Assembly (NCBI GenBank): GCA_003142375.1
Contig: PLME01000020.1
Span: forward strand, 42,765-106,764
Length of the DNA: 64,000 nucleotides
Origin: Dehalococcoidia bacterium
Lineage (GTDB): Bacteria; Chloroflexota; Dehalococcoidia; GIF9; UBA5629
Direction: 5' to 3'
Part shown: one piece after another, positions 1 to 64,000 of the stretch
Layout: each line of letters begins with the position of its first letter
How positions within the stretch are numbered: the stretch's first letter is position 1
The notes under the pieces: generated by a model
What the model was told of the DNA's origin: nothing
The model's input: only the letters and a program-made list of their open reading frames with translations
Database searches by the model: none
Position numbers and translations under genes: made by a program

Positions 1-1
1 A

Positions 2-850
2 CAGCTTTTCAAAGAGCTGTCGGAAGCAAGGCTGCAGCTCAAAGCGCTGCAAAAAACCAGGGCAGATTCCGAGTCGGCGATTTCCCAACTGCAAAAAGAG
101 TTGGAGGGCCTGACAACTCAGAGTAATCAAATAGAGGCTGATCTCTCCGCGTTACCGGAAACCGGCCGTCAGTTGGAGTTGATCGAGGTACAACACAGTA
201 CTCTTGTTACAGATGAAAGAACCCTGAGAGACAATCTGGCCCAGTTGAAAGAAATGGTGAGGCAACTGGATTTGCTGGCTGCGGAGAAAAGTGAAAAAGG
301 CAATTTACTGCAGCTTTACCGGGAGCAGGAGGGACTGTATGCCGAGCTGGCAAAGGATTTCAGCAAGAAAGGCATCCAGGCGCTGATCATTGAGGAATCC
401 GTGCCTGAGATAGAAAACGAAGCCAATCTTTTGCTGGGCAAAATGACCTCCAACAGGATGTCGCTAACACTGGAAACACAGAAGGATACCAAGAAAGGGT
501 CTACTATCGAGACGCTGGATATAAAAATTGCCGATGAACTGGGTACACGCAGTTATGAAATGTACAGCGGTGGCGAAGCCTTCAGGATCGACCTGGCGCT
601 TCGCATAGCGATATCGAGACTGCTGGTACGCAGGGCCGGTGCTTCCATGCCTGTATTAATTATAGATGAAGGATTTGGAACACAGGACGATTCAGGCCTG
701 GAAAAGCTGATTGAAGCTATAAATTCCATACAGGACGATTTTGAGAAATTGTTCGTCATTACGCATCTGGACGAACTCAAGGACAAATTCCCGGTTCTCA
801 TCAATATCTCCAAAACACCCGAAGGTTCTTTGATTACGGTCAATCAGTGA
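2..850 (+). CDS. sbcC: SbcC/Rad50-family ATPase, C-terminal part (5' end outside window)
   Basis: The reading frame is open from the window edge (QLFKELSEARLQ...). A coiled-coil-like Q/E/L-rich stretch is followed by ABC-type C-terminal motifs. These are the signature-like YSGGEAFRIDLALRIA, Walker B VLIIDEGFGTQD and H-loop FVITH. Confidence 0.8.
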   Translation, partial: QLFKELSEARLQLKALQKTRADSESAISQLQKELEGLTTQSNQIEADLSALPETGRQLELIEVQHSTLVTDERTLRDNLAQLKEMVRQLDLLAAEKSEKGNLLQLYREQEGLYAELAKDFSKKGIQALIIEESVPEIENEANLLLGKMTSNRMSLTLETQKDTKKGSTIETLDIKIADELGTRSYEMYSGGEAFRIDLALRIAISRLLVRRAGASMPVLIIDEGFGTQDDSGLEKLIEAINSIQDDFEKLFVITHLDELKDKFPVLINISKTPEGSLITVNQ

Positions 851-886
851 CTTCAAATCAGTCTCGTACAATATCCAGTCCATTCC

Positions 887-915
887 TTGACAGCTATGTG
901 CGCCGGCGCTATCCT
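887..915 (+). promoter_or_regulatory. Putative sigma70-type promoter (TTGACA-17 nt-TATCCT) upstream of the LOG-family gene
   Basis: TTGACA lies at 887-892, followed by a 17-nt spacer and TATCCT at 910-915, in the intergenic region. Confidence 0.3.
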
Positions 916-1011
916 AATTACATTTAAACGGATGCACATAAATATCCAATCATCGGGCAGGCAGAGACAACAAGTATCTCACTATTTTCGTGATATAGAT
1001 CGGGGTGTTTG

Positions 1012-1692
1012 ATGGTTGAAAAATACGAAATCAATTCGCTGGAAAAAGAAGAGTCGTGGCGCCTCTTCAGGTACATAGGGGAACTGGTCGAGGGCTTTGA
1101 TAAATTATCCGGTATCGAACCGGCAGTGACGATCTACGGGGCTGCCGTGGCAACCTCCGATCAGACTGACTATCAAAATGCCAAACAGATAGCCTACCTG
1201 CTGGGTAAACAGGGATTCAATATAATCACCGGCGGTGGACCGGGGATGATGGAAGCCGCCAACCTGGGGGCGAGTGAGGCGGGTGTTAAATCTGTCGGGC
1301 TCAATATAGAGCTGCCCCAAGAGCAGAAGTGCAACCTTTATGCTAATCTCAATATAACTTTTAACCACTTTTTTGTACGTAAAATTATGCTCGTTAAATA
1401 CGCCACTGCTTTTGTAATTATGCCAGGGGGACTTGGGACACTTGATGAGTTAACCGAAGTGCTCACCCTGATTCAGACCAATAAAATCAAACCCTTCCCC
1501 GTTATACTTTTCAACTCTAAATTCTGGCATGGCTTTCTTGATTGGCTTCAAAATTCGGTGCTGATAACAAACTATATTTCCGAATCCGACCTGCACCTGC
1601 TGCGGCTTTCCGACCAACCCTCCGACGTGCAGGATATTGTCAGCAGCTGGTACCTGAAACAGGCCATCGTAGGACGAAGGGCAATTGATTAA
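1012..1692 (+). CDS. LOG family protein (TIGR00730 Rossmann-fold nucleotide-binding / cytokinin riboside 5'-monophosphate phosphoribohydrolase-like)
   Basis: Carries the GGGPGMMEAAN and PGGLGTLDEL motifs typical of the LOG/YgdH family. The ATG is at 1012; the track start at 1009 is TTG. Confidence 0.85.
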   Translation: MVEKYEINSLEKEESWRLFRYIGELVEGFDKLSGIEPAVTIYGAAVATSDQTDYQNAKQIAYLLGKQGFNIITGGGPGMMEAANLGASEAGVKSVGLNIELPQEQKCNLYANLNITFNHFFVRKIMLVKYATAFVIMPGGLGTLDELTEVLTLIQTNKIKPFPVILFNSKFWHGFLDWLQNSVLITNYISESDLHLLRLSDQPSDVQDIVSSWYLKQAIVGRRAID

Positions 1693-3079
1693 CTTAGGTT
1701 TCTATGGCGCCGACCGGACTGTAACCGGCTCAAGGCACCTTATTAACATCAATGGATATAAATTGCTACTGGATTGCGGCATTTTTCAGGGCCGCCGGAC
1801 TGAGACTTATGAACGCAACCTGCATTTTGCCTTCGATCCGAAATCCATCAATTCGGTGGTGATATCCCATGCGCACATGGACCACCTGGGCGACCTTCCC
1901 AATCTGGTAAAACAGGGCTTTAGCGGGGATATCAATTGCACTTCGGCTACCCTTGACCTGGCCAACATCATGCTCACGGACTCAGCTAACATCCAGGAAG
2001 GCGACATCCAATTTGTAAATAAGATCCGGCATCGCCACAACGAACCGCCAATGGAGCCCCTTTACGATACTGCCGACATACCTCCTACGCTGAAATTATT
2101 TCGCGGCTGTTCTTATGACCGTTCTTTCCGTGTCACGGGCGATGCACAGATTACATTCCACGATGCAGGACACATCCTGGGATCAGCAATAACTGTAATA
2201 AACGTTAATGACGGCGGCAGACAAGTTTCCATTTGCTATACCGGCGATCTGGGCCGCAAAGATATGCCGATCATTATGGACCCCTATGTTGTGACCGATT
2301 CGGATGTTCTTATCATTGAAAGCACCTATGGCGACCGGCTGCATGCAGATATAAAGAATGTGGAGGAAAGGCTTGCAAGTGTTATTAACGAGACGGTGTC
2401 CAAAGGAGGAAAGCTGATCGTACCCTCCTTTGCTCTTGAGAGGACACAGGAACTGGTATACTATTTGCACCAGTTAAAGCTGGAGAAACGTATACCGGAT
2501 ATCGCCATATTCGTCGATAGTCCGTTGGCCATCGATGCCACCGACATATTCAGGGCACACCCGGAATGCTACGATTCGCAAACCGCAGAATTCTTGAGAA
2601 CTGTAGAAGATCCCTTCGGCTTCAGGGGTTTGAGGTACGTATCTTCAGTCGAGGAATCGAAAAAACTCAACGATATCAAGACCCCGGTGATGATCATAGC
2701 AGGATCAGGAATGGCCGAAGCCGGACGTGTTCTGCACCATTTAAAGAATAATATTGGCAATCCCAACAACACCGTATTAATCGTTGGCTGGCAGGCCGAA
2801 AATACCCTCGGACGCAAGATAGCCGAAAAGTGGCCGGAGGTATCTATATTCGGTGAGAAATATAAATTGCGCTGCAGGGTGGAAGTTTTTAATGAGTTCA
2901 GCGCTCATGCCGACCGCAACGACCTGATCAACTGGACAAGCGCCGGCAAGAACAGATGGCAAAAGGTGTTCGTGGTCCACGGCGAAGAATCTGCAGCGCT
3001 TTCGCTGGCTGACGCTTTTAAAGGGATAGGATTGAATGACGTCGTCATACCCGAATTCGGACAGACCTTCGAAATTTAG
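1685..3079 (+). CDS. MBL-fold metallo-hydrolase, beta-CASP RNA-metabolising type
   Basis: Has the HxHxDH zinc motif (SHAHMDHLGDL) and, near the C-terminus, FSAHADRNDL (beta-CASP motif C-like). The TTG start overlaps the stop of the upstream gene. Confidence 0.8.
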   Translation: MINLGFYGADRTVTGSRHLININGYKLLLDCGIFQGRRTETYERNLHFAFDPKSINSVVISHAHMDHLGDLPNLVKQGFSGDINCTSATLDLANIMLTDSANIQEGDIQFVNKIRHRHNEPPMEPLYDTADIPPTLKLFRGCSYDRSFRVTGDAQITFHDAGHILGSAITVINVNDGGRQVSICYTGDLGRKDMPIIMDPYVVTDSDVLIIESTYGDRLHADIKNVEERLASVINETVSKGGKLIVPSFALERTQELVYYLHQLKLEKRIPDIAIFVDSPLAIDATDIFRAHPECYDSQTAEFLRTVEDPFGFRGLRYVSSVEESKKLNDIKTPVMIIAGSGMAEAGRVLHHLKNNIGNPNNTVLIVGWQAENTLGRKIAEKWPEVSIFGEKYKLRCRVEVFNEFSAHADRNDLINWTSAGKNRWQKVFVVHGEESAALSLADAFKGIGLNDVVIPEFGQTFEI

Positions 3080-3112
3080 CAATTTTGTTTTATCGCCGGA
3101 TAGTAAGCTCCT

Positions 3113-4081
3113 ATGATTGAATTTGTTCCTGGCAATTTTCAAGATTTTCGTGACCAATGGGAACGTGTCTATAAAGCATCGGAGACCAGGCTTTTATTTT
3201 CATCGCCCGGCTGGTCCGAGCAGTGGTGGAAGCATTTCGGCGCAGGTAGTGAACTGCATCTGGGTGCCGTCCGGGAAAACGGCTCTACTATAGGCATAGC
3301 TCCACTCAGAGCGAAAGACGGGACATTATATTTCATAGGTGGCGACAACGTCTGTGATTTCCTGGACTTTCCGATTGAGTCAGGCAAGGAAAACCTCTTT
3401 TTCGATACTTTGCTCGAGCATTTGACCACTTCAGAATTTCATTCGATGGACCTGATGCCGGTGCTGTCTGATTCCAATGTAAAACGCTTCTTGACTGGCC
3501 GTGCACAGGATCGAGGCCTCGCAGTATCCTGTTCACCTGAAGACGTGACCGTAGCCGTTGACCTCCCGGGTGATCTATCATCCTACCTTTCGTTATTAAG
3601 CGGCAAACAACGGCATGAAATACTCCGGAAAGAAAGACGATTAAACGAGGAAGGAGAAATAGTCTATCGCATAACGGAAGAAGGCACTAAAAGTGAGATC
3701 GATACCTTCCTGCGCTTCTTCCGTGAAAGTAGAGAGGATAAAAATAAGTTTCTGACCGATGATATGGAGATGTTTTTCAGGGCAATAATCGATATGGCGG
3801 CAGCCGATAAAATGCTACAGCTGGGGATATTGGAGCTCAATAAAGTGCAGGTGGCCGTTACACTATGTTTCACCTATCAAAATGATATGTACCTGTATAA
3901 CAGCGGCTACAACCCCGATTACCGGCCGCTCAGCATCGGCCAACTGTCCAAATATTTCTGTATAAAGAGAAGCATTGAGAGCAGAAAACGGCGATTCGAT
4001 TTTCTTAAAGGAGCGGAAAAGTATAAGTTTCACCTGGGCGGCAGTGAGACCCAGCTTTTTCGATGTATAATTAAAAAATAG
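3113..4081 (+). CDS. GNAT-fold acetyltransferase, BioF2/CelD (FemAB-like) type
   Basis: 322 aa. The overall pattern of the C-terminal half (LNKVQVAVTLCF...YNSGYNP...FDFLKG.EKYK) resembles CelD/BioF2-like acetyltransferase domains. The assignment is by eye only. Confidence 0.5.
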   Translation: MIEFVPGNFQDFRDQWERVYKASETRLLFSSPGWSEQWWKHFGAGSELHLGAVRENGSTIGIAPLRAKDGTLYFIGGDNVCDFLDFPIESGKENLFFDTLLEHLTTSEFHSMDLMPVLSDSNVKRFLTGRAQDRGLAVSCSPEDVTVAVDLPGDLSSYLSLLSGKQRHEILRKERRLNEEGEIVYRITEEGTKSEIDTFLRFFRESREDKNKFLTDDMEMFFRAIIDMAAADKMLQLGILELNKVQVAVTLCFTYQNDMYLYNSGYNPDYRPLSIGQLSKYFCIKRSIESRKRRFDFLKGAEKYKFHLGGSETQLFRCIIKK

Positions 4082-4105
4082 TTAATTCGTTATCCGGAAG
4101 ATTTA

Positions 4106-5347
4106 TTGGAAGATAGATTAAATATAGCCATACTAAGTTTGCACACCTGCCCTTTCGACAGGCCGGGAAGCCGCTATACGGGCGGCATGAATATCTACAT
4201 ACAAAACCTTGCTCAGGAGCTAGGCAGACGGGGACATTCTATTGATATATATACGTGTTCCCATGTCGATGCCGATTTTTGCACTTTGGTCGACGGGAGT
4301 GAGAACATACGCTTAGTTCATATACAATCCCCGGACTACAGCTCGATTTCGGAGAAATCACTTGGTGATCATGTTAGCGGGTTGACCGATTCCATCGCCT
4401 CTTATTGCCTTGAGCACAATAAACATTATGATTTGATCCACAGCCACTACTGGCTGTCCGGCGTTGTCGGGAGCAAATTAAAGCAGCGATGGTGCATACC
4501 TCACATTACCATGTTTCATACCCTTGGCGCTGTAAAAAATAACCTGGGGCTGGGAATGCTGGAGCCGGACTACAGGATCTTAAATGAAGAGGTAGTTATC
4601 AGGGCCAGCGACCTCATAATCGCCTCTACCCAAAGAGAGAAACACGAGTTGATCAATAGATATGCGGCCGATCCAACCGCAATTGAAGTGGTCCCCTGCG
4701 GCATCAATCCTGCGATATTTCGCCCCATCGATAAGCAGCAAGCCCGGCAAATGTGCGGATTGCCCACTAAAAAAACGGCACTGTTCGTGGGTCGGCTGGA
4801 CCCGCTTAAAGCGCTGGGTAATTTGCTGGAGGCGATCTCCTGCCTGAAATCGCGTGATGATTTCCAACTGGTAGTGGTAGGCGGCAACGATCACGGTGTT
4901 GACTTTAAGGCCATCATGGATGCCGCCTGCGATTACGATGTAAGTCACCGAGTCAATTTTATAGGCTCGGTCCCACATGAACGCATGTATTTATACTATA
5001 ACGCGGCTGATTTCTGTGTAATACCATCGTATTACGAAAGCTTCGGCTTGGTAGCCCTTGAATCGCTGGCCTGCGGCACCCCCATAATAGCCACCGATGT
5101 AGGTGAAGTCCGTGATATAGCGGGGATATGTCAATCCTGCAAGATAATCACCGGGAATACACCACTGGAATTGTCAACAAGTATCAATGCCATGTTGGAC
5201 AATATCGGCAACAGGAAAAATGGATACAACAAAATGGTCGAACTTTACGGCTGGAGCCACGTGGTGGACAGAATAATTCAACACTACAGGGCGATTATCG
5301 ATAGAAACGCAGAGTATACACAGCAGCTTTGTTCGTATAAATCTTGA
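4106..5347 (+). CDS. GT4 retaining glycosyltransferase, MshA-like
   Basis: The N-terminal ILSLHTCPFDRPGSRYTGGMNIY..RRGHSIDIYT and HSHYWLSG closely match the MshA (D-inositol-3-phosphate glycosyltransferase) family signature. The C-terminal YESFGLVALESLACGTPIIA is the GT-B EX7E region. Confidence 0.8.
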   Translation: MEDRLNIAILSLHTCPFDRPGSRYTGGMNIYIQNLAQELGRRGHSIDIYTCSHVDADFCTLVDGSENIRLVHIQSPDYSSISEKSLGDHVSGLTDSIASYCLEHNKHYDLIHSHYWLSGVVGSKLKQRWCIPHITMFHTLGAVKNNLGLGMLEPDYRILNEEVVIRASDLIIASTQREKHELINRYAADPTAIEVVPCGINPAIFRPIDKQQARQMCGLPTKKTALFVGRLDPLKALGNLLEAISCLKSRDDFQLVVVGGNDHGVDFKAIMDAACDYDVSHRVNFIGSVPHERMYLYYNAADFCVIPSYYESFGLVALESLACGTPIIATDVGEVRDIAGICQSCKIITGNTPLELSTSINAMLDNIGNRKNGYNKMVELYGWSHVVDRIIQHYRAIIDRNAEYTQQLCSYKS

Positions 5348-5378
5348 TCCCATAATCTACATTTGAGGTAACACTGCA

Positions 5379-6071
5379 ATGAAAGAGCAATACTACGCTA
5401 TGATCATAGCCCCACATCCGGATGACTCTGAATTCGCCATAGCCGGCACTGTGGCAAAATGGACAAAGCAGGATAAAAAGGTCATTTACGTTATCTGTAC
5501 CAACGGCAACAAAGGTACGGATGATCCCGAGATGACGCCTGCGAAACTGGCCGAGATAAGAAGGCAGGAAGAGCTGGGAGCCGCTAAAACCCTGGGGGTA
5601 CAGGAGGTTATATTCCTTGACCATGACGACCAGTCGCTTGAAGATACTCCTGAATTTCGCAAGGAGTTGGTCAAGGTTATCCGTACCTACCGGCCTGAAC
5701 TGGTGGCAGCCCCCGACCCATACCGCAAATACATCTGGCACCGCGACCACAGAATCACAGGCCAGGTAGTCCTTGATGCCGTGTTCCCCTTTGCTCGCGA
5801 TCGTTTGGCCTACCCGGACCTGCTGGAGGCCGGATTCCAGCCTCACAAAGTCAAAGAGCTGCTTTTCTGGGGCGCAGATAAACAGAATTTCTACAGCGAC
5901 GTGTCGGATACCTACGACCTCAAAATGGCCGCTCTGGCCTGCCATAAAAGCCAGGTAAGTAAATTCCCGAAGGAATGGATCGAAGGATTCAAGTTCCTGC
6001 ACGCACAGAGGGCCAAGGGCAAGGGATATGAGCTGGCCGAGTCCTTCTATAGGGTCGAACTACCGGGATAA
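5379..6071 (+). CDS. PIG-L/LmbE family N-acetylglucosaminyl deacetylase (MshB/BshB-like)
   Basis: Has the AHPDDSEFAIAGT motif and a downstream HRDH, typical of LmbE-family zinc deacetylases. Confidence 0.85.
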   Translation: MKEQYYAMIIAPHPDDSEFAIAGTVAKWTKQDKKVIYVICTNGNKGTDDPEMTPAKLAEIRRQEELGAAKTLGVQEVIFLDHDDQSLEDTPEFRKELVKVIRTYRPELVAAPDPYRKYIWHRDHRITGQVVLDAVFPFARDRLAYPDLLEAGFQPHKVKELLFWGADKQNFYSDVSDTYDLKMAALACHKSQVSKFPKEWIEGFKFLHAQRAKGKGYELAESFYRVELPG

Positions 6072-6101
6072 AAGTCAATACTGCACTATTAACATAAACG
6101 G

Positions 6102-6128
6102 AAAGGGCTGGATTTTATCCAGCCCTTT
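6102..6128. terminator. Bidirectional intrinsic terminator hairpin
   Basis: The hairpin is aaagggctggat-ttt-atccagcccttt with flanking A/T runs. It sits between convergent genes. Confidence 0.7.
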
Positions 6129-6148
6129 TGTCTGTCGAACTCCCTGTA

Positions 6149-6289
6149 CTAGCCCTTGCCGATCTTGAACATCTTGGTCCCACAGGTTGGACACAGGCCC
6201 TGACTTGCCGGTTTACCATTCTTCATGGTAATGGATTTTGGATTTTTCATTTCCTTCTTAGCCCGGCATTTCATGCAATATGCTTGCAT
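6149..6289 (-). CDS. 46-aa zinc-ribbon protein (DUF5679-like), below the ORF-track cutoff
   Basis: Hand translation gives MQAYCMKCRAKKEMKNPKSITMKNGKPASQGLCPTCGTKMFKIGKG. It has two CxxC pairs, a near-identical paralog at 33887..34027, and is followed by the terminator at 6102-6128. Confidence 0.8.
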   Translation of the reverse strand: MQAYCMKCRAKKEMKNPKSITMKNGKPASQGLCPTCGTKMFKIGKG

Positions 6290-6445
6290 CTGCAACAACC
6301 CTCCTTAAAATAATTAATTTATGAAGCATAGGGTATTGCAAGCTCGGCTGTCAATGAAAATCCCTATCTATTTAATCTCACTTCATACGTGACCAGTACC
6401 AAAGTCCTATACGGGTATAAACTAAATACCCACTTGTATTATGTC

Positions 6446-6760
6446 TCAGGCTGACCACTTCTCAGCCAGGTCGCCGATAACGGGCAGCTTGAATTTGGCG
6501 CCCTGATAAGCCTTGATCATAAGGAGGATCCACAGTACGATGAAAATTACATCAATGACCCATACCAAGACAGGAAGCCAAAAGAATATGATAGACAATA
6601 CTGTCAATGCGCCAAAAGTGATAATGGACTGCATGGCATGGAATTTAACAAATTTACTTTCCTTTTCTAGCAGGAAGAAAATAATGCCAGTGACCCATCC
6701 CAGAACATAGCTCAGCAAGGCCGCCACATTTTCTTCCATACCTGTTGATGATTTCGCCAT
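6446..6760 (-). CDS. DUF4870-like small membrane protein
   Basis: 104 aa with about 3 TM helices. The pattern AALLSYVLGWVTGIIFFLLEKESKFVKFHAMQS matches the DUF4870 pattern. Confidence 0.65.
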   Translation of the reverse strand: MAKSSTGMEENVAALLSYVLGWVTGIIFFLLEKESKFVKFHAMQSIITFGALTVLSIIFFWLPVLVWVIDVIFIVLWILLMIKAYQGAKFKLPVIGDLAEKWSA

Positions 6761-6875
6761 TTACCAACCTCCTCGTCTTTTAATATAACTAGGATATCCG
6801 CTGCTACAGAGGGGTGTCAATTCACCATCAACAACACCACCAAAACTTATAAAATGAGCCTCGACAACCTGAGGG

Positions 6876-7982
6876 CTAACGGTTAAACCTTTTTCCCACT
6901 CTGAAAAGAAAGATGACCAACGCGGCCAGGATTAATATCCCCGCCAGTATCACAACCACTGCCCACCAAGGAATGCCGTCTGAAAAAACAGGCTTATCAT
7001 CTTGAGTAGATTGCGGGGCCTGCACCGTATGGAAAGTGAATACAGCGCCCGCATCGCTCAAAACAGGCTCCACGGCCCTGACCTGCCAGTAATAGGCTGT
7101 ATCGTATTCCAGAGAATCCTTTAACGCATAGGCCGTCGTAGATGCAAAATCGTCCACAACGATATCATGCAGTTGAGCATCCCTCGCCAGGATAAACTGA
7201 TATTTAGTTGTCCCCTGATAACCCGACCAACTGAAAGATATTGGCTTTACCGGGTATTGGGCGCTGCTTTCGGCGGGGGTGAAAGCGTGTGCACCGTAGC
7301 TGCTATCAATGGTGCGATAGCCGGGCTCGACGGTAAAAGTTTTCGTTGCGGACCAGGGACTATCAATATACTGCCCGGTAGCGGCCTGTATACTCCTCAC
7401 CCTCCAGTAGTAGGTATGCCCGGCCTCCAGGCTGCCCGGTGGCATCCAAAAGGCCGGTGATGCTGAGTCAGATGTGTCCATAGCTCCGGAGTCGTAAACC
7501 TTCAGGGTGAAACCGGGGTCCCTGGCTATCTGCACCTGATATTGTCTGGAAAGGCAGTAGTCCTTCCATGAAAAGTCCACCTGTGCGTTCCTGCCTGTGG
7601 CCGGATCGCTGCTGATATTATTTCCTTCCTCGGCACCTGACGCACTGACGTATGCGGTAGCATATCCGCTTTTAATTCCTGCCCTGTTCGAAGCCGTAAT
7701 TTTATAAATTGTCGAAGACGCCGGGGCAACACTCGTTTGACCCTCCATCGATACATCCCCAATACCGTGATCTATATTGACCGAAAGCGCGTTGGTTGCC
7801 TGCCAGCTTAAGGTAGCTGAAGCCCCTGCACTGATAATTGAGGGCGAAACTGTGAAACTGATGATTTGAGGTAAATTGTCACCTTGCGAAGACCCTGCCA
7901 AGGCCGGCGGACTGGACAGGCCGTCCATGACTGCCGCAATCGGATACAGCAAAACTAATAATATTATGTAAAGGAATTTCAT
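6876..7982 (-). CDS. Secreted, C-terminally membrane-anchored protein with Ig/FN3-like beta-sandwich repeats
   Basis: Has an N-terminal signal-like helix, repeated Y.W.VR (FN3-like) segments (HTYYWRVRS, TAYYWQVRA), and a C-terminal TM helix followed by a basic tail. Confidence 0.6.
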   Translation of the reverse strand: MKFLYIILLVLLYPIAAVMDGLSSPPALAGSSQGDNLPQIISFTVSPSIISAGASATLSWQATNALSVNIDHGIGDVSMEGQTSVAPASSTIYKITASNRAGIKSGYATAYVSASGAEEGNNISSDPATGRNAQVDFSWKDYCLSRQYQVQIARDPGFTLKVYDSGAMDTSDSASPAFWMPPGSLEAGHTYYWRVRSIQAATGQYIDSPWSATKTFTVEPGYRTIDSSYGAHAFTPAESSAQYPVKPISFSWSGYQGTTKYQFILARDAQLHDIVVDDFASTTAYALKDSLEYDTAYYWQVRAVEPVLSDAGAVFTFHTVQAPQSTQDDKPVFSDGIPWWAVVVILAGILILAALVIFLFRVGKRFNR

Positions 7983-8034
7983 TTTATCCCCTGCCGACCA
8001 TCCTCATACCACTATACCCCGGTTTTAGAAATAG

Positions 8035-9765
8035 TTAAATCCGGCTATTCTTACCGGTTTTAACCAGGAAATCATGGTACGCTGTAAGATGCAATAATAC
8101 CCTGGCAGCCCGTTTCCCCGATGTATAATCGTAATGATCTCCAACCAGCTTCACCTGTTCCTCGGTAAAGGTAGTGGTAATTACGGGCTTCTTATAACTG
8201 GCGATCCATTGGTCCACCAGCGCCGTGAGAAGCCCTACGATAAATGAATTGATAATCTCCGCCCGGGTACGGCCGCTGGACCCTCCCTGGGCAGAGGCGT
8301 TAGCCAGTTCCAGCACATCATTGACCACGTTGTCTCGGAGCTTGCCCGAACGCCGGGCCTCCACCACTACATCGGCCAGCGTCACGACCTGTGTGAGGTC
8401 CTTAATCCCCATGAATAGCGCCAGCATCTCTAACAACTGTCTGACGGCCGATTGCATTTTTTTAAAGTCCGGCGATTTTACATCCTCTATTATTGGGACT
8501 ATGGCCCTCATGGCCTCAACTCTTTGGGCCACCTGCTCAGGCTTCATTTTCTCTTCCTGCTGCGAGCGCTGCTGCATCAGCAGGTTACTGAACAGAGTGA
8601 AACCACCGAACCCCATGAAAATAAGCGAATCCACGCACTCCAGTTCCAGTAATTTCAGCGGCGCAATCATGTAAGCAATAAAATTCCTGTCGCCGGCGGG
8701 ATCTACCGGGTTTTGCCGGCTCCATCTGGGCGGAAAGATCTTATCCAACTCCTCGATGGTCTCATGGGGCAGCCTGACTACGCGCAGGCCACCCTCTTCG
8801 CAGGCCTGGGCGCATAATACCCCATAGCTTCCACCGGGCGTGATGATAGCCACGTAACGCCCTTTAGGCAGGGGCTGCGTTAAAAACCCTACGGCTATAT
8901 CCAGCATTTCTTCCGTGTCTTCCACGCGTATAGCGCCCATCTTTTTAAAAGCGGCGTCGTAGATTTCATCGCTTCCGGCCATGGCTCCGGAATGCGACTT
9001 AATGGCCTTGGCCGCCGCCTCGGTTTTTCCGGGCTTTAATATGATTACCGGTTTGGTCGGGGTGACTTTTTTTACCACGTCCATGAATCTCACGCCGTCG
9101 TTCAGACCCTCGATATAGGCCAATATCACTTTCACTTCGGGGTCTTTGCCAAAATGCTCGATATAGTCTTCAATTTGAATATCGGCGGCGCAGCCGCAGC
9201 TGACATAGCGGTGGAAGCCCAGCCCGCGCTCATAGCCTGCCACAACAACCGCAGCACCTACATTGCCACCCTGGGAGACGAAGGCCAGCGGCCCGTCCCT
9301 CACCAGCAGCGGCATCATGAAGGCGGCCAGCGACGACGATGCGCTCCAGTAGCCCATGCAGTTGGGGCCGATAAACCTGATATTGCCCCTGCGCGCTATG
9401 CTCAACACCTCATCCTGAAGCTTCTTACCTTCCGGGCCGACTTCAGCGAAGCCCGCCGATATAATGACCGCCGACTTAACGCCCTTTTGCACGCAGTCTT
9501 CCATGACCGCCGCAACACGTTCGGCAGGTATGGTAAATACCGCCAGGTCCACCGGCCCGGGTATATCCGTAACCTTTTTATAGGCCTTGAGCCCCTGTAT
9601 CTGGTCTTCATGGACGTTAACAGGATAGATCGGCCCCTTATATGTTTGAATCAGGCTCGCGATAGTTGAGAAGCCCCATTTGTTGGTGTTGTTGGTGGCC
9701 CCTATATGCGCCACGGATTTGGGATCAAAAAGCGGGCCCAGTTCTTTTAAGATATCAATTTCCAT
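8035..9765 (-). CDS. Acetate--CoA ligase (ADP-forming) family protein, CoA-binding/alpha-type, no ATP-grasp domain
   Basis: Has an N-terminal CoA-binding Rossmann (VAHIGATNN..KWG) and the succinyl-CoA-synthetase-like flavodoxin domain motifs GPNCMG and SQGGN. Confidence 0.75.
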   Translation of the reverse strand: MEIDILKELGPLFDPKSVAHIGATNNTNKWGFSTIASLIQTYKGPIYPVNVHEDQIQGLKAYKKVTDIPGPVDLAVFTIPAERVAAVMEDCVQKGVKSAVIISAGFAEVGPEGKKLQDEVLSIARRGNIRFIGPNCMGYWSASSSLAAFMMPLLVRDGPLAFVSQGGNVGAAVVVAGYERGLGFHRYVSCGCAADIQIEDYIEHFGKDPEVKVILAYIEGLNDGVRFMDVVKKVTPTKPVIILKPGKTEAAAKAIKSHSGAMAGSDEIYDAAFKKMGAIRVEDTEEMLDIAVGFLTQPLPKGRYVAIITPGGSYGVLCAQACEEGGLRVVRLPHETIEELDKIFPPRWSRQNPVDPAGDRNFIAYMIAPLKLLELECVDSLIFMGFGGFTLFSNLLMQQRSQQEEKMKPEQVAQRVEAMRAIVPIIEDVKSPDFKKMQSAVRQLLEMLALFMGIKDLTQVVTLADVVVEARRSGKLRDNVVNDVLELANASAQGGSSGRTRAEIINSFIVGLLTALVDQWIASYKKPVITTTFTEEQVKLVGDHYDYTSGKRAARVLLHLTAYHDFLVKTGKNSRI

Positions 9766-9936
9766 TTACCTGTGCCTTCAACATGCGCTATACCAATAAA
9801 AAAATGCCTTGAGTCTCAAAGCACGATGATATATAATATCATTCCGACAGGTGACGTACAACCTTGAAAGGCCCACCTGTATTTTCCTATATGATCATCT
9901 TTTCTATTCAAATATTCCGGGTTAAAGGAGCTTAAT

Positions 9937-10989
9937 ATGATCAAAACGCGCATGACTGAACTTTTCGGTTGCAAACGTCCGATCATGCTGGCGGGCATGA
10001 ACTGGGTTACCACGCCTGAACTGGTGGCATCTGTATGCAACGCCGGCGGGTTGGGTATATTGGCCACCGCCAGGTGCACGCCAGAGGAAACCAGGAAGTA
10101 TATCCGTGAAATCAGGAGCCTGACGGATAAACCCTTCGGCATCAATCAGCTTTTGATTCTGGGCCAGGTTGCCAAGGATACTATCGATGTAGCTGTCGAA
10201 GAGAAGGTGCCCGTGATCAACTACACACTGGGAAAGCCCTGGTTCATCGACCGGGTGCATGCCTACGGCGGAAAGGTCATCGGGACCACAGCCTTCGTAA
10301 AACATGCTCTCAAGGCGGAACAGCTGGGATGCGATGCCATCGTGGTAACTGGCGCGGAAGCGGCGGCGCACGGCGAAGAAGCTACCACGCTGGTCATGCT
10401 GCCCATCGTCGCCAGCAAGGTCAAAATCCCTATCATATCGGCAGGCGGTTACAGCGATGGCCGGGGGCTGGCTGCAGCCCTGGCCCTGGGCGCCAGCGCG
10501 GTTTCCATGGGAACACGCTTCGCTCTAACCAAGGAAAGCATTGTGCATGAAGCCTTCAAACAGCTCTGCCTCCAAGGCAGCGAGAACGATACTATAGTCA
10601 GCGATAAATTCGACGGCATGCGCGGCCGTGCACTGAAGACACCTGTGACTGAAAAGATGGCCAAAGGCGGTTTCCCCGTAGCGGACGCCTTCAGAGGCGC
10701 TTATGATATCAAAACGATGCTGAACCTTAACTGGTTCCAGTTCATGGGCATGGGCTTCAAGATGATGGCCTCAGACGAGGACCATCCTATGTGGGTGCTT
10801 GCCCGCCAGGCGGCCGGCAACCTGCGCCACACCAAGGCCCTATACAACGGCGACACCAAGGAGGGTATCTTCTTCGCAGGACAGGTAATCGGATCCTGCA
10901 GTGACCTCCCCACCGTAGCCGAACTCATCGACCGGGTCATGGCCGAAGCCGAAGCAACCATTAGAAAGAACAATTCGATGTTGGCCTGA
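9937..10989 (+). CDS. Nitronate monooxygenase / FabK-like FMN oxidoreductase (paralog 1)
   Basis: MTELFGCKRPIMLAGM...NAGGLGIL and the ISAGGYSDGRGLAAALALGASAVSMGTRF motifs are typical of NMO (2-nitropropane dioxygenase) TIM-barrel proteins. Confidence 0.85.
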   Translation: MIKTRMTELFGCKRPIMLAGMNWVTTPELVASVCNAGGLGILATARCTPEETRKYIREIRSLTDKPFGINQLLILGQVAKDTIDVAVEEKVPVINYTLGKPWFIDRVHAYGGKVIGTTAFVKHALKAEQLGCDAIVVTGAEAAAHGEEATTLVMLPIVASKVKIPIISAGGYSDGRGLAAALALGASAVSMGTRFALTKESIVHEAFKQLCLQGSENDTIVSDKFDGMRGRALKTPVTEKMAKGGFPVADAFRGAYDIKTMLNLNWFQFMGMGFKMMASDEDHPMWVLARQAAGNLRHTKALYNGDTKEGIFFAGQVIGSCSDLPTVAELIDRVMAEAEATIRKNNSMLA

Positions 10990-11014
10990 TCCCCACTAAT
11001 AAATTAGAGGATAT

Positions 11015-11050
11015 AAAAGTGGGGAGCGCTATAAAGCGCTCCCCACTTTT
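11015..11050. terminator. Bidirectional intrinsic terminator
   Basis: Perfect hairpin aaaagtggggagcgct-ataa-agcgctccccactttt between convergent genes. Confidence 0.85.
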
Positions 11051-11066
11051 ATTAAACTAATATAGG

Positions 11067-12059
11067 CTATGCGTTGTGAAAGCGTTTCTGCGCCTTGTTC
11101 AACAGCTCTTCCGCTTGCTTGACCATCCCCTCCACCAATTCCTTGCAGCTTACGACATTATGTATCAGGCCGATGGACTGGCCAACCGGAAGCAATCCGG
11201 CCTGTATGTCGCCGTCATCCCAGATCGCCGTCTGCCTTAGACCCATGAGAAAAGGAGCGATTTCCTCAAGCTTGGCATGCCTGGACTCCATTTCCAGGAT
11301 ATTCTTGATCACTTCGTTTTTCATGGCCCGGCCCTGCAATTCAATGGTTTTACCATACAGGACCGTGTCGAATTCCTGCCGCACCACCAGTTCGTCTTTA
11401 ACTTTGGAGTTCATGCGGCATTCTTTGGTTGCCATGAACCTGGATGCCATCATAACGCCCTCGGCGCCCAGCATGAGGGCCGCCGCCAGCCCTCTGCCGT
11501 CGGCAATGCCCCCCGTAGTAATGACGGGTATTTTTACCGATTCGGCCATCCGAGGCGTGAGCACCATGGTTGTTACATCATCGTTGAGGGGATGACCCCC
11601 TTCCTCCACGCCGGCAGCTATGACCGCATCGTAGCCGGCATGCTCCGCATGTATGGCATGCCTGACGGAACCAACCTTATGTATGAGCTTGGTCCCGGCA
11701 TCATGTATGCGTTTGACCGCATCCGGGCCGAAAAATTTGTCGACAGGTGCGCCGGAGATCTCGAAGGCCGCTACTTTCTCTGCCAGGCAGGCATCCAGCC
11801 AGCCGTTATACATCTCTTTAGTTATGCGAAAAGAGGGCAGTAGCGATAGGTTTACAGAAAACGGCTTATCAGTCATCTCCCGGGTTTTCCTGATCGCCTG
11901 GCGCAATTCCTCACCCGAATTGTAGTTGGCAGCCGTAATGTTGCCCAGTGCGCCTGCATTGCAGACCGCAGCACACAGGTCAGGCTTGCACAGCCACATC
12001 ATACCTCCACACATAATCGGATATTTGATACCGAACAGCTCGGTCATCCTGGTTCTCAT
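11067..12059 (-). CDS. Nitronate monooxygenase / FabK-like FMN oxidoreductase (paralog 2)
   Basis: Has the same NMO motifs (MTELFGIKYPIMCGGM, TTGGIADGRGLAAALMLGAEGVMMASRF). The start is moved to the ATG at 12059, which has AGGAGG 5 nt upstream. Confidence 0.85.
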   Translation of the reverse strand: MRTRMTELFGIKYPIMCGGMMWLCKPDLCAAVCNAGALGNITAANYNSGEELRQAIRKTREMTDKPFSVNLSLLPSFRITKEMYNGWLDACLAEKVAAFEISGAPVDKFFGPDAVKRIHDAGTKLIHKVGSVRHAIHAEHAGYDAVIAAGVEEGGHPLNDDVTTMVLTPRMAESVKIPVITTGGIADGRGLAAALMLGAEGVMMASRFMATKECRMNSKVKDELVVRQEFDTVLYGKTIELQGRAMKNEVIKNILEMESRHAKLEEIAPFLMGLRQTAIWDDGDIQAGLLPVGQSIGLIHNVVSCKELVEGMVKQAEELLNKAQKRFHNA

Positions 12060-12240
12060 GACAGCCTCCTTGGCAAACAACTTATAACAATTTGTGATAT
12101 TATATCATGGTGAGCGTACAAAAACAATCAAAAAGGCTTAATGCAAGAGCCTTAATATTATATTATTTTTCATTGACAACGAATTAGGGTTTTGAGAACA
12201 TTACGCTTCGACCCGCATTAAATAACGGAGGTTCCCGACC

Positions 12241-13269
12241 ATGAAGACAAGAATTACCGAACTCCTTGGAATTAAGCATCCCATCGTCCTCTCAGGAATG
12301 GCCTTTGTCAGCCTGCCCGAACTTGTGGCGGCTGTCAGTAACGCAGGAGGGCTGGGTATTTTCAACAGCGTAGCCAACACGCCGGACCAACTAAAAGGAA
12401 TTATACAACAGATAAAGTCACTGACCGATAAGCCTTTTGCTATCAACGCCACTCTGATATTCCCCAACGGCAAGGAAAACGCCGAGGTTGCCCTGGCTGA
12501 GAAAGCTCCCATTATCAACTTCGCACTGGGAAAAGGCGATTGGATCATCAAAGGGGCACACGCCTACGGAGGCAAGGTCATATCTACCGTTGCTACGGAA
12601 CGTCATGCCATCAGGGCTTCGGAACAGGGAGCGGATGCCCTAATCGTCACAGGCCACGAGGCCGCCGCGCACGGCAGCGATGTGGGAGGATTGGTGCTGC
12701 TTCCCCAGATCGCCAGCAAGGTGAAGACACCAATAATTTCGGCGGGCGGCTATTGCGATGGACGTGGATTGGCGGCAGCGCTGGCCCTGGGCGCTGATGC
12801 TATTGCTATGGGCACGCGTTTTGTCTTAACACAAGAGTGCACCGTACATCCCCACATTAAACAGGTGGCCTTGAAAACCACTATGGAAGAGACTATATAT
12901 TCGGCTGGCATCGACGGCCTTCCCGGCCGCTGGTACAGCAATAAACGGGCTTTGGAAATGGCAAAAGGCAAGACATCCTACATCGAGGCCATGAAAGCAG
13001 GATGGGCACTGCGTAAACAGGTAGACATCCCCATCTGGAAACTGCTATTCGGCAGCCTGCAGAAAAGGGGCGTCACAGAGCTGGCCCGGCAGGCTATCGG
13101 CATCGATGCACTGGGCAAAGTGCTGAATGACGGAGATCTCGACAACGGGGTCGTGCCCTTCGGACAGGTGGTAGGTCGCATCGAAAGTCTGGCTACCTGC
13201 AAAGAAGTCATCGAAAGTATTGTGGCCGAAGCCGAGGCAGTTATTCGGTCGCTTCAGGGCAAAGTATAG
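12241..13269 (+). CDS. Nitronate monooxygenase / FabK-like FMN oxidoreductase (paralog 3)
   Basis: Carries ITELLGIKHPIVLSGM, NAGGLGIF and ISAGGYCDGRGLAAALALGADAIAMGTRF. A GGAGG lies upstream of the ATG. Confidence 0.85.
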   Translation: MKTRITELLGIKHPIVLSGMAFVSLPELVAAVSNAGGLGIFNSVANTPDQLKGIIQQIKSLTDKPFAINATLIFPNGKENAEVALAEKAPIINFALGKGDWIIKGAHAYGGKVISTVATERHAIRASEQGADALIVTGHEAAAHGSDVGGLVLLPQIASKVKTPIISAGGYCDGRGLAAALALGADAIAMGTRFVLTQECTVHPHIKQVALKTTMEETIYSAGIDGLPGRWYSNKRALEMAKGKTSYIEAMKAGWALRKQVDIPIWKLLFGSLQKRGVTELARQAIGIDALGKVLNDGDLDNGVVPFGQVVGRIESLATCKEVIESIVAEAEAVIRSLQGKV

Positions 13270-13396
13270 TTAAATGAGGCGGTAAGGTTGGTGCCATAAG
13301 AATTGACCTCTGTTCGAGCGTATTAATCGAATATGCTAATATTGTATTGAACTGTAATGCCGTTTAACTGTACGTATTAGTAACAAGGAGCTCAAA

Positions 13397-16123
13397 ATGG
13401 TGACGGGTTTGGATGACAAGAGCATTGAGAAATACTCGGTTACAGTTGCTCTAAAAGATGGCTCCAGCTTGATCCTTCGCCCTATTCAATTATCCGACGA
13501 GGAGAAATTGCTGGGGCTCTTCAACCGTTTAAGCAAGCAGACTATGTACCTGCGCTTCCATCACGTCCTCAATAACATCACGCGTGAGGAGGCACACCGG
13601 TTCTGCGCGGTAGACTATTTCAATACATTTGCACTGGTCTGTACCCTGGGCGAAGACGAAGATGAGAAAATTATCGCGGTGGGACACTATGCCCGCCAAC
13701 CCGGCGCCGAACGGGCTCAAATCGCCTTCGAAGTTGAAGATAAGTTTCAGGGACTGGGGATCGGCACGCATCTATTGGACCAGCTTGCCAATGTGGCCAG
13801 GGATAAGGGCATCACCAACTTCGAAGCGGAAGTGCTGGCTGAGAATAAAGACATGATGAATATTCTCATTAACAGCGGCTTCAAGATGCATCGCATGTAC
13901 CAAGGATCGACCTATGTCGGCATACTTGATCTGGCCCCGACTGAAATAGTGGAGCAGAAATCGTTCGAGCGCGAGAGGGTATCCTCCGTAGCATCTCTAC
14001 GGGCATTCCTGAATCCCAAGTCCGTAGCTGTCATCGGTGCTTCACGCCGGCGCAACACCATCGGCAATTTTGTCTTCCGCAATCTTATCCAGCAGGATTT
14101 TAAAGGTGTTGTATACCCGGTCAACCCATTCGCCGAAGTAATCGCAGCCGTAAAGGCCTATCCCTCAGTTCTTGCCATACCGGGAGACATCGACCTTGCC
14201 ATTATCTCTGTCCCGCAGGAACATGTGCAGCAGGTCGCCGAGGAATGTGCCCGCAAAGGTGTCAAGGGCATGATCGTTATGACCTCCGGATTTTCCGATG
14301 CAGGGTCTGAAGGAGCCGAAAGTGAGCACAAGCTTTTAAAGACCGTTCGCAGCTATGGCATACGTATGCTGGGACCAAACTGCATGGGCATCATTAATAC
14401 CAACCCTGAAATAAACCTTAACGCTACTTTTTCCAATGTGTTCCCTCCTCACGGGACAATTGCCTTCGCCTCGGAAAGCGGCGTGCTGGGTTCGGCCATC
14501 CTCATGTATGCTACCAACTTAAACATCGGCCTCTCCACGTTTGTCAGTATCGGTAACCGCTCCGATATATCCAGCAATGAGCTGCTGCAATACTGGGAAG
14601 GGGACCCTGATACCAACGTAGTCCTTCTTTATCTGGAATCGTTCGGCAACCCCCGTAAGTTTACTAGGGTCTCCCGCAGCATCACTTCCAAAAAGCCTGT
14701 CGTGGCAGTAACAGGAGACCGTATTGCACACCAGATCAGGTCCATAACTTCGCAGACCGGCGCTATGGCCTCCGACCAGGCTGCCACGGACGCCCTTTTC
14801 AAACAGGCGGGTATATTGCGCGTTAATACGCTGGCGGAACTCTTCGACACCGGCAGCGTGCTTGCCAATCAACCACTGCCAGCCGGCAACCGGGTTGCCA
14901 TCATCTCCAACGCCGGCGGACCTGCCCTGTTGACCGCCGATGCCTGCAAGATCAAGGGGCTGGATATGACCAAGCTTTCCGAATATACGCTGGCTAGGCT
15001 GACCACCATCCTATCCCCCAAGGCCATTATTTCCAACCCCATAGATACCTCGCCCGAATATACTATCGACCAATACCGGGAGGCGCTCCGCTTGCTTCTG
15101 GACGATGAAAATGTGGACATAGTAATTGCCATTTTCATACCTCCGATACTGGAGCTTTCCGACGAATTTGCGTCGGTTATCCGTGAAATTGCGCCCCTTT
15201 ACCGTCACTTCGGCAAGCCGCTGATAACCTCCTTCCTCGGCCTGAGCGGTGAGAGGGTTGAGCTGGGCTCCAAAGAGAAGGGATACGTACCTTCTTTTGC
15301 CTTCCCCGAGGCAACAGCCGGTGCATTATCCCGGGCATTTGAATTCAGCCAGCGATTGAAAAAACCGGTCGGTAAAATCCCTGAATTCCCCGATATCGAC
15401 AAGGAACGCGCTGAATATCTGATTAAGTCGGCCCTGGAGAAATCGGATAACAACCAGGTGTGGCTGAATGCAGAGCAAATTACAGGCCTGCTCGAATGCT
15501 ACGGAATAAAAATGGTCACGCTGAAACTGGCTACGACAGCGGCAGAAGCTGTGGAGGCAGCCGAAGAGATAGGCTGCCCGGTGGCAATTAAAATTCTATC
15601 TTCAGCCGTCTCACAAAAGATGGAACTGGAAGGAGTTATACTCGATTGCCGGGCCGGAAATGAGGTGGAAGACGCCTTCAACCGCATCAGCGATAATATG
15701 GAAAACATAGGCAAGAAGGAACAGATGGACGGCGTGATCGTCCAGAAAATGGTGCAGGGAGGCATAGAGGTTATCGTCGGCGTTACGCAGCACCCCGCCT
15801 TCGGCCCTCTGATCATGTTCGGCCTTGGGGGCATTTATACGGAGTTGCTCAAAGATGTAACCTTTAACATCAACCCGCTCACCGATATCGATGCACATGA
15901 GATGCTCAGGGCGGTGAAAGCCTACCAGATGCTGGAAGGGTGGAAAGGCTCAAAGCGCGCCGACATTGAATCCATCGAGGAACTGCTTCTGCGTGTTTCC
16001 ACCATGATCGTAAACCATCCTCAAATTGTGGAGATGGACCTCAACCCGGTTAAGGTGTTGCCGGAAGGCAACGGGTATCAGGTTATCGACAGCCGCATCC
16101 TGATAAGCGCTTATACTGAATAG
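13397..16123 (+). CDS. GNAT acetyltransferase fused to NDP-forming acyl-CoA synthetase (CoA-binding + ligase-CoA + ATP-grasp); Pat/PatA-like protein acetyltransferase candidate
   Basis: The N-terminal GNAT has QGLGIGTHLL. It is followed by a CoA-binding domain (VAVIGASRR), GPNCMG, and a C-terminal ATP-grasp (GCPVAIKILS...). Total length is 908 aa. Confidence 0.8.
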   Translation: MVTGLDDKSIEKYSVTVALKDGSSLILRPIQLSDEEKLLGLFNRLSKQTMYLRFHHVLNNITREEAHRFCAVDYFNTFALVCTLGEDEDEKIIAVGHYARQPGAERAQIAFEVEDKFQGLGIGTHLLDQLANVARDKGITNFEAEVLAENKDMMNILINSGFKMHRMYQGSTYVGILDLAPTEIVEQKSFERERVSSVASLRAFLNPKSVAVIGASRRRNTIGNFVFRNLIQQDFKGVVYPVNPFAEVIAAVKAYPSVLAIPGDIDLAIISVPQEHVQQVAEECARKGVKGMIVMTSGFSDAGSEGAESEHKLLKTVRSYGIRMLGPNCMGIINTNPEINLNATFSNVFPPHGTIAFASESGVLGSAILMYATNLNIGLSTFVSIGNRSDISSNELLQYWEGDPDTNVVLLYLESFGNPRKFTRVSRSITSKKPVVAVTGDRIAHQIRSITSQTGAMASDQAATDALFKQAGILRVNTLAELFDTGSVLANQPLPAGNRVAIISNAGGPALLTADACKIKGLDMTKLSEYTLARLTTILSPKAIISNPIDTSPEYTIDQYREALRLLLDDENVDIVIAIFIPPILELSDEFASVIREIAPLYRHFGKPLITSFLGLSGERVELGSKEKGYVPSFAFPEATAGALSRAFEFSQRLKKPVGKIPEFPDIDKERAEYLIKSALEKSDNNQVWLNAEQITGLLECYGIKMVTLKLATTAAEAVEAAEEIGCPVAIKILSSAVSQKMELEGVILDCRAGNEVEDAFNRISDNMENIGKKEQMDGVIVQKMVQGGIEVIVGVTQHPAFGPLIMFGLGGIYTELLKDVTFNINPLTDIDAHEMLRAVKAYQMLEGWKGSKRADIESIEELLLRVSTMIVNHPQIVEMDLNPVKVLPEGNGYQVIDSRILISAYTE

Positions 16124-16125
16124 CG

Positions 16126-16791
16126 TCAATACGTCGATACGTTCAGTTCTTCCATTTTTCCGGTAACCATAAAGACAACCCGCTCGCAAATATTGGTTAC
16201 CCTATCCCCTGTACGTTCCAGGTTATGGGCCACCCACATAAGCCTGGTGGCACGTGTTATGCTGCGAGGGTCTTCCATCATAAAGGTCAGCAATTCACGA
16301 AATACCTGGTCGTAAAGATTATCTATTTCGTCATCCTCGGCAACAATTTTCCTGGCAATTTCGGCATCATGAGCGATAAAGGCATCCAGGCTTCTGTGCA
16401 GCATGCTTATGGTCTTTTCATTCATGCGCGGCAAGTCTATTAACGGCTTTAGCGGAGGCTCGTTTCCTACCATTATGGCTATTTTGGCATTGCCGGCCGC
16501 ATGATCGGCCATGCGTTCGAGGTCAGTGACAATGGAGAGCGTGGCCAGCAAAATCCTCAAATCGCTTGCCATGGGCGCCTGTGTAGCGATCAAATCAAGA
16601 GCCCTCTCCTCTATTTCGAAACGCTTTTTATCCACATTTATATCATCTGCCACCACCTTGCCGGCCAATACCAGGTCGCGGTCCTTTAAGGCTTGCATGG
16701 ACCAGTCCAACGCTTTTTCGACCATACTGCCCATAACCAGGACTTCATCCTGTATCTCACGTAAATTCCTCTGGTATGTCTCCCTGGGCAT
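16126..16791 (-). CDS. phoU: Phosphate signalling complex protein PhoU
   Basis: 221 aa with a duplicated PhoU helical repeat carrying E/D..D motifs (DLERMADHA, NLERTGDRVTN). It is adjacent to pstB. Confidence 0.9.
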   Translation of the reverse strand: MPRETYQRNLREIQDEVLVMGSMVEKALDWSMQALKDRDLVLAGKVVADDINVDKKRFEIEERALDLIATQAPMASDLRILLATLSIVTDLERMADHAAGNAKIAIMVGNEPPLKPLIDLPRMNEKTISMLHRSLDAFIAHDAEIARKIVAEDDEIDNLYDQVFRELLTFMMEDPRSITRATRLMWVAHNLERTGDRVTNICERVVFMVTGKMEELNVSTY

Positions 16792-16802
16792 GTTAACCTC
16801 CT

Positions 16803-17636
16803 TTAACCGAAGCGTCCCGTTATATAGTCCTCAGTCCTTTTATCGTGCGGTATGCTGAATAATTCCTTGGTAGGCGCAAATTCTATCAACTCACCCAGTA
16901 AAAGGAAACCCGTGAAGTCCGAAACGCGGGCTGCCTGCTGCATGTTGTGCGTTACTATAACGACCGTATAGTCTTTTTTTATCTCCAGCATCAGTTCCTC
17001 GATTTTCAGTGTCGAGATAGGATCGAGGGCGGAGCAGGGTTCGTCGAGCAATAATATTTCCGGCTCAATCGCGATAGCGCGTGCAATGCAGAGACGTTGC
17101 TGCTGGCCGCCCGACAAGGAAACTCCGGACCGGTTAAGCTTGTCCTTCACTTCCTCCCACAGTGCAGCCTTCTTGAGGCTATGTTCGACCAGCTCCTGCA
17201 GCTCGCCTTTTCTGGACCATAAACGCGTCAGGTTTATACCTGAAGCCACATTGTCGAAAATCGACATGGTGGGGAAGGCTGTGGGTTTCTGAAAGACCAT
17301 GCCTATGCGGCGGCGTACGCTGACGGCATCCACATCCTTGCCATATATATCCCTGCCGTCCAATAAAACCTGGCCCGAGACCTTTCCCCCATCAGATACT
17401 TCGTGCATCCTGTTCATGCAGCGAATGAGCGTAGACTTCCCGCAGCCGGATGGACCGATCAAGGCAGTGATAGCCTGTGCTTTAATTTTCATACTTATTT
17501 CATTTACGGCTTTCATCTTGCCATACCATGCGCTGAGCCTCACCACTTCCAGCATGTACCTGCTCTTGTCTCGAGCATATAACGGTTTTTCTGTTGTGGA
17601 GCGGCCGGTAATGTTATTCGTCATTTCGTACAGCAT
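16803..17636 (-). CDS. pstB: Phosphate ABC transporter ATP-binding protein PstB
   Basis: Has Walker [10 protein letters not shown], signature [14 protein letters not shown], Walker [13 protein letters not shown] and the PstB-typical C-terminal [10 protein letters not shown]. Confidence 0.95.
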
Positions 17637-17671
17637 GGGATTTCACAATTCCTCTCGTTCATTCCTGATCA

Positions 17672-18514
17672 TTACATAGATTTACGCCTGCTGACCGTGC
17701 GTACCACGATATTTATGCCCAGTACCAGTATCATAAGCAAAAATGCAGCCGCCCAAGCCTGCTGCTGCCAGTCCGGATAGGGCGACAATGCATAGCGGTA
17801 TATCTGTAAAGGCAACGCACCTATAGGCTGGTTGAGCCCCTGCACGCCGAAGGCGCTGCCCAGCGCCGTGAAGATAAGCGGAGCGGTTTCTCCTGCTATG
17901 CGTGCGACCGCCAGCATTATACCGGTAATAATTCCAGTAAGGGCGCCCGGCATTATCACTCCCAATACCGCCCTCCAGCGGTTGATGCCCAGAGCCAGGG
18001 CAGCTTCCCTCATAGAATTTGGTACCAGACGCATCGCTTCCTCAGCCGTGCGTGCTACTACCGGGATCATTATTATCGCCAATGCCACACCCGCCGACAG
18101 CGCTGAGTAGCTATGCATGGGACGCACCAGTAAAGCATAGGCAAATACGCCCACCACAATGGAAGGAACCCCGGCCAGGATATCCGCTATAAACCGGACT
18201 ACTGATGCAACAGCCGGTGAGCCGAACTCGGCCAGATATATGCCGGCCATCAGGCCGACAGGCAATGCAATGAGCGAAGCCAGACCCACCAGGATAAAAG
18301 TGCCGTAAATTTCATCCCGCATGCCACCGCCAACCTCACCCACAGGTTTGGATACATTGGTCAGGAAATCTATATTAAAGTAGCTGATGCCGTTGGCAAT
18401 GGTATAGCCAACTATCAGGGCAAGAATCAAGATGCACAGTCCCGCTGCGCACCCGCAGAGTATCAACATTATGCGGTTGGTCCATTTGCGCCGTAAAGAG
18501 CCGCTTTCAGACAT
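17672..18514 (-). CDS. pstA: Phosphate ABC transporter permease PstA
   Basis: Multi-TM permease with the EAA-like loop (REAALALGINRWR), in pst operon context. Confidence 0.9.
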   Translation of the reverse strand: MSESGSLRRKWTNRIMLILCGCAAGLCILILALIVGYTIANGISYFNIDFLTNVSKPVGEVGGGMRDEIYGTFILVGLASLIALPVGLMAGIYLAEFGSPAVASVVRFIADILAGVPSIVVGVFAYALLVRPMHSYSALSAGVALAIIMIPVVARTAEEAMRLVPNSMREAALALGINRWRAVLGVIMPGALTGIITGIMLAVARIAGETAPLIFTALGSAFGVQGLNQPIGALPLQIYRYALSPYPDWQQQAWAAAFLLMILVLGINIVVRTVSRRKSM

Positions 18515-18517
18515 AGC

Positions 18518-19495
18518 TTACTCTCCCGTATTCCTGACTGACACCATCCGCCATACCATCAGCCTGGCTATAATATTGACCAGCAAAGTTATGCCAAAAA
18601 GCACCAGGGCCAGCTCCACCAGGCTGCCTATATAAAGATCACCTGAAGCCTCGCTGAACTCGCTGGCAATTTTACTGGCAATGGTAACGCCCGGGGAAAA
18701 CAAAGATGACGTCAATGCATATGAGTTTCCAATCACCATGGTAACCGCCATCGTCTCTCCCAGTGCACGACCAAGGCCTAGAATTATTGCTCCCACCAGC
18801 CCGGAACGGCAATATGGCAGGACCGTTCGATAAATCGTCTCCCAGCGAGTAGCCCCCAGGGCGTACATAGCCTCACGTTGAGTAATGGGTACGGCGCGCA
18901 TTACATCCCGGCTGACAGCCGTGATGATAGGTATTACCATTATAGCCAGGATAATACCCGCCGCCAGAAAGCCCAAGCCAAAGGGCGGCCCTTGAAACAG
19001 CGGAAGAAAACCCAGGTGGCTGCCCAGCCATCCTTCGATGGGGCTCCTGATAAAAGGCACTAAAACAAAAATCCCCCATAAACCGATGATCACGCTGGGT
19101 ATGGCGGCAAGCATCTCTATGAGAAAGGAGGCAGGCTCCCTTATCCAGGCCGGCGCCAGCTCGGACAAAAACACTGCCGATCCTATACTGATGGGAACAG
19201 CAATGATGAGGGCGATAATGGAGCTTAGCAGCGTGCCGTAAATGGCTGGAAGCGCACCGAACAGCTCCTGGACAGGATCCCAGTCCATGCTTGTCAGGAA
19301 GGAAGTCCCGAATTTCTGGATGGCCGGCATGGCGTCTACATTCAGGACTATCAGCAGGGCTACCAGTATTACTACGATAATCAGGGCAAAAATAAAGGTC
19401 AGGTACAGGAAAATTTTATCGCCCAAACGCCCGCGGCGGCCGCTCCAGTCCTTCACGGCTATAGACGATGTCGTCGCCGAATCACTGCACTTCAT
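18518..19495 (-). CDS. pstC: Phosphate ABC transporter permease PstC
   Basis: Multi-TM permease with the EAA loop (REAMYALGATRWE), in pst operon context. Confidence 0.9.
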   Translation of the reverse strand: MKCSDSATTSSIAVKDWSGRRGRLGDKIFLYLTFIFALIIVVILVALLIVLNVDAMPAIQKFGTSFLTSMDWDPVQELFGALPAIYGTLLSSIIALIIAVPISIGSAVFLSELAPAWIREPASFLIEMLAAIPSVIIGLWGIFVLVPFIRSPIEGWLGSHLGFLPLFQGPPFGLGFLAAGIILAIMVIPIITAVSRDVMRAVPITQREAMYALGATRWETIYRTVLPYCRSGLVGAIILGLGRALGETMAVTMVIGNSYALTSSLFSPGVTIASKIASEFSEASGDLYIGSLVELALVLFGITLLVNIIARLMVWRMVSVRNTGE

Positions 19496-19586
19496 TTATT
19501 ATCCAGTTTTTTACTATAGCTAGTGTAAACGGAATATGCAGGAGAGGAAAATTCCCCTGCATAACCGGTTGATTTAATCTTAAAGC

Positions 19587-20699
19587 TTACCGCGTCATCA
19601 GCGGTTGACCCTGATATTTGATGGAAAGTATCTCATTTTCAGCCTTAGTCACAGCCCCGGGTGCCAGGCTGGCATAGGTGAGAGCTTGGTTATACTGCTG
19701 GCCATCGTGAATTGCCCACCACAGCATCTTGACCAGCGCCTCACCCTTGGCCTTGTCTGTCTGGTTGGCATAGGCCAGTATCCAGGTGAAGCCTACGATG
19801 GGATAAGCATCGGGATTGCTTGAATTGGTCAGCATCAGTTTCATATCGTCAGGCAGAGAGACACCTATGGCAGCACTGGTTGTGGCCGCTAGGGAAGGTT
19901 CTATATAATTGCCGGCTGCGTTTTTAAGCTTGGCCCAGGGCATTTTATTCTGCACCGCATATGCCAACTCAACATAGCCCATGGAATTAGGTACCTGCTG
20001 CACCTGTCCGGCCACCCCTGCACTGCCCTGACCGCCAATACTATCACTGGGCCATTTTACCGCAGTGGCATTGCCTATCTGGCTGCTCCAGTTTGGGCTA
20101 ACCCTGGAAAGATAGTTCGTGAATATATAGGTGGTGCCGGAGCCATCCGAACGGTGAACGACGGCTATTGCAGCATCCGGCAATTTCAGATCCGGGTTGA
20201 GGGCTGCAATGGCAGGGTCGTTCCATTTGATAATCTTCTTCAGGTAGATATTTGCCAGTACATCGCCGGTCAACTTCAATTGGCCGGAGCCGATTCCTGC
20301 CAGGTTATAGACGATGGCAACTGCGCCGCTGGTCATGGGTATGTGAAGTATATGCCCGTGTTTGACTTCCGCTATTGCGGTCTGGTTGTCAGACATAATT
20401 CCATCGCTGGCGCCGAAATCGACGGTGCCCTCCGTTATCTGACTGATGCCACCTCCTGAGCCGATGGGCTGATAGTTGATCTTTACCCCGGTTAATTTAT
20501 TGTACTCATCAAACCATTTGGTATACAGGGGCGCCGGGAAAGTTGCACCGGCTCCAGTGAGGTTGACTGACTTGGCGAGGGTTGAAGGCTGATTTGCGGA
20601 CGGCGTTGTAGTAGGAGCAGCCGGACCGCAGCTTGCCAGGACCGCGGCTGCCAGCACAAGCGCCGCAAGGACAACGAACCATTTTTTGATGCTGTGCAA
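19587..20699 (-). CDS. pstS: Phosphate-binding protein PstS (lipoprotein-type signal)
   Basis: Has the PstS motifs GAGATFP, YQPIGSGGG and RSDGSGTT. The start is moved to the TTG at 20699 (AAAGGAG 8 nt upstream). The track ATG at 20735 sits directly on the predicted -10/TSS after the Pho box and has no RBS. Confidence 0.85.
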   Translation of the reverse strand: MHSIKKWFVVLAALVLAAAVLASCGPAAPTTTPSANQPSTLAKSVNLTGAGATFPAPLYTKWFDEYNKLTGVKINYQPIGSGGGISQITEGTVDFGASDGIMSDNQTAIAEVKHGHILHIPMTSGAVAIVYNLAGIGSGQLKLTGDVLANIYLKKIIKWNDPAIAALNPDLKLPDAAIAVVHRSDGSGTTYIFTNYLSRVSPNWSSQIGNATAVKWPSDSIGGQGSAGVAGQVQQVPNSMGYVELAYAVQNKMPWAKLKNAAGNYIEPSLAATTSAAIGVSLPDDMKLMLTNSSNPDAYPIVGFTWILAYANQTDKAKGEALVKMLWWAIHDGQQYNQALTYASLAPGAVTKAENEILSIKYQGQPLMTR

Positions 20700-20755
20700 A
20701 TTTTTATCTCCTTTATAAATTAATTTCTCTGTCATCCAATTACAAGTTTAGGGCA

Positions 20756-20799
20756 TAGAGATAAAAAGCAGGTTAAACCAATGTTAAATTTCGATTAAA
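20756..20799 (-). promoter_or_regulatory. Pho box: four 11-bp-phased direct repeats (TTTAAT/TTTAAC/TTTAAC/TTTTAT) upstream of pstS
   Basis: The minus strand reads tttaatcgaaa|tttaacattgg|tttaacctgct|ttttatctcta, followed by tgcccTAAACT (-10-like). This is the PhoB/PhoP-type direct-repeat architecture. Confidence 0.7.
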
Positions 20800-20808
20800 A
20801 TTCCGTTG

Positions 20809-21999
20809 TTATGCGGCGGCCAGTGGAAGGGTAAAGTAAAACGTAGAGCCTTTACCTTCAGTGCTTTCCACCCATATCCTACCACCATGCGCCGAAATTA
20901 TGTGCTTGGAAATAGCCAGGCCTAACCCCGATCCCTCGCCGACCCTGGATTTATCGACTTTGTAGAAACGCTCGAAAATACGCGGCAACTCATCCTGTGG
21001 AATCCCTATTCCGGTATCCGACACGTAAACCAGGATATGATCAGTTTCCTTTCTGGCGATTATAGTGATCCTGCCTCCCCTCCCGGTGAATTTAATGGCA
21101 TTGTGTATCAGATTGACCAGCACACTTTCGATCTGTTCCTTATCGATAACGGGGGATGGCAGCATCGGCTGGACGTCTATGCCCACCGAAACCCCGCTCT
21201 TTTCGGCCAGTGCGCTCAGCCGTTCGACGGAGTGTGTGATCAACTGCTGTAAATCCGTGGCCCCTTTATCTGGGACTGCTCCCCGACCCTCCACCCTTGC
21301 CAGCACGCTTAATTCCTCGGTCATTTGCTGCAATTTCGCCGTCTCCAGATCGATCTTTTTCAAGAAATCCCGGGCAACCTCGGGTTCCTTCATGGCGCCA
21401 TCTGAAAGTGTCTCTGCGAGCAGTTTGATGGATGTGATGGGCGTCCTGAACTCATGTGAAATGTTGGAGATGAGGTCCCGGCGTATATCTTCCAGATGCT
21501 GTCTTTCGGTCATATCGGTCACGATCACGACGTACTTGAATCCGTCTTGAACCGGCATAACAGTAACATTGAAGAGCTGCTTTCTGCGGCGGCTTCTAAT
21601 CAGCGAGTTCTGCCGCTGACCTGTGCTCATGCTCTTTTTAAGCAGCGCATCGAATTCATAGTCCCTGACAATTTCGATAAACGTTGGTCCATTAATCGTT
21701 TCGTGCCGTGCTCCAAAGATCCGCTCTGCAGCGCTGTTGACAAATTCGACACCCTGATTCATATCCAGAATCAGTATGCCATCCTGTATCCCGGAGAGGG
21801 CCTCTCTTAAAGCTTCAATTGAACTATCGTTTGTTTTCGTTTCCGGGTATGAAGCGGTGGACGGCTGGCCGGATAACCGCTTTTCCTCGGTCTTTTTACT
21901 CATGGCCCTGAACCTGTACCAGGATAGAAATATGCTTAGTGCAAGTAAGGCAAGGAGAACAATAGCAGTTATCAGCAGCCCATCTTCGGTCTTCATCAT
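20809..21999 (-). CDS. phoR: Sensor histidine kinase, PhoR-like (TM + PAS + HisKA + HATPase)
   Basis: Has the H-box SHEFRTPIT, N-box NLIHNAIKF and G-boxes DTGIGI / GSGLGLAI. It lies adjacent to the phoB-like regulator and the pst operon. Confidence 0.8.
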   Translation of the reverse strand: MMKTEDGLLITAIVLLALLALSIFLSWYRFRAMSKKTEEKRLSGQPSTASYPETKTNDSSIEALREALSGIQDGILILDMNQGVEFVNSAAERIFGARHETINGPTFIEIVRDYEFDALLKKSMSTGQRQNSLIRSRRRKQLFNVTVMPVQDGFKYVVIVTDMTERQHLEDIRRDLISNISHEFRTPITSIKLLAETLSDGAMKEPEVARDFLKKIDLETAKLQQMTEELSVLARVEGRGAVPDKGATDLQQLITHSVERLSALAEKSGVSVGIDVQPMLPSPVIDKEQIESVLVNLIHNAIKFTGRGGRITIIARKETDHILVYVSDTGIGIPQDELPRIFERFYKVDKSRVGEGSGLGLAISKHIISAHGGRIWVESTEGKGSTFYFTLPLAAA

Positions 22000-22022
22000 T
22001 CTATATTTATAAGTGCCTGCGC

Positions 22023-22724
22023 TTAAACGGCAAATTTATAACCGTAGCCGCGTACCGTCTGCAGGTATTGCGGTTTTTCGGCATCTTTCTCCAGCTTCCG
22101 CCTCAGCCAGCGGATATGCACGTCCACCGTCCTGGCGTTGCCGATATAATCGTAGCCCCAGACTTTCCTTAAAATCTGTTCACGAGTCAGGACTTTTCCC
22201 CTGTTGATGATCATAAATACCAGCAACTCAAACTCTTTGGGGTTCAACTCCACGGGATCTCCCTTGTGGAAGACTTCATGCCTTTCAAGATCTATTTTTA
22301 GGGCTCCGGATTCCAGGTAGCGCGATTTCGTCCCGGAAAATAGGGGGGATATTTGCTCTTGCGAGCGGCGTAGCAACGCTTTGATGCGCGCCTGCAGTTC
22401 CCTCATGCTGAACGGCTTAGTAATGTAATCATCAGCCCCTATCTCCAGGCCCACAACCTTATCAACCTCTTCGGCTTTGGCTGTCACCATTATGATGGGC
22501 ACCGGCTTCTCGCTCCGAACGATTCGGCAGACCTCGAGTCCGCTCATTATCGGCAACATTATGTCCAGTAGTATGAGATCGATATTATTATGGTGATATA
22601 ATTCCAGCCCCTCTTCCCCATCTGACGCGGTCCATACCTTGTACCCTTCTTTTTGCAGGTTGTATTGCAGAAGATCCCTTAAAGTGCGGTCATCTTCAAC
22701 TATGAGAATTGAGCTGTCTGTCAT
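22023..22724 (-). CDS. phoB: OmpR/PhoB-family response regulator
   Basis: The receiver domain has DD..., LLDIMLP and a KP motif. The C-terminal winged helix carries LT.REFELL and RGYGYKF. Confidence 0.85.
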   Translation of the reverse strand: MTDSSILIVEDDRTLRDLLQYNLQKEGYKVWTASDGEEGLELYHHNNIDLILLDIMLPIMSGLEVCRIVRSEKPVPIIMVTAKAEEVDKVVGLEIGADDYITKPFSMRELQARIKALLRRSQEQISPLFSGTKSRYLESGALKIDLERHEVFHKGDPVELNPKEFELLVFMIINRGKVLTREQILRKVWGYDYIGNARTVDVHIRWLRRKLEKDAEKPQYLQTVRGYGYKFAV

Positions 22725-22782
22725 GATGTTTACACCCGCCCATAAATCATAGCATGTTATGTATGTATGTATTTAATTAACA

Positions 22783-22819
22783 AAGAAGCCCGCAACCTTG
22801 AAGGTTGCGGGCTTCTTTA
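22783..22819. terminator. Intrinsic terminator downstream of rpoD (bidirectional shape)
   Basis: Hairpin aaagaagcccgcaacc-ttga-aggttgcgggcttcttt. Confidence 0.85.
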
Positions 22820-22841
22820 CATTTCCCTGCATTATAATGAT

Positions 22842-24272
22842 TTAGGACAGGTAATCGATTAGCTTCCGGCTGCGGCTGGGGTGCCTCAGCTTGGCCAGCG
22901 CCTCTTTTTCGATTTGCCTGATGCGTTCACGAGTCAGGCCGAACTCATGTCCGACCTCTTTCAAAGTCAATCCCTGCTCGTTGTCCAGACCGTAACGCAT
23001 CTCGATGATTTTCCTCTCCCTGTCCGAGAGTGATGACAGGACATCCCGGAACTGCTGCCTGAGCATATTCTGGGCTGCTTCCTCATCGGGAGCCGTGCTG
23101 ACTTCATCTTCGATGAAGTCGCTTAGCTGGCTCTCATCTTCGCCGATTGGTATATCCAGCGATACCGGTTCAGCATAAAGAATGCTTACCAGCCAATCTA
23201 TCTTGTCGCTGTCCACGCCCATTTCTGTGGCCAGCTCCTCGCTGGTGGGTTTGCGGCCCAGCTTTTGTAGAAGCTTCTGCCGGGCGTTATTCATCTTGGT
23301 AATCGTTTCCACGGTATGAACCGGCAGCCGGATGGTTCTCGACTGATCGGAGATAACACGGTTGATAGCCTGCCTGATCCACCAGGTTGCATATGTGCTG
23401 AACTTGAAGCCGCGCCTGTAATCAAACTTTTCTACGGCGCGCATCAATCCTATATTGCCTTCCTGGATCAAGTCTGAGAGCGGCATGCCGCGCGCCCTGT
23501 ATTTCTTGGCCATGCTCAATACCAGCCTTAGGTTGGCTTTGATCATATGCTCGGCAGCTTCCCGCCCGGATCTCCTGATCTTCTCGAAGTGTCCGGTAAG
23601 CTTTTCCCTGTTTATTTCCAGATACTTTGTGAATTCCACTTTGGCGGTAACGTGTTTCAGGTCCGCCATTTTTCTGACCGCTATGAAACCGTCAACAACC
23701 CTCCATGGTATCAAGCGTGTCAAGATGGAGATCTCCGCTATGGCCGTGATCGCTTCCTCGTCACTCATATGACCGTTGCGCGCCACGAATTTTGTCATCT
23801 CCTCGTGTGTTACACCGTCGATATGTGACCTGAATGTCTCATTCCCCAGGTTCTCCAATACGGAGTCACCGCTCACATCATAATGCTTGAGCAGCTTTTC
23901 CAAAATAGCTGCATATACTCCAAGTCTGACCAGTAGGGATTTAACGTCATCGACTTCGGCCGAATGCCCGTTGCGCCTGGCGCCAGTCCTTTTCTCAATA
24001 TTGGCCAGGTAATTGGCAAGCTCCATGCGCCCCGCCAACTCTCTCTCCTGCTTGCCGGTAAGCAGCGGAGTTTTACTGCATTCGGCTATGTACAGGCTTA
24101 CAGAGTCTTCGGCCAGGTCCCTGGCCCTCTTGTCGTTTCCGTAGGCAGCTTCGTCCATCTCGGACTTGGAATATGACTTGTCGTAGCTTTTCAGGCTAAC
24201 TTCTAGATCGCCGAGGTCACCCTCCGGCGCGATTTTGTTTATATCTTTAACTTCTGTTTTTATCTTCGCCAT
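22842..24272 (-). CDS. rpoD: RNA polymerase primary sigma factor (sigma-70)
   Basis: Region 2 reads [37 protein letters not shown]. Regions 3 and 4 are present ([21 protein letters not shown]). The ATG at 24272 has GGAGG 8 nt upstream. Confidence 0.95.
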
Positions 24273-24491
24273 ATCTATTTCCTCCCCCCACACACCCACA
24301 TGTGCGGGGCCAATAATTCAAATCAATGAAACAATATTTTAAACACCCATTGTTAAGGCATTATTATGCTATTCCAATCCGGATAATGAGTAAGCGACTT
24401 AAGTCTCAAATAATTAAACGATTACAGGCTGGAAAAGGTTGCAAGTTGAGATGAAATATAGTGGAGGTGAGGAAGTGGAAAGAGCAGCCGC

Positions 24492-24698
24492 TCAGTCTTC
24501 TATAGTAACTATTTCATAGGGACACTGCAGCGCACCGGTATCACAAACCAGCTCGCAATCGCAGCACCAGCCGCAGTCATCCACCTGTACAAGGGTAACT
24601 ATTTCACCGGTCATCACCAGTGCCCCGCACCTGCAGACAGTAACACAAAGACCACAACCGTCACATTTGGTCGGATCAAGTACGGGCAAGGTGGACAA
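24492..24698 (-). CDS. Small 2x[4Fe-4S]-type ferredoxin-like protein
   Basis: 68 aa with two CxxCxxCxxxC motifs (CDGCGLCVTVC; CGWCCDCELVC). Confidence 0.75.
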   Translation of the reverse strand: MSTLPVLDPTKCDGCGLCVTVCRCGALVMTGEIVTLVQVDDCGWCCDCELVCDTGALQCPYEIVTIED

Positions 24699-24770
24699 AA
24701 ACGTTACCCTCCATATGCATCAAGTTAATGTTATACCCCTGCTTATCAGCATTCTGTAACTTAAATCACC

Positions 24771-25442
24771 TCAGTTTAGTCCGGCTAACTGGTTTAACAG
24801 GTCCTTATTAACTATTATAATTTTGTGTCGTTCCAGCCTGACGGCGCCCGTATCTTCCAGGCTTTTGAGTGAACGGCCGACCACTTCCCTGGCCGTCCCG
24901 GCCATAGCGGCCATTTCGTACTGGGTCAGCTTCTGGAATCCTTCAGCCCCGTGCAGCGAGTTTTCCATCAGTATCTTGGCCACCCTGCCCATGACATTTT
25001 TGAATGATAAATCCTCGATCAAACCCAGCAATAGCCGGGACTGACCGGCGAGGCATTCCAGCGCATTCTGCACGACCTTCCAGTTCTTTTCCATGAAGGG
25101 CATCAGGTCATTTTTGTGAATCAAATATATTAAAGTTGCAGTGCCAAGGGCTTGCGCGCTGTAAGGGCTGGGGCCATTACTGAACACTGCTATATCGTTA
25201 AAGGATTCCCCGGGCCTGGTAATCTTGATAATCTGTTCTTTGCCTTCGGACGATGTTTTGAAGATTTTGACGACGCCGGCTCCCACGAAATACAGGTTTT
25301 GCTCGCTATCACCTTCGGATACAACTGTCTGCCCCTTTAAAAAGGACCTCTGCCCGAAAATCTGCGCCAAGCTGGCCAGGCGGTCTGCATCGACGCCCTT
25401 AAAATAGCCCAGCTTGCTTATACTTTCTATCGTAATTGACAT
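24771..25442 (-). CDS. Crp/Fnr family transcriptional regulator
   Basis: Has a cNMP-binding-like beta-barrel (LYFVGAGVVKIF) and a C-terminal HTH (TQYEMAAMAGTAREVVGRSLKSLE). The start is uncertain: either the ATG at 25442 or the TTG at 25481. Confidence 0.85.
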   Translation of the reverse strand: MSITIESISKLGYFKGVDADRLASLAQIFGQRSFLKGQTVVSEGDSEQNLYFVGAGVVKIFKTSSEGKEQIIKITRPGESFNDIAVFSNGPSPYSAQALGTATLIYLIHKNDLMPFMEKNWKVVQNALECLAGQSRLLLGLIEDLSFKNVMGRVAKILMENSLHGAEGFQKLTQYEMAAMAGTAREVVGRSLKSLEDTGAVRLERHKIIIVNKDLLNQLAGLN

Positions 25443-25587
25443 AGCACCCTGATCAGCAAAATTATACCAGCCGACTGACAATTATTAAATGATTCAATCT
25501 GGATTTTAGTAGTTTGAGCCTCGGTTGCAGCCCGCCGTCAGTTTACTCGGGTTGACTATATAAAATGTAAATATTTATAATCTAAAG

Positions 25588-25684
25588 ACTTGGGAACAGG
25601 CGGCCCTTATATAATGGGTGCAGTCGGGCTTAAAGCAGCGGGATTTCGGCTCCGTGGGACTTAAGGTTCCACGGGGCTTTTTAA
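25588..25684 (+). promoter_or_regulatory. Structured 5' leader with intrinsic terminator upstream of the CDF transporter; possible metal-sensing (NiCo/czcD-like) riboswitch
   Basis: Contains repeated CAG/GGG junction-like strings (UGGGAACAGG, GGGUGCAGUCGGGC, GCAGCGGGA). These are followed by the hairpin ccgtgggac-ttaaggt-tccacgg and a T-run ending 8 nt before the ATG. The class assignment is from memory of the czcD motif and I did not verify it by folding. Confidence 0.3.
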
Positions 25685-25691
25685 TTAATAA

Positions 25692-26660
25692 ATGGATAGT
25701 CAAAAACAAAAAACTACAGTTGCAGCGCTCTCTGTAGCATCCAACGGCACGCTGGTCATCCTCAAGCTCGCCAGCGGCGTTTTATCGGGATCGGTTTCGA
25801 TCCTATCCGAAGCCGCGCACTCTTCAGTAGACTTGATAGCCTCATTCATTGCCCTTTTTGCGGTAAGGGCTTCCGCCAAACGCCCCGATGCAGAGCATCC
25901 TTTCGGCCACGGCAAGATCGAGGATATCTCGGCCCTGGCTGAGGCACTCCTCATACTGGCAGCGGCAGGTTGGATTATATATGAGTCCATACAAAAGCTC
26001 CTTCACCCCCAGCCACTTGAAGTCCTAACCTGGGGCATAGTGGTCATGCTTTTCTCAGCGGTGGCCAACTTTGCGGTATCACACTTACTTTTCATAGTAG
26101 GGAAAAAGAGCGATTCTCCAGCCCTGTTAGCCGACGGCTGGCACCACAGGACCGACGTGTATACATCTATTGGTGTGTTTCTGGGGCTGGCGTTGATCTG
26201 GGCCGGCACTAACCTGTGGCCCCACATTAACTTTTTCTGGATCGACCCGCTGGCGGCCATGCTGGTGGCTTTGCTTATCCTGCGCACCGCCGTCAAGCTG
26301 TCGGTCGATGCAGTCAATGACCTGATCGATACCAGCCCCCCCGCCGAGGAGCAGGAATGGCTCTCCGATTACCTTGAGAGCTGGTATCCTACCGTGCGCT
26401 CGATACACCGTGTCAGAAGCAGGAAATCCGGCGCCAGCCGCTTTATTGATTTGCACGTTGTGGTCGATCCCGTCATGACCGTGACCGACTCCCATGAGAT
26501 AACAGAGAAAATGGAGACGGCCATCAAAAAGAATCTCACTGGGGCCGATGTCACAGTACATATCGAGCCCTGCGACGGCACCTGTAGAAGAATATGCATC
26601 AGCGGTTGTATGCTGAGCGAGACCGCCAGGAAATCGATACACTTAAAACGTCAAGCTTAA
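25692..26660 (+). CDS. Cation diffusion facilitator (CDF) family metal efflux transporter
   Basis: Six TM helices with HSSVDLIAS and HHRTDVYTS metal-site motifs, plus a C-terminal cytoplasmic domain (IHRVRSRKSGASRFIDLHV). Confidence 0.9.
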   Translation: MDSQKQKTTVAALSVASNGTLVILKLASGVLSGSVSILSEAAHSSVDLIASFIALFAVRASAKRPDAEHPFGHGKIEDISALAEALLILAAAGWIIYESIQKLLHPQPLEVLTWGIVVMLFSAVANFAVSHLLFIVGKKSDSPALLADGWHHRTDVYTSIGVFLGLALIWAGTNLWPHINFFWIDPLAAMLVALLILRTAVKLSVDAVNDLIDTSPPAEEQEWLSDYLESWYPTVRSIHRVRSRKSGASRFIDLHVVVDPVMTVTDSHEITEKMETAIKKNLTGADVTVHIEPCDGTCRRICISGCMLSETARKSIHLKRQA

Positions 26661-26693
26661 TAAAATATCCAGATAATTGGCTTAGCCTAAAGC

Positions 26694-27485
26694 ATGAAAA
26701 TCGTCCGTTTTCAGAAAGATAAATTCACCTCCTACGGCGTCATTGAGGGCGATTCAATCCGCGTCTATGACGGCAGTCCGTATGACATCGGCGATGGAAC
26801 TCACAATAAATTTAAGCCGTCGGGCAGTTCGCTACCGCTTGGTAGCGTTAAGCTGCTTTCTCCCTGTCCTGCCAGCAAGCTCATCTGCCTGGGCCTGAAC
26901 TACAAGCCGCACGCGGCCGAGCTTAAAATAAAGCTGCCTGAGCTGCCGCTTCTCTTCCTCAAGCCGCCTTCGGCCATTATCGGCCCGGGCGACACGATAA
27001 TCCTGACGCCCGGGTCTCTAAGGATAGATTATGAGGGTGAGCTGGGGGTTGTGATAGGTAAAAAAGCCAGGAATATAGCAGAAGAGGATTATGCCGGATA
27101 CGTATTGGGCTATACCTGCTTCAACGACGTCACGGACCGCGTTGCCCAGACCAAAGATGTGCAGTGGACCAGATCCAAGAGCTACGATACCTTCGCACCT
27201 ATCGGCCCCTGCGTGGAGACCAACGTATCCCCATCCAACTTGAAGATTGAAACCAGGGTCAACAGTGAGATAAAACAGACGGGCAATACCAGCGAGCTGA
27301 TCTTTGCTGTGCCACGGCTGGTAAGTTATATTTCCCAGGTCATGACGCTTATGCCGGGAGACGTTATCGCCACGGGCACACCTGTGGGCGTTGGCCCTTT
27401 GAACGATGGGGACATAGTTGAGATCAGCATCGAAGGTATCGGCATATTGAAAAATTTCGTTACATCTTCAAATAATCGGAGGTAG
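26694..27485 (+). CDS. Fumarylacetoacetate hydrolase (FAH) family protein
   Basis: Has the YEGELGVVIGK, SKSYDTF.PIGP and MTLMPGDVIATGTPVGVG motifs. Confidence 0.9.
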   Translation: MKIVRFQKDKFTSYGVIEGDSIRVYDGSPYDIGDGTHNKFKPSGSSLPLGSVKLLSPCPASKLICLGLNYKPHAAELKIKLPELPLLFLKPPSAIIGPGDTIILTPGSLRIDYEGELGVVIGKKARNIAEEDYAGYVLGYTCFNDVTDRVAQTKDVQWTRSKSYDTFAPIGPCVETNVSPSNLKIETRVNSEIKQTGNTSELIFAVPRLVSYISQVMTLMPGDVIATGTPVGVGPLNDGDIVEISIEGIGILKNFVTSSNNRR

Positions 27486-27492
27486 TTAGCAA

Positions 27493-28632
27493 ATGGGAAT
27501 TACAAGATTTTATTTACCGACCAGGTTTATCATCGGTGCTGGGAGCCTGTCGCAACTGGGCAAGGAAGCCTGCCGGCTGGGCAAAACGGCTTTGCTGGTT
27601 ACGGGCTCGAAAAGCATGCGCAAGACGGGCGTGCTCGACCGGGTGATAAACGACCTCCACGGTAACGCCGTCAAGCCGGTGATCTTCGATGAGGTAGAGC
27701 CCAACCCTCGTGCCAGTACCATCGACCGCGGTGCAGACATAGCACGCCAGAATGGCGTTCAACTGGTCATCGGCATGGGAGGCGGCAGCGTCATGGACGC
27801 CTCCAAATGCATCGCCCTGGCGGCTGGCGGCACCGAGCCCATCTTTTCCATATACGAAGGCAGGGCCAAAGCCGGCAAAGCGCTGCCTATCGTACTAATC
27901 CCGACTGTAGCCGCCAGCGGGTCGGAGGCCAACGCCGGCGCGGTAGTCACTAACTGGGACACTCATGAAAAGGTCGTTATCGGCAACAGCCAGATGAATC
28001 CCACGCTTTCCATCATCGACCCCGAGCTCACTCTGACCCTGCCCGCCCGTACCACGGCGCAGGGAGGTGTCGATATCTTTTGCCACCTGGTCGAGCCGTA
28101 TATAACCTGCGATGAATTTACCCTCATCAACGATTCCCTGCGTGAAGCCTGCATGCGCACTGTGGTTGAAACCCTGCCGTCTCTACTGAACAAGCTGGAC
28201 GATGTCGAGGGCCGCACCCGGCTGTGCTGGGCCAGCACCATTGCCTGCTCGCAGTTCGCCGGCCTGGGCGGCGGCACAGGGCTTATGACCCTGCATGCCA
28301 TCGAGCATGCGCTGAGCGGACATTATGATATAGCCCATGCCGACGGCCTTGCCGCCCTCTTGATCGAATGGATGAAATATACCCTGCCTGTACGTGAAGA
28401 GCGCTTCAAACGGCTGGGCAAGAACGTTTTCGGCGCCTCCGACGGCATCGAGGCGACTCATAAGTGGCTTAAACAGGTGGGCATGGATTTCAAATTAAGC
28501 AGCCTGCATATTAAAGATCCGGACTTCGAAAAGCTGGCGGCCAATGCCTTAAAGACGGGCTCCTGGGCCAAATTCAACCCCAGGCCCATGGATGCTGCAT
28601 CTATAGCTTCGATCTACCGGACGTCCTTTTAG
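27493..28632 (+). CDS. Iron-containing (group III) alcohol dehydrogenase
   Basis: Has GMGGGSVMDASK and metal-binding His motifs (HAIEHALS..H), with typical Fe-ADH length and pattern. Confidence 0.85.
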   Translation: MGITRFYLPTRFIIGAGSLSQLGKEACRLGKTALLVTGSKSMRKTGVLDRVINDLHGNAVKPVIFDEVEPNPRASTIDRGADIARQNGVQLVIGMGGGSVMDASKCIALAAGGTEPIFSIYEGRAKAGKALPIVLIPTVAASGSEANAGAVVTNWDTHEKVVIGNSQMNPTLSIIDPELTLTLPARTTAQGGVDIFCHLVEPYITCDEFTLINDSLREACMRTVVETLPSLLNKLDDVEGRTRLCWASTIACSQFAGLGGGTGLMTLHAIEHALSGHYDIAHADGLAALLIEWMKYTLPVREERFKRLGKNVFGASDGIEATHKWLKQVGMDFKLSSLHIKDPDFEKLAANALKTGSWAKFNPRPMDAASIASIYRTSF

Positions 28633-28651
28633 CTTATTTAACCTATGGAAA

Positions 28652-30394
28652 TCAGGCGGCGGCCAGTTCCCTGGCGCCGCTTTTCCATTTCTCGGCGCTT
28701 TTAACCAGCGCCTCGGCCCCTTTCAGCATCACATTGCCATTGCGCTCCGAGCCCAGCATGGCAGCCAACTCCTTCAGCCTGTTCTGTCCTTCGATCATCT
28801 CCACCCTGGTTGAAGCGCGGCCTGAATCTATCTCCTTCATTAGCTTGAAATGGCTGTCGCCAAAGCAGGCTATTTGCGGCAGGTGGGTGATGCAGACCAC
28901 CTGGTGGAAGGCGGACAGCGAGGCCAGCTTTCTTCCCACGGACTCTGCGCCCCTGCCGCCCACTCCCATATCTATCTCGTCGAATATCAGCGTGGGTATG
29001 GGGTCAGCCATCTTTAGAGCGCTCTTAACGGCCAGCACGATGCGGCTGGTCTCGCCGCCGGAGGCGATGGCGGCCATTGCCCTCATCGGTTCACCCGGAT
29101 TGGTGGCCACCTGGAACTCGATCTTGTCTATACCGTCGGAAGTATAGGCAAAGCATTTTCCTCCGGCGACGGCCAGTCCCTCCACATCCTCCCTGCGGGA
29201 AAGCACTATATCGAATTTGGCCCAGGCCAGGTTAAGGTCACCCAGTTCCTCATTGACCAGCTTAACGAGCTTGCCGGCCGCGTTACGCCTTGCCAGCGAC
29301 AGTGCCTCAGCCTGCCTGCCCGCTTCCGTCTTCAACTCCCTGACCTCATTTTCCAACTTCGTTTTTCGCTCTTGCCTGTTTTGCAGGGACTCCAGTTCGG
29401 ACTGTGCTTTGTTGCGGAAATTGATAACGGCTTCCAGACTGGTGCCGTACTTGCGTTTCAATGTTTCGATAGTATCGTTTTGACGCTCGATCTCCTGCAG
29501 CCTTTCCTGGCTGTTCTCCATTTTCTCTGCATAAGACCTCAACTCTGCAGCAGCTTCCTCGATGCTCGCCAGTTCCGATTCCAGCCTCTCTCGATAGACG
29601 GAGAGATTGGCATCGACGGAGGATATGCCGCGCAGGCCTGTGAGCGTTTTATGAATCAAGACGGATGCTGACCTTTCATCACCGTAAAGGTTGGAATAGG
29701 CATCCAGGCATCCTTCGCAAATCGCTTCCGCCCTTCGCAATATATCCCTTTCATGGTGCAGTCCATCTTCGTCAACCTCCTCCAGCTTCGCCCGGTCGAT
29801 CTCCTCAACCTGGTATTGCAGAAGCTCCGCATAGCCTTCCTTATCGGCAGTATTCATAGCAGCCAGCTCCTTTTCCCGCGTTCTCAAATCACCCACGACA
29901 CGTTTAACACACACCCGCCTTTCCGGAAGGTCCCCGTAGGCATCCACCAGGGTCAACTGGTTGGCCGTGTCCAGCAATGAGAGGTACTCCATCTGGCCGT
30001 GAATATCCACCAGGTGCTTTCCCAACAAGCGCAGGACAGAGAGTGGTACCGCCCGGTTGTTAATCCTGGCAACACTTCTGCCGCTATCCTGAAAGTCCCT
30101 TGTAACTACGATCATGCCGTTGGCCTCGGCTTCGATGCCGCCCTCCTCAAGTATCATATTGACACAGGCAGAAGTGGCATCGGCCGGCCAGAAGATGGCC
30201 TCGATACGCGCCGAAGTCGCTCCGCTGCGTATCAATCCGGCCGGGGCGCGTGCCCCCATCAAAAGGCCCAGGGCATCCACCAGCAGAGATTTGCCGGTTC
30301 CCTCATCCCCACTGATCACATTAAGTCCGGGCACAAAGCTCAGCGCGATATCCTTAATGACGGCGAAATTCTTGATATGCAACTCTCCTAACAT
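28652..30394 (-). CDS. recN: DNA repair protein RecN
   Basis: The N-terminal MLGELHIKNFAVI...GDEGTGKS is followed by a long coiled coil. The C-terminal part has the signature ASGGETSRIVLA and Walker B LIFDEID. The ATG at 30394 has AGGAGG 5 nt upstream. Confidence 0.95.
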   Translation of the reverse strand: MLGELHIKNFAVIKDIALSFVPGLNVISGDEGTGKSLLVDALGLLMGARAPAGLIRSGATSARIEAIFWPADATSACVNMILEEGGIEAEANGMIVVTRDFQDSGRSVARINNRAVPLSVLRLLGKHLVDIHGQMEYLSLLDTANQLTLVDAYGDLPERRVCVKRVVGDLRTREKELAAMNTADKEGYAELLQYQVEEIDRAKLEEVDEDGLHHERDILRRAEAICEGCLDAYSNLYGDERSASVLIHKTLTGLRGISSVDANLSVYRERLESELASIEEAAAELRSYAEKMENSQERLQEIERQNDTIETLKRKYGTSLEAVINFRNKAQSELESLQNRQERKTKLENEVRELKTEAGRQAEALSLARRNAAGKLVKLVNEELGDLNLAWAKFDIVLSRREDVEGLAVAGGKCFAYTSDGIDKIEFQVATNPGEPMRAMAAIASGGETSRIVLAVKSALKMADPIPTLIFDEIDMGVGGRGAESVGRKLASLSAFHQVVCITHLPQIACFGDSHFKLMKEIDSGRASTRVEMIEGQNRLKELAAMLGSERNGNVMLKGAEALVKSAEKWKSGARELAAA

Positions 30395-30444
30395 CGGCGC
30401 CTCCTGTATCAAATCGTTCCTGTTTAATACAATTGTACTAATAT

Positions 30445-30472
30445 CTTATAGAACATCCGTGCTATTTGTCAA
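30445..30472 (-). promoter_or_regulatory. recN promoter (TTGACA-16-TATAAG) with embedded LexA/Cheo-type SOS box AGAACATCCGTGCT
   Basis: The minus strand reads TTGACAaatagcacggatgttcTATAAG. A GAAC-N4-GT(G)C palindrome at 30450-30463 lies between -35 and -10. Confidence 0.55.
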
Positions 30473-30629
30473 GAGGGAACTCTGATATTTCGGAAATCCT
30501 GCAGTTCAGATCGCAAAATATGCAGGCTGGTTATTCACATCGGCCTTCGGCTGACATATAATAAATAAGTTTGGCTAAGATAATGAATGTTGCAGCGCGG
30601 TATGAGGCAAGCTATTGAGGTAACAGATC

Positions 30630-31832
30630 ATGGCTCACGATGTTTTTATCAGCTACTCCAGCAAAGATAAGGCCGTGGCCGACGCCGTATGCACCAGCCT
30701 GGAAGCACGTAAAATCTGCTGCTGGATTGCTCCCAGGGACGTTCTTCCGGGAGAGGTGTATGCTGAAGCTCTTATCGAGAGCCTCAATCAAAGCCGCCTG
30801 ATGGTGCTGGTTTTTTCCGCCAGCTCCAATGAATCGCCCCAGGTTATCAGGGAGGTGGAGCGGGCTGTCAACAAGGGGATACCCATTATACCGCTGAGAA
30901 TCGAAGACGTGATCCCTTCCAAGTCGATGGAGTATTTCGTCAGTTCCTCCCACTGGCTGGACGCCATGACTCCTCCCCTGGAAAAGCATTTGCAAAGGCT
31001 GGGCGATACAGTCGAGCTATTTCTCAACAAAGGACATGAAGCCCTGCCCCCGACTGAGTTTCATCCGGCTGATGCTGCCGCTGCACCAAAGTCCTCGTCT
31101 TCTAAAAAGCTGCTGCCCCTTTACATCGTTGGTGGATGCGTGCTGCTGGCCATGGTAGTTGCAGGCACTTTGTTCTTCAGCGGACGCTTGGGCAACAGGC
31201 GAACAATATCTCCCGGCGAGCATATTCCCCCGGCCGTGGCGCAGCCTAATACGCCCAACCTTACCATGCCGGTTGCGCCGCCCAATAACCAGGCATTTCA
31301 AGATGACTTCAGCAGCCCCAGCAGCGGCTGGACCAGGGTATCGGACGACATCAAGGATAGTGATTATATAAACGGAGAATTCAGCCTGACGGTCAAGAAA
31401 TTCGACACCAAGATACCCATAGTCAACCGCAATGCCGGCCTGTTCAAGGATATGTCCCTGGAAACGGATGCCCGCCTGGTAAGCGGGCCCGGCCAGAGCC
31501 TGTACGGCCTGGTTTTCCGGCAGCAGGACCTGGATAACTATTACTGCTTCATGGTCTCCGGTGACGGCGGCTATATATTGCAGAAAAGGGTCAAAGGTGT
31601 ATTTACCACAATTGTTAAGAAGAACAACGCCACCATCATTAAAAAAGACACCTCGTACAACAGGCTGGAAGTGATATGCAAGGGAGATCAGATTGAGATG
31701 CTCTGCAATGGGAGCAGCCTTGCGATGGCCAAAGATAATTCATTCAGCGAAGGCTGGGTAGGACTTATAGTGAACTCGACAACTCCGCCTGCCACCGCCG
31801 TATTCGATAATTTCAAAGTAGCTGCGAACTAA
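30630..31832 (+). CDS. TIR domain - TM helix - concanavalin/DUF1080-like domain protein
   Basis: The N-terminal HDVFISYSSKDKAVADAV...CWIAPRD..., with a conserved Glu in SPQVIREVERA, indicates a TIR_2-type domain. A single TM (LLPLYIVGGCVLLAMVVAGTLFF) follows. The C-terminal part has FQDDFSS...GW...GEFSL...YGLVFR...YYCFMVS...GWVGL...FDNFKV, which is ConA-like/DUF1080-like. Confidence 0.75.
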   Translation: MAHDVFISYSSKDKAVADAVCTSLEARKICCWIAPRDVLPGEVYAEALIESLNQSRLMVLVFSASSNESPQVIREVERAVNKGIPIIPLRIEDVIPSKSMEYFVSSSHWLDAMTPPLEKHLQRLGDTVELFLNKGHEALPPTEFHPADAAAAPKSSSSKKLLPLYIVGGCVLLAMVVAGTLFFSGRLGNRRTISPGEHIPPAVAQPNTPNLTMPVAPPNNQAFQDDFSSPSSGWTRVSDDIKDSDYINGEFSLTVKKFDTKIPIVNRNAGLFKDMSLETDARLVSGPGQSLYGLVFRQQDLDNYYCFMVSGDGGYILQKRVKGVFTTIVKKNNATIIKKDTSYNRLEVICKGDQIEMLCNGSSLAMAKDNSFSEGWVGLIVNSTTPPATAVFDNFKVAAN

Positions 31833-33667
31833 GCATCGGGAGATTGCCCTTTGCGGTATACCTGGTAACCAGCCCTGGCCAGGAATTCAGGGATGGAGCG
31901 CACCGGGTCACGGTCCTTATCCTTCTCCTCCTGCGACAGCTCTTCCCAGGGAATGAGCGTCGGGCTAATCTTCCTGATATCATCTTTGACATCGCCGAGC
32001 CTCCAGCCCTTCCTGATCCGCTCATCCACAAAACGTGTATGCTCCATTTTGGCCATCTCTTCCACCTCGTCCTCGGGGAATTTCAGCGGTGGATGGTCCC
32101 AGTCCGCCGTCATAGCAAACTCATAACCGAAGCGATTGAGCTTCAGGGCGATATTTTCCGCCTGGTTCCTGTTCGACTCCTTAAGATTGGCCGATAAATC
32201 GTCCCACGGCACCACAGAGCGGTTAGTCTCCGGGGTTTCGCCCCTTCTTACAGCATTGCGCAGGTAGTCATCATGAATGGCGCGGGCCAGGATCTCATAC
32301 GTCGACCCGCCCCAGATCGCTTCCGGTGTGCAGGTCTTCTCCAGCAGGGGAAAGACATGAAGGTTCCCCATGCCCGCCTGGCCTTCGACGTTGATCGACA
32401 GCAAGGCGGCTAAACCCGTATCCAGATTCATCCTCACCACTATGGGGACTTTGAGTGCCCCGGTCCGTCTGGACAGCTTCAGGGCTGCATTCAACGCCAG
32501 CGACTCGTTGCCGGTGCAAACGTAAATTATGCTAGCCTCACATTGCCGGTCCTTTCCGAAAAGGAAATCGCCGCGTTCGAATTCGGGCGATGCTATATCC
32601 ATATCCAGCGTCAGCAATTCACAGGCTTTTTCCAACTGCGGATATCTAAGGCACAATGATTGCTTTTTATTTCCGGCCTGCGGGTCAACCATAGTAATAC
32701 TCAGTCGCTTACCGTCTGAAAAACCGCGGTTGCTCCACCTGCGGGCGGCATTTACCACCAGGCTCTCTCCCATGCGGCCTATTCCCACCATAAATACATG
32801 CGGAGCTGTTTCCATTTTGCCTGCCCCGTCATACGGGTATTCGTAAAGCAACTCTCTGGCGCCGCCCTCATAGATATTGAAGAAGCCCAGCCTGAAGGCG
32901 TCGATGATCCCCATGCGTATCTCACGCTCCCTGAGAAAGCTCCATAGCTGCAGGTCAACAATATGCGCCAGGCATGACAGCGTTCCCCCCTCCCCGTCTG
33001 AGACCAGCTCTCGGGCGTACAGGGCGACTTCGGCATTGGTGCTGTCGTTGCCGCAAACGGAGATTACGCTCTTAGCCTTGTGTACCCTGGCCTTGCGCAG
33101 AAGTTGAGGGTCAGCGGCGTTACCCGTCAGTACGACTGCGCCCCGGTCTTTGCAGTGTCCCGCCAGCGGGTTTTCCTCGTTGCTGTCTATGATTACCACA
33201 CGCTCCCCTCCGGTCCTGTAGCGGTCGGCAATCAGCAGGCCCTTTTGTCCCAGGCCGCAGATGATAATGTGGTCTTTCATGGTCCTGAGACGCAGCAACT
33301 GCACCTGGTCGCGGAAGATGCTGAGCAGGGCCTCGGCAGCGATATAAAGTCCGGCGGCGGCGGCCAGTATCCTGGCTATCTGCAACTCGGCATTGACGGT
33401 ACCCGGCAGCGGCGTGGACGCCGGATTTAGCATGCGCAGGGTATAGAATATATTGTCCCAGAATGAGGTTGGCTGGCCCGCAGCCTCGAAATATTTGGCG
33501 TTCCCGAAATAGCCCAGCAGCATGGCGATGGCCAGCATCAGGGCAGCCAGCGGCAAACGGTAATCAACGATCCATTGGGTAATCTTCTCGATCAAAGGTG
33601 GTTTGGCCCTGGCGGCCGGTTTCAACCCCGTCCACCCTTTTCCCGGTTTGCCCTTGTCCGTTTCCAT
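31829..33667 (-). CDS. Membrane protein with two TrkA-N-like Rossmann domains and C-terminal RyR-like repeats
   Basis: Has N-terminal TM helices without a K+ selectivity filter and GxGxxG motifs (ICGLGQKG, MVGIGRMG). The C-terminal AIHDDYL...VPWDDL...ESNRNQA and EHTRFVDERIRKGW..IPWEELSQEEKDKDRD resemble bacterial RyR domains. Confidence 0.55.
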   Translation of the reverse strand: METDKGKPGKGWTGLKPAARAKPPLIEKITQWIVDYRLPLAALMLAIAMLLGYFGNAKYFEAAGQPTSFWDNIFYTLRMLNPASTPLPGTVNAELQIARILAAAAGLYIAAEALLSIFRDQVQLLRLRTMKDHIIICGLGQKGLLIADRYRTGGERVVIIDSNEENPLAGHCKDRGAVVLTGNAADPQLLRKARVHKAKSVISVCGNDSTNAEVALYARELVSDGEGGTLSCLAHIVDLQLWSFLREREIRMGIIDAFRLGFFNIYEGGARELLYEYPYDGAGKMETAPHVFMVGIGRMGESLVVNAARRWSNRGFSDGKRLSITMVDPQAGNKKQSLCLRYPQLEKACELLTLDMDIASPEFERGDFLFGKDRQCEASIIYVCTGNESLALNAALKLSRRTGALKVPIVVRMNLDTGLAALLSINVEGQAGMGNLHVFPLLEKTCTPEAIWGGSTYEILARAIHDDYLRNAVRRGETPETNRSVVPWDDLSANLKESNRNQAENIALKLNRFGYEFAMTADWDHPPLKFPEDEVEEMAKMEHTRFVDERIRKGWRLGDVKDDIRKISPTLIPWEELSQEEKDKDRDPVRSIPEFLARAGYQVYRKGQSPDA

Positions 33668-33886
33668 GTTTCAGGTCCACCTCATATTATTTCAACATAG
33701 CCCCCCGCCCGTAAAACAGGACGGGAAAGTATTAAGGTCCGGCCTATGCTGATTGTATCACTTATCCAGCCGGTTTTGATAGGGACTGAGGTGCTTCTCA
33801 CACGATCGGAAAAGAGTATAATATTTTTACTGCAGCCATAAACTTTGAGCACGGATTGAGCGTTAACAATATAAAAGGAGGTACCG

Positions 33887-34027
33887 ATGCAAGCATATTG
33901 CGTAAAATGCCGCAAAAAGCGAGAGATGAACAATCCCAGGGCCATCAAAATGAAGAATGGCAAACCTGCCACGCAGGGGGTATGCCCGTCCTGCGGAACC
34001 AAAATGTTCCGTATCGGTAAGGGTTAG
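33887..34027 (+). CDS. 46-aa zinc-ribbon protein (DUF5679-like), below the ORF-track cutoff
   Basis: Hand translation gives MQAYCVKCRKKREMNNPRAIKMKNGKPATQGVCPSCGTKMFRIGKG. AAGGAGG lies 5 nt upstream and a terminator follows. It is a paralog of 6149..6289. Confidence 0.85.
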   Translation: MQAYCVKCRKKREMNNPRAIKMKNGKPATQGVCPSCGTKMFRIGKG

Positions 34028-34049
34028 CACTCCAGGGGTATTCTGCCTG

Positions 34050-34080
34050 AAAAGCCGGGCTGCAGACGCCCGGCTTTTTC
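34050..34080. terminator. Bidirectional intrinsic terminator
   Basis: Hairpin agccgggc-tgcagac-gcccggct flanked by an A-run and a T-run, between convergent genes. Confidence 0.8.
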
Positions 34081-34099
34081 TTTGTATAAAACCGAAACG

Positions 34100-34870
34100 T
34101 CAATCCGAGGTCGCTAATTTAGTAAGTATTTTTTCTCTGACCGATTGCGGCAGTGCTTTGCCAACCATCGTTATATTCCTCAACAAGGGAGGAAACAGGT
34201 ATTCCCTGATCTCGTTTTTCAGACCTTTTAAGATGTGTCCGGCGGCCTCGTCCATAGTCATAGTAAGCGATCTGGGGATGCCGCGCTGCTTGTTCCTCTC
34301 GGTAACTACGAAGCCGGGACACAGCGTCAGCACCCTTATGTTATACGGCTTCAGCTCGATCCTGGCCGTATCCAGAAAAATGCGGCAGGCGGCCTTGGCA
34401 GCCGAATATTGTCCCTGCGTGGGCATGCCCTGGAAGCCCGCCAGCGAGTTGGTATTGGCTATAATTCCACCATCGGCCTGTGTCCGCATCTGGCGTACCA
34501 GCGGGCAGAAGAAATTGATCATGGAATCGTAGTTTATGCGCATGTTTTGCTTGATATCCAGCGGCATAGCATTGGCAGTGTTGAGGGAAGGCCCGGCACC
34601 GATATTAAGCAGGGCGATATCTATGCGGCCGAAGCGGTCGACCGCCTGCTGGACTACGCCGGCCGCCTGCTCCTCATCCAGTGCATCCCCGGCGATGGAC
34701 AGCGCCTCACTGCCGTTCTTCTGAATATTATCTGCTACATCCGCCAAAAGCTCTTTGCGGCGGGCGGTTATTACGATTCTGTTATGCTTGTGGCTGAGGG
34801 CCAGTGCCACCGCTTTGCCGATTCCCGATGAAGACCCGGTGATCAAGATTACTTTATCTTTCAACTCCAT
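34100..34870 (-). CDS. SDR family oxidoreductase
   Basis: Has TGSSSGIG (TGxxxGIG), NIGAG and YSAAKAA (YxxxK). Confidence 0.9.
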   Translation of the reverse strand: MELKDKVILITGSSSGIGKAVALALSHKHNRIVITARRKELLADVADNIQKNGSEALSIAGDALDEEQAAGVVQQAVDRFGRIDIALLNIGAGPSLNTANAMPLDIKQNMRINYDSMINFFCPLVRQMRTQADGGIIANTNSLAGFQGMPTQGQYSAAKAACRIFLDTARIELKPYNIRVLTLCPGFVVTERNKQRGIPRSLTMTMDEAAGHILKGLKNEIREYLFPPLLRNITMVGKALPQSVREKILTKLATSD

Positions 34871-34903
34871 GACGACCCCTCCTTAGTAGGACTTTATTAA
34901 CAC

Positions 34904-35012
34904 TGTCATTGCGAGGAGTCCCGATGATATCGGGACGACGTGGCAATCTCATTGGACAATATCTAGCAACTGCCTTCGTACAAAGGATTGCTTCGCTTCG
35001 CTCGCAATGACG
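34904..35012. repeat. Nested inverted-repeat element (two inverted copies of a GTCATTGCGAG...GCAATC unit)
   Basis: gtcattgcgag (34905-15) pairs with ctcgcaatgac (35001-11). gcaatc (34943-48) pairs with gattgc (34987-92). An internal hairpin gtcccgat-gat-atcgggac lies at 34918-36. The element sits in an intergenic region between divergent genes. Confidence 0.6.
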
Positions 35013-35145
35013 TATTCAATAAAGCTATATTTGCAGTCCATTATACTATTAATCATTAGCAGAGCTTGTAGGCCAAAGCCTGTTATAATAAATGCGGTTC
35101 CCGCCGCAAAATTCACTACTATCTTTGCTTAACGGAGGCTAAACT

Positions 35146-36198
35146 ATGAAAGTCCTGGCTTTGAATTCCAGCCCAAGGGTGAAAGGGCAGAGCAAGACCG
35201 AGCTGATGCTCTCCCACCTGGTCAAAGGCATGAAAGAGGCGGGGGCCGACGTAGAGACGGTCGACCTGCGCACGAAGAAGATCAATTACTGCAAGGGTTG
35301 CTATACCTGCTGGACCAAGACACCCGGCGTATGCGTGCATAAAGACGATATGGCGCTGGAGCTTTACCCCAAATGGTTGGAATCGGACATTGTGATATAT
35401 GCCTCTCCGCTTTACTATTACACCTTGAACGCCGAGATGAAGGCCTTCATCGAGCGCACCCTGCCCATACTTATACCTTATTTAAAGCGCGGCAAAGACA
35501 GGACAGGCCACCCGCTGCGCAGTAAATTCCCCCAATCCGTGGTGGTGTCGGTAGCCGGCTTCCCCGACGATTCGGTCTTCGATGCGCTCAGGTTCTGGAG
35601 CAAAACCGTCTTCGGCCATGGGGGAGGCCTGCTTGCCGAGATCTACCGTCCGGCCGCCGAATCCATGGTCTATTCCGGCAAAAGGGATATCATCCTCGAA
35701 GCCGTTGAGCAGGCCGGGAAGGAGCTGATTCAGCATAAGAAGGTTTCTCCCGCCACTATGGCGGTTATCACACAGCCTATTGCCGAGCCGGACGTGATTG
35801 CCGATATCGCCAATATCGCCTGGCAGCCCATGATAGACGGCGGCATGACCCCTGCCGAGATGGAGAAGAAAGGCGGGTTGGCGTACAGGCCGGACTCGCA
35901 CCAGACCCTGTTAGCCATGATGGCCTTCGCCTTCAACCCGCGCAAGGCCGCCGGCAAGAAAGGGGTACTGCAGTTTAAATTCACGGGCAAGCAGGCAGGC
36001 GACTGCTATCTCACTATCAACGATGGACTTTGCACCCGTCATCTTGGCCTTGCCGAAAAGGCCGACTGCACGGTGGAAGGCCCTTTCGAAGTATGGGCCG
36101 ATATCGTCCAGGGCAAGGCTGACGGCGGCAAGATGGCCATGGAGAGCAAGTACAAAGCCCAGGGCGATATCTCACTGCTGATGGTCTTCGGACAGTAG
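35146..36198 (+). CDS. Flavodoxin-fold NAD(P)H-dependent FMN reductase / iron-sulfur flavoprotein domain fused to an SCP2 sterol-carrier-like domain
   Basis: The N-terminal MKVLALNSSPR...CKGCYTCW pattern matches the Isf/NADPH-FMN reductase family. The C-terminal LQFKFTG....CYLTI.....ADC.V......W..I..G..DG..A......K..GD is SCP2-like. Confidence 0.7.
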   Translation: MKVLALNSSPRVKGQSKTELMLSHLVKGMKEAGADVETVDLRTKKINYCKGCYTCWTKTPGVCVHKDDMALELYPKWLESDIVIYASPLYYYTLNAEMKAFIERTLPILIPYLKRGKDRTGHPLRSKFPQSVVVSVAGFPDDSVFDALRFWSKTVFGHGGGLLAEIYRPAAESMVYSGKRDIILEAVEQAGKELIQHKKVSPATMAVITQPIAEPDVIADIANIAWQPMIDGGMTPAEMEKKGGLAYRPDSHQTLLAMMAFAFNPRKAAGKKGVLQFKFTGKQAGDCYLTINDGLCTRHLGLAEKADCTVEGPFEVWADIVQGKADGGKMAMESKYKAQGDISLLMVFGQ

Positions 36199-36237
36199 TT
36201 ACCCGGTTGCTGATCGTTTTTGTGAGGTAATAAGAGG

Positions 36238-36615
36238 ATGGAGAAAAAGACACACGAGGTGCAATTCCTATCCAGGAAAGGCCCTTACTCGCATGCAGTT
36301 GAGGCCGGCAGCCTGATTTTCCTTTCCGGCATAGTGCCGGTGGATATAGAGAAAAACATTCAGATCACGGACGATATCAGCTGGGCGACCGAGCTCTGTC
36401 TTAACAATATCAAGCGGCTGCTCGAACATATCGGCAGCGACATGAGCAAGGTGGTCAAGGTCACAGTCTACTTGAAAGACATGGCCTCCTTCGAAGACAT
36501 GAATAAGGTCTACAAGACCTTCTTCCCGCACAGTCCTCCCGCCCGCACCTGCGTGGCCGTCAAAGACCTGCCGGGCGGCTTCCCTATTGAGATAGAAGTG
36601 GTGGCGTTGAAATGA
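36238..36615 (+). CDS. ridA: RidA/YjgF family reactive-intermediate deaminase
   Basis: 125 aa with PYSHAV..G.LIFLSG, PAR.CV.V..LP....IEIE. Confidence 0.85.
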   Translation: MEKKTHEVQFLSRKGPYSHAVEAGSLIFLSGIVPVDIEKNIQITDDISWATELCLNNIKRLLEHIGSDMSKVVKVTVYLKDMASFEDMNKVYKTFFPHSPPARTCVAVKDLPGGFPIEIEVVALK

Positions 36616-37043
36616 ACCAGGCCTTGCATAAATTCAAAATCAGCTCCGTTGACCAGGTCAGCTACGCCGTCAAAGACATCGATAGCGCCATGGAAAAATG
36701 GTCGGAGCTTTACGGCATCGGGCCGTGGACCCTGCGTGAGAACGGCGGGACGGATGCCAAAGGACGGCCCTGGAAGATCAGGATGGCCTTTGCATACGTC
36801 GGGCCGCTGGAGATCGAGCTTGTGCAGTGCCTGGAGGGCCGCATATTCCAGTCACGCTTCCTGGACACCTGGGGCGAGGGCCTGCACCATATCGGCTTCA
36901 AGGTGGATGACGTGGACGCGGAGGTCAGGAACCTCACGTCTCAGGGAGCAAGGCTCATTATCCATGATCCGGGCCGCTTCGCCTACCTCGATGGGGGCGG
37001 GGCCGGCGGCGCCATCTTCGAATTGATTCAGAAAGCTCATTAG
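36612..37043 (+). CDS. VOC (glyoxalase/bleomycin resistance/dioxygenase) family protein
   Basis: Has the beta-alpha-beta-beta-beta module pattern (VDQVSYAV.D...........G.GLHHIGFKVDD) and is translationally coupled to ridA. Confidence 0.75.
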   Translation: MNQALHKFKISSVDQVSYAVKDIDSAMEKWSELYGIGPWTLRENGGTDAKGRPWKIRMAFAYVGPLEIELVQCLEGRIFQSRFLDTWGEGLHHIGFKVDDVDAEVRNLTSQGARLIIHDPGRFAYLDGGGAGGAIFELIQKAH

Positions 37044-37085
37044 CCGAGGCCTGGAATTGGCGCAGCATAAAGTTGGTGGACCCGT

Positions 37086-38630
37086 TTAACGGAAGACGGG
37101 TGGCAGAAGCTGCAGATAGTCCTTGCCGGTTACAGAGCCGGCGCACATAAACCCTGAGTGAACGGCGGCTTCGATGCCTCCCTCGTTAATCCGCTTGCCG
37201 TATGTATCTCCGGCAAAATATATTCCGTCCACAGTGGGGCATTTCACGTCTACCCATTCATCCTCCGGGGGCCGCCATAGTATGCAGGTATCCCCGACGG
37301 TAAACAGCTTGAAATCCAGGGCTTTTCTCCATCCCTGGAAGGCAGTGTCCGCAAACTTCAACATCCTGTCTATGACTATATCCACTTTCTTCTTATCATG
37401 CGCTTCATCAGCCAGGATACTGCTGGCCATGCCGAGAAGATGCTTGCCTTCAGGGGCACTTGTGGGCGCAATGGTCGACATGGAGACTACGTCCAGCGGG
37501 ACATTGCCCCTGAACAGCCCCTCGCTCTCAGGTATCAGCATGGACGTATGGTAGAAGGACCTGGGGTCCACTTCGAGTGCGCAGAAATCGCTGATGGGCC
37601 TGGTCATGCCGAACTGGGCGGCGACCATAGAAGTATGTATTATCCTTTTGGTCAACCTGACAAATTCAACCGGCAGCACGCTCTCCGGCAGTAGTTTCAG
37701 CAGCGCCCTGGGCGGTGCAGTGCAGACAACCACCGGAGCTTTTATTTCCACGGTTTTACCGTCTATTTCAGCTATAACGCCGGCCGCTTTTCCGTTGCGT
37801 ACGATAACCTCCTTAACCGCGGCATCCGTGATTATATCGCCGCCACGGTCCTTGACCACAGAGGCAAACCCTTCCGTGATAAAACGATGCCCGGGCGCTC
37901 CGGCGAAACCCCAGGAACCATTGGTTATATGCACACCGGTTTCCTGGACCTGCAAAAACACCTTCAAGTTCTCTCCGGCTGAGTTCAAGGCCGGGTCGTT
38001 GATTATGGTCTGGAAAGTCCCGATAGCGTAATGGAATTCCTGTGCCAACTCATTTCCGGTTATGCGCTCCACCCAATCTTTGAGGGTCACATGGTCCAAT
38101 TTCTCGGCTTCGGCTATGGTGCGCACCTGGAGCTTGCCTTTATGCACCTTGACCATCTCAGCGAAATCTTCATCGCTCATCCAACCGTACTTGCCTTTCC
38201 TGCTTATTATGTAGGGCTTCCAGTCATGGTCATACCAGACGAAGCCCACACTGGGGTAGAAAATAGAAGCCTTATTAAATAGCGCCAGGGCTTGACTCAC
38301 ACGTCCCCGGTTGGTAAACCATGCGCCCCTGCCGCCGGCTTCTAAAACATAGCCGTCAAGCATCTTTTTCTTTATAAGCACGGGAAGAGCGGGCTCTGTC
38401 CTGTCGCTTACCCAGGAGTGAGCGCACAGCGCCAGCGCTCTGCGGAACTGGTCGGCATTTTTGATGCCTTCCCCGCGGAATGACGTGGCGCGGCCCCCGA
38501 TCTGGGGCGCAGCCTCCAGGACAAGGACTTTCTTGCGTTCCATACCGGATAGTATGGCCCCGACAACCGAGCCAGCTATCCCGCAGCCAACTATTATGAC
38601 ATCATAGCTATCTGAGATTTTGACGGACAT
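37086..38630 (-). CDS. FAD-dependent oxidoreductase (phytoene-desaturase/amine-oxidase-like)
   Basis: Has the N-terminal dinucleotide fold YDVIIVGCGIAGSVVG...VLVLEA...GGR and a C-terminal FAD motif (IYFAGDTY). Substrate is unknown. Confidence 0.75.
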   Translation of the reverse strand: MSVKISDSYDVIIVGCGIAGSVVGAILSGMERKKVLVLEAAPQIGGRATSFRGEGIKNADQFRRALALCAHSWVSDRTEPALPVLIKKKMLDGYVLEAGGRGAWFTNRGRVSQALALFNKASIFYPSVGFVWYDHDWKPYIISRKGKYGWMSDEDFAEMVKVHKGKLQVRTIAEAEKLDHVTLKDWVERITGNELAQEFHYAIGTFQTIINDPALNSAGENLKVFLQVQETGVHITNGSWGFAGAPGHRFITEGFASVVKDRGGDIITDAAVKEVIVRNGKAAGVIAEIDGKTVEIKAPVVVCTAPPRALLKLLPESVLPVEFVRLTKRIIHTSMVAAQFGMTRPISDFCALEVDPRSFYHTSMLIPESEGLFRGNVPLDVVSMSTIAPTSAPEGKHLLGMASSILADEAHDKKKVDIVIDRMLKFADTAFQGWRKALDFKLFTVGDTCILWRPPEDEWVDVKCPTVDGIYFAGDTYGKRINEGGIEAAVHSGFMCAGSVTGKDYLQLLPPVFR

Positions 38631-38772
38631 ATTTCCCCTCCTTCCCTGGTACCGTCAGTTTAACAATGATACCACACACCTCTTTTAGCCACCGAGGCTG
38701 GCAAACGGCGGGTTATCAATCTACTATAAACTCAAGTCGGAATTGAAAGTACTAAGTCCTATGAGAGGACAT

Positions 38773-39744
38773 CTAAATACCCATTAAAGGGCAGGCCAGC
38801 TCGTTTTTGTCTCCCGATTTCAACCCTCGCGCCCATTTAAACAGCTTCTCACGGTCTAAGCGCAGTGACCCGTCGGCTTTGACCCTGCCAACCTGATTTT
38901 CCGGGTGGTCCAGCTTTACTGTGCATTTGTTGAGCGACCCATCCGCCCGCACCGCAAAAGAATTCAGTCTGGTCGCATAGCATAGGGGAAGCAAATCAGC
39001 TGTAGTCATCGGCTCAATACCAAGCTTCTTCGCTTGCCGCACCAGCTGTTCTAAAAGCGGGGCGCTGTGCTCATCATCGAGCACCGGCAGCTCGGAGTCA
39101 CGAGGACACCCCAGCCGCGACAATGGCCGTATAAACAATTTGAAACGCTTGTCCGTCGCAAACGTATCAGCATATAGATTGATGAGCTCTGCCAGGCTTG
39201 CGCAGTTATCTGTTGCCAGATGGATGCGGACCACCACGGTGAATTGATCCTTAATTCTCTTGAAGCTTTTAAGATTATTCCATATCTGTGTAAAAGTGCC
39301 GCCACCTCCGGCCAAAACCCGCTTCACATCGTGGGCCTGCCCTACGCCATCCAGCGAAATCTGAAAACGGCGCACTTCCAGGTCGATCAGCTCTTGAAAA
39401 ACCGACGGCTTAAGCAGAAAACCATTAGTGGTCATATCGGCAAAGTAGACCAGATTATCACGTCGCTCAGCCAAAATCATTGCCTGACGCGAGATTTTCC
39501 TTATCACATTCAGCGCCAGGAGGGGTTCCCCACCGAACCAGGAAATCCCAAGTTGGCTGAGGGTACTGGAACGTTGGCGTAGAAACCTATTAACGGATTC
39601 GACTACGCCGGGCGCCATGGTTCCTCCCCGGGCAGTCTCATAGCAATAAATACAGCGGAAGTTGCAGGCTTCGGTGGGAAATATGATTAACTGTAAATAG
39701 TCATCGGCTATTGCGCCGATAATATCGTCACCGGATACTTTCAT
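38773..39744 (-). CDS. Radical SAM enzyme (peptide-maturase-like, Twitch/partial-SPASM C-terminus)
   Basis: Has the CNFRCIYC (CxxxCxxC) cluster, GGEPLL, and a C-terminal DGSLNKC with only a few further Cys. The ATG at 39744 lies 4 nt after the stop of the Cys-rich ORF; the track start at 39777 is GTG. Confidence 0.8.
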   Translation of the reverse strand: MKVSGDDIIGAIADDYLQLIIFPTEACNFRCIYCYETARGGTMAPGVVESVNRFLRQRSSTLSQLGISWFGGEPLLALNVIRKISRQAMILAERRDNLVYFADMTTNGFLLKPSVFQELIDLEVRRFQISLDGVGQAHDVKRVLAGGGGTFTQIWNNLKSFKRIKDQFTVVVRIHLATDNCASLAELINLYADTFATDKRFKLFIRPLSRLGCPRDSELPVLDDEHSAPLLEQLVRQAKKLGIEPMTTADLLPLCYATRLNSFAVRADGSLNKCTVKLDHPENQVGRVKADGSLRLDREKLFKWARGLKSGDKNELACPLMGI

Positions 39745-39748
39745 CTTT

Positions 39749-40054
39749 TCAGACGCAATTGCACATGCTATTCCCACCGCAACCGCACCCTGCGAGGCAG
39801 GTGCACATACTATCCGCAGGTAAAGGCATCGGTGGTTTCGGTGCAGGGCCTGGTTTCGGTGCAGGGCCTGGTTTCGGAGACGGCTTGGGGAGGGATTTGG
39901 TGAACCTCGAACGGCGCGACTTTAGCCGGCTAACGGTTCCTGCTAATTTTTTGTCCCCTATTTTGATCCTGCCCAGATCGTCAACCTCAACCCTGTCCAT
40001 AGCAATCTGAATTATGCTGCCGCCTTTGTTTTTAGCCTGCCCGCTTTTTTCCAT
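39749..40054 (-). CDS. 101-aa Cys-rich precursor-like protein (candidate RiPP precursor)
   Basis: GGAGG lies 7 nt upstream of the ATG at 40054. The C-terminal tail MCTCLAGCGCGGNSMCNCV has 6 Cys in 18 aa and follows the Pro-rich linker KPSPKPGPAPKPGPAPKPPMPLP. The ORF is translationally coupled to the radical SAM gene. Confidence 0.65.
   Translation of the reverse strand: MEKSGQAKNKGGSIIQIAMDRVEVDDLGRIKIGDKKLAGTVSRLKSRRSRFTKSLPKPSPKPGPAPKPGPAPKPPMPLPADSMCTCLAGCGCGGNSMCNCV
39834..39877. repeat. 18-bp perfect tandem repeat (2.4 copies) inside the precursor-like ORF, encoding PKPGPA units
   Basis: ggtttcggtgcagggcct occurs twice, followed by a partial copy ggtttcgg. The repeat is in frame. Confidence 0.9.
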
Positions 40055-40094
40055 CACTGTACCTCCTCAATAACAACCCCGTTACCCTAAAGCA

Positions 40095-40123
40095 AAATTA
40101 CCATTATTGAAGATTTATGTCAA
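40095..40123 (-). promoter_or_regulatory. Putative sigma70-type promoter for the precursor/radical SAM operon (TTGACA-17-TAATTT)
   Basis: The minus strand reads TTGACAtaaatcttcaataatggTAATTT, about 40 nt upstream of the ATG at 40054. Confidence 0.45.
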
Positions 40124-40315
40124 ACCATTTTCAGCTTGAACCGGATTAATGGCGGGCGGACGATGATATAGAGCGACGGTCAAATACGCTTGACAAAAAG
40201 GTGTATAATTTAACCAACGCATAAACGATATACACAATAGAAAAATAAAAGACGGGTGGGGGCAAAGAAATAGCGTCCGTAAAGAGGTCACTTGGACGCC
40301 GTGGAGCGAGTAGTG

Positions 40316-40345
40316 AAACCGACCACTTAAGTGGTCGGTTTTTAT
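40316..40345 (+). terminator. Orphan plus-strand intrinsic terminator in the divergent intergenic region
   Basis: aaaccgaccac-ttaa-gtggtcggttt is followed by ttttatttta. There is no plus-strand ORF upstream of it. Confidence 0.6.
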
Positions 40346-40493
40346 TTTATTTACGATAGTCTGTGTGATAGCCAGGCCTGGAATCAGTAAACAGGAGTAG
40401 CTAAGGGGGGTGAGAGTGTTTGACAGATACCGGTTCAGGAATTGAGACAATTTTTAAACTTCACAGGATGGGATAGGAAAGGAGGGTGTTAAT

Positions 40494-40844
40494 ATGCCTA
40501 TAACTCTTGAACACGTCAAGGAGGCCACCAAACGAGCATTGGATGCCGGTACGTATAAACGCCTCAAAGGGCATGAGCACGTTGCGGTATTCATCAGGCC
40601 TGCTCCGCTCAAAGGCGGAACGGAGCTGCGAATTGGATACACAACGTACAAAGTGGAGAAGGATGCTTATCTTGTCTTCATTGATTTAAAGCATGATGCA
40701 AATTTTCAGCACCCCGTGCTCTACGAACTGCATAATCTTGAGGATGGCAGCATCCGAACCATCGAGGAGAAATACCCCATTGCAGATCAGGAGTTCGAGA
40801 GAAGCCTGATCCCCCACATCCTTCCGGGAAAGGAGGGTAAGTAA
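40494..40844 (+). CDS. Hypothetical 116-aa protein, first gene of the protease operon
   Basis: GGAAAGGAGGG lies upstream of the ATG, and the stop abuts the ATG of the next gene (40845). I recognise no family. Confidence 0.6.
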   Translation: MPITLEHVKEATKRALDAGTYKRLKGHEHVAVFIRPAPLKGGTELRIGYTTYKVEKDAYLVFIDLKHDANFQHPVLYELHNLEDGSIRTIEEKYPIADQEFERSLIPHILPGKEGK

Positions 40845-42764
40845 ATGACATACGCCAACATGTCCGCTTCGATCACCCGGCCAACGGCGGATCGCTATCA
40901 CGCCTTGTTATTTGTCGGGGTCTGTAATCGTGAGCGCTACGTATTGAGCCTCAACCGTTGGACAAACCTGCTTAATCAGATGTACGGCTATCCGCTCGCA
41001 AACATTCGGATTCTGGTTGGAACGTACAGCGGTTGGGCATCAATGGTAACCGGGACCGACGTCACGTATAACGCGACCAGGGCCCAGCTTGACACTGCAC
41101 TGGCTGACTACGCAGCAGGTGGTGCGCACGCGCTGGGGGCCAATGATAACCTGTTCATTTTCACCTATAACCACGGCGGTAATGATGCTGACAGCCTGGG
41201 GAGCTATCTCTGCTGCGAAAACTTCACAACTAAGTACTACGCCTCTGACCTTGCGACCAGAATCGGAGCAATTCACTGCAGACAGATTGTGCTCTTCGCT
41301 GCTCAGTGCGAGTCCGGTGGCTTTGTCGATCCGTTCATCGACGCTCTCTGGACTGGAACGCGTGGTGCGGTGATCGCAGCCAGCCGGGCGGATGAAGACA
41401 CGCAGGAGGCCGTTAGCGATAAGCTTTTCGCCTCAGCCTTCAACGGCCGCATGGTGCAGAACCCGCTGGATGACAATATAGACCTCGGCATAACCGGCGA
41501 AGGTAGTACCATGTACACCATTCCGGGATATCATACCAACCGGGTTGACTGGGGGCCAACCGGTGTCATAAGCACACGCGAGGCTTTTAATTGGGTCTAC
41601 GATCATTATGTCAATCACATCCACTCCAATCCCACCTACGCCTGGATCACGGAGGAGCCATTGTATAGACAGAAGGACTGGATGGAAGCAGACCAGCCGC
41701 TACACATCCGTCTGGGTGAACCCGATCTTGTCTTGCAGGATTGTGCCGCGGACACCGGCGAGGAGCCCAGCACCTGTGCCAACCCCTGGCAATCACCCGA
41801 CGTATATCCAGACAACACAGATCAGTTCCCTACTACCGGGCCCAATGAATATGTGCCAGCGCACGAAAACCGCTTCTTCGTCCGGACAGCCAACCGCGGA
41901 ACTGCTCCGTCCGACGACGTCTGGAGGGTACTTGAAGTCCGCGGTCTTGGTTTCACCGGTGGACCGGTTGGGCCGCCGCGAATCGACCGTGCTATTGAGA
42001 CCGTCGCCACCGAAACTGCTTCGGCGCGTTTGCGTCCCGGACGGGCGCATAGCCAGTATCAACGCATCCTGATCGGAGGCGATTTCGGGCACGGATGTAT
42101 CTCGGCAGCCGCTTTCAGCGGTGTTGATCAAATGAGCCACGGCCTCTGGAACATTGTTCCTGACAACGATCAGGCTCAGTGTAACCTCGACCCCGCTTCC
42201 GTTAGCGGCAGTGTTCCCGTCGACAGTTCCGATACCAACTCTAACGCCGGCACGATCATCCGTACAATTCCCGTATTCACACCGGAAGGCGGCACTTTCG
42301 AACTCCGCATCGGTGAACCGGATAAGAAATTGCCGGTCAAAATCCTGGCTAAACAGACTAAGCTGGCTCTTCGCAAAGGACAGCGGGGCGAATTCCGGCT
42401 TGAAATTCAGGTTGCCCCGAAAACCCCGGACGGGCTAGAAGGCAGGCATTCAGTGGCTATCATCCGTAATAAAAAGATCGTTGGCGGTGTGACCTTCCAG
42501 ATTAAGGTAGCTACCGCTTCCGCCAGGATTTTTGTCCATGATAATCGGGGACAGGATGTCCCCAAAGCAACGGTAGAACTTCGCCATCCCGGAGACCCGC
42601 GCATACTCACTGCTGTAACTGATGGCAAAGGGATAGCTTCCTTCGGACCACTCAACCCCGGATTCTACTTCGCCGGGATCAAGGGTGAACGGGCTGCGCC
42701 TGTCAGGATTCACATCGTTGCCGGGAAGGATAACTCTATCAAGATTGAAAAGGAAGGGAGGTAA
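40845..42764 (+). CDS. Clan CD cysteine peptidase, legumain (C13)-like, with beta-sandwich and carboxypeptidase-regulatory-like C-terminal domains; no signal peptide
   Basis: The catalytic dyad context is His-Gly in FIFTYNHGGND and Cys in VLFAAQCESGGF (legumain ACESG-like). A middle DLVLQDCAADTGEEPS...WQSPDVY domain follows. The C-terminal VHDNRGQDVPKATVEL...TDGKGIASFGPLNPGFY is CarboxypepD_reg-like. Confidence 0.7.
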   Translation: MTYANMSASITRPTADRYHALLFVGVCNRERYVLSLNRWTNLLNQMYGYPLANIRILVGTYSGWASMVTGTDVTYNATRAQLDTALADYAAGGAHALGANDNLFIFTYNHGGNDADSLGSYLCCENFTTKYYASDLATRIGAIHCRQIVLFAAQCESGGFVDPFIDALWTGTRGAVIAASRADEDTQEAVSDKLFASAFNGRMVQNPLDDNIDLGITGEGSTMYTIPGYHTNRVDWGPTGVISTREAFNWVYDHYVNHIHSNPTYAWITEEPLYRQKDWMEADQPLHIRLGEPDLVLQDCAADTGEEPSTCANPWQSPDVYPDNTDQFPTTGPNEYVPAHENRFFVRTANRGTAPSDDVWRVLEVRGLGFTGGPVGPPRIDRAIETVATETASARLRPGRAHSQYQRILIGGDFGHGCISAAAFSGVDQMSHGLWNIVPDNDQAQCNLDPASVSGSVPVDSSDTNSNAGTIIRTIPVFTPEGGTFELRIGEPDKKLPVKILAKQTKLALRKGQRGEFRLEIQVAPKTPDGLEGRHSVAIIRNKKIVGGVTFQIKVATASARIFVHDNRGQDVPKATVELRHPGDPRILTAVTDGKGIASFGPLNPGFYFAGIKGERAAPVRIHIVAGKDNSIKIEKEGR

Positions 42765-42850
42765 GGTGCTTACGGCCGGGGTGTCCGTGACCGGCCGCCC
42801 CGGCCTCTTTGGAGACTGCTCGAAATTGACAAAATTTATAGGGGGTCAGT

Positions 42851-43306
42851 ATGAGTGACTTTCAAAAAGACATAGAAACAATCAAAAACCCGAAAAACAT
42901 CAAGGAGGCGTTGTATGCCAGCGGGCCGGGCACTCTCTTAAAGGCCTTCGAGAAGGACCCGACGGTAATTCGTCTCATCCGGGGCGGCCCCAAGGTCATC
43001 CCTCTGATTTCCCAGGAAATTAAGGAGAACGGGCTGAAATTGCATCGCATCACCCTTTCCTGTTTTGCCTATATTCTCCAAAAGATAGATCCCGCTGCTG
43101 CTGCGGCGATACTAAAACCGCTTTTCATCCAGTCTATGAAGAAACCCGATCCGTTTTTCATCTATTTCGCTGCTCACGCCATTCGTCGAGACTTGAAGCT
43201 TCCGGTCAAATTGGATGACCCGGAATACTCTTATGGGGAGCTCCAGGAAACCATGGCATGGCTTGAACGAACGGAAAGGACCGGGCAAGGAGGTCAAAAT
43301 GCCTGA
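42851..43306 (+). CDS. Hypothetical 151-aa alpha-helical (HEAT/ARM-like?) protein
   Basis: An ORF within the operon whose stop overlaps the next start (ATGCCTGA). The helical-repeat impression is by eye only. Confidence 0.5.
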   Translation: MSDFQKDIETIKNPKNIKEALYASGPGTLLKAFEKDPTVIRLIRGGPKVIPLISQEIKENGLKLHRITLSCFAYILQKIDPAAAAAILKPLFIQSMKKPDPFFIYFAAHAIRRDLKLPVKLDDPEYSYGELQETMAWLERTERTGQGGQNA

Positions 43307-44717
43307 TACGCTCATCACCGGGTTTTATTCGGAAGCAGGTACAGCTCTGGAAATCTGGTCATATGATCCAAGTGTGACACCTGATCCTGATCCTGCAACT
43401 TGCCAGTACACCCACTTTAATCTCTCCACGGAAAATCTCGGGGACACTTGGCGCTACAACTGCTGGGGGTTTACTTTCCTTCCCCGGCGCTACTGGCTCA
43501 CAAGGTCTGCTGTGAACACCCTTCTCCAGGACAATTGTAACCCCGTTGCGGATGGATCTGTGGAGGTTGGAGATGTCATACGCTATCAGGACGGTGGTGT
43601 AACCGAGCACACGGGTCGGGTCTGGCAGACGGACGGCGCCGGCCATGCCACCTGGATACGGAGCAAATGGGGACCCAGCGGAGAGTACATTCATATACCA
43701 TCCGATGTCCCCGAAATCTACGGCACGGAACTGGCCTATTTCCGCCAGTGGGCTCCGCTACGCGGGGACCCCGCTGAAATAAACAAGATCGCTGATCTAT
43801 GGATAAAAGATTCGCCGGCTGATAACGGCGAACAGGGCCTTCGCGCCCCATGGTGGACGAGTCCGGACATTCTGGTTGATGCTTTCCCCTTCGATGGAGC
43901 CCCCGATCTCAACCCGTATTTCGATCATCCCAACCGCATTTGGGCGGTCGTGCGCAATCGAACCAACCAGCATGTCGACAATGTGTACGTCCGTTTCTAT
44001 TGGGCCGATCCGGCAGCCGGTCTTCCCCCTGCTTCCTGGAACCTCATCACAAGTCCGCCCCCAAACCCGGTGGGGCCTTACAGCATCGACGGAGATTCAA
44101 GCATTGAGACAGATTATGTGGAATGGACCCCTTCGGCCGCACCTTCCCATCAATGCCTGTTGGCGATCGCCTACATCAACGACAACCCTCAGGATTCCAA
44201 CAATCCTGACCCGATCGTATATCCGTTTGAAATCCCCTGGGATAACAATATTGCCCAGCGTAATGTCGAGGTAATGGAAATGGGGAACGGTTCGAGCGGA
44301 GGGTTCTCCATCCAGGTCGGTAATCCATTTCCTCATGACAAGGAAGTGGTAGCCTTCGTCACAGCCGTTCTCACTTTCAGTCCGAGGCTTCCTCTTTTCG
44401 GATTTCCCAAGGATATCCGCCCTCTAAAAATATCGCTCAATCTGGATAAAACGGGGGCATCTTCCCTGAAACCATGGGACAAAATTAAAAGGACCAAGGG
44501 CCCATTCATATCCGGCGATCCGTGCCAGAGGGAAAAGGCCATTGCCGGTCTGACCCTTCCGAAATTTACATTTCTGCCCCAAAAGCCACACCGTCTGGAT
44601 GTGAAGATTGATATTCCAAAGGACGCATTGAAAGGCTCGGTCTACTATCTACACATTTTCCAGACCATTAAGGGTGCGGTAACTGGCGGCTACACCGCGG
44701 TGGTTATAGTCGTTTAA
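43299..44717 (+). CDS. Protein with N-terminal Cys-His (papain/NlpC-like?) domain and C-terminal beta-sandwich domain shared with the C13-like peptidase
   Basis: The start is set at the ATG at 43299 (AAGGAGG 5 nt upstream) rather than the track start at 43215. Blocks WRYNCWGF ... IRY..GG.TEHTG ... RSKWGPSGEYIH recur in the 54570..55676 protein. DLWIKDSPADNGEQ...WTSPDILV parallels DLVLQDCAADTGEE...WQSPDVY in the peptidase. Confidence 0.6.
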   Translation: MPDTLITGFYSEAGTALEIWSYDPSVTPDPDPATCQYTHFNLSTENLGDTWRYNCWGFTFLPRRYWLTRSAVNTLLQDNCNPVADGSVEVGDVIRYQDGGVTEHTGRVWQTDGAGHATWIRSKWGPSGEYIHIPSDVPEIYGTELAYFRQWAPLRGDPAEINKIADLWIKDSPADNGEQGLRAPWWTSPDILVDAFPFDGAPDLNPYFDHPNRIWAVVRNRTNQHVDNVYVRFYWADPAAGLPPASWNLITSPPPNPVGPYSIDGDSSIETDYVEWTPSAAPSHQCLLAIAYINDNPQDSNNPDPIVYPFEIPWDNNIAQRNVEVMEMGNGSSGGFSIQVGNPFPHDKEVVAFVTAVLTFSPRLPLFGFPKDIRPLKISLNLDKTGASSLKPWDKIKRTKGPFISGDPCQREKAIAGLTLPKFTFLPQKPHRLDVKIDIPKDALKGSVYYLHIFQTIKGAVTGGYTAVVIVV

Positions 44718-44754
44718 GATTTCTAACAAATAAATTTACGGGGCAACTCCGGGT

Positions 44755-46599
44755 TCACGGCGATAAGTCCGTTTCCAGCGGACCGGGCATAGGCTCAGGT
44801 GTTGGGTTCGGCACCGGGCCGGGCATCGGTTCAGGTGTGGGATTGGGTACCGGTCCGGGCATCGGACCCGGTGTTGGGTTAGGTACAGGTCCCGGCATAG
44901 GCCCAGGGCCGGGCAGGCTTGTAAACATTATTGTGAAGGTTATATAACCGCCAGGGGAAAGCTCCTGTGACGAAGGCGACACTCCGGTGAATTCGGCGCT
45001 CCAGGGCCCGCCGTTCTGAAACTCCAAGCGATAGCTTCCCGCCGGAGCAGCGTCAAATGTACGGGATACCTCGTCCGCCGATTGCACATACGGCCCGTGC
45101 AGCACGTAGTTGGCTGATCCGTACCAGGACTTCCCGTCAAGCGTTGCATCCACAGTGACATATCCCCTGCTCTCGGCGGTGAAGTGCAGGGTATATACAA
45201 TCGAACCGCCCGCAGAAAGGTACTGTGTGGGCGAAGGCGAGATCCCCGTCAGCGTAGCGCCCACCGGCCCGCCCGAGTTATACACCAGGGTATAGGTCCC
45301 CTTGGGATAACCGGACAGCCAGCTCGGGATCGTATCCCCACTATCCATCAGGCTGCCGTTGGTCAGGGAATAACTTATAGGGCCTGAGCCCGGATTCGTC
45401 ACCCACTGCGTACCGTCCACCGTGGCATAGACGGTGATGTTGCCCTTGTCCTGCTGGCCGATAAAGTTCAAGTTGAATACGATGGTACGGCCGGGGGCCA
45501 ACGATTGCGTGGGCGACTGGGTGATGCTCGTCAGGACGGCATTGGAGGGCCCACCGCTGAGGTAAGTGACCGTATAGCTGCCCGTGGGCACACTGGAATA
45601 GGTACGCGGCACCGAGTAGTCCATGCTGAGGAAGGGGTTGCTGAGGGAGAAGTATGTGGCGCCCGACCAGGGAGAGCCATTCAAAGTAGCCTGGACTATA
45701 ATATTGCCGGCCTGCGACTGCCTGTAGTAGGTCAGCGTAAACTCCGCCGGCCTGCGGCCACCCACTACCAGAGTGGTATCCGGTATTATGCCTCCCAGCG
45801 AAGCACCCGCAGGCCCGCCGGATTTATAGGTGATCCTGTAGGTGCCGTCGGGGACGCTCCCTAGCTGCACCGGCACAGATGAATATGAGCCCGAAACCGG
45901 GCCGGAGATCGAATAGTTGACCGCGCCGGACCACGGAGCACCGTTGAAATAGGCCTTCACTGACAGGGTTGACGAGGTGGAAGACGAGAAGTTGAGCGTA
46001 TAGTTTATCTCTCCGTTGGCCGGCAGCGTTTGCAACGCCGAGGGTGAGATGCCGGTGAACACGGCATTCGCCGGCCCGAGAGCATTATATATAACAGTAT
46101 ATGAGCCGGGGTCAACGCCTATGAATGTATGCGGCACTATGGAATCCCTGTCCTGAAGGGGACCGTAGAGGGTATAGTCTATGCCGCCGGTCCAGGGGGC
46201 GCCGTCCAGCGTGGCGTCTACGTTTATCCTGGAGTCCCCGGGCGTCTGGAAGTTGAGCGTAAAGGAGATTGTGCCTCCTGCTGCAAGCTGCTGGGCCGGG
46301 GCCGGTGTGACATTGGCCAGGGTGGCCCCCGGCGGTCCGCCGTAGTTATAGGTGATGGAATATACGCCGGCTTTGACCCCGTTAAAGCTCCACGGCAGAT
46401 TATCTTCGGTATCCGAGAAGGGGCCGCTCACCTGGTAGTTGGCGCTGCCCGACCATTTTGCGCCGTCCAGCGTGGCGCTGACATAGATGTTGCCTGTGGT
46501 TGCCGGAGGCACAGGAGGGATGGGGGGGTTGGAGCACACCGCAAAAACAAGTACTAAGATTAAAGTAACTAATAGAACCCAGTATGCTCTCCTTTTCAT
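44755..46599 (-). CDS. Secreted/lipoprotein-like protein with six about 90-aa Ig-like tandem repeats and a Pro-rich repetitive C-terminal tail
   Basis: Has an N-terminal signal (LILVLVFAVCS). Six repeats have the form ATLDG.PWSG...Y.L.GP.......P..F..V..G.Y...Y..GGP..A....I.P...Q.L..GG.I.F.L.F. The tail is PGPMPGPVPNPT repeated three times. Confidence 0.7.
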   Translation of the reverse strand: MKRRAYWVLLVTLILVLVFAVCSNPPIPPVPPATTGNIYVSATLDGAKWSGSANYQVSGPFSDTEDNLPWSFNGVKAGVYSITYNYGGPPGATLANVTPAPAQQLAAGGTISFTLNFQTPGDSRINVDATLDGAPWTGGIDYTLYGPLQDRDSIVPHTFIGVDPGSYTVIYNALGPANAVFTGISPSALQTLPANGEINYTLNFSSSTSSTLSVKAYFNGAPWSGAVNYSISGPVSGSYSSVPVQLGSVPDGTYRITYKSGGPAGASLGGIIPDTTLVVGGRRPAEFTLTYYRQSQAGNIIVQATLNGSPWSGATYFSLSNPFLSMDYSVPRTYSSVPTGSYTVTYLSGGPSNAVLTSITQSPTQSLAPGRTIVFNLNFIGQQDKGNITVYATVDGTQWVTNPGSGPISYSLTNGSLMDSGDTIPSWLSGYPKGTYTLVYNSGGPVGATLTGISPSPTQYLSAGGSIVYTLHFTAESRGYVTVDATLDGKSWYGSANYVLHGPYVQSADEVSRTFDAAPAGSYRLEFQNGGPWSAEFTGVSPSSQELSPGGYITFTIMFTSLPGPGPMPGPVPNPTPGPMPGPVPNPTPEPMPGPVPNPTPEPMPGPLETDLSP

Positions 46600-46771
46600 G
46601 TCCTTTTCCCCCTTGAATACAATCTATTGTCTGCCTTTCCAATCGTCAAGACCCAAGAGGCCATCATTTTCCACCCTTCAAACCAACACCTGCGATTTAC
46701 CTATCGAAATCGAGTCCATCGCAGTAAAATAGTAGCCGGCTATCACATTTATTATAGGAGGTTATCTGGGC

Positions 46772-47317
46772 ATGACGAAATCGACCGCCGGGATTGTTTA
46801 TAAAGAGCTATTGAAGGGCAAGACCGTGGCCCTGGTCATGGAGCACGAGTTGCGCGGCGTTACGCCGGAGATGCTGGACTGGTGGTGGGACAATATCGAC
46901 AACGAAAGCTATAAAAAATGGCACCCGGAGGAGCATCACACTTTCGAATGGCAAATACCGGCCAGCAAAGTCGGGCACGTTGGCGCCATCCACATGGCCT
47001 GCGAGGGCATCGGAAACATGCCCGCCCATATATTACGCATCCGCTGGGAGGATAAAAGTGCTGCACCGTTCTCACCCACTTACGGCCATTTAAACGTGGG
47101 CAGCCCCCTGGGCCCCGGCCCCGAAGATAACCCTATGGGCTGCGTGGTGCATGAATACGAGGCGACCTCTTACGGCACACGCATGCGTTCCACCTTTACC
47201 CTGTCCGCGCTTGTCCCGCAGGTGTTTCTCGATGAATTGCGCAAGCACAATATTGCGGAGATGGGGCACCTTCCCGAGTTCCTTCCGCAGCTATACAAGC
47301 AGAAAACAGGGAAATGA
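46772..47317 (+). CDS. Hypothetical 181-aa protein
   Basis: Clean ORF with GGAGG upstream of the ATG. It is Trp/His-rich (LDWWWDNIDNESYKKWHPEEHH). I did not recognise any family confidently. Confidence 0.55.
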   Translation: MTKSTAGIVYKELLKGKTVALVMEHELRGVTPEMLDWWWDNIDNESYKKWHPEEHHTFEWQIPASKVGHVGAIHMACEGIGNMPAHILRIRWEDKSAAPFSPTYGHLNVGSPLGPGPEDNPMGCVVHEYEATSYGTRMRSTFTLSALVPQVFLDELRKHNIAEMGHLPEFLPQLYKQKTGK

Positions 47318-47370
47318 AGTATATTGGTTTTAGTTTCATGTTTACCTAATATGTATATTTGTTGTCATTT

Positions 47371-48171
47371 ATGAAATTAAGAAAAACGCCAGGATATAGG
47401 TACGTAACCAACAAAGGCAACCTGGAAGACAATTGTCTGCCAGCAATTTATTTTGATTCTTCAGTTGTAATCGACTATTGGTTGACAGAGGGCTTTGAAA
47501 TCGAACCACCTGATGGCATTATTGCAAGAATTGCAGAACATAATGAACCGAAAGAACATCAAGTTATTAGGGATTTATTTAAAGCAGATAAAGATTTCAA
47601 TAAAATAGTTGAAATAAGAAAGAAACTGTTATTTGGTGAACCCAAGTATGCTGCTGTGATTAGCCCTTTGTGCTTACTGGAACTAATGGAATGGAACGCA
47701 GAAGCGGCTTTTAAAGAAATGGCCAGTCGAGCGGTCGGTACGCTAGCGATACAACGGAAGGGCAAAAAACAAATTGGTGATTATCTTAAAAAGCTGATGG
47801 TATTACGAAACGATGAAATGATAAAGCTGAAAAAGCAAAAAAGAGAATTTACTACCGGGTTAGAAAATATCATGAGCGAAACTTGGTTAAACGGGAGTTT
47901 CGCGGAATGCCATGGGTTGCAAGGATTGTTGCAAGTCGACATAGTGAATTTCAAATTGACAATCGGTGGGTCATGGCAGGAACCATCTGCATATGCCTAT
48001 CTCCAGCTTGGAGTAGCGGATATTATGCATATTCAGTTGGCAAAGCACCTTGGATGCAGCTATATCGCTAGTTTTGATGACGATTTTAGAAGAGTGAAAG
48101 ACATTGTCAAAGAAGAAACTAAAATGAATATGTTAACAAGTCCAGAAGAAATTCTAAGAATTCTGAGGTAA
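47371..48171 (+). CDS. PIN-like nuclease-fold protein with a large helical insertion
   Basis: Has the four PIN acidic positions in order: YFDSSVVID, CLLELMEW, GVADIMHIQLA and IASFDDDF. The gene is AT-rich. The start is uncertain: either the ATG at 47371 or the TTG at 47359. Confidence 0.55.
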   Translation: MKLRKTPGYRYVTNKGNLEDNCLPAIYFDSSVVIDYWLTEGFEIEPPDGIIARIAEHNEPKEHQVIRDLFKADKDFNKIVEIRKKLLFGEPKYAAVISPLCLLELMEWNAEAAFKEMASRAVGTLAIQRKGKKQIGDYLKKLMVLRNDEMIKLKKQKREFTTGLENIMSETWLNGSFAECHGLQGLLQVDIVNFKLTIGGSWQEPSAYAYLQLGVADIMHIQLAKHLGCSYIASFDDDFRRVKDIVKEETKMNMLTSPEEILRILR

Positions 48172-48207
48172 TCAAATCAATTGTGGGGGGAGCAACCTAT
48201 ACCAGAC

Positions 48208-49938
48208 CTATTCCACTGATTCACCCGTCCAAAAATCGTTAAATCTTGCGTAAGCTAGGGGAGGCCCAAGGCGAAGTATATTGTCAGCAAAATCAATCAC
48301 CAAGCATTTGTCCGTTCCTCCAAACTTGGGTCCTCTTAGACCCCGCCCAACAATTTGCTCATAAAGTACTTCGCTGGTTGTCGGCCTGCAGATTGCTATA
48401 CATTCGGTTTTCGGGGCATCAAATCCCGTCGTAAGAACTCCAAAGTTGCATAAAAACTGCATTTTACCCTCTTTAAATTCTTGAATAAGGCCCCTTCTAA
48501 TTGTCAATGGAGTATCAGAAGATATTGCACCTGCATGGTGCCCGCTTAACTCGGACAAAAGATCCGCAAGAAAATATGCATGTTCAACAGTGCAGGCATA
48601 TACCAACGTTGGTGTATTAGTTGGCAATGCAAGTAATCTTCTTATAATTAGTTCATTTCTTTTACGGTCGTTTGCTAATCGTTTTAAGAAACCTGATGCT
48701 ATATCACCTTCCAACTGCATTTGTTGAATCTCATCTTCAGTCAATACGTATTCTCTTCCAGACCGATAAATAATATGACTAGGCCACGCCAAATATCCAT
48801 TCTCTCTAAAATATCTGAGGGGGGTTTCTGCAAACTCTTTCCCAAGGTCGGGCTTTATAAGATATGCATCAAACTTGTTGACTAGCTTCATCGTTTCTTC
48901 GTTTTTATATAAGCCGGACCGACCAGGCGTAGCAGTCAAACCGCAAATTGGGAAAAGTTCAGGCCCACAAATTTCCTCTGCCTTAGTCATGAGGGAATTA
49001 TACATATCAGATATCGCGCGATGGGCCTCATCAATTATCATTGCACCCGTATCCTTTAGTATGGCATTTAAAGCTTCGTCATCACTTTTTGCACGATTGT
49101 ACAGCTGCTGGATACTTGTAACAACTGCTCCTCCGGTCAGCTCATTCACAGGTATATCTCTTCCCCCAAAATAGCGATAGACTCTCAAAGCACTTGTATA
49201 TTCCCTTGCACCCCATAATTGTCTAATGCAGGATATAGCCTGTTCACATAATTCTTCACTTTGTGCAATCCAGAGTAGATATTGTCTGTTGGCGAAACGT
49301 GGATGCATCCAGTCAATGAATGCTTCTACTGCAACCCGTGTTTTCCCACCACCAGTTGGAAGTGTTACCACACAGCGCGTCTTTTTCCCCTCTCTTGTAA
49401 GAACATCTAGCATTTGTTTTTTTAAATAGTCTTGAAATTGAACGAGTTTCGGAGGGATCCCAAGTGGCGGTATATTATCAATTGTCGGAAGCACAGATAT
49501 TGGGCGAATCCCAGCGAATATTTTTGGAAACCCCAGACTTTCTACAAAATCTATTGGCCATGGGCCACGTGCAACCCACTTAAGTTCGGACAAAGGTTTC
49601 CTCATATGTGATGAAGTAGTTATATTGCTTTGTGGTTTATATCGTCTAAAAAGTCTAGTCACTTCCGCATCTGACAAATGCGCAAGCAATTTATACCTTA
49701 GTTCTTTTACATATTTACTACTACCACAAAAAAGACCGGGACCAGTTCTGCGTATTAACCTTTTGGCAACATCAACTCGTGATGAGTTCTTATTACCAAT
49801 CTTCTTTACCAAGCTATTTGCTTCTTGTGTTTGTTTGGTGCTAAGTAATTGACCGAGCAGTTGAGCAGAAATCTTGTATTTATTTACCAAAAGGTCAGCA
49901 GCTAGCTCAATTTCTTCTTCATTTGGAAATATGTCCAT
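48208..49938 (-). CDS. SF2 helicase (DEAD/DEAH-box, type III restriction Res-like) with unrecognised about 190-aa N-terminal domain
   Basis: Has motif I LPTGGGKT, motif II IIDEAHR, motif III LTATPGR and motif VI QIVGRGLRG. The gene is AT-rich and GAGGAGG lies upstream of the ATG. Confidence 0.8.
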   Translation of the reverse strand: MDIFPNEEEIELAADLLVNKYKISAQLLGQLLSTKQTQEANSLVKKIGNKNSSRVDVAKRLIRRTGPGLFCGSSKYVKELRYKLLAHLSDAEVTRLFRRYKPQSNITTSSHMRKPLSELKWVARGPWPIDFVESLGFPKIFAGIRPISVLPTIDNIPPLGIPPKLVQFQDYLKKQMLDVLTREGKKTRCVVTLPTGGGKTRVAVEAFIDWMHPRFANRQYLLWIAQSEELCEQAISCIRQLWGAREYTSALRVYRYFGGRDIPVNELTGGAVVTSIQQLYNRAKSDDEALNAILKDTGAMIIDEAHRAISDMYNSLMTKAEEICGPELFPICGLTATPGRSGLYKNEETMKLVNKFDAYLIKPDLGKEFAETPLRYFRENGYLAWPSHIIYRSGREYVLTEDEIQQMQLEGDIASGFLKRLANDRKRNELIIRRLLALPTNTPTLVYACTVEHAYFLADLLSELSGHHAGAISSDTPLTIRRGLIQEFKEGKMQFLCNFGVLTTGFDAPKTECIAICRPTTSEVLYEQIVGRGLRGPKFGGTDKCLVIDFADNILRLGPPLAYARFNDFWTGESVE

Positions 49939-50242
49939 TTATAGTATGTCCTCCTCAACCTCAAATTGCGTACTAACCGGTTATTACAACCTTTTACTAA
50001 AATAACATGACCAGTATTCATATGCAATAATTACGCCCAATTCAGCTACGTTAAGAAATTTAACGCGGTATACATGGTGAATATGGGCTATGCCTTACGG
50101 TTCTAAAGGCCACTATGAATTTTGTCTGTATTTAGTTGGTATCGAGAGTTGAGTTGGTCTTAGTAACGGAAAGTTCATATTTTAGAGGCACGCTAAAGTA
50201 TATCTCTACTGACAGCGGCTATTTAGCATATAATTGGGAACC

Positions 50243-51397
50243 TTACGGCTTGATTATTACTTTGACCGACTCGTCGGCTTTGGTCTGGATTTCGAAGCCT
50301 TCCATGGTCTGATCAAGCGGGAATTCGTGGGAAATCATGGGCTTGACCTTCACTTTGCCCTCAGCCATAAGCTCCAGCGCTTCTCTGATATCAACGTTGC
50401 CCGGCTGCTTGCCCGGCGAGAAGGAGCTTATCAGGCTGATCTGCTTGTGAATAATATGGTTCATGTTTAGAGAGACGTCATGCTCGAATAGGCCCACCAG
50501 GACAATACGCCCTCCGGTGCGGACCATTTCGACGGCCTGCTGTAAAACAAAGGGAACCCCGGAACATTCCATGACGATGTCGGCGCAGCCGCCGCCTTTA
50601 CCGGAGAAGCTGCGTCCCGTGCCGGTCAACTCCATTACCTTTTTCAGCGGGTCTTCTTTGGCAGCGTTGATGACCACGTCTGCGCCAAGCTCTTTGGCCA
50701 GCTTAAGGCGCTTCTCCGAGACGTCGGAGACTATCACTTTCGACACATATAGCTTCAGCACCTGCATCACGGCCAGGCCGATCGTGCCGAGGCCTGTGAC
50801 CACGCCGGTCTCCCATGACTTGGGTTCTCCCTGGTTAACCCATTTATAGGCGCCTGTGACCGGATCGAGAAATGAAGCTTCCGCATAGCTCAGGTTATCG
50901 GGTATCTTGAAAACGTTGAAGCCCAACTTCGCATAGGGTACGTAGGCAAACTCAGCATAGCCACCGTTGCGGCTGTAGCCCATCAGCATGTGGCGCTGGT
51001 TGCTTTCGCACAGCCACCACTCGCCGGACTTGCAGGGGCCACACTCGCCGCACGCTTTATGACCTACAGAAGAGCACCACTGAGGCTGCCCCCTCGTGCA
51101 CCAGAAGCATTTGCCGCAGGCGCCGGATATATCAAACATGCCGTACGTCATGGGGGAAACGCGGTCGCCCACTTTTATGCCCTTCACTTTTGTCCCTACT
51201 TCCACCACCTCACCGGCGATCTCATGCCCCATGACGAAGCCGCGCCGGCTGAAAATCCCCTCCTTGTATGAGTGCAGGTCGGAGCCGCAGATGCCGGCGG
51301 CCTTGACCTTAATTAAAATGTCCTCTGGCTCTATTTTGGGGTCTTCGATATTTTCAATCCTGAAATCTTTCGCCCCGTAAAATACGGCTGCTTTCAT
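50243..51397 (-). CDS. Zinc-dependent medium-chain alcohol dehydrogenase family protein
   Basis: Has GICGSDLH, GHEIAGEVVEVG, a structural-zinc Cys cluster (CGKCFWCTRGQPQWC) and the Rossmann motif GLGTIG. Confidence 0.9.
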   Translation of the reverse strand: MKAAVFYGAKDFRIENIEDPKIEPEDILIKVKAAGICGSDLHSYKEGIFSRRGFVMGHEIAGEVVEVGTKVKGIKVGDRVSPMTYGMFDISGACGKCFWCTRGQPQWCSSVGHKACGECGPCKSGEWWLCESNQRHMLMGYSRNGGYAEFAYVPYAKLGFNVFKIPDNLSYAEASFLDPVTGAYKWVNQGEPKSWETGVVTGLGTIGLAVMQVLKLYVSKVIVSDVSEKRLKLAKELGADVVINAAKEDPLKKVMELTGTGRSFSGKGGGCADIVMECSGVPFVLQQAVEMVRTGGRIVLVGLFEHDVSLNMNHIIHKQISLISSFSPGKQPGNVDIREALELMAEGKVKVKPMISHEFPLDQTMEGFEIQTKADESVKVIIKP

Positions 51398-51417
51398 GAT
51401 GTGGCCTCCTGAGGGGT

Positions 51418-51948
51418 TTAGCTATATTCGCAGCCCTTGAGCAGGGCCGCCTTGTTCAGCTCTAGCTGGTGCTTGTCTTTGGAGAGAATCTGGTTCAATA
51501 CCTTGATGATGCTGGTGGTGGTCACCACCTGCGAATTGGCTATGACGGCGCCCAGCGCCACCAGATTGCCGACCGACTCGTCGCCAACCTCTTTGGACGC
51601 CTCAACCGTGGGCACGTAGACCGCCTTAATATCTCGACGGGAAGTTTTGTTTTTAATCAGCGATTCATTGACGACCAGCACGCCGCCCGTCTTGACCGCC
51701 GGTTCGAGTATCTTCATGGCCGCCGGGTTCATGGCCACCGCAATATCGGGATGTGTGATGAAAATGGAGCCTATCCTCTCATCGGAGATGTTAACGAAGC
51801 AGGTGCACATGCCGCCACGCTTCTCGCCGCTGTAGTAGGGCAACCAGGATACTTCCTTATCTGAATGGAAGGCGGATTCCATGAGAAGCCTGCCGATGAA
51901 GAGCACACCCTGGCCCCCGAACCCCGATACGGTTATCTCCCAGCTCAA
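51418..51948 (-). CDS. 2-oxoacid:ferredoxin oxidoreductase, gamma subunit
   Basis: VSGFGGQGVLFIGRLL is the typical gamma-subunit N-terminus. The TTG start at 51948 overlaps the beta-subunit stop (GTTGA). The track start at 52038 would overlap the beta gene by 94 nt. Confidence 0.85.
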   Translation of the reverse strand: MSWEITVSGFGGQGVLFIGRLLMESAFHSDKEVSWLPYYSGEKRGGMCTCFVNISDERIGSIFITHPDIAVAMNPAAMKILEPAVKTGGVLVVNESLIKNKTSRRDIKAVYVPTVEASKEVGDESVGNLVALGAVIANSQVVTTTSIIKVLNQILSKDKHQLELNKAALLKGCEYS

Positions 51949-52742
51949 CCTTTCACCCCTTTCTTCAATGCCTCGACCTCGGGAATGCACTTGAACTCGC
52001 CCAGGGGAAACTGCGGTATCATGTTCTCGGCCATCCACTGCCGCGCCTTGACCGGCTCAATCTTCCAGTTGATGGGACACATAGACAGGACTTCTACAAA
52101 GGAAAGGCCCAGTCCGGCAAGCTGCGCCCTGAAGGCCAGCTCGATGGCTTTCCTGGCCTTCCTGACATTGGCCGGGTTATGCAAAGACACCCTGGTTATA
52201 TAAGATGGACCGTCCAGCGTTGCCAGCATCTCGCTCATCCTTATGGGATAGCCGGCCTGCTCGACCGTACGCCCCCCGGTGGTGGAAGACGAATACATGC
52301 CGATCAAGGTCGTGGGGGCAAGCTGACCGCCCGTCATACCATAAGTGGCGTTATTAGCGAAAATAACGGTTATCTTCTCGCCGCGTGCAGCCGCGTGTAC
52401 GATCTCGGCCGTGCCGATGGATGCCAGGTCGCCGTCGCCCTGCAGTGTGAAGGGAACAAGCTCGGGACGGCAACGTTTGATGGCCGTGGCAACCGCCGGG
52501 GCGCGCCCGTGGGCCGATTCGAGGCCGTCAATCTTGAAGTAGGCATAGGCTGTAACCGTGCAGCCGATGGAAGCAACGCAAACCGCCCTTTCCTGCAGGC
52601 CCAACTCGTCGAGGACCTCGCCGATCAGGCGCTGCGTGATGCCGTGGCCGCAGCCGGGGCAAAAATGCGTCGGCCGGTCTTCCATGACCTCCGGCTTGCC
52701 GAAGACCATGTCTTCAAATCCGTCCATGCTCGCTTTTCTCAT
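51945..52742 (-). CDS. 2-oxoacid:ferredoxin oxidoreductase, beta (TPP-binding) subunit
   Basis: Has CPGCGHG and GDGD...IG TPP-binding motifs. Confidence 0.9.
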   Translation of the reverse strand: MRKASMDGFEDMVFGKPEVMEDRPTHFCPGCGHGITQRLIGEVLDELGLQERAVCVASIGCTVTAYAYFKIDGLESAHGRAPAVATAIKRCRPELVPFTLQGDGDLASIGTAEIVHAAARGEKITVIFANNATYGMTGGQLAPTTLIGMYSSSTTGGRTVEQAGYPIRMSEMLATLDGPSYITRVSLHNPANVRKARKAIELAFRAQLAGLGLSFVEVLSMCPINWKIEPVKARQWMAENMIPQFPLGEFKCIPEVEALKKGVKG

Positions 52743-52754
52743 ATCAATTATCTC

Positions 52755-53801
52755 TTATGCCAGCAAATCTATAGCTTCAAATATCTCATCGGCTGTGAGC
52801 GGCACGCCGCCCCAGGAGTTCACCAGTTTGATCTCGTTGCGGTTGCCCACTGCAATGCGGACATCCTCTACCATCTGCCCGGCGCTCATCTCGGCTACCA
52901 CGAATTTGCAGCCCCGACCCGCCAGGTCAGAAAGCGGCTGGTAGGGGAAGGGCAGCACCGTGATCGGCCTCAAAAGACCGACCTTTATCTTATGCAGCCG
53001 TGCTTTCTGCATGGCGGTCATAGCCGAGCGGGCCACGCTGCCATAGGCCACCAGTACGATATCGGCATCTTCCAGTTCAAGGCCTTCATAGCGGACCTCA
53101 TTGCGCTTCATCCTCTCGAATTTCTGCAGGATCAGTTTGATCCTGGCAGGATGGTCCATGGGATTCATTTCGAACGAGTTGATTATATTCTTGGGCCTTC
53201 CGGCTGCGCCGGTGATGGCCCATTTCTTCTCGGGCAGTTTCTTGACACGGTCTCTTATCACGACCGACTCGACCACCTGGCCCAGGAAGCCGTCGGCCAT
53301 AACCAGCACAGGGTTGCGGTATTTATCGGCCAACTCGAAGGCCAGCATGGTATAGTCCAGCATGTCCTGCACCGATGAGGGCGCCAGCGTTATCAGGTAG
53401 TAATCGCCGTGACCGCCGCCCCGCGTGCACTGCATATAGTCGCCCTGCGCACCGCCGATGTTGCCCAACCCGGGACCGGCACGCATGATATTGGCAATCA
53501 CCGCCGGTATCTCCGAGCCGGCCATGTAGGAAATGCCTTCCTGTTGCAGGCTGAAGCCGGGGCTGGAGGTGGAGGTCATGGAGCGGAAGCCCGCTGCGGC
53601 TGCGCCGTAAACCATATTGATGGCAGCCAGCTCGCTCTCGGTCTGAAGGAAAATCCTATCTTCCTCGGGCATACGTTTGGCCATATGCTCAAGCAGGTCG
53701 TTCTGCGGTGTGATGGGATAGCCAAAATAAGCGCCGCATCCGGCGAGGATGGCGCCTTCAGCTATGGCAATGTTACCCCCCATGAGGGTTCTCTCAGGCA
53801 A
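52755..53801 (-). CDS. 2-oxoacid:ferredoxin oxidoreductase, alpha subunit
   Basis: Has N-terminal GN.AIAEGAI.AGC..YFGYPITP and the pyruvate-flavodoxin oxidoreductase core pattern. Confidence 0.9.
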   Translation of the reverse strand: MPERTLMGGNIAIAEGAILAGCGAYFGYPITPQNDLLEHMAKRMPEEDRIFLQTESELAAINMVYGAAAAGFRSMTSTSSPGFSLQQEGISYMAGSEIPAVIANIMRAGPGLGNIGGAQGDYMQCTRGGGHGDYYLITLAPSSVQDMLDYTMLAFELADKYRNPVLVMADGFLGQVVESVVIRDRVKKLPEKKWAITGAAGRPKNIINSFEMNPMDHPARIKLILQKFERMKRNEVRYEGLELEDADIVLVAYGSVARSAMTAMQKARLHKIKVGLLRPITVLPFPYQPLSDLAGRGCKFVVAEMSAGQMVEDVRIAVGNRNEIKLVNSWGGVPLTADEIFEAIDLLA

Positions 53802-53828
53802 TAAACGGCTCCTTGATGATTAAACCGG

Positions 53829-54092
53829 TCAGGATGTTGTATCGTCGTCCGGACTGCTGCGGTGATATATGGTGATGGCAAGGTCGGGGCACATGATGGC
53901 ACAGGCCTTGCACCCGGTGCAAATGAAGGCTTTTTCCGCAATCAGCTCGGCGTAATTGACCCCGAAGCGGTTGATTTCTTTAGATATCCCGATTATTTCC
54001 CGGGGACATACCGAAACACAGTAGAGGCAGGCCTTGCATTTGTCTTTCTCAATGACGATGTAGTTTGTTTTGCGGCTCTCAGATATCAACAA
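53829..54092 (-). CDS. 2-oxoacid:ferredoxin oxidoreductase, delta (2x[4Fe-4S] ferredoxin) subunit
   Basis: Has CKACLYCVSVCP and CTGCKACAIMCP motifs and is the first gene of the operon. Confidence 0.85.
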   Translation of the reverse strand: MLISESRKTNYIVIEKDKCKACLYCVSVCPREIIGISKEINRFGVNYAELIAEKAFICTGCKACAIMCPDLAITIYHRSSPDDDTTS

Positions 54093-54189
54093 TTCATCTC
54101 ACCTTCAATCTAATACAAAAAAAGCGCAATGCAAAAGATATTTTACACGTAGAATGATTGCAAGTCAATAGGCGTAGTTTTTTAGGTCA

Positions 54190-54239
54190 TTTCATCAAAA
54201 TTTCATTTTCGTTTAATGATTTTTTCATTTTCATAAGTT
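54190..54239 (+). promoter_or_regulatory. Island promoter element copy A: four 11-bp-phased direct repeats plus a -10-like TAAGTT
   Basis: Reads tttcatcaaaa|tttcattttcg|tttaatgattt|tttcattttca|TAAGTT. It is near-identical to the copies at 57523 and 60601. Confidence 0.65.
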
Positions 54240-54569
54240 AGAGTGGTTCTTAGAAACAATATATTAGCTATAGGAATATCATACACAAGGTGGGAAGAGG
54301 AATCTAATGGTCATCTCATTTTTCGTTACGGAGTTACATATTTGCGCAATTCCGTAAAACTATCAATTCGCACTTTGCCATCTCTAATCAATGGTACTTA
54401 TTTCGGTGAAAAAATGAGTAAGGAACGAAAAAGACGATGATTGCAAACGAGAGTTTGTATTTATCCTACGGAGTGTTGCAAGTGGACTAAATTGGGCCCC
54501 ATTTTCGAATAGGATGGGGCATATAAAAACTCGGTTAAAAAGTTTTTTATATTTAATAAGGAGTAATTG

Positions 54570-55676
54570 ATGAGAAAAGGTAATCATTTTTATGGCAGAA
54601 CAGGCATCGTGATAGCAGTATTACTACTATTGATTACAGTTATTTTGCCTAGCAATATTCAGGCTCAAACATTAGATACGCATGATGCTTACATTTACCC
54701 AATAAATGGTGGAACACCAAGATGGCAAGCTTTTACAACTCATGATGAAATGCTAAAAGCCTGTCAAATACCCGAAGGTATACTAAGTACGATGTCTACC
54801 TCAGGTTTAGTAGAAACAGTTTTAAATTATCCCCTATATGAAGACTGGCTAGCATATGATAGTCCACAACAAGGTTTTGAAGCAATTGAGAGCCAATTCA
54901 ATGGTCTCTCAGAGCTCATGCAACGCACTGATGCAGGATCTGAACTACTATCGCAGTATCAAGATACTAAGGTGCTAGACATAAAAGACTCAATAAATGT
55001 GGTGACAAAAAATGATCCTTTCAGCGTCGCGAATATTGAACTAATCTTAATCCAAGATAAGATCCTGAGCGAATTGACACAAACTCAAATGAATAGTCTT
55101 GTAAATGCAGCCAGAATAAAATATCAAGCTAAACAGCAATCAGCAGTATACGGACAATTCAATTTAGAAATTACTTCCAACCTAATTGAGCAGACATCAC
55201 AACGGTCTCACTCATCACGAGAATACAATAGTTATGTGTACACCCCTCACGGCACCGCAGTATCAGTTATAGTTGATCGAACTGAAATGTCTCAATCAGA
55301 AAAAAATGCCGACATTGCTTGGGTACAAACATATTATCCTAATGCAATGATTGTAAGTGGACCCACAAATAAATATAATTGTCATTCTTATGCCTGGTAT
55401 TACCAGTCATCTTCCAATATTGACTGGATGAATGATCCAAGTGCATACTGGACTGATGGAAGTTATACACAAATTTACAATTATTACTCTGATGGGACTA
55501 AAATGCGATATGTGAACGGAGCGCATTCTGCAATTGTGTCTACATATTACCGAGGACCCTATACACCCCCTTATGATTACTATACGACTATTTCTAAGTG
55601 GGGAGCTCTTTGCCTAGTAAGACATTGGGCAAGTTATTGTCCCTATAATTCTTCCCCAATCTATTATTACCATTAG
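54570..55676 (+). CDS. Secreted two-domain protein: N-domain paralogous to the 56624..57418 product, C-terminal Cys-His domain (YNCHSYAW...AHSA...SKWG)
   Basis: AAGGAG lies 6 nt upstream of the ATG at 54570, and there is a signal/anchor helix. The N-domain DAYIYPINGGTPRWQAFTTHDEMLKACQIPE...GLVETVLNYPLYEDWLAY is about two-thirds identical by eye to the neighbouring gene. The C-domain blocks are shared with the 43299..44717 protein. Confidence 0.7.
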   Translation: MRKGNHFYGRTGIVIAVLLLLITVILPSNIQAQTLDTHDAYIYPINGGTPRWQAFTTHDEMLKACQIPEGILSTMSTSGLVETVLNYPLYEDWLAYDSPQQGFEAIESQFNGLSELMQRTDAGSELLSQYQDTKVLDIKDSINVVTKNDPFSVANIELILIQDKILSELTQTQMNSLVNAARIKYQAKQQSAVYGQFNLEITSNLIEQTSQRSHSSREYNSYVYTPHGTAVSVIVDRTEMSQSEKNADIAWVQTYYPNAMIVSGPTNKYNCHSYAWYYQSSSNIDWMNDPSAYWTDGSYTQIYNYYSDGTKMRYVNGAHSAIVSTYYRGPYTPPYDYYTTISKWGALCLVRHWASYCPYNSSPIYYYH

Positions 55677-55690
55677 ATACTAAATTTAAA

Positions 55691-55739
55691 CTATGGAAGC
55701 TGCTGTAATACAATAGTTTTTTTCAGGCAGCTTCCATAG
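55691..55739. terminator. Bidirectional terminator hairpin between convergent island genes
   Basis: ctatggaagctgc ... gcagcttccatag, with a T-run in the loop region. Confidence 0.6.
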
Positions 55740-55803
55740 AATCAATTATCTTATAAGCAACGGCCTACTTGCATAAAGGAGGGAAGGGAGTATAGCAGAT
55801 TAT

Positions 55804-56613
55804 TCAATGGGATAAATTAATTATTTCAATTTCCCCCTTGTGATTATCTATGATATTGGGATGCTGTGGAGAAGGCGGTGGGTAATTCTGGAACTCAATT
55901 GCAATGTCTTTTTTAACAAAGGTATAAATTTCTTCGATTGAAACCTCGCCATCATTATCAATATCCACATTATTTAAGTGGTCAAATGAATTCAAAATAT
56001 AATATGTGAAAATTCCATGTTCATACTTTTTTTCTTGCCAACATTTTTCGTTCCCCATCCCACCAGTAAGTATTACTCGATTTGTACCACTAATTTTAGT
56101 ACCATAGTTTCCACTTTCGCAGGAATCCAATAGGATAGTGATATTATTCGTGTCTAAATCATCTAGCCAAGTATTTAAATCCTGGTAACCAATATCATTG
56201 CAATTAGAATTCTTTAATGAATCATACATTTCTAGGAATGCAGAATTCCCATGCCCCGCAAAAAATAACAAGACTGTGTCATTTTTCTTCTCTTTAGGAT
56301 TTAACCATTCAGCTATAGCCATTTTGATGTTTTCTTCAGTGGCATCCGAATCAACAAGTGTCTTGATATGATCATAACCAAAAAAGTATTCTAGTTGTTT
56401 TGAAATAGCTAAAGCATCCTTATTTGCATAACGAGTATCTACATCCAAGTATTTATAGTTACCTATCCCAATTATTATCGCCCATTTGTTGGACTGACTT
56501 AAGGAATCAGTTTGTATTTGAAAACGATCAGCTAAGCCGGTAATAAGACAGAGGCATAAAATTAATCCCAAAGTTATCAATAAAAAAACACAAATATTTC
56601 TCTTTGTTATCAA
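55804..56613 (-). CDS. Secreted/anchored clan CD (caspase/legumain-like) peptidase with C-terminal EF-hand
   Basis: KWAIIIGIGNYKY is followed by His-Gly in LLFFAGHGNS and Cys in ILLDSCESGNYG. There is a canonical 12-residue EF-hand loop DIDNDGEVSIEE and an N-terminal hydrophobic helix. Confidence 0.75.
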   Translation of the reverse strand: MITKRNICVFLLITLGLILCLCLITGLADRFQIQTDSLSQSNKWAIIIGIGNYKYLDVDTRYANKDALAISKQLEYFFGYDHIKTLVDSDATEENIKMAIAEWLNPKEKKNDTVLLFFAGHGNSAFLEMYDSLKNSNCNDIGYQDLNTWLDDLDTNNITILLDSCESGNYGTKISGTNRVILTGGMGNEKCWQEKKYEHGIFTYYILNSFDHLNNVDIDNDGEVSIEEIYTFVKKDIAIEFQNYPPPSPQHPNIIDNHKGEIEIINLSH

Positions 56614-56623
56614 GTGTTTTTTC

Positions 56624-57418
56624 TCAATTCATCTGCTTCTCATTCAAATATTGTGGTGCTTGAGACAATATTAGGTTTAAGTCTGAATCATTTAAAAATG
56701 AACCGGTATCAAGGAAATGCTGGAGATCTGCGTCAGTTTGGATTATTTGCATGAAAGATACAAACTGGGCCTGTTTTAATGCTTTACCTATTACCCAGGC
56801 GGAACTTTCCATGCTACCCCAACCGTAAACACTTGGGACCTGTTGTTTAGCATGAATTTTAATCAAGCCCTGTTTAATTAAATCGTTATGCTGTGTTTCA
56901 CTAAGATTAGTCAGAATAGAATCTTGTGCGAGTAATATTTCAATATTCTGGAAACTCATGGAGTAAAACCCCCGTTTTTCCGATGACCAATCTTTCCCGA
57001 TTGCTGCAGGATCCATGGTCTTGTATCTTTCTAGAAGCTTTTCTCCGGCGTCTTTCCTATTCAACAATTCTCGAATACCATTGAATTGGGTTTCTATAGC
57101 GTCAAAACCTTGTTGTGGATAATTATATGCGAGCCAGTCTTCATAAAGAGGATAAGTTAAAACGGTTTCTACCAAACCAGTGGTCGACATCTTGTTTAGT
57201 GTAATCTCGGGTACCTGACAAGCTTTGAGCATTTCATCGTGATTTGTAAAAGCTCGCCATTCCGGTGTTCCAGGCTTTATTGGATAATCATATGCATCAG
57301 ATTTTTTAAAATTTAATGGCATCTCTGCGCAAGACATAAACACTAAGGGTAAAAATAAAAAAGCTAGTAAATAATTAAATATCCAATGCTCGGAGGTTAC
57401 TTTGCTTTTATGTCCCAT
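56624..57418 (-). CDS. Secreted (lipoprotein-like) protein paralogous to the N-domain of the 54570..55676 product
   Basis: DAYDYPIKPGTPEWRAFTNHDEMLKACQVPE...GLVETVLTYPLYEDWLAYNYPQQGFDAIETQFNG matches the neighbouring gene. The ATG is at 57418 and a signal helix ends in MSC. Confidence 0.7.
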   Translation of the reverse strand: MGHKSKVTSEHWIFNYLLAFLFLPLVFMSCAEMPLNFKKSDAYDYPIKPGTPEWRAFTNHDEMLKACQVPEITLNKMSTTGLVETVLTYPLYEDWLAYNYPQQGFDAIETQFNGIRELLNRKDAGEKLLERYKTMDPAAIGKDWSSEKRGFYSMSFQNIEILLAQDSILTNLSETQHNDLIKQGLIKIHAKQQVPSVYGWGSMESSAWVIGKALKQAQFVSFMQIIQTDADLQHFLDTGSFLNDSDLNLILSQAPQYLNEKQMN

Positions 57419-57522
57419 ATTTTCCGACCCCCCTACAATCAACTCAGATGTTACTATTAGATGCGTTATTTGTAAAGCTAAGAATATTTATCTTACGAAC
57501 AAAAAAAGATGCACTCCTATGA

Positions 57523-57572
57523 TTTCATCTAAATTTCATTTTCATTTAATGACTTTTTCATCCTGGTAAGCT
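57523..57572 (+). promoter_or_regulatory. Island promoter element copy B: four 11-bp-phased direct repeats plus a -10-like TAAGCT
   Basis: Reads tttcatctaaa|tttcattttca|tttaatgactt|tttcatcctgg|TAAGCT, 55 nt upstream of the ATG at 57627. Confidence 0.7.
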
Positions 57573-57626
57573 AAGTTATTACTCAGTAGAAGAAATCAAA
57601 GGCAATGAAAGGAGGTATCAGGCATT

Positions 57627-58376
57627 ATGAAAGTTCCAAAGGCATGTTTCAACAATGAAGCTACCACACGTGGTAAAAATCGGGGGATACTTTTCTTTGC
57701 AGTCATCAGTCTCGTTCTTATCATGAGCGTGTTATGCATTAGCCATGTCTCAGCTCAAGACGTCAAACCAGATAATGCGGTTGGTTATTATACCGAAAAC
57801 GGCAAGGTAACTTGGATCATTCCCGGACAAGGCATCGACGTAACACAGCTTGCCGGAGCGACTCCATCCATGATTGAAAAGCTATATCCCATGACTCCTC
57901 AAGCTGAGGCTGCCATAGTCCACCAGGTACCCACTTCATCGGTCATAATCGATGGCACCCTTTATCAAGCAAAACAGATTTCCCAATTCAATGGTAAACG
58001 GCTGCGCTTCATTGCCGGTAAAGATGGCACACTAAATGCCTTCACCACACCAGAAAAGTTGGAACAGTTTCAAACAGAACAATACGGAGTAGTATCCCCA
58101 CAAACCACTACGAACTCAGTATTTTATAAAGACTGGTATTATACTGGTCAGGCACTCGGACTAACTCCGGGCAATGGTCTACCCAACCTTAATCAAATAG
58201 GATTCGATAATTATATCTCGTCTGCAGTAGCTACCACGACCGGAACTTGGTCTTATATTTATGACTATGCAAATTACGGTGGTGATTACTTTGGTATGGC
58301 CAAAGGTTCAAGTTATCCATCGCTGACTATTCAAGGCTGGAATGACAGGGCCTCATCGATCTGGGTTTATCAATAA
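57627..58376 (+). CDS. Secreted protein with C-terminal beta/gamma-crystallin-fold domain
   Basis: Has a signal peptide (…CISHVSAQD). Two Greek-key-like motifs are present: FYKDWYYTGQ...GFDNYISSAV and IYDYANYGGDYF...GWNDRASSIWV. Confidence 0.65.
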   Translation: MKVPKACFNNEATTRGKNRGILFFAVISLVLIMSVLCISHVSAQDVKPDNAVGYYTENGKVTWIIPGQGIDVTQLAGATPSMIEKLYPMTPQAEAAIVHQVPTSSVIIDGTLYQAKQISQFNGKRLRFIAGKDGTLNAFTTPEKLEQFQTEQYGVVSPQTTTNSVFYKDWYYTGQALGLTPGNGLPNLNQIGFDNYISSAVATTTGTWSYIYDYANYGGDYFGMAKGSSYPSLTIQGWNDRASSIWVYQ

Positions 58377-58404
58377 TACATTTGATTGAATAAATAGATT
58401 GAAT

Positions 58405-58443
58405 GCAATGTAGGGGCATAGTCAACTATGCCCCTACATTGCA
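58405..58443. terminator. Bidirectional intrinsic terminator
   Basis: Hairpin gcaatgtaggggcata-gtcaac-tatgcccctacattgc between convergent genes. Confidence 0.8.
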
Positions 58444-58512
58444 TTGCAGATGATTAATAGGGTCAATTCAACAACCTATTTCAGCTATAGATGGTAGGAA
58501 GTTAAATAGTGA

Positions 58513-59907
58513 CTAATCCCCAGAAGCATTGGTGATAGATGGTAAAGTTACGGTAAACAAGCTACCTACGCCGACTTCGCTCTCAACTGTAATTTTACCA
58601 CCATGATGTTCAGCGATGTTTTTGCATATGGCTAGTCCCAGGCCGGCTCCGCCATCACCACGAGAATGGGTCTTATCTACCTTATAGAAGCGTTCCATAA
58701 TATATGGTATATGCTCCTGCCGTATTCCAATCCCGGTATCTTTAATGTCAATATACGCGGTGTGATTGATGCCGCTAAGAGAAATTGCTATGGCGCCACC
58801 TGCCGGAGTATAGCGAACAGCATTGTCCAGAAGATTCATAAACAGCTCTCTCAACCTTAATTCATCTCCCTTTACCATAACGCTGGGTTCCAGATTTTGC
58901 TTAAGATTTATATTTTTCGCCTCGCAAATTACCTGCATATCTGCTGCGATGTCATTGAGCAATTCCTGCAGGTTGATTTTAACGAAATTCGCTTGCCTCC
59001 TATCACCATCACTCCTCGTTAGAACCAGTATTTTTTGTACCAGTGACGACATTCGGCCAATGTCCTGCGAGATCAGTTCGAGTGACTTTCTGTATTCCCT
59101 ACTTTTCCTTGATTTGTTTAAAGCCAATGTTGCCTCTCCCTGCATAATTGCCAGCGGAGCTTTTAAACCATGCGAGGCATCGGCAGCAAATTGCCGTTCC
59201 TTATTGAATTCTCTTTGCAAACGATCAAAGGTCTGATTCAGCGTTCTGGATAATATGCCCAATTCATCGTTATTGCGTACCGGTATCCTGCTTTCTAAGT
59301 CGTTATCTCCAATCCGTCTGGCTACTCTAGTAATATCCTCAACCGGTTTCAGAAGTTTATTTGCCAGAACATAGATCATTAAACCAGCTAGAACTATTGT
59401 TATAGGAAATGCAAAAAGGAGAACTTGGCTATATGTTCGCATTACATCAATTGAATCTGCCTTTGACTGTTCAATCACAGCGACTTCATAATTAGCCGCA
59501 TTCTCTGTTGCGGATCGCCCGTAGAACCAGAGTTCCATATCCCCCGATATATCCGAAGCGACAACTTTCTTAAGGTCAATTGTGATTGGTCCATGCGGTG
59601 TGTCAATTACATAGGGGTATGTATTGCTCAATTGCATTTCCGATATTTGGTCCCGGGTCAGACTGTACGTGGCGAGGGGCATGTACAATTGATCCAAATC
59701 ATATTGATTTGCGTTTGGTATGGACGTGCTGGCGTTTGCTGAAGTGCTGGATGCCAATGACGATAGGCTTAAAGGTTCATACACCCACTGGTACAAATTA
59801 TGAGCTAATATGAAATAGCTGAATATACTGAAGAACAATAGGATGATTGCTAGAAAAAACAAGTACCACAGACCCAATTTGACTTTTATGCCGGAAGGAA
59901 AACTCAT
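58513..59907 (-). CDS. Sensor histidine kinase (2 TM + periplasmic loop + HAMP + HisKA + HATPase)
   Basis: Has the H-box ASHGLKAPLA, N-box NLLDNAVRYT and G-boxes DTGIGI / GAGLGLAI. It overlaps the response regulator gene by 4 nt. Confidence 0.85.
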   Translation of the reverse strand: MSFPSGIKVKLGLWYLFFLAIILLFFSIFSYFILAHNLYQWVYEPLSLSSLASSTSANASTSIPNANQYDLDQLYMPLATYSLTRDQISEMQLSNTYPYVIDTPHGPITIDLKKVVASDISGDMELWFYGRSATENAANYEVAVIEQSKADSIDVMRTYSQVLLFAFPITIVLAGLMIYVLANKLLKPVEDITRVARRIGDNDLESRIPVRNNDELGILSRTLNQTFDRLQREFNKERQFAADASHGLKAPLAIMQGEATLALNKSRKSREYRKSLELISQDIGRMSSLVQKILVLTRSDGDRRQANFVKINLQELLNDIAADMQVICEAKNINLKQNLEPSVMVKGDELRLRELFMNLLDNAVRYTPAGGAIAISLSGINHTAYIDIKDTGIGIRQEHIPYIMERFYKVDKTHSRGDGGAGLGLAICKNIAEHHGGKITVESEVGVGSLFTVTLPSITNASGD

Positions 59908-60575
59908 TTTGCCCTCAGCCTGTAACCTACTCCCCTTATTGTCTGGATCAAACTTTTGTGCCTATCTTCGTCAAGCTTGGTCCGTAGCTTTTTTATATAG
60001 ACATCCACAAGATTGGAACTGCTGTCCAAAGCCATGTTCCAGACATGCTGCTCCATCACCGTCCGGGTGATCACAGCATCAGGATGCCGCATTAAGTATT
60101 CGAGAATTGCATACTCCTTGCCACTTAACTCAATGCTTTTATTTCCATGGAACACCTGTCTGGTGACCGTGTCCATTACCAAGTCACCGCATATTATTTT
60201 GGACATTGTGGGGCTCTTTTCACGCCTGAGAATTGCCCTGACTCTTGCATATAATTCTTCAAAAGAAAACGGCTTAACCATATAATCATCTGCTCCACTG
60301 TCCAGTCCTATGACTTTGTCCTGTAAGGCATCTTTACAGGTGAGCATTAAGATGGGAGTACCTACCATATTTTTACGCAACGAGCGGCATACTTCTATCC
60401 CATCTTTGCCGGGCAATATGATATCCAGTATTATCAGGTCATACGGGATGCTTTGCGCTAGTATTTCTCCTTCTTCCCCTGTGCATGTTATGTCTACAGC
60501 ATACCGGTTCTCTTCGAGTCCCTGTTGAAGGAGATCGGCCATTCGCTGCTCGTCTTCAATAATCAGAATTCTCAT
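59904..60575 (-). CDS. OmpR-family response regulator
   Basis: Has a receiver domain (MRILIIEDE, ILDIILPG, KPF) and a winged-helix output domain (LSGKEYAILEYL, RGVGYRL). Confidence 0.9.
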   Translation of the reverse strand: MRILIIEDEQRMADLLQQGLEENRYAVDITCTGEEGEILAQSIPYDLIILDIILPGKDGIEVCRSLRKNMVGTPILMLTCKDALQDKVIGLDSGADDYMVKPFSFEELYARVRAILRREKSPTMSKIICGDLVMDTVTRQVFHGNKSIELSGKEYAILEYLMRHPDAVITRTVMEQHVWNMALDSSSNLVDVYIKKLRTKLDEDRHKSLIQTIRGVGYRLRAK

Positions 60576-60600
60576 ACTACAGGAGCTTTAACCAATGGAA

Positions 60601-60650
60601 GTTCATCAAATTTTCATTTTTAATTAATGATTATTTCATCTGCATAAGAT
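60601..60650 (+). promoter_or_regulatory. Island promoter element copy C: four 11-bp-phased direct repeats plus a -10-like TAAGAT, no annotated downstream ORF
   Basis: Reads gttcatcaaat|tttcattttta|attaatgatta|tttcatctgca|TAAGAT. It starts 26 nt beyond the response regulator start codon and points away from it. Confidence 0.55.
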
Positions 60651-61047
60651 AAATTGTTTTCAGGGCCTCTTACATTACAATCATCCATAAGGTTGGTTCC
60701 TACATCTCATGGCATCTTGGCAACTATCTAAGTCACAAAAATAAACTGCGCTCACCAGGTTTCAAGAAAACCTGTTGCAGAGGCTCTGCCTGCGGCGGTG
60801 GATGCTGTGCCTTCCTCCGCGGGCCCCTTATTTATCAAATAAAGACTTGCAACCATGCACGATACTATGTTATGCCCATCGCACTTGGGGCCTGCCTTGA
60901 GCTATCCTCAAAGTCGATTAACGCGGGCTCACTGAAGAGAGATTAATATTGTGAAAATCGTAAAAGCCTCTCTTATAAGGTGGTCTTCTCCTAATTTAAT
61001 ACACAGGGATTATATTTGTCAACGGACTAGGCCGCAATAGTCCTGGA

Positions 61048-62241
61048 TCATTCACTTTTAGATATGTAGCAGCCCGAGCAGACTACGTATTGCTTGCCAT
61101 CCGAGCCGGTTACCAGCTTGTAGTAAACCGATTTATAGAAAAGGCCGATTTGGCCCGGCATGGTGAAGACATAGTCCTCCCATCCAGTGCCGTCGGCCAG
61201 CGCCCCTGAGACAATGTTGTCCCTGAAAAGCTTGCCCGCCATATCCGGCACTCCTTTGAAATTGCGGCCGACCACAGCTGGGTTATCTGCGTTGGCAACT
61301 TCAACCACCTTATTATCGAAGACGTAGACGTAAAGCGCAGGGTTCTGCTTATCAAGGTAAGGAGGCTGCTGGGCATTTATTTTGGCGATGGCGCCCGGCG
61401 CGTCGGCGACTATATCGGCGGCCGTCTGATTGACCAGTTGTATGACCGTATCACGCGAAACGCTGCTGTCTGCATATTGCGGCAGGGCATAGCTGGTAAT
61501 GATCTTCTGGTAATAGCTCATGCCCCCGGCGCTATCCTCCTTCTTTAATTCATCCAGCGCTTTTTGCCAGGCCTGCACCGTGCCGTCGGGAACCTCTTTG
61601 TTAAAGGCAATATAGAAGTCGTTCCTGACCGCATATTTGGCGGCGGTGATCTCGGCGGGATTGATACCGGCCCTGTAGGCCACGAAGGGCATCCCAAGTG
61701 CCGGCCCCAGCCAGGCCTCGACCTGCCCGTTAACCAACTTCTGGATACACTGCGTGTCATTTTCGTTTATATCCAGGTTGGTAAAGCCCTGCCCGGATAA
61801 AAATACCTGGTTGGAATCGTCCTTGTAGACGGCTATAGATTTCAGTTTTTTAGCATCATCCAGTGAGTTGATAACCAGGTCCGAGCCACGCCTCGTGTAG
61901 AAATAGTTATCGTCGAAGCCGATGGGACCGACCCATTTAAAAAGGTTCTCGCGGGAGGGCAAACGCGTGGTGGAATACAGCACTGCGCCCGGTTCTTTCT
62001 GAGCCAGCTCATAACCCTGCGACCAGGGCATAAGCTCGATAGAAGCATCGCTGCCGGTCTTCCTCAATATCTGGCGGACGATCTCAGTGGACTGTCCCGT
62101 AATAGTTCCCTTTTCATCGGTAAAATTATAGGGCGGATTATCTTCGGTGATGATGCGCAGTTTGGGGGCTGGGATATTGACCACGCAGCCCGACAGCAAT
62201 ATCAGGACGGCCAGCACCAGACCCATTACATTCTTCAACAT
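61048..62241 (-). CDS. Lipoprotein with family-3 solute-binding domain fused to a Cache-like sensor domain
   Basis: Has a lipobox (LLSGC). The N-terminal half resembles the SBP_bac_3 pattern (PPYNF.D..G...G...E......). The C-terminal half is Cache-like (YVYVFD..V.VAN......G.NF....D..G.....................GW.DY.F.....). Assignment is by eye. Confidence 0.6.
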   Translation of the reverse strand: MLKNVMGLVLAVLILLSGCVVNIPAPKLRIITEDNPPYNFTDEKGTITGQSTEIVRQILRKTGSDASIELMPWSQGYELAQKEPGAVLYSTTRLPSRENLFKWVGPIGFDDNYFYTRRGSDLVINSLDDAKKLKSIAVYKDDSNQVFLSGQGFTNLDINENDTQCIQKLVNGQVEAWLGPALGMPFVAYRAGINPAEITAAKYAVRNDFYIAFNKEVPDGTVQAWQKALDELKKEDSAGGMSYYQKIITSYALPQYADSSVSRDTVIQLVNQTAADIVADAPGAIAKINAQQPPYLDKQNPALYVYVFDNKVVEVANADNPAVVGRNFKGVPDMAGKLFRDNIVSGALADGTGWEDYVFTMPGQIGLFYKSVYYKLVTGSDGKQYVVCSGCYISKSE

Positions 62242-62435
62242 CTTCGCCTCCCATCGGTTAGAGTTATTCCCTTGCGAATTATCGCAACATCTTCACATAT
62301 TTGCAGATTTGATATATTATAGCTAATATTGATTGACCGATTATGCAATAAGAAGTGTCCCTTCCCCCCTGTTTTAAGCCTGCCGGACTATACCGTCGGC
62401 CTAACAAAATATAACCGTATTAAGAGGATTTTGCA

Positions 62436-63104
62436 ATGACAGTAAGAAAAAAGAAGACAGTCGTGCTAAAGCCGTCGGGCAGGGGCGCCCGGCTTAACCG
62501 CACGCAGAAGGGCAAGCAGATCGCAGCCATCAGGAAGAAGCAGATAACCGGGGCCGCTTACGAGGTCATTGCTGAAAAGGGATATTACAACTTCACCATG
62601 ATGGATATCGCCAGGCGGGCCGGCGTTTCCTCCGGCCTGATACACCATTATTTTAAAGACAAGGAGAACATGCTTGTAACACTTCTCAGGGAAATGCAGC
62701 AGGACATCCGCACTTCACTGGAAAAAACCATCGAGCACGTGCCCGACCCGGCTAAAAAACTGGATATATTCATGGACCAGGCCTTCGACCTGGTGATCAA
62801 GGAAAGGGAATACGTCTACGTAACCTACGATTTTATGACCCAGATCAAGTTCAATGAACGTATGCAGCGCATCCTCAGTAAGCTATACCGCGGCTACCGC
62901 GAAACGCTGGAATCCATCCTCAAGGAAGGCAAGCAGAAAAAGAAGTTCAAGGATGTAGATGAGCATTACCTGGCCACCGTATTTATCTCGATATTGCTGG
63001 GTTTTGAACAGCAGTACATCCTTGACAATACATCGTTCGACTACCGCTCCTACACCAGGCGCATCAAAGACTATATGTTCAGCCAGGTGCTGATCAAGAA
63101 ATAG
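62436..63104 (+). CDS. TetR/AcrR family transcriptional regulator
   Basis: Has the N-terminal HTH pattern FTMMDIARRAGVSSGLIHHYFKDKE. Confidence 0.85.
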   Translation: MTVRKKKTVVLKPSGRGARLNRTQKGKQIAAIRKKQITGAAYEVIAEKGYYNFTMMDIARRAGVSSGLIHHYFKDKENMLVTLLREMQQDIRTSLEKTIEHVPDPAKKLDIFMDQAFDLVIKEREYVYVTYDFMTQIKFNERMQRILSKLYRGYRETLESILKEGKQKKKFKDVDEHYLATVFISILLGFEQQYILDNTSFDYRSYTRRIKDYMFSQVLIKK

Positions 63105-63287
63105 TATCAATCGCCGGCATTTTACAATCCCAAACACGGTTGACGGGAACCGGTCAAATACCAGCTTTGACGTTCTTTACTTACCTGCCTGCGGAATGCT
63201 AATATATTGACGCCAATTTTCGGTCTAGTGTTCAGTCGATAAATCGGCTGCTTTTTCAGTGTAAATAGTATCTTCAGGAGGTTCACT

Positions 63288-64000
63288 TTGGGCACATTCA
63301 CAGGGAAGGTTATAATCGTTACTGGCGGCAGCTCAGGCATAGGCCGCGCCGCTGCTATTTTGTTCGGCAAAGAGGGCGGAAAGGTGGTGGTGGCCAACAG
63401 GCGCATCAAGGAAGGCGAGGAAACCGTGAAGATGATCAAAGACGCCGGCGGCGAAGGTATATTTGTGCAAACGGATGTGAGGATTGCCGCACAGGTGGAA
63501 AACATGGTCAAGAAAACGGTTGATACCTATGGGAAACTTGATATCGCCTTCAACAATGCCGGCCTTGCCGGCGTCTTCCAGAAGCTGACCGATGAAAGCG
63601 AGGAGATATTCTACGCACAAATAGACACCAACCTGAAGGGCATCTGGCTGTGCATGAAAAACGAGATACCTGTTATGCTCAAACAGGGCGGCGGCGTGAT
63701 CGTGAACAACGCCTCCATCACCGGCCTGAGGGCGCTGAGGAAGCTCAACAGCTATAGCGCCAGCAAGCATGCCGTAGTCGGCCTGACCAACTCAGCCGCC
63801 AAGGAGTACGCCCCGTACAATATCCGTATCGTGGCAGTGTGCCCGGGCTGGACCAAAACGCCCATGTTGTGGGAATTCACCTCAAACCCGGAATTAATGA
63901 AGAAAACCGAGGCCACAGTGCCTTTGCGCAGGATGGCAAGGCCCGAGGAAATCGCAGAGCTGGTCATCTTCCTGGCATCGGATAAGGCATCCTATATCGC
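63288..64000 (+). CDS. SDR family oxidoreductase (3' end outside window; absent from the ORF track because it has no in-window stop)
   Basis: Hand translation from the TTG at 63288 (AGGAGG 5 nt upstream) gives GKVIIVTGGSSGIGRAAA, NNAG, YSASKHAVVGLT and PGWTKTPM. Confidence 0.85.
   Translation, partial: MGTFTGKVIIVTGGSSGIGRAAAILFGKEGGKVVVANRRIKEGEETVKMIKDAGGEGIFVQTDVRIAAQVENMVKKTVDTYGKLDIAFNNAGLAGVFQKLTDESEEIFYAQIDTNLKGIWLCMKNEIPVMLKQGGGVIVNNASITGLRALRKLNSYSASKHAVVGLTNSAAKEYAPYNIRIVAVCPGWTKTPMLWEFTSNPELMKKTEATVPLRRMARPEEIAELVIFLASDKASYI

Follow-up and report, generated by a model that had tools for sequence, protein, structure and literature searches.

A small ORF with a Cys-rich C-terminus lies directly ahead of a radical SAM (rSAM) gene on the minus strand of the window (the whole 64,000-nucleotide stretch of DNA analysed here), which raises the question whether the two genes make up a RiPP cassette and, if so, what the enzyme does to the peptide. 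The initial annotation of this DNA had put the pair forward as a candidate precursor–rSAM RiPP module. The features of the locus that bear on this proposal are as follows.

39749..40054, minus strand: precursor-like ORF, 101 aa, stop included (ORF list and sequence; also called on identical JGI contigs)
38773..39744, minus strand: short-form radical SAM enzyme, 323 aa (PF04055, NCBIfam alignments, AF2 model and Foldseek)
40095..40123, minus strand: promoter candidate TTGACA-17 nt-TAATTT, with TG-n directly before the -10 hexamer (sequence and block conservation)
40062..40066, minus strand: Shine-Dalgarno sequence GGAGG with a 7-nt spacer to the precursor ATG (sequence)

The gene pair and its expression signals

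Both the 101-aa ORF and the 323-aa rSAM gene are genuine, and the gap between them is 4 nt. In line with the initial annotation, the precursor TGA (39751..39749) is followed by AAAG and then by the rSAM ATG at 39744, and this stop-to-start spacing is retained in L001, a relative with 90% identity. Since the rSAM homologues start at the position of this ATG in the alignment and the JGI gene calls on identical contigs give products of 101 and 323 aa, ATG 39744 is favoured over an overlapping GTG at 39777. The GGAGG announced 7 nt before the ATG of the small ORF was also found in place (GGAGG at 40066..40062, ATG at 40054). Translational coupling of the rSAM gene to the precursor is probable, as no separate Shine-Dalgarno sequence precedes the rSAM ATG.

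The promoter suggested earlier has both hexamers and the 17-nt spacing (TTGACA at 40123..40118 and TAATTT at 40100..40095 on the minus strand), and a TG two bases upstream of the -10 hexamer assigns it to the extended -10 type; a consensus promoter scan nevertheless did not report the site, because its -10 hexamer matches the consensus at only three of six positions. A 41-nt block containing the candidate differs at just one position from its counterpart in L001 (40/41 identical), while the neighbouring 5' UTR and the start of the coding region have diverged and the L001 coding sequence is far more diverged than the block. We infer that TTGACA-17-TAATTT functions as a promoter.

The precursor peptide and the conservation of the pair

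Within the small ORF, four regions can be told apart.

39893..40003, minus strand: conserved leader region, residues 18-54 (invariant residues, leader HMM and AF2 model)
39959..39991, minus strand: leader motif VEVDDLGRIKI, after which comes a basic helix with LKSRR at its end
39818..39889, minus strand: Pro/Lys-rich variable linker, residues 56-79 (varies among relatives; predicted to be disordered)
39752..39817, minus strand: core, residues 80-101, ADSMCTCLAGCGCGGNSMCNCV (six invariant Cys)

The precursor ends in MCTCLAGCGCGGNSMCNCV, with six Cys in 19 residues; the earlier count of six Cys was right, while the tail had been given as 18 residues long. The Pro/Lys-rich linker (residues ~56-79) and the charged N-terminal part that had been described are both seen in the sequence. 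An alignment of seven lineages shows leader residues D25, G28, R29, D34, A38, and K45 to be invariant. The AF2 model of the precursor, which was built from a 4-row alignment and used for secondary structure only in view of its low confidence (overall pLDDT 56.5), predicts a β-hairpin (residues 22-24 and 30-32) and a helix (35-54) with pLDDT ~70-74, and disorder in the remainder. The leader motif resembles the swapped-hairpin domain of SpoVT/AbrB (PF04014), but this candidate was rejected, as neither the window precursor (E ≤ 0.01) nor ten family precursors (E ≤ 1) matched the model. Pfam and NCBIfam scans of the same eleven precursors returned noise only, and the window precursor matched no metallothionein model in either collection.

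The core contains two (D/N)xxC motifs, D81-C84 and N95-C98. All six Cys (C84, C86, C90, C92, C98, and C100) are kept in all seven lineages together with D81, M83, A88, G91, and N99, and the stretch DSMC is invariant as a whole; at position -3 of C98, Asn or Asp is found in five of the seven lineages and Leu in the other two (L089 and L090). The linker varies among relatives in both length and sequence, and L003, L089, L090, and L096 have an extra Cys-containing segment with NSYC, DSFC, and NIGC motifs in its place. The 101-aa ORF is under purifying selection, with dN/dS values relative to L001 (90% identity) of ~0.15 for the leader and ~0.23 for the core. Of the 729 window ORFs with a length of 25 aa or more, only three carry at least five Cys within the final 25 residues, and among these three, the 101-aa ORF alone adjoins the single CxxxCxxC protein of the window. 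The generic features of a RiPP precursor are present, i.e., a conserved leader, a C-terminal core, and a gene beside that of a modifying enzyme.

The pairing of small ORF and rSAM gene recurs in seven distinct lineages from two phyla, and is kept across them while all other neighbours change. Its instances include a Planctomycetota MAG with an rSAM protein of only 52% identity (the NCBI annotation of this MAG omits the small gene), and rSAM relatives at 52-90% identity all have a homologous small ORF directly upstream. Conversely, a metagenome search from the peptide motif MC[TA]C[VL]A[QG]C alone yielded five loci, every one with an rSAM gene downstream. A word-indexed protein search with the 101-aa ORF gave no matches, whereas an exhaustive search of representatives found true homologues, so the empty result reflects a failure of sensitivity and not absence. 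The initial annotation had asked for homologues of the small ORF and for any sulfatases beside the rSAM relatives: conserved homologues exist and their six-Cys tail is invariant, and no sulfatases adjoin the rSAM gene or its relatives, which lie beside small Cys-containing peptides instead. The proposed module was thus supported in every in silico attempt at refutation that was run.

The remaining neighbours fared differently. An FAD oxidoreductase gene follows the rSAM gene after 142 nt (not 143 as first counted), and no terminator-like site was found in this gap, in line with the earlier reading. It was rejected as a part of the module, since the window and L001 are the only loci that have it close to the pair, and in L001 it is found upstream and separated from the pair by a patatin gene; the redox neighbours of these two loci (FAD oxidoreductase, flavodoxin-like protein, and SDR) are not kept beyond this closest relative. 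As to the two Cys peptidases described earlier, one has a borderline Peptidase_C13 match (23.9 bits against a cut-off of 22.8) and the other has no family match. The C13-like peptidase and its 500-aa neighbour have only a non-catalytic domain in common, and both were discarded as module genes, being absent from all 90-odd related loci. The idea that the divergent peptidases serve as leader peptidases found no support from conservation, and the peptidase-like operon stands behind a c-di-GMP-II riboswitch of its own. Neither a leader peptidase nor an exporter is conserved in the clade of the window.

A short-form radical SAM enzyme and its wider family

The following two regions of the enzyme are central to its classification.

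39643..39666, minus strand: CNFRCIYC, the CxxxCxxC motif for the SAM-cleaving [4Fe-4S] cluster (C27, C31, C34), invariant in a 22-sequence alignment
38791..38982, minus strand: putative auxiliary-cluster region, C255-x13-G-x4-C274 and then C318 (alignment)

The motifs CNFRCIYC, GGEPLL, and DGSLNKC were all found as initially annotated, and the protein belongs to the radical SAM superfamily (PF04055, 58.8 bits against a cut-off of 29.5). It scores below the curated cut-off of every named maturase family: the best NCBIfam match is TIGR04463 (150.8 bits against 525, model positions 79-370 of 438), and Clo7bot (123.1 against 600), CefB (121.7 against 600), and PapB (101.3 against 340) were also matched. 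The nearest HMMs (TIGR04463, Clo7bot, CefB, PapB, CcpM, and the SCIFF maturase) all describe maturases of Cys-rich peptides or thioether maturases, and eight other family members present the same sub-cut-off picture. Only 26 residues precede the CxxxCxxC motif and the HMM alignments begin at about model position 79; judged from these alignments, the enzyme is without an RRE domain, a point that the initial annotation had not raised. No conserved extra gene that could supply a discrete RRE stands beside the pair in the clade of the window, and the enzyme falls outside the RRE-dependent RiPP maturases, whose PqqD-like RRE of ~80-100 aa is either N-terminal or discrete and encoded close by.

C255, C274, and C318 are the only invariant Cys of the C-terminus in the 22-sequence alignment, and C255-x13-G-x4-C274 constitutes the first half of the SPASM motif. 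The CX2CX5CX3C block is absent from the C-terminus, the SPASM model of Pfam is not matched at E ≤ 0.01, and the protein does not qualify for the SPASM domain (TIGR04085/PF13186), in which a seven-Cys motif, CX9-15GX4C...CX2CX5CX3C...C, binds two auxiliary clusters. The initial annotation had regarded the enzyme as Twitch or partial SPASM, and not full SPASM, which agrees with the retention of CX13GX4C and one further Cys and with the maturase-model alignments that stop at about position 370 of 438. The AF2 model of the enzyme (pLDDT 90.5) has CteB (5why, TMq 0.70) as its best Foldseek match, followed by anSME (TMq 0.67) and SkfB (TMq 0.60), with BtrN and EpeE (TMq 0.40-0.53) also among the matches; CteB is also the nearest PDB match by sequence, and anSME is a sequence match as well. 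The Cys count and the SPASM half-motif would fit a Twitch domain, i.e., a truncated SPASM with a single auxiliary cluster, and the fold matches include SkfB and BtrN, so that we describe the C-terminus as Twitch-like. Searched alone against PDB sequences, the C-terminus gave chance matches only. Antisense ORF "families" inside the rSAM gene were dismissed as ORF-calling artefacts.

Related loci were sorted by N-terminal length and Cys count into a short form and a long form, the latter with an RRE and full SPASM; together they number at least 588 in GTDB species genomes. The short form is carried by Streptomyces, Pseudoalteromonas, Planctomycetota, Thermoplasmata, and others, and long-form relatives from Bacillaceae keep both the RRE and the CX2CX5CX3C block. 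The peptides beside the enzymes share a leader motif, hydrophobic-x-hydrophobic-D-x-x-G-R, which a leader HMM detected in 37 of 89 loci at E < 0.05; with L089 and L090 added by hand, leader-motif peptides occur in 38 of ~54 short-form loci and in none of ~35 long-form loci. Some family loci hold two to four tandem precursor copies, and some encode C39-peptidase ABC exporters together with GG-type leaders. Cys is the one feature common to nearly all family cores, with Asn at its position -3 in 39% of cases against a background of 9.5%. [ND]xxC motifs number 55, compared with 15.7 ± 3.6 in shuffles (at most 29 in 2000), a significance that is overstated by the relatedness of the sequences. The window pair is one clade of this much larger family with its shared leader motif. 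No Pfam or NCBIfam model covers the short RRE-less family, nor did we find it described in the literature outside subscription journals; the cassette family, for which we found no curated or published record, may have been described in the latter.

Proposed cross-linking, its alternatives, and known systems

Among rSAM-made thioether peptides, ranthipeptides are linked from Cys sulfur to a non-alpha carbon, and sactipeptides to the alpha carbon. By analogy with known maturases and from the motif statistics, we hold with moderate confidence that the pair is a two-gene RiPP cassette for leader-guided, RRE-independent Cys thioether cross-linking, which is the best explanation of the data. One transcript, probably from the conserved TTGACA-17-TAATTT promoter, would encode the precursor and a minimal maturase. 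The recognition element of the leader would be the DxxGR β-hairpin with its subsequent basic helix, set apart from the 22-residue core by the disordered Pro-rich spacer, and since the enzyme has no RRE, it would have to bind the leader directly. Its three C-terminal Cys would suffice to hold a single auxiliary Fe-S cluster of the Twitch type, leaving an iron site free for a core Cys thiolate to bind; the 5'-deoxyadenosyl radical would take a hydrogen from a nearby acceptor residue, and a thioether from Cys sulfur to carbon would form with a loss of 2 Da per link. Asp81 and Asn95, three positions upstream of Cys84 and Cys98, are the favoured acceptors, at which small Cβ-thioether rings possibly like those made by NxxcB could arise, while in each CxC pair the second Cys would remain available for additional cross-links, disulfides, or metal binding. 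Given that the clade has no conserved protease or exporter, the product may have an intracellular role, a view that has also been put forward for SCIFF peptides.

The same pair might instead perform other chemistry, i.e., epimerisation (EpeE/YydG, PoyD), oxidation of Cys to formylglycine or thioaldehyde (anSME), or formation of C-C or C-O cross-links, with the Cys serving for metal or disulfides only. Although EpeE is likewise an RRE-less Twitch-type enzyme of ~320 aa among the fold matches, anSME is the second-best structural match as well as a sequence match, and no curated maturase model reaches its cut-off, we consider these chemistries quite unlikely: the best HMM and fold matches act on Cys-rich peptides and form thioethers, the fold matches to EpeE are weak, nearly all family cores have Cys in common, positioned in an (N/D)xxC context, sulfatase-maturase models reach no more than 39-44 bits, and sulfatases are not adjacent. 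Incidental adjacency, by which the small ORF would be unmodified or untranslated and the rSAM substrate unrelated, is very improbable. The empty word-indexed search and the missing NCBI gene call in the Planctomycetota MAG would fit it, but they are outweighed by the homologues from the exhaustive search, the JGI gene call, a dN/dS below 1, the 4-nt spacing kept in the 90% relative, and a pairing that persists in seven lineages and two phyla amid changing neighbours.

A further alternative concerns only the fate of the product and is compatible with the thioether mechanism. The small protein could stay full-length and intracellular, cross-linked or metal-loaded, as a metallothionein-like Cu/Zn or redox buffer or as a cofactor precursor, matured by an rSAM enzyme dedicated to it, much as QhpD matures the QhpC subunit. 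The layout of a RiPP precursor (conserved leader, variable spacer, and conserved C-terminal core) speaks against this, as do the C39-ABC exporters, GG leaders, and tandem precursors of other clades and the failure of the precursor to match any metallothionein family; the window's clade, in turn, has no conserved protease or transporter, and the three CxC pairs resemble metal-binding motifs. Redox-enzyme neighbours in the window and L001 point the same way, but are not conserved past this closest relative. SCIFF cassettes, too, consist of two genes, and their broad distribution has been cited as an argument against an antibiotic role (PMC8326336). On balance, we regard a full-length product as rather unlikely.

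Returning to leader-guided thioether formation, we tentatively speculate, with more doubt than conviction, that short-form enzymes and DxxGR leaders constitute an unrecognised, multi-phylum RiPP class of bacteria and archaea, in which the leader is read directly without an RRE, one auxiliary cluster makes several (N/D)xxC rings, and exporterless products are intracellular metal or redox peptides and not secreted antibiotics. The two large rSAM-RiPP cluster catalogues in the literature relied on an RRE or an ABC transporter being adjacent (PMC10288494); the cassette has neither, so that such families are systematically missed by both. It would offer a minimal and portable two-gene system for leader recognition by an rSAM enzyme without RRE, and a test of whether a single Twitch-type cluster suffices for repeated thioether formation. 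The short rSAM protein and leader motif together provide a sequence handle for mining hundreds of further clusters, some of which reside in cultivable Streptomyces, Kitasatospora, Pseudoalteromonas, and Crocosphaera strains, and the system touches on the cellular role of transporter-less Cys-rich rSAM peptides such as SCIFF.

The SCIFF systems (CteA/CteB, Tte1186a/Tte1186; TIGR03973/TIGR03974) resemble the window pair in being two-gene cassettes of an rSAM enzyme and a peptide with six Cys near its C-terminus, in having no dedicated protease or exporter, and in that CteB is the closest solved structure by both sequence and fold. However, CteB carries an RRE at its N-terminus and a complete SPASM domain that holds two auxiliary clusters, whereas the window enzyme is devoid of the RRE and of the second SPASM half; SCIFF peptides are ~45 aa long compared with 101 aa here, and their leader is unrelated. 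The SCIFF-like architecture noted at the outset is therefore apt as an analogy, but does not extend to membership, as the SCIFF maturase model gives 63.7 bits against a cut-off of 425 and no SCIFF model matched the precursor. TIGR04463, Clo7bot, CefB, and PapB align over the radical SAM core up to and including the first SPASM half-motif, at scores far too low for the window enzyme to be counted among them, and since the alignments span only ~79 to ~370 of 438 model positions, the RRE and the CX2CX5CX3C block are absent from it. EpeE/YydG share the length of ~320 aa, the want of an RRE, a Twitch-type cluster, and an adjacent small peptide substrate, but they epimerise and form no cross-links, their substrate is not Cys-rich, and they are weak structural matches (TMq 0.40-0.53) outside the top NCBIfam matches.

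SkfB, the sactisynthase of Bacillus subtilis, is likewise a thioether-forming RiPP rSAM enzyme with Twitch in place of SPASM, but has 412 aa and an RRE, makes a single Cα-thioether, and shows low sequence similarity to the window enzyme (E 3e-7, core only). Three Cys coordinate its Twitch cluster and leave a site open, and the auxiliary cluster of CteB binds a substrate Cys (PMC8326336). NxxC clusters differ from the window pair in belonging to the quorum-sensing-linked RaS-RiPP network of streptococci, and in that the mechanism proposed for NxxcB puts the Cys-binding auxiliary cluster in a SPASM domain (PMC13361665; PMC8326336). The Cβ cross-link made by NxxcB joins Cys23 to Asn20, and that made by PapB joins Cys to Asp (PMC9389541; PMC8326336). 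At the level of the substrate motif, at which alone we compare NxxcA/NxxcB with the window pair, the core of the window precursor is of the NxxC type, with Asn, or the tolerated Asp, at -3 of the donor Cys; this spacing is the same as in the NxxcB cross-link, and Asp81 and Asn95 are therefore the predicted acceptor residues.

The precursor and radical SAM gene pair

A small precursor ORF and a radical SAM (rSAM) gene adjoin each other on the minus strand, downstream of a promoter candidate:

40123..40095, minus strand: promoter candidate TTGACA-17-TAATTT, extended by TG-n ahead of the -10 hexamer
ATG 40054 to TGA 39751..39749, minus strand: precursor ORF, 101 codons as read from the sequence
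ATG 39744, minus strand: rSAM gene, 323 aa, with CNFRCIYC and GGEPLL

The 101-aa ORF, described in the initial annotation with a GGAGG and a 7-nt spacer before its ATG, is corroborated by the sequence and by the JGI gene calls of identical contigs (101 aa and 323 aa). The translated product comprises a charged N-terminal part, the segment VEVDDLGRIKIGDKKLAGTVSRLKSRR, a Pro/Lys-rich stretch and the six-Cys tail ADSMCTCLAGCGCGGNSMCNCV. As had been noted, the TGA lies 4 bases before the rSAM ATG, and this junction is also retained in locus L001, a relative with 90% identity. The ORF listing offers an alternative rSAM start (GTG 39777) that overlaps the small ORF; in the alignment, the ATG 39744 position is the start in rSAM homologues. 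Comparably Cys-rich tails are found in only 3 of 729 window ORFs, among which the small ORF alone adjoins the rSAM, and the scan of window ORFs found the rSAM to be the only CxxxCxxC protein. The promoter candidate is present as claimed, though a consensus scan did not flag it; since a 41-nt block around it is identical at 40 positions in L001 beside far more diverged coding sequence, there is moderate evidence that it is a real promoter.

Database relatives of the rSAM number more than a thousand. In every relative whose contig was inspected for pairing (rSAM identities of 90, 65, 64, 59, and 52%), an ORF of 95-112 aa lies directly upstream on the same strand, and in a Planctomycetota MAG this small gene is present though uncalled by the annotators. 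Alignment of seven lineages revealed invariant residues in the leader (D25, G28, R29, D34, A38, and K45) and in the tail (D81, M83, C84, C86, A88, C90, G91, C92, C98, N99, and C100), separated by a variable linker that is Pro-rich in the window and in the relatives closest to it and carries extra Cys residues in NSYC, DSFC, and NIGC contexts in deeper-branching members. Homologues of the 101-aa ORF are thus conserved with an invariant Cys tail, and the rSAM neighbor was present in all loci checked. When 1.84 billion representative proteins were searched exhaustively and without a profile, only three true homologue clusters emerged, so the window clade is rare. When metagenomes were scanned with only the peptide motif as seed, which is independent of the enzyme, the rSAM lay downstream in 5/5 loci. 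Relative to L001, dN/dS is about 0.15 for the leader and 0.23 for the core, and neighbor comparison with clustering revealed that all remaining neighbors vary between lineages. Pairing, conservation and domain content support the earlier RiPP-type reading, and the two gene products are very probably a substrate and its maturase.

Genes flanking the cassette

The downstream FAD oxidoreductase, initially considered a possible module gene, was rejected: apart from the window, L001 is the only locus with this gene close to the pair, and there it is found upstream, on the far side of a patatin gene in opposite orientation. The window (34100..38630) and L001 (2343..10136) do not share one gene order around the cassette: RidA, flavodoxin-like/SCP2, and SDR genes are common to both, and the FAD oxidoreductase and glyoxalase genes are downstream of the rSAM in the former and upstream in the latter. 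This difference in placement indicates a local rearrangement that left the promoter–precursor–rSAM unit intact. The precursor gene is also much more diverged from L001 than the adjacent rSAM, at synonymous sites too (dS about 1.2 for the precursor leader and 0.25 for the rSAM, with small site counts); recombination could explain this, as could a mutational or selective regime of its own.

Upstream of the cassette, the plus strand carries the following features:

40249..40333, plus strand: c-di-GMP-II riboswitch aptamer RF01786 (49.8 bits against a gathering score of 53.5, E 2e-9, full model length)
40315..40342, plus strand: intrinsic-terminator-like hairpin followed by a T-run, overlapping the aptamer
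From 40494, plus strand: operon downstream of the riboswitch, encoding a 116-aa ORF, a C13-like 639-aa protein, a 151-aa ORF, and a 500-aa protein

Two Cys peptidases encoded here had been put forward, as speculation, as leader peptidases. The 639-aa protein has a borderline Peptidase_C13 match; the 500-aa protein has no family match in Pfam, and the region shared by the two is non-catalytic. Neighbor clustering found no homologue of either protein in any related locus, and the aptamer and terminator hairpin in the 5' region of the operon point to regulation independent of the cassette. Both genes were consequently rejected as module members. Further along lies a probable surface protein of 614 aa (44755..46599, minus strand), which starts with a hydrophobic segment, contains a module of about 85 aa six or seven times and has a PGPMPGPVPNPTP repeat at its C-terminus; Pro-rich spacers thus occur elsewhere in the window genome too.

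The rSAM enzyme and its proposed modification

Pfam matched the radical SAM core of the enzyme alone, while the best NCBIfam matches were maturases of Cys-rich peptides (TIGR04463, Clo7bot, CefB, PapB, CcpM, and the SCIFF maturase), all scoring far under the cut-offs. Because these alignments span positions ~79 to ~370 of 438, the rSAM lacks an N-terminal RRE and the second SPASM half; eight further family enzymes align in the same way. The only invariant Cys residues among 22 aligned sequences are the CxxxCxxC triad, C255, C274, and C318, with C255 and C274 forming CX13GX4C, the first SPASM half-motif. Together with the end of the HMM alignment, this supports the description of the enzyme as Twitch/partial-SPASM-like rather than full SPASM. 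The AlphaFold model (pLDDT 90.5) is nearest to CteB (TMq 0.70), followed by anSME, and SkfB was also matched. CteB, which forms thioethers, is also the top sequence match among solved structures, and SkfB is a Twitch sactisynthase. In SkfB, three Cys residues ligate the Twitch cluster and one site is left open; in CteB, the auxiliary cluster binds a substrate Cys (review, PMC8326336). The three conserved C-terminal Cys residues of the rSAM would fit an SkfB-like arrangement.

In 40 non-redundant cores, Asn occupies position -3 of Cys in 39% of cases vs a background of 9.5%, and [ND]xxC was observed 55 times compared with 15.7 +/- 3.6 in shuffles, a statistic from related sequences that is indicative and not a formal probability. 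Within the window clade, DSMC is invariant, a second motif, N/D-x-x-C98, is found in 5/7 lineages, and NSYC, DSFC, and NIGC occur in addition in the longer cores. Cys and Asn/Asp are thus spaced as in the NxxcB Cβ-thioether from Cys23 to Asn20, and PapB and QhpD link Cys to Asp at Cβ (PMC9389541; PMC8326336). On these grounds, small Cys-to-Asp/Asn thioether rings may form at D81-C84 and N95-C98, which would leave the partner Cys of each CxC pair free for further links, disulfides or metal binding. We lean slightly toward a thioether as the modification, with the (N/D) at position -3 as a tentative and rather doubtful acceptor.

The wider family and its relation to known systems

Scanning a single genome for each GTDB species yielded at least 588 related loci, and the best 80 were kept. 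They split into two forms. Long-form enzymes (440-470 aa, mostly Bacillaceae and Paenibacillus) keep both an N-terminus resembling an RRE and the full SPASM block. Short-form enzymes (~315-370 aa), the window rSAM among them, are carried by Streptomyces, Kitasatospora, Planctomycetota, Eisenbacteria, Crocosphaera, Pseudoalteromonas, Nitrobacter, Xanthobacteraceae, Thermoplasmata, and Marsarchaeota. Using a leader HMM with regex-picked seeds, an adjacent small ORF with the leader motif (hydrophobic-x-hydrophobic-D-x-x-G-R-hydrophobic) was detected in 38 of ~54 short-form loci vs 0 of ~35 long-form loci; several of the remaining short-form loci contain Cys-containing small ORFs with more divergent leaders. 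Neither the window precursor nor the family precursors scanned matched any Pfam or NCBIfam model.

In some short-form loci the precursor gene is repeated in tandem, with two to four copies whose leaders are nearly identical and whose Cys/Asn-rich cores vary (L016, 2949..3739; L042, 2815..3916; L057, 3039..3937; L075, 4941..5453); the sources are a Streptomyces sp., a Xanthobacteraceae MAG, an uncultured proteobacterium MAG, and Nitrobacter. Some loci combine GG-type leaders and a C39-peptidase ABC exporter, and a few have an ECF sigma factor. In six loci from Eisenbacteria, Omnitrophota, and Planctomycetota MAGs (L009, L010, L012-L015; e.g. 174..3530 in L010), a TPR-CHAT protein of ~1000 aa directly precedes a small Cys peptide, ending for instance in NMMCPC or NAMCPC, and the short rSAM. 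All these features are hallmarks of RiPP clusters, and in the clade with CHAT proteins these could act as leader proteases. CHAT and C13 peptidases both have the caspase fold (clan CD), which is curious but carries no weight as evidence. L075 and L069 have their precursors downstream of the rSAM.

For the window precursor, AF2 gives a model of low overall confidence, with a beta-hairpin predicted over the leader motif, then a helix, and a disordered linker and core. Since the motif occurs twice in some precursors, e.g. GQVVIRSPKLATAL ... VEIDDAGRVVIKNAAAAKAI (L023, 848..1120; L046, 3687..3974; L069, 3457..3801), the hairpin-helix unit appears to be duplicated there. Separately, in 28 long-form Bacillaceae loci (L024, 3653..5056 and 5115..5201; also L021, L025-L029, L033, L035-L039, L044, and others), a conserved 28-aa Cys-free peptide, MRVLRPATSPVxxxxSGKIMKSVPGNLK, lies ~60-200 nt downstream of the enzyme; no NCBIfam model matched it, and the pair looks like a separate unannotated rSAM-peptide system.

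The initial annotation is thereby corrected in three respects: the rSAM lacks an RRE, the module is part of a wider family, and the suggested accessory genes do not belong to it. The window family falls below every curated membership cut-off that could be checked. Published rSAM-RiPP catalogues were assembled via adjacent RREs or ABC transporters (PMC10288494), filters that would miss the window cassette. No description of the family was found in the full-text literature searched, which includes few subscription-journal papers, and for this reason we do not call the family categorically new. The general kind, in which a radical SAM enzyme modifies a ribosomal peptide rich in Cys, is known. Compared with characterized thioether formers, the short-form family is distinguished by the missing RRE, a predicted single-cluster C-terminus and its own leader family, and the window-clade precursor by its unusual length and Pro-rich spacer.

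Follow-up and report, generated by a model that had tools for sequence, protein, structure and literature searches.

A patchily distributed cassette of two analogous modules, each pairing a small protein with a signal-less putative cysteine hydrolase

Introduction

What kind of system is formed by four neighbouring genes that include one for a legumain-like peptidase lacking a signal peptide? The genes, here called g1 to g4, lie in a 64,000-nt stretch of the genome of a Dehalococcoidia bacterium (PLME01000020.1:42765-106764), hereafter the window, and all positions are counted from its first letter. A preliminary description made from the sequence alone presented them as one tightly packed operon, possibly acting in an intracellular conflict system. 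We analyzed the gene junctions, the 5' leader, the encoded domains and the distribution of relatives in other genomes.

Gene layout and junctions

Four open reading frames were confirmed on the plus strand (40494-44717), and we regard them as genes rather than chance reading frames because conserved homologs exist for all four. They encode a prodomain-like accessory protein of 116 aa (g1; 40494..40844), a predicted C13 (legumain-like) cysteine peptidase of 639 aa with beta-sandwich domains (g2; 40845..42764), a second accessory protein of 151 aa (g3; 42851..43306) and a 472-aa protein that starts with a Cys-His domain, continues with a CARDB-type domain and ends in a beta-sandwich (g4; 43299..44717). 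The strong ribosome-binding site previously noted for g1 (AGGAGG, 8 nt upstream of the ATG) and the abutment of its stop codon (TAA, 40842-40844) on the ATG of g2 (40845) were both found, as was the reported overlap of the g4 start with the g3 stop (ATGCCTGA). The ribosome-binding site of g2 (AGGAGG) lies within the 3' end of g1. The longest open reading frame of g4 starts at 43215 and would encode 500 aa; the start at 43299 is better supported because it follows a ribosome-binding site (AAGGAGG, 7 nt upstream) and yields an 'MP...' N-terminus that is conserved in 42 aligned relatives. The tight packing described for the four genes therefore holds inside each pair but not across all four, since 86 nt lie between g2 and g3. 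This gap contains a GC-rich hairpin (42774..42805, plus strand) with a stem of 10+3 bp and no U-run on its 3' side, and the segment 42760-42850 folds with -38.7 kcal/mol (z-score -2.6).

Two modules with a patchy distribution

The four genes are found together in other genomes, as expected from the preliminary description, but the single operon that it proposed resolves into two units, each made of a small gene and a large enzyme gene, that are also found apart. All 19 distinct loci have g1 directly 5' of g2, and g3 always lies directly 5' of g4-type genes. At least 11 loci have the g3-g4 pair beside g1-g2, in two orders: downstream in seven loci, and upstream in four loci in the form of a second lineage, g3'-g4' (~33% identical). 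Another five loci present g3-g4 without g1-g2. The cassette is thus composed of two analogous two-gene modules, g1+g2 and g3+g4, and is not one indivisible operon.

Across loci, the recurring neighbours are g1 to g4 and nothing else, and the flanks are heterogeneous. Of 185,579 species-representative genomes, only four, from different phyla, contain g2, and some relatives are labelled archaeal. Integrases, transposases or toxin-antitoxin-like genes are close by in several loci. This patchy, multi-phylum distribution is what a horizontally mobile accessory element might present, and mobility is part of the explanation that we tentatively favor below.

Domains like the two small proteins were also found as N-terminal parts of larger proteins. 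The 37 relatives of g1 are 59-82% identical to it, and a g1-like domain precedes a C13 peptidase and a CARDB domain in a single protein encoded on a Methanomethylovorans hollandica plasmid (hhalign probability 93%, E = 2.4e-7). The AF2 model of g1 (pLDDT 83) places its N-terminal helix against an antiparallel sheet and matched no solved structure. Similarly, the representative proteins P0232, P0214, P0324 and P0332 are g4-like proteins that begin with a fused g3. No Pfam family was found for g3 itself, and a search of PDB sequences returned only weak matches to helical-repeat proteins (E = 0.02-0.7). Because of these N-terminal fusions to C13 and g4-like enzymes, g1 and g3 look like split-off prodomains.

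A candidate riboswitch in the 5' leader

Upstream of g1 we identified an element missed by the preliminary description, probably a c-di-GMP-II riboswitch with a terminator. The candidate aptamer (Rfam RF01786; 40249..40333, plus strand) covers the full model (positions 1-84) with E-values of 6.4e-10 in a local search and 5.9e-8 when the whole window is searched; its cmscan score is 49.8 bits for a gathering score of 53.5. Helix P1 retains six inner pairs and P2 seven of eight. The pseudoknot strands UCAC (40288-40291) and GUGA (40313-40316) differ from the consensus GCAC/GUGC on both sides in a way that keeps them complementary. An intrinsic-terminator-like hairpin and U-run (40315..40352, plus strand), the putative expression platform, overlaps the 3' part of the aptamer: its 12-bp stem and 4-nt loop are followed by TATTTTATTT, it dominates the minimum-free-energy fold, and its 5' arm (40315-40326) shares bases with the pseudoknot partner and the P1 3' strand. 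The terminator would form in the ligand-free leader, and binding of c-di-GMP would let the aptamer sequester the terminator 5' arm, so that the operon is read through.

This arrangement resembles that of the c-di-GMP-II ON-switches upstream of pilin and adhesin genes in Clostridioides difficile, with a full-length aptamer, a preserved pseudoknot and a terminator 5' arm overlapping the aptamer 3' side. In contrast to those switches, the genes downstream encode signal-less peptidases rather than pili or adhesins. The element also falls 3.7 bits short of the curated threshold and is missing from homologous cassettes elsewhere. No such riboswitch was found in the 18 other loci searched, and c-di-GMP control would be a local property of this locus and not one of the family.

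A legumain-like peptidase and a Cys-His domain protein

The assignment of g2 as legumain-like was borne out, although the profile significance is marginal: its score against Pfam Peptidase_C13 (PF01650) is 23.9 bits for a cut-off of 22.8. The core of the match (aa 97-185; 41133..41399, plus strand) contains the predicted catalytic residues His110 (41172-41174) and Cys155 (41307-41309). We found 44 homologs; of 39 relatives, 38 match Peptidase_C13 at E <= 1 and 38 keep the His110-Gly/Cys155 dyad. In an alignment with plant vacuolar processing enzyme, NHGG (His110) and AAQCESGG (Cys155) fall on its catalytic His and Cys motifs. A search of PDB sequences with the family profile retrieved legumain only at E ~0.9. 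The CarboxypepD_reg-like tail (aa 563-621; 42531..42707, plus strand), a prealbumin-like domain, was also recovered (E = 4e-4 in the window protein), and it is matched in 34 of the 39 relatives (best E = 5.8e-7).

Relative to the legumain, vacuolar processing enzyme and GPI8 group (MEROPS C13, clan CD), g2 thus shares the order and context of His-Gly ... Ala-x-Cys, with NHGG, and QCESGG where Arabidopsis VPE-gamma has ACESG, although the similarity to legumain is marginal at 24 bits. Unlike that group, it lacks a signal peptide and a C-terminal LSAM-type prodomain; instead, it carries a CARDB-type beta-sandwich and the prealbumin-like tail, and a separate 116-aa partner is encoded upstream.

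The second enzyme gene, g4, had been described as encoding an unrecognized Cys-His domain protein, and this reading can now be extended. More than 132 homologs were found in bacteria and archaea, and 42 sequences agree without exception on C55 (YNCWGF), H104 (EHTG), K123-W124-G125, E129 and H132. By profile matching, the N-terminal domain (aa 49-148; 43443..43742, plus strand; Cys55 at 43461-43463, His104 at 43608-43610) belongs to DUF7689, an uncharacterized family and the only Pfam family above cut-off. DUF7689 was matched at E <= 1 in 33 of 42 relatives and above cut-off in P0142, P0151, P0218 and P0244. Sub-threshold matches were obtained to Amidase_6 and to CHAP, the latter near full-length in several relatives (model positions 6-78 of 81, E = 8e-4). 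The domain resembles papain-like amidases of the CHAP, NlpC-P60 and Amidase_6 type (Pfam clan Peptidase_CA) in presenting a Cys, followed ~50 residues on by a His in an H-x-G-hydrophobic strand, and N-C-W-G-F recalls their D-C-S-G-F. In contrast to these amidases, its only match above cut-off is DUF7689, and a papain-like fold is putative. The candidate catalytic Cys sits in a lower-confidence, non-helical stretch of the AF2 model (pLDDT 82), Foldseek with the whole chain retrieved Ig-like arrays only, and comparing profiles with CHAP and Tse1 sequences gave nothing significant.

The CHAP and Amidase_6 similarity raises the question of whether g4, and perhaps g2, could attack cell walls as antagonistic toxins or in the manner of endolysins, in which case g3 and g1 would confer immunity. 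A catalytic domain followed by beta-sandwich domains, with no signal peptide, is also the architecture of endolysins and of some injected amidase effectors. We consider this improbable: no phage or viral-contig relatives and no nearby holin or secretion-system genes were found, the small partners are themselves signal-less and could not protect the periplasm, and the g3-g4 fusion would be unexpected of an immunity protein.

A shared beta-sandwich and the question of export

The beta-sandwich that was said to be common to g2 and g4 is confirmed by the alignment of g2 aa 288-455 (41706..42209) with g4 aa 160-335 (43776..44303), both on the plus strand, along D-L-x3-D...D-x-G-x-E...W-x-SPD...NR...H-x-C...N-[ND]-x-A-Q-x-N. 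Profile evidence identifies these homologous domains as CARDB-type, each followed by another Ig-like domain: a profile of the shared domain matched 2759 representative proteins, and 21 of 55 tested carriers match Pfam CARDB. Other carriers are mostly secreted and include S8 subtilases, M14, M28 and VWA proteins as well as gingipain-like C25 peptidases (8 of the 55, seven of them with Propeptide_C25). The prevalence of secreted hydrolases among the carriers cuts against a purely intracellular logic.

The absence of a signal peptide nevertheless extends from the window proteins to their families. A hydropathy scan detected no N-terminal hydrophobic stretch and no twin-arginine motif in g1 to g4, and scored clearly on a neighbouring 614-aa lipoprotein used as positive control. 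N-terminal hydrophobic signals were found in 0 of 44 relatives of g2, 1 of 120 of g4 and 0 of 37 of g1; for comparison, 56 of 142 other carriers of the CARDB-type domain (~40%) present such a stretch.

It is conceivable, if rather unlikely in our estimate, that the enzymes leave the cell without needing an N-terminal signal (in vesicles, by lysis or through a system particular to the host) and work at the cell surface or on the biofilm matrix, with g1 and g3 protecting the producer as cytoplasmic inhibitors or chaperones until export. Extracellular proteins are where CARDB-type and prealbumin-like domains typically occur, and on this point export fits better than cytoplasmic action. The candidate riboswitch agrees with this as well, since c-di-GMP is classically linked to surface and biofilm traits, and the convergent neighbour, the lipoprotein mentioned above, has Ig-like repeats. 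Against export, a signal-like N-terminus is missing from ~200 bacterial and archaeal family members, no secretion-system gene is conserved beside the cassette, and a single host-specific system is hard to square with a spread over phyla and into archaea.

Genomic neighbourhood

The preliminary description suggested an anti-phage or abortive-infection role, and we found nothing that ties the cassette to a defence system, whether named or candidate: PADLOC and PHROGs gave no match for any of the four proteins, no relatives were found in viral contigs, and the flanks are mixed. The proteases would in such a system be effectors, and the small proteins labile inhibitors or sensors in the manner of toxin-antitoxin pairs. 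Several features do point in this direction, namely signal-less proteases each behind a translationally coupled small gene, a patchy, transfer-like distribution with high conservation, and neighbours in some loci such as integrases, a HicB-like protein (Pfam UPF0150), a KAP NTPase, a TIR-TPR protein and a methyltransferase. Those in the window itself include a PIN protein, a caspase and a ResIII helicase matching restriction-type PADLOC models. We nonetheless hold this role to be doubtful. The cassette has no NTPase, nuclease or nucleotide-sensor component, several loci are flanked by ordinary metabolism or transport genes, and the N-terminal fusions of the small proteins suit zymogens better than toxin-antitoxin pairs.

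A link to the radical-SAM/Cys-rich peptide module, whose divergent arrangement was noted previously, did not survive the comparison. This module consists of a radical-SAM/SPASM maturase (38773-39777), whose best NCBIfam match is TIGR04463, and a precursor-like, Cys-rich open reading frame of 102 aa (39749-40057), both divergent to g1. Given this adjacency and the ability of legumains to work as peptide ligases, g2 and g4 could be imagined as leader peptidases or ligases maturing the peptide in a RiPP cluster. This is largely refuted by the lack of co-conservation, and we give it hardly any weight: neither maturase nor peptide is present in any other locus, and the two transcription units have the riboswitch and terminator between them. 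At the only other locus with a radical-SAM gene (L007), the enzyme is unrelated (27% identity over 116 aa) and the small protein adjoining it is not Cys-rich.

A putative zymogen-like cassette and comparable systems

The explanation that we prefer, as a working model held with less than firm confidence, is a mobile cassette of two modules, each combining a small prodomain-like partner with a latent cytoplasmic cysteine hydrolase, and gated by c-di-GMP in this genome. In each module, the small gene lies directly 5' of, and is translationally coupled to, a large gene for a predicted cysteine hydrolase without Sec or Tat signal, pairing g1 with the C13 peptidase g2 and g3 with the DUF7689/CHAP-like g4. 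The small proteins would bind their cognate enzymes as folding aids and/or latency inhibitors, and the enzymes would be made and kept latent in the cytoplasm. The shared beta-sandwich may steer both to a common protein or peptide target. There, cleavage or transpeptidation after Asn/Asp would fall to the C13 enzyme, and hydrolysis of an amide or isopeptide bond to the CHAP-like enzyme. Transcription would depend on the riboswitch at this locus.

Small co-transcribed proteins beside cysteine proteases are known from other systems. Spi is a propeptide-like inhibitor encoded beside streptopain (SpeB) and homologous to the enzyme's own N-terminal propeptide, and staphostatins inhibit staphopains from co-transcribed genes, shielding the producer; streptopain and staphopains are secreted and the inhibitor genes lie downstream. 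The cassette is similar in its small co-transcribed partners and, as for Spi, the g3-g4 and g1-C13 fusions would imply that the partner is a propeptide homolog. Unlike these systems, g2 and g4 lack signals, the small gene lies upstream and inhibition is putative.

Finally, the gingipain-type zymogens of clan CD (Propeptide_C25 - Peptidase_C25 - Ig-like) present the same layout of pro-region, caspase-fold cysteine peptidase and beta-sandwich. Several differences separate them from g1-g2: the catalytic family is C13 instead of C25, the pro-region is a separate polypeptide in the window, and the window enzyme has neither a signal peptide nor, at its C-terminus, a sorting domain for type IX secretion. 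In its model g1 is alpha+beta, whereas gingipains have a beta-sandwich prodomain. The M. hollandica protein, with its g1-like, C13 and CARDB parts in one chain, reproduces the gingipain-type zymogen layout.

Gene organization and conservation of the cassette

All four plus-strand ORFs of the preliminary description are present: g1 (40494-40844; 116 aa), g2 (40845-42764; 639 aa), g3 (42851-43306; 151 aa) and g4 (43299-44717; 472 aa), referred to here as the cassette. Reading the junctions confirmed their reported details. The ATG of g1 is preceded by AGGAGG, 8 nt upstream, and its TAA directly abuts the ATG of g2, with another AGGAGG within the end of g1. The overlap of g3 and g4 reads ATGCCTGA, with AAGGAGG upstream of the g4 start. 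The longest ORF of g4 opens at 43215, and position 43299 was favored because of the ribosome-binding site and the conserved 'MP' N-terminus of its relatives. The tight packing reported for the four genes holds for the abutting g1/g2 and the overlapping g3/g4, but g2 and g3 are separated by 86 nt. This gap contains a GC-rich hairpin (42774-42805, plus strand; stem of 10+3 bp, no U-run) that could be an mRNA-stabilizing or processing element separating both modules.

We compared the neighborhoods of 19 distinct g2 loci (window included) from metagenomes and genomes. g1 lies directly upstream of g2 in all 19. The order g1-g2-g3-g4 was found in seven loci (the window, L001, L002, L013, L018, L019 and L021), and in four others (L003, L005, L016 and L026) g1-g2 lies downstream of a g3'-g4' pair from a second lineage, which shares about 33% identity with g4. 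In L007, g3 and g4 have decayed to remnants downstream. The g3-g4 pair is clearly missing only from L008, the most divergent locus (44% identity); the remaining g2 contigs end too near the cassette to judge its presence. Co-conservation had been set as the test of the four-gene unit, and the genes do co-occur in other genomes. They thus travel together, as expected of the single operon initially proposed, but they form two modules, and g3-g4 pairs also occur without g1-g2 in five loci (L010, L011, L012, L030 and L031). A better description is that of two modules brought together on more than one occasion, an argument for a functional link between them.

The all-against-all comparison of flanking ORFs from the 19 loci revealed no other recurrent gene. 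The sole other recurrence between unrelated loci was a small metallopeptidase-like gene (Zincin_1; PF06262) about 4 kb from the cassette in L003 (14139-14522) and L007 (13430-13804), which may be a coincidence. L007 contains the g2 homologue that ranked first in our search (75% identical). Its g1-g2 pair lies downstream of two other genes (5175-7465), which encode a 480-aa protein showing trypsin-like motifs by eye (GDSGS; His in 'NEHVLG') and a 261-aa repeat protein. On a contig labelled Methanosarcinales (L029; 2803-7123), g1 is followed by a 33-aa ORF in the place of g2 and then by a TIR-TPR protein of 1256 aa, and the upstream side contains a group II intron reverse transcriptase and part of a transposase; it seems that this cassette was broken up in a mobile or defense hotspot.

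A C13 legumain-like enzyme

The g2 protein matches Pfam Peptidase_C13 (PF01650) by a small margin (23.9 bits for a cut-off of 22.8; E = 3.4e-5; aa 97-185). This family was matched by 38 of the 39 g2 relatives at E <= 1 (best E = 3.4e-6) and none of the 39 matched another clan CD family. The His-Gly/Cys dyad previously noticed in a legumain-like context was borne out by alignment: the NHGG and QCESGG motifs of g2 align with NHGG and ACESG of VPE-gamma (PDB 5obt), in an alignment where the N-terminal S1 pocket residues fall outside the aligned stretch. His110 is invariant and Cys155 is missing from the most divergent member alone (38/39 relatives). Among solved structures, the sole weak matches of g2 were plant vacuolar processing enzymes, and the family profile reached legumains among PDB sequences at E ~0.9 only. 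The NCBIfam scan gave no usable match to any of g1-g4, the only hit being one of g2 to BMC_CsoS1 at chance level (E = 0.07). These observations are consistent with the membership of g2 in the C13 family, with marginal scores.

Legumain-type enzymes are known mainly as eukaryotic secreted, vacuolar or lysosomal proteases and peptide ligases. Eukaryotic legumains are targeted to the secretory pathway, vacuole or lysosome and have an LSAM prodomain at the C-terminus, whereas g2 shows neither feature: a signal-like N-terminus is absent from all 44 g2 relatives analyzed, and the C-terminal part of g2 consists of a CARDB-type domain followed by a CarboxypepD_reg-like tail. The latter, anticipated by the preliminary description, was recovered as a weak Pfam match.

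A Cys-His enzyme of probable CHAP type

The g4 protein of the window has no significant Pfam match. DUF7689 covers aa 50-155 in g4 relatives and was detected in 33 of 42 at E <= 1; it remains below the cut-off of 22.6 bits in g4 itself (11.9 bits; E = 0.39) and exceeds it in four relatives (P0142, P0151, P0218 and P0244; 23-25 bits). Sub-threshold matches of the relatives to CHAP (best E = 8e-4; 20.3 bits for a cut-off of 26; model positions 6-78 of 81) and to Amidase_6 (E >= 0.005) were also obtained. C55, H104, K123-W124-G125, E129 and H132 are invariant across 42 sequences, and the order and spacing from Cys to His are classical for CHAP and NlpC-P60-type amidases. From this conservation, E129 and H132 are candidates for the third catalytic residue.

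The AF2 model of g4 is of good overall quality (pLDDT 82), and the region around Cys55 is its lower-confidence part (residues 51-70; pLDDT 65-71; non-helical). Foldseek searches with the whole model against PDB and BFVD were uninformative on the catalytic domain because they returned Ig-like arrays only (transglutaminase barrels and adhesins; TM < 0.2). Likewise, searches of PDB sequences with the g4 protein or its family profile gave no match. The alignment of the N-terminal domain by hhalign to LysK CHAP and Tse1 sequences was not significant, with local alignments falling on the Cys and His motifs. Overall, this Cys-His domain is probably papain-like, of the CHAP/NlpC-P60 type. A reading of the cassette as antagonistic cell-wall toxins with their immunity proteins would agree with such a domain, and we consider it very improbable. 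Three g4 relatives (P0204, P0209 and P0211) are longer, about 920-930 aa, with an extra VWA domain after the CARDB-type domain, and they also have no signal-like N-terminus.

A shared CARDB-type domain on enzymes without export signals

The beta-sandwich that had been noticed in both enzymes is indeed a common domain: aa 288-455 of g2 align with aa 160-335 of g4, with the hallmarks D-L-x3-D, D-x-G-x-E, W-x-SPD, NR, H-x-C and N-[ND]-x-A-Q-x-N. Searching with a profile built on this region returned 2759 cluster representatives at E <= 1e-3. CARDB (PF07705) was matched by 21 of 55 scanned carriers (best E = 1.2e-18) and directly by g4 relatives, namely 3 of 42 in the family scan and P0208 with a score above the cut-off (E = 3e-5; 24.6 bits for a cut-off of 22.7). 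The catalytic partners found in the 55 carriers include Peptidase_C25 (8, of which 7 also have Propeptide_C25), VWA (8) and S8 (6), as well as M14, M28, tyrosinase and C1. We had also considered a Cys-Gln thioester formed from the H-x-C and A-Q-x-N motifs, which was dropped since some g4 family members have Ala in place of the Gln.

An N-terminal hydrophobic signal was detected in 56 of 142 (~40%) other carriers of the shared domain, which is therefore normally found on secreted hydrolases. The corresponding counts were 0/44 in the g2 family, 1/120 in the g4 family and 0/37 in the g1 family. Hydropathy and twin-arginine scans found nothing signal-like in g1-g4, in agreement with the absence of signal peptides reported earlier; the lipoprotein signal of the neighboring 614-aa protein, used as a positive control, was clearly flagged. 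The missing signals are a consistent feature of these three families. Non-classical export of the enzymes to the surface or the matrix would fit the usual company of the shared domain, and we regard it as rather unlikely. If the enzymes were merely unusual exported matrix proteases, the finding would be modest.

Small proteins as putative pro-regions

Natural fusions link the small proteins to their enzymes. In four representative proteins (P0232, for example), g3 is fused to the N-terminal side of g4. A search of plasmids returned distant relatives only, among them a fusion from a Methanomethylovorans hollandica plasmid annotated as 'C13 family peptidase' (WP_015313957.1). Its N-terminal domain is g1-like (hhalign probability 93%; E = 2.4e-7), and after it come a C13 domain resembling that of g2 and a CARDB-type domain (BLASTP E = 5e-14); this protein has no signal peptide either. 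The g1 model (pLDDT 83) consists of a helix on an antiparallel sheet and Foldseek found nothing significant among solved folds. Cystatin-scaffold 'affimers' appeared as structural relatives at E ~1 and were not counted as evidence. Against PDB sequences, the g1 family profile gave chance-level matches only (E ~1) and the g3 family profile weak helical-repeat matches only.

Position, coupling and fusions together suggest that g1 and g3 are split-off N-terminal pro-regions of their enzymes. Spi is a stand-alone propeptide-like inhibitor and, by analogy with it and with gingipain propeptides, g1 and g3 may inhibit or chaperone their enzymes. The existence of both split and fused small partners offers a concrete and testable hypothesis, namely prodomains acting in trans.

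A candidate c-di-GMP riboswitch upstream of g1

A covariance-model match to the full length of the c-di-GMP-II riboswitch aptamer (RF01786; 40249-40333) lies in the 436-nt gap that precedes g1. This candidate is the best RNA hit in the whole window, and it scores 49.8 bits, below the gathering score of 53.5 (E = 6.4e-10 locally and 5.9e-8 over the whole window). P1 and P2 can form, and the pseudoknot shows a two-sided, compensated change (UCAC/GUGA vs GCAC/GUGC). A strong hairpin resembling a terminator (40315-40342, with a U-run after it) shares bases with P1, the pseudoknot and the 3' side of the aptamer, and it dominates the ligand-free fold. The simplest reading is that of a putative ON-switch, in which the binding of c-di-GMP would prevent termination. 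A search of 18 other loci found no c-di-GMP-II aptamer ahead of the cassette; the element is therefore a locally acquired one. It informs on this organism alone, where it provides an experimental handle on the timing of operon expression.

We tentatively favor, at a little under an even chance, a mobile accessory unit in which two modules each encode a zymogen-like cysteine hydrolase. The pro-regions would be encoded as separate genes upstream of each enzyme, both enzymes would be made without export signals and the operon would, in this genome, be switched on by c-di-GMP. The components are known (C13, CHAP-like and CARDB domains, riboswitch); what is new is their arrangement, which is undescribed. 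Such a cassette would represent a conserved signal-less prokaryotic legumain type, always with a dedicated small partner, and the repeated pairing of a C13 enzyme with an unrelated Cys-His enzyme bearing the same targeting domain would mean a new deployment of these chemistries in bacteria and archaea. A more far-reaching version appears quite unlikely: an undescribed intracellular class of zymogen-like dual proteases, caged by prodomains, mobile across bacteria and archaea, c-di-GMP-controlled here and acting as conflict or cell-fate effectors or as a protein-ligating transpeptidase pair. If these enzymes were ligases or regulated death or defense effectors, the family would also be relevant to protein engineering and to research on microbial immunity.

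Distribution and genomic context

Among 185,579 species-representative genomes, only four have g2 relatives: a Desulfobacca MAG, an unclassified bacterium, Ca. Sabulitectum and a Bacteroidota MAG. Archaeal labels (Methanosarcinales, Methanoregula or Hodarchaeota), derived from metagenome bins, are attached to some of the g1 and g4 relatives. Identity among members is high (58-82%), which points to horizontal spread. Integrases, transposases, a HicB-like (UPF0150) gene, a KAP NTPase and a TIR-TPR gene lie near the cassette in some loci, and other loci lie among ordinary metabolic genes.

The preliminary description matched the cassette to no named system and likened its proteases to effectors or activators of conflict systems. 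The former stands: PADLOC-DB v2 gave no match to g1-g4 at E <= 0.1. PHROGs gave no usable match to g1-g4, and no g2 or g4 relative was found in the viral contigs scanned. A literature search on DUF7689, C13 with CARDB and legumain-like defense systems returned nothing relevant. A defense role is possible but unsupported, and a true anti-phage or abortive-infection system, which the mobile and TIR-TPR neighbors might evoke, seems unlikely given that PADLOC, PHROGs and viral contigs all yielded no match.

The divergent neighbor of the cassette is a radical-SAM/SPASM maturase overlapping a 102-aa ORF (38773-40057, minus strand). The maturase has TIGR04463 'rSAM_vs_C_rich' as its best NCBIfam match, far below the cut-off, and the ORF has a Pro/Lys-rich spacer followed by a Cys-rich tail (CTCLAGCGCGGNSMCNCV) at its end; they likely constitute a RiPP pair. 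This module had been presented as context for the cassette and we reject the linkage: the pair is not conserved beside the cassette elsewhere in the 19 loci, and the sole other radical-SAM neighbor, in L007, is an unrelated enzyme. That g2 and g4 would mature a RiPP is accordingly extremely improbable, nothing besides g1-g4 being recurrent in these loci.

Several other genes of the window deserve mention. Convergent with g4 is a 614-aa predicted lipoprotein (44755-46599, minus strand; MKRRAYWVLLVTLILVLVFAVC...) with repeated Ig-like units and a C-terminal Pro-rich repeat (PMPGPVPNPTPE, three copies), which is not conserved at other loci. Downstream of the cassette, a 270-aa PIN-domain protein (plus strand) adjoins a 576-aa ResIII/DEAD helicase (minus strand; 47359-49938), the latter matching PADLOC models of type IV restriction enzymes (E = 4e-15) and PbeA (E = 4e-12). 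GC-content falls to 0.41 at 48-50 kb, and this possible defense or mobile segment lies 2.6 kb away from the cassette. Also downstream is a 269-aa Peptidase_C14 caspase protein (55804-56613, minus strand; E = 1.6e-15, and C13 at E = 2.8e-8), in a stretch of low GC-content (0.36-0.37 at 54-58 kb vs ~0.52 elsewhere). It is a second clan CD peptidase of the window, in what appears to be a foreign island. Finally, a NiCo (nickel/cobalt) riboswitch aptamer was matched at 25582-25664 on the plus strand (34.8 bits vs a gathering score of 37; E = 4.9e-4).

Follow-up and report, generated by a model that had tools for sequence, protein, structure and literature searches.

Probable promoter arrays of four 11-bp-phased repeats in a Dehalococcoidia island and their association with an OmpR/PhoB-family response regulator

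Genes of the island

The window analysed here is a stretch of 64,000 nucleotides from a Dehalococcoidia bacterium, a placement also given by the database names of related proteins and by exact look-ups. It contains an island with a GC content of 36–42%, against ~52%, which is bordered by a 2-oxoacid:ferredoxin oxidoreductase operon on one side and by an SBP_bac_3/sCache gene on the other. A two-component system is encoded on the minus strand of the island. The gene of the sensor histidine kinase (HAMP-HisKA-HATPase_c; 58513..59907) overlaps by 4 nt that of its cognate response regulator (RR; 59904..60575), which consists of a receiver and a winged helix (Response_reg and Trans_reg_C) and is the proposed binder of the arrays described below. 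The assignment of this RR to an OmpR type in the original prediction holds for the OmpR/PhoB family, although among curated subfamilies CopR/CusR is closer than PhoB or OmpR proper. The RR matches TIGR01387 (CopR/CusR/CzcR subfamily) best, with 256 bits against a cut-off of 279, and it is not a PhoB orthologue, as it scores 208 bits against TIGR02154 (PhoB), for which the cut-off is 296.

Three array copies, A, B and C, lie on the plus strand of the island. As predicted, A and B are located upstream of the secreted-protein genes at 54570 and 57627, the products of which both carry signal peptides. The gene behind copy A (54570..55676, plus strand) encodes 368 aa from the ATG at 54570, the listed ORF of 369 aa starting from the TTG at 54567. 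The 369-aa protein has no Pfam match, and its N-terminal domain is paralogous to a 272-aa protein encoded nearby. The gene behind copy B (57627..58376, plus strand) encodes a membrane-anchored or secreted protein of 249 aa. The C-terminal ~90 residues of its predicted fold (AlphaFold, pLDDT 87) form a beta-gamma-crystallin domain (Foldseek E 2e-7 to 1e-5; TM 0.75–0.87 to microbial members), while the fold search gives no assignment for the N-terminal domain. Among homologues of this protein, Pfam gives only sub-threshold matches to Inhibitor_I36. None of the 60 closest relatives encodes the 249-aa protein, and thus the island, which is also absent from them, is regarded as accessory.

Copy B lies in a divergent intergenic region that is common to the 249-aa gene and to an operon on the minus strand (55804..57442), which encodes the 272-aa protein (56624–57442) and a caspase-like peptidase (Peptidase_C14; 55804–56613). 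Copy B may act on this operon as well. The 272-aa gene has a second copy elsewhere in the genome (79% protein identity; contig C5:85887–86648), and genome-wide scans found no array on that contig. Between the convergent 249-aa and kinase genes there is a perfect 20-bp inverted repeat (58402–58445), which resembles a bidirectional terminator and gave spurious microRNA matches in Rfam; a scan of 53800–62500 against Rfam yielded nothing credible.

Sequence and uniqueness of the arrays

The three arrays are found at 54190–54239, 57523–57572 and 60601–60650, letter for letter as predicted, and the exact 11-bp phasing of four units is seen in each of them. When the −10 hexamer assigned in the next section is included, the module is 55 bp long and contains four (T/G)TTCAT/TTAAT units. 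Copy A (54190..54244) is composed of the units TTTCATcaaaa, TTTCATtttcg, TTTAATgattt and TTTCATtttca (54190–54233), a 5-bp gap (TAAGT) and the −10 hexamer TAGAGT (54239–54244). Copy B (57523..57577) has its units at 57523–57566 and the −10 hexamer TAAGTT at 57572–57577, and copy C (60601..60655) has its units at 60601–60644 and the −10 hexamer TAAATT at 60650–60655. The consensus is TTTCATCnAAA for the first unit (U1), wTTCATTTTCr for U2, TTTAATGAnTw for U3 and wTTCATTTTCr for U4. Since U2 and U4 are alike while U1 and U3 differ, the array would comprise two 22-bp sites, U1-U2 and U3-U4.

The pattern TTTCAT-N5-TTTCAT-N5-TTTAAT-N5-TTTCAT, with up to three mismatches allowed, matches three sites in the window and no site in 100 dinucleotide shuffles. 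Whether further copies exist, a question raised with the original prediction, was answered by a motif search of the whole assembly (2.14 Mb, 27 contigs, GC 51%), in which only A, B and C are found at up to two mismatches; the next-best sites have five, and one of these is the Pho box of the window. A 58-column weight matrix, the training set of which consisted solely of 10 sites on other metagenomic contigs, gives 82, 71 and 55 bits to A, B and C, respectively, and 2.8 bits to the next site of the genome (genome mean −121, sd 21). Across 185,579 species genomes, the exact pattern has one match, in a Kaistella MAG, which is taken as a chance occurrence because no RR, histidine kinase or target homologue is encoded nearby. 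The similarity between the copies is confined to 40–50 bp and their flanks are unrelated, and the arrays are therefore conserved for their own sake and have not been copied with a larger segment. Segmental duplication as the origin of the three copies is ruled out by these unrelated flanks.

Position of the −10 hexamer

TAAGNT, which abuts the fourth unit, had been proposed as the −10 hexamer. This assignment is rejected, because the position is unconserved across the other loci with TTTCAT-type units, where it is occupied by TTCAA, AGGTG, GTGCA, GGGTG, AGTAT or GGGCG; TAAGNT is conserved in the lineage of the window only, and the hexamer common to all related arrays starts 5 bp downstream. 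TAnnnT is present exactly 10 bp after the fourth hexamer in all 21 arrays, which were collected with filters blind to the −10 region, against a background of 0.027 per position in the intergenic DNA of the island. Its forms are TAGAGT, TAAGTT, TAAATT, TAAAAT, TATAGT, TATGGT, TAAGCT, TATGCT, TAGGCT and TATTCT. The class II layout of the original prediction accordingly stands in that the repeats cover the −35 position, although they do not abut the −10 hexamer and end 10 bp upstream of it. If transcription is assumed to start ~7 nt after the −10 hexamer, the G of the TAAG of the window falls at −14.

The −35 position itself has 3–4 of six matches in the window copies, compared with 1–2 of six in most of the distant relatives. 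An extended −10 motif (TGn) precedes the hexamer in many relatives, including D. mccartyi, Dehalogenimonas, and a clade with TTTAAG units, and also in a paralogous system in the genome of the window (contig C2), whereas copies A, B and C have AGn there. With an extended −10 motif, as in several cultured relatives, a promoter might need no activator, and repression is therefore conceivable.

Comparison with a Pho box in the same window, which had been put forward at 20756–20799, proves valid, since this element lies upstream of pstS and has the same geometry as A, B and C. It occupies 20745..20799 on the minus strand between a phoR-like kinase gene and pstS, and consists of four TTTAAY-type units (TTTAAT, TTTAAC, TTTAAC and TTTTAT) at 11-bp phasing, a distance of 10 bp and the −10 hexamer TAAACT. 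As for the start of pstS (20690–20740, minus strand), a TTG near 20699, which is preceded by AAGGAG and followed by a lipoprotein-type signal peptide, is more probable than the ATG at 20735, which would leave almost no leader after the Pho-box promoter.

The −10 hexamer of copy B ends 50 nt upstream of the 249-aa gene, the Shine–Dalgarno sequence of which is AAAGGAGG. Copy A is ~325 nt upstream of the 369-aa gene. The intervening leader (54245–54569), which counts against the mechanism proposed below, contains a hairpin, GCCCCAT...ATGGGGC, at ~54496–54521. It matches nothing in Rfam, contains no credible ORF and is unlike the other leaders, and a blastx search against all ORFs of related loci reveals no pseudogene in it.

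Occurrence of the arrays with the regulator across Dehalococcoidia

Beside orthologous RR–kinase pairs, the same module is found in >15 lineages, one of which is Dehalococcoides mccartyi 195. RR homologues and homologues of the 249-aa protein are encoded on common contigs, from close to very diverged ones. Every array except copy C precedes a signal-peptide gene by 100–430 bp and, again with the exception of copy C, is always oriented toward such a gene or toward the gene of the regulator itself. The closest relative (L003/L004; 87–88% protein identity) has the layout of the window, with orthologues of copies B and C and three further arrays before other signal-peptide genes. Copy B is conserved there although its upstream flank is unalignable. 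The gene set differs even between the window with three arrays and this 87% relative with five, so that the operator-promoter behaves as a portable cassette. The corresponding segment of the relative (L003:26-8000, compared with 54190–57577 of the window) has five arrays and different secreted genes (a 405-aa protein of unknown function and two extra paralogues resembling the 249-aa protein), with neither the caspase gene nor the 369-aa gene; the content of the regulon turns over quickly between the two, whereas the operator is unchanged.

Where the RR is 75% identical (L011 and L012), its gene is divergent from operons of a C39-like peptidase and a serpin, and the array faces the peptidase; in L009, L010 and L013, the array stands in front of homologues of the 249-aa protein. 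Other genes preceded by arrays in relatives encode C39-like papain-fold peptidases, serpins and signal-peptide proteins of unknown function. In L011 (7616–7875 and 3849–4226) and L012 (3615–3991), all on the minus strand, the arrays are followed by a conserved leader of 100–200 nt with 75–82% identity, which ends in a strong Shine–Dalgarno sequence, AAAAGGAGGTGA, and behind which the short ORFs (3, 7 and 38 aa) are not conserved. This leader, which is absent from the window copies, may represent either a leader RNA or a small gene in decay. At RR identities of 64–67% (L033–L036), four-unit arrays precede neighbouring genes in L033, L034 and L036, and arrays of two to four units also lie directly upstream of, and facing, the RR gene, which is the classic layout of autoregulation.

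Homologues in complete genomes, including those of D. mccartyi 195 (L026) and Dehalogenimonas lykanthroporepellens BL-DC-9 (L027), have RRs that are 40–46% identical; the names of these genomes were confirmed by exact protein look-up. The distant loci always share one layout, in which the RR and kinase genes on one side diverge from a homologue of the 249-aa gene on the other, and the intergenic region contains xxTCAT units phased at 11 bp, the number of which is four or, in some lineages, two. Arrays of 4 × 11 bp stand between regulator and target in L005–L008, L026, L027 and L028, while in L029, L032, L030 and L031 the genes are arranged likewise and the array consists of two units or an inverted pair, the latter being TGTCA-N6-TGACA in L030 and L031. 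Genome-wide, a single 4 × TCAT array is found in D. mccartyi 195, as in another genome (G113), both times at the two-component locus, and three are found in Dehalogenimonas, where two of the three are in the two-component locus beside the RR and kinase genes; the reversed pattern as a control has no match in the complete genomes. The predicted conserved core target of the two-component system across Dehalococcoidia is the 249-aa protein.

Phage-integrase and transposase genes flank the module in two of the related loci (L034:610-1302; L027:4606-5616 and 12691-15108), which would be consistent with spread of the whole cassette by horizontal transfer. The genome of the window also encodes, on contig C2 (141248–144310), a paralogous RR–kinase pair, the RR of which is 56% identical to that of the island. 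This pair has two four-unit sTTCAT arrays of identical geometry with the extended −10 sequence TGT-TAAACT, the first of which is followed by a small membrane peptide and by an ORF of 166 aa containing a trypsin/HtrA-like motif; the presence of two related RRs with similar half-sites in one cell raises the question of how cross-talk is avoided. A literature search found no paper that deals with the Dehalococcoides counterpart of the island two-component system.

Covariation of half-site and recognition helix

In the clade of L005–L008, where the RR is 61% identical, the hexamer is TTTAAG instead of TTTCAT within the same architecture. These loci keep the deviant third unit as TTTAAGGACT, the window counterpart of which is TTTAATGAcT. 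Their RRs alone have NSNPN[IL]VEVY[IV]S where the recognition helix begins, compared with DSxSN..VDVYI in every lineage with xTTCAT units. Thr187 and His195 of PmrA are reported to make DNA-specific contacts (PMC3973317). The alignment of the window RR with Klebsiella pneumoniae PmrA (4S04) is gapless through residue 204, and therefore positions 187 and 195, which differ between the clades, correspond to these two residues. Position 195 is also Ser in L035, whose units are GTTCAT/GTTAAC, and is thus not diagnostic alone. Divergence in the recognition helix does not exceed that in the remainder of the RR, and the covariation, which is seen in one clade, is effectively one evolutionary event. 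This covariation of half-site and helix is supportive, not conclusive, of recognition of the arrays by the RR.

Copy C

Copy C starts 25 bp beyond the start codon of the RR gene and faces away from it. Downstream of it, no ORF, gene remnant or Rfam match is found; blastx of the following 392 bp against all ORFs of related loci detects no pseudogene, and the small ORFs present (e.g., MASWQLSKSQK) have no ribosome-binding site and are poorly conserved in L003. The array with its −10 hexamer is 84% identical to that of L003, compared with 56% in the adjacent 25 bp, ~68% in the rest of the intergenic region without end gaps and 65–75% at fourfold-degenerate sites of the flanking genes. This comparison of the window with L003 is modest evidence that copy C is under constraint.

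Relatives with the divergent layout also have unit 1 at 25–65 bp from the RR start codon, but there a target gene follows the array. The promoter of the RR gene must overlap the array or lie beyond it, and autoregulation is thus the most economical reading of copy C, which probably autoregulates the RR–kinase operon. As no gene lies downstream, copy C is only putatively a promoter, and possibly an orphan one. In the window the RR faces away from the array, whereas in L033–L036 it is downstream of the array, so that the geometry of autoregulation would differ between lineages. A minus-strand site resembling a sigma-70 promoter (TTGACA-18-TAAATT, 10/12) is located at 61022–60993, directly behind the SBP/sCache gene, and L003 has it too. 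Should this site be the promoter of the RR–kinase operon, a leader of ~410 nt would run antisense through copy C. The leaders of A and C have no similarity to each other or to the conserved leader of L011 and L012.

Proposed mechanism and alternative explanations

The PhoB-type class II arrangement is established for the OmpR/PhoB family. From the layout of the arrays, which is that of PhoB at Pho boxes, the RR is most likely a class II activator that recruits RNA polymerase, and we consider it likely that each element is a complete activator-dependent promoter bound by the island RR (59904–60575). Solved activation complexes of BasR (8JO2) and PhoP (9JI3) are among the PDB matches of this RR. 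The phosphorylated RR would bind as one head-to-tail dimer per 22-bp site, at two tandem sites (U1-U2 and U3-U4), and with a start ~7 nt after the −10 hexamer the four hexamers would lie at about −61, −50, −39 and −28, thereby covering the −35 position. Copies A and B are read as RR-activated promoters because of this PhoB-type layout and the likeness of their half-sites to those of AgrR and PmrA. Activated copy A would turn on the 369-aa secreted protein, and activated copy B would turn on the 249-aa protein with its beta-gamma-crystallin domain and perhaps influence the divergent 272-aa/caspase operon. Copy C, being so close to the RR start codon, must overlap the promoter or leader of the RR–kinase operon and would thereby most likely bring about autoregulation. 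The original prediction, an array for the OmpR-family regulator of the island in a PhoB-like class II layout, is supported by strong comparative evidence, namely co-occurrence, the fixed distance to the −10 hexamer, autoregulatory placement and covariation, all of which are read from genome sequences, as is the uniqueness of the sites. From them we infer that the RR physically binds the arrays, that it activates and does not repress, where exactly transcription starts and what copy C does.

The same RR might instead bind the arrays as a repressor (from about −61 to −23), the promoters being intrinsically active through a good or extended −10 hexamer until a signal releases the RR. Extended −10 promoters need no −35 element, and TGn does precede the hexamer in the C2 paralogue and in the relatives named above with it; moreover, at copy C, which overlaps the promoter or leader of the RR itself in the opposite orientation, a bound protein would more naturally hinder transcription. 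The window copies, however, have AGn and only 3–4 of six matches at −35, and their geometry is identical to that of the pstS Pho box of the same genome, a classic activated promoter. Related regulators of the CopR family and PmrA also activate from such a position (PMC7380067, PMC3973317), and repression is considered unlikely.

It is also conceivable that another DNA-binding protein reads the arrays, either an unrelated factor or the RR of the C2 paralogue (56% identical), and that the linkage to the island RR is incidental. Some cross-recognition could occur, given the similar sTTCAT core and the same geometry of the C2 arrays, but these score −14 bits or lower with the matrix that gives 55–82 bits to A, B and C. 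The type of array follows the adjacent RR in the >15 lineages, including genomes in which a unique array stands next to the RR, and the 60 closest relatives lack the 249-aa target together with the island; a foreign reader is thus regarded as very improbable.

An absence of any protein reader seems marginally less probable still. The T-rich, 11-bp-phased units would then be a curved UP-like element of a promoter cassette spread by duplication, for which the five copies in L003 against three in the window might speak. The best-conserved positions, however, are the TTCAT cores and not the T-runs, both phasing and TCAT core persist in relatives whose spacers are G/C-rich (TGTCATcgtct, GGTCATctccc) and would not curve, and one clade has changed two hexamer positions in all four units in step. 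Finally, iterons or terminal repeats of a mobile or plasmid-derived island, which its low GC content, its absence from the 60 relatives and the integrase or transposase genes adjoining some related loci might suggest, can practically be dismissed, because the island of the window has no replication initiator, transposase or integrase and the copies do not bracket it but stand in one orientation upstream of a gene at a fixed distance from a −10 hexamer.

Returning to the RR as class II activator, a broader picture may be drawn in which several parts are combined, and which as a whole is tentative and rather doubtful. It comprises an ancient circuit of the whole class, a portable operator, a switch of half-site in one clade and an antisense feedback at copy C. 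A dedicated two-component system with the secreted beta-gamma-crystallin-domain protein as its core target would be ancient across Dehalococcoidia, and a portable 55-bp operator-promoter would have repeatedly recruited secreted cysteine peptidases, caspase-like enzymes and serpins. The half-site would have changed from TTCAT to TTAAG in one clade via a handful of helix changes (184, 186, 187 and 191). Orphan copy C would give rise to non-coding RNA that runs antisense to the RR operon in its long leader, and convergent transcription would thereby exert negative feedback. If this picture is true, L005–L008 and the TTTCAT clade would provide a natural model of a specificity switch in the OmpR family.

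With the arrays, a two-component system that had not been characterised gains a precisely defined, testable operator and a promoter map with the −10 hexamer corrected; the system is kept from uncultured Dehalococcoidia to the cultured organohalide respirers D. mccartyi 195 and Dehalogenimonas lykanthroporepellens. In D. mccartyi 195, a four-unit array that is unique in the genome, lies beside one regulator and one target and has TAGGCT at 1,131,060–1,131,065 of the genome as its predicted −10 hexamer would make a simple test system. The predicted regulon is composed of secreted or anchored proteins (serpins, caspase-like and C39-like peptidases, and proteins with a beta-gamma-crystallin domain), and is a hint that proteolysis outside the cell is regulated in these organisms, about the surface of which very little is known. 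The sister clades with TTTCAT and TTTAAG units could help to explain how RRs of the OmpR family change their DNA specificity.

Comparison with known systems

Among solved structures, Thermotoga maritima DrrD (PDB 1KGS) is the best match of the island RR (E 2e-62, full length). We know of no binding site or regulon of DrrD, and the match therefore says nothing about the arrays.

The PmrA/BasR box consists of CTTAAG and xTTAAT half-sites 5 bp apart (PMC3973317). The window arrays resemble it (PDB 4S04, 8JO2) in being hexamer direct repeats with a 5-bp spacer. The TTTAAG units of the sister clade L005–L008 fit the YTTAAK type fully, while in the window only unit 3 (TTTAAT) does so, the other three of the four units being TTTCAT. 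PmrA has one dimer site in contrast to two here, and its function is lipid A modification, unlike the secreted proteins of the island.

The boxes of AgrR, CopR and CusR (heavy-metal subfamily; ATKACANNNNTGTMAT; PMC7380067) belong to the closest curated subfamily of the island RR. AgrR, a member of the CopR family, is a type II activator with positive autoregulation and a TGTMAT half-site (PMC7380067). Its promoter-proximal half-site matches TTT[C/A]AT of the window at five of six positions and the Dehalogenimonas unit TGTCAT exactly, and extra direct repeats in phase have been described (PMC7380067). On the other hand, the known boxes of this subfamily are 6-4-6 inverted repeats (PMC7380067), in contrast to the four direct repeats of the window, where that architecture is not found; only L030 and L031 have an inverted pair, and its spacing is different. 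The island regulon also differs from those of CopR, CusR and AgrR in that it has no metal-resistance genes, its targets being secreted proteins, peptidases and serpins.

Pho boxes (PhoB, PhoP and SphR) share with the arrays the 11-bp direct repeats, the two 22-bp dimer sites, coverage of the −35 position and an end 10 bp upstream of the −10 hexamer, as well as a nearby regulator gene and its autoregulation, which in the island is probable. They differ in the half-site, which is TTTCAT/TTTAAT in the arrays and TTAAC-type in the Pho box of the genome itself, and in the targets, which for the arrays are secreted proteins and not phosphate-uptake genes. Overall, there is good support for a new regulon of a familiar kind, the mechanism itself being a textbook one.
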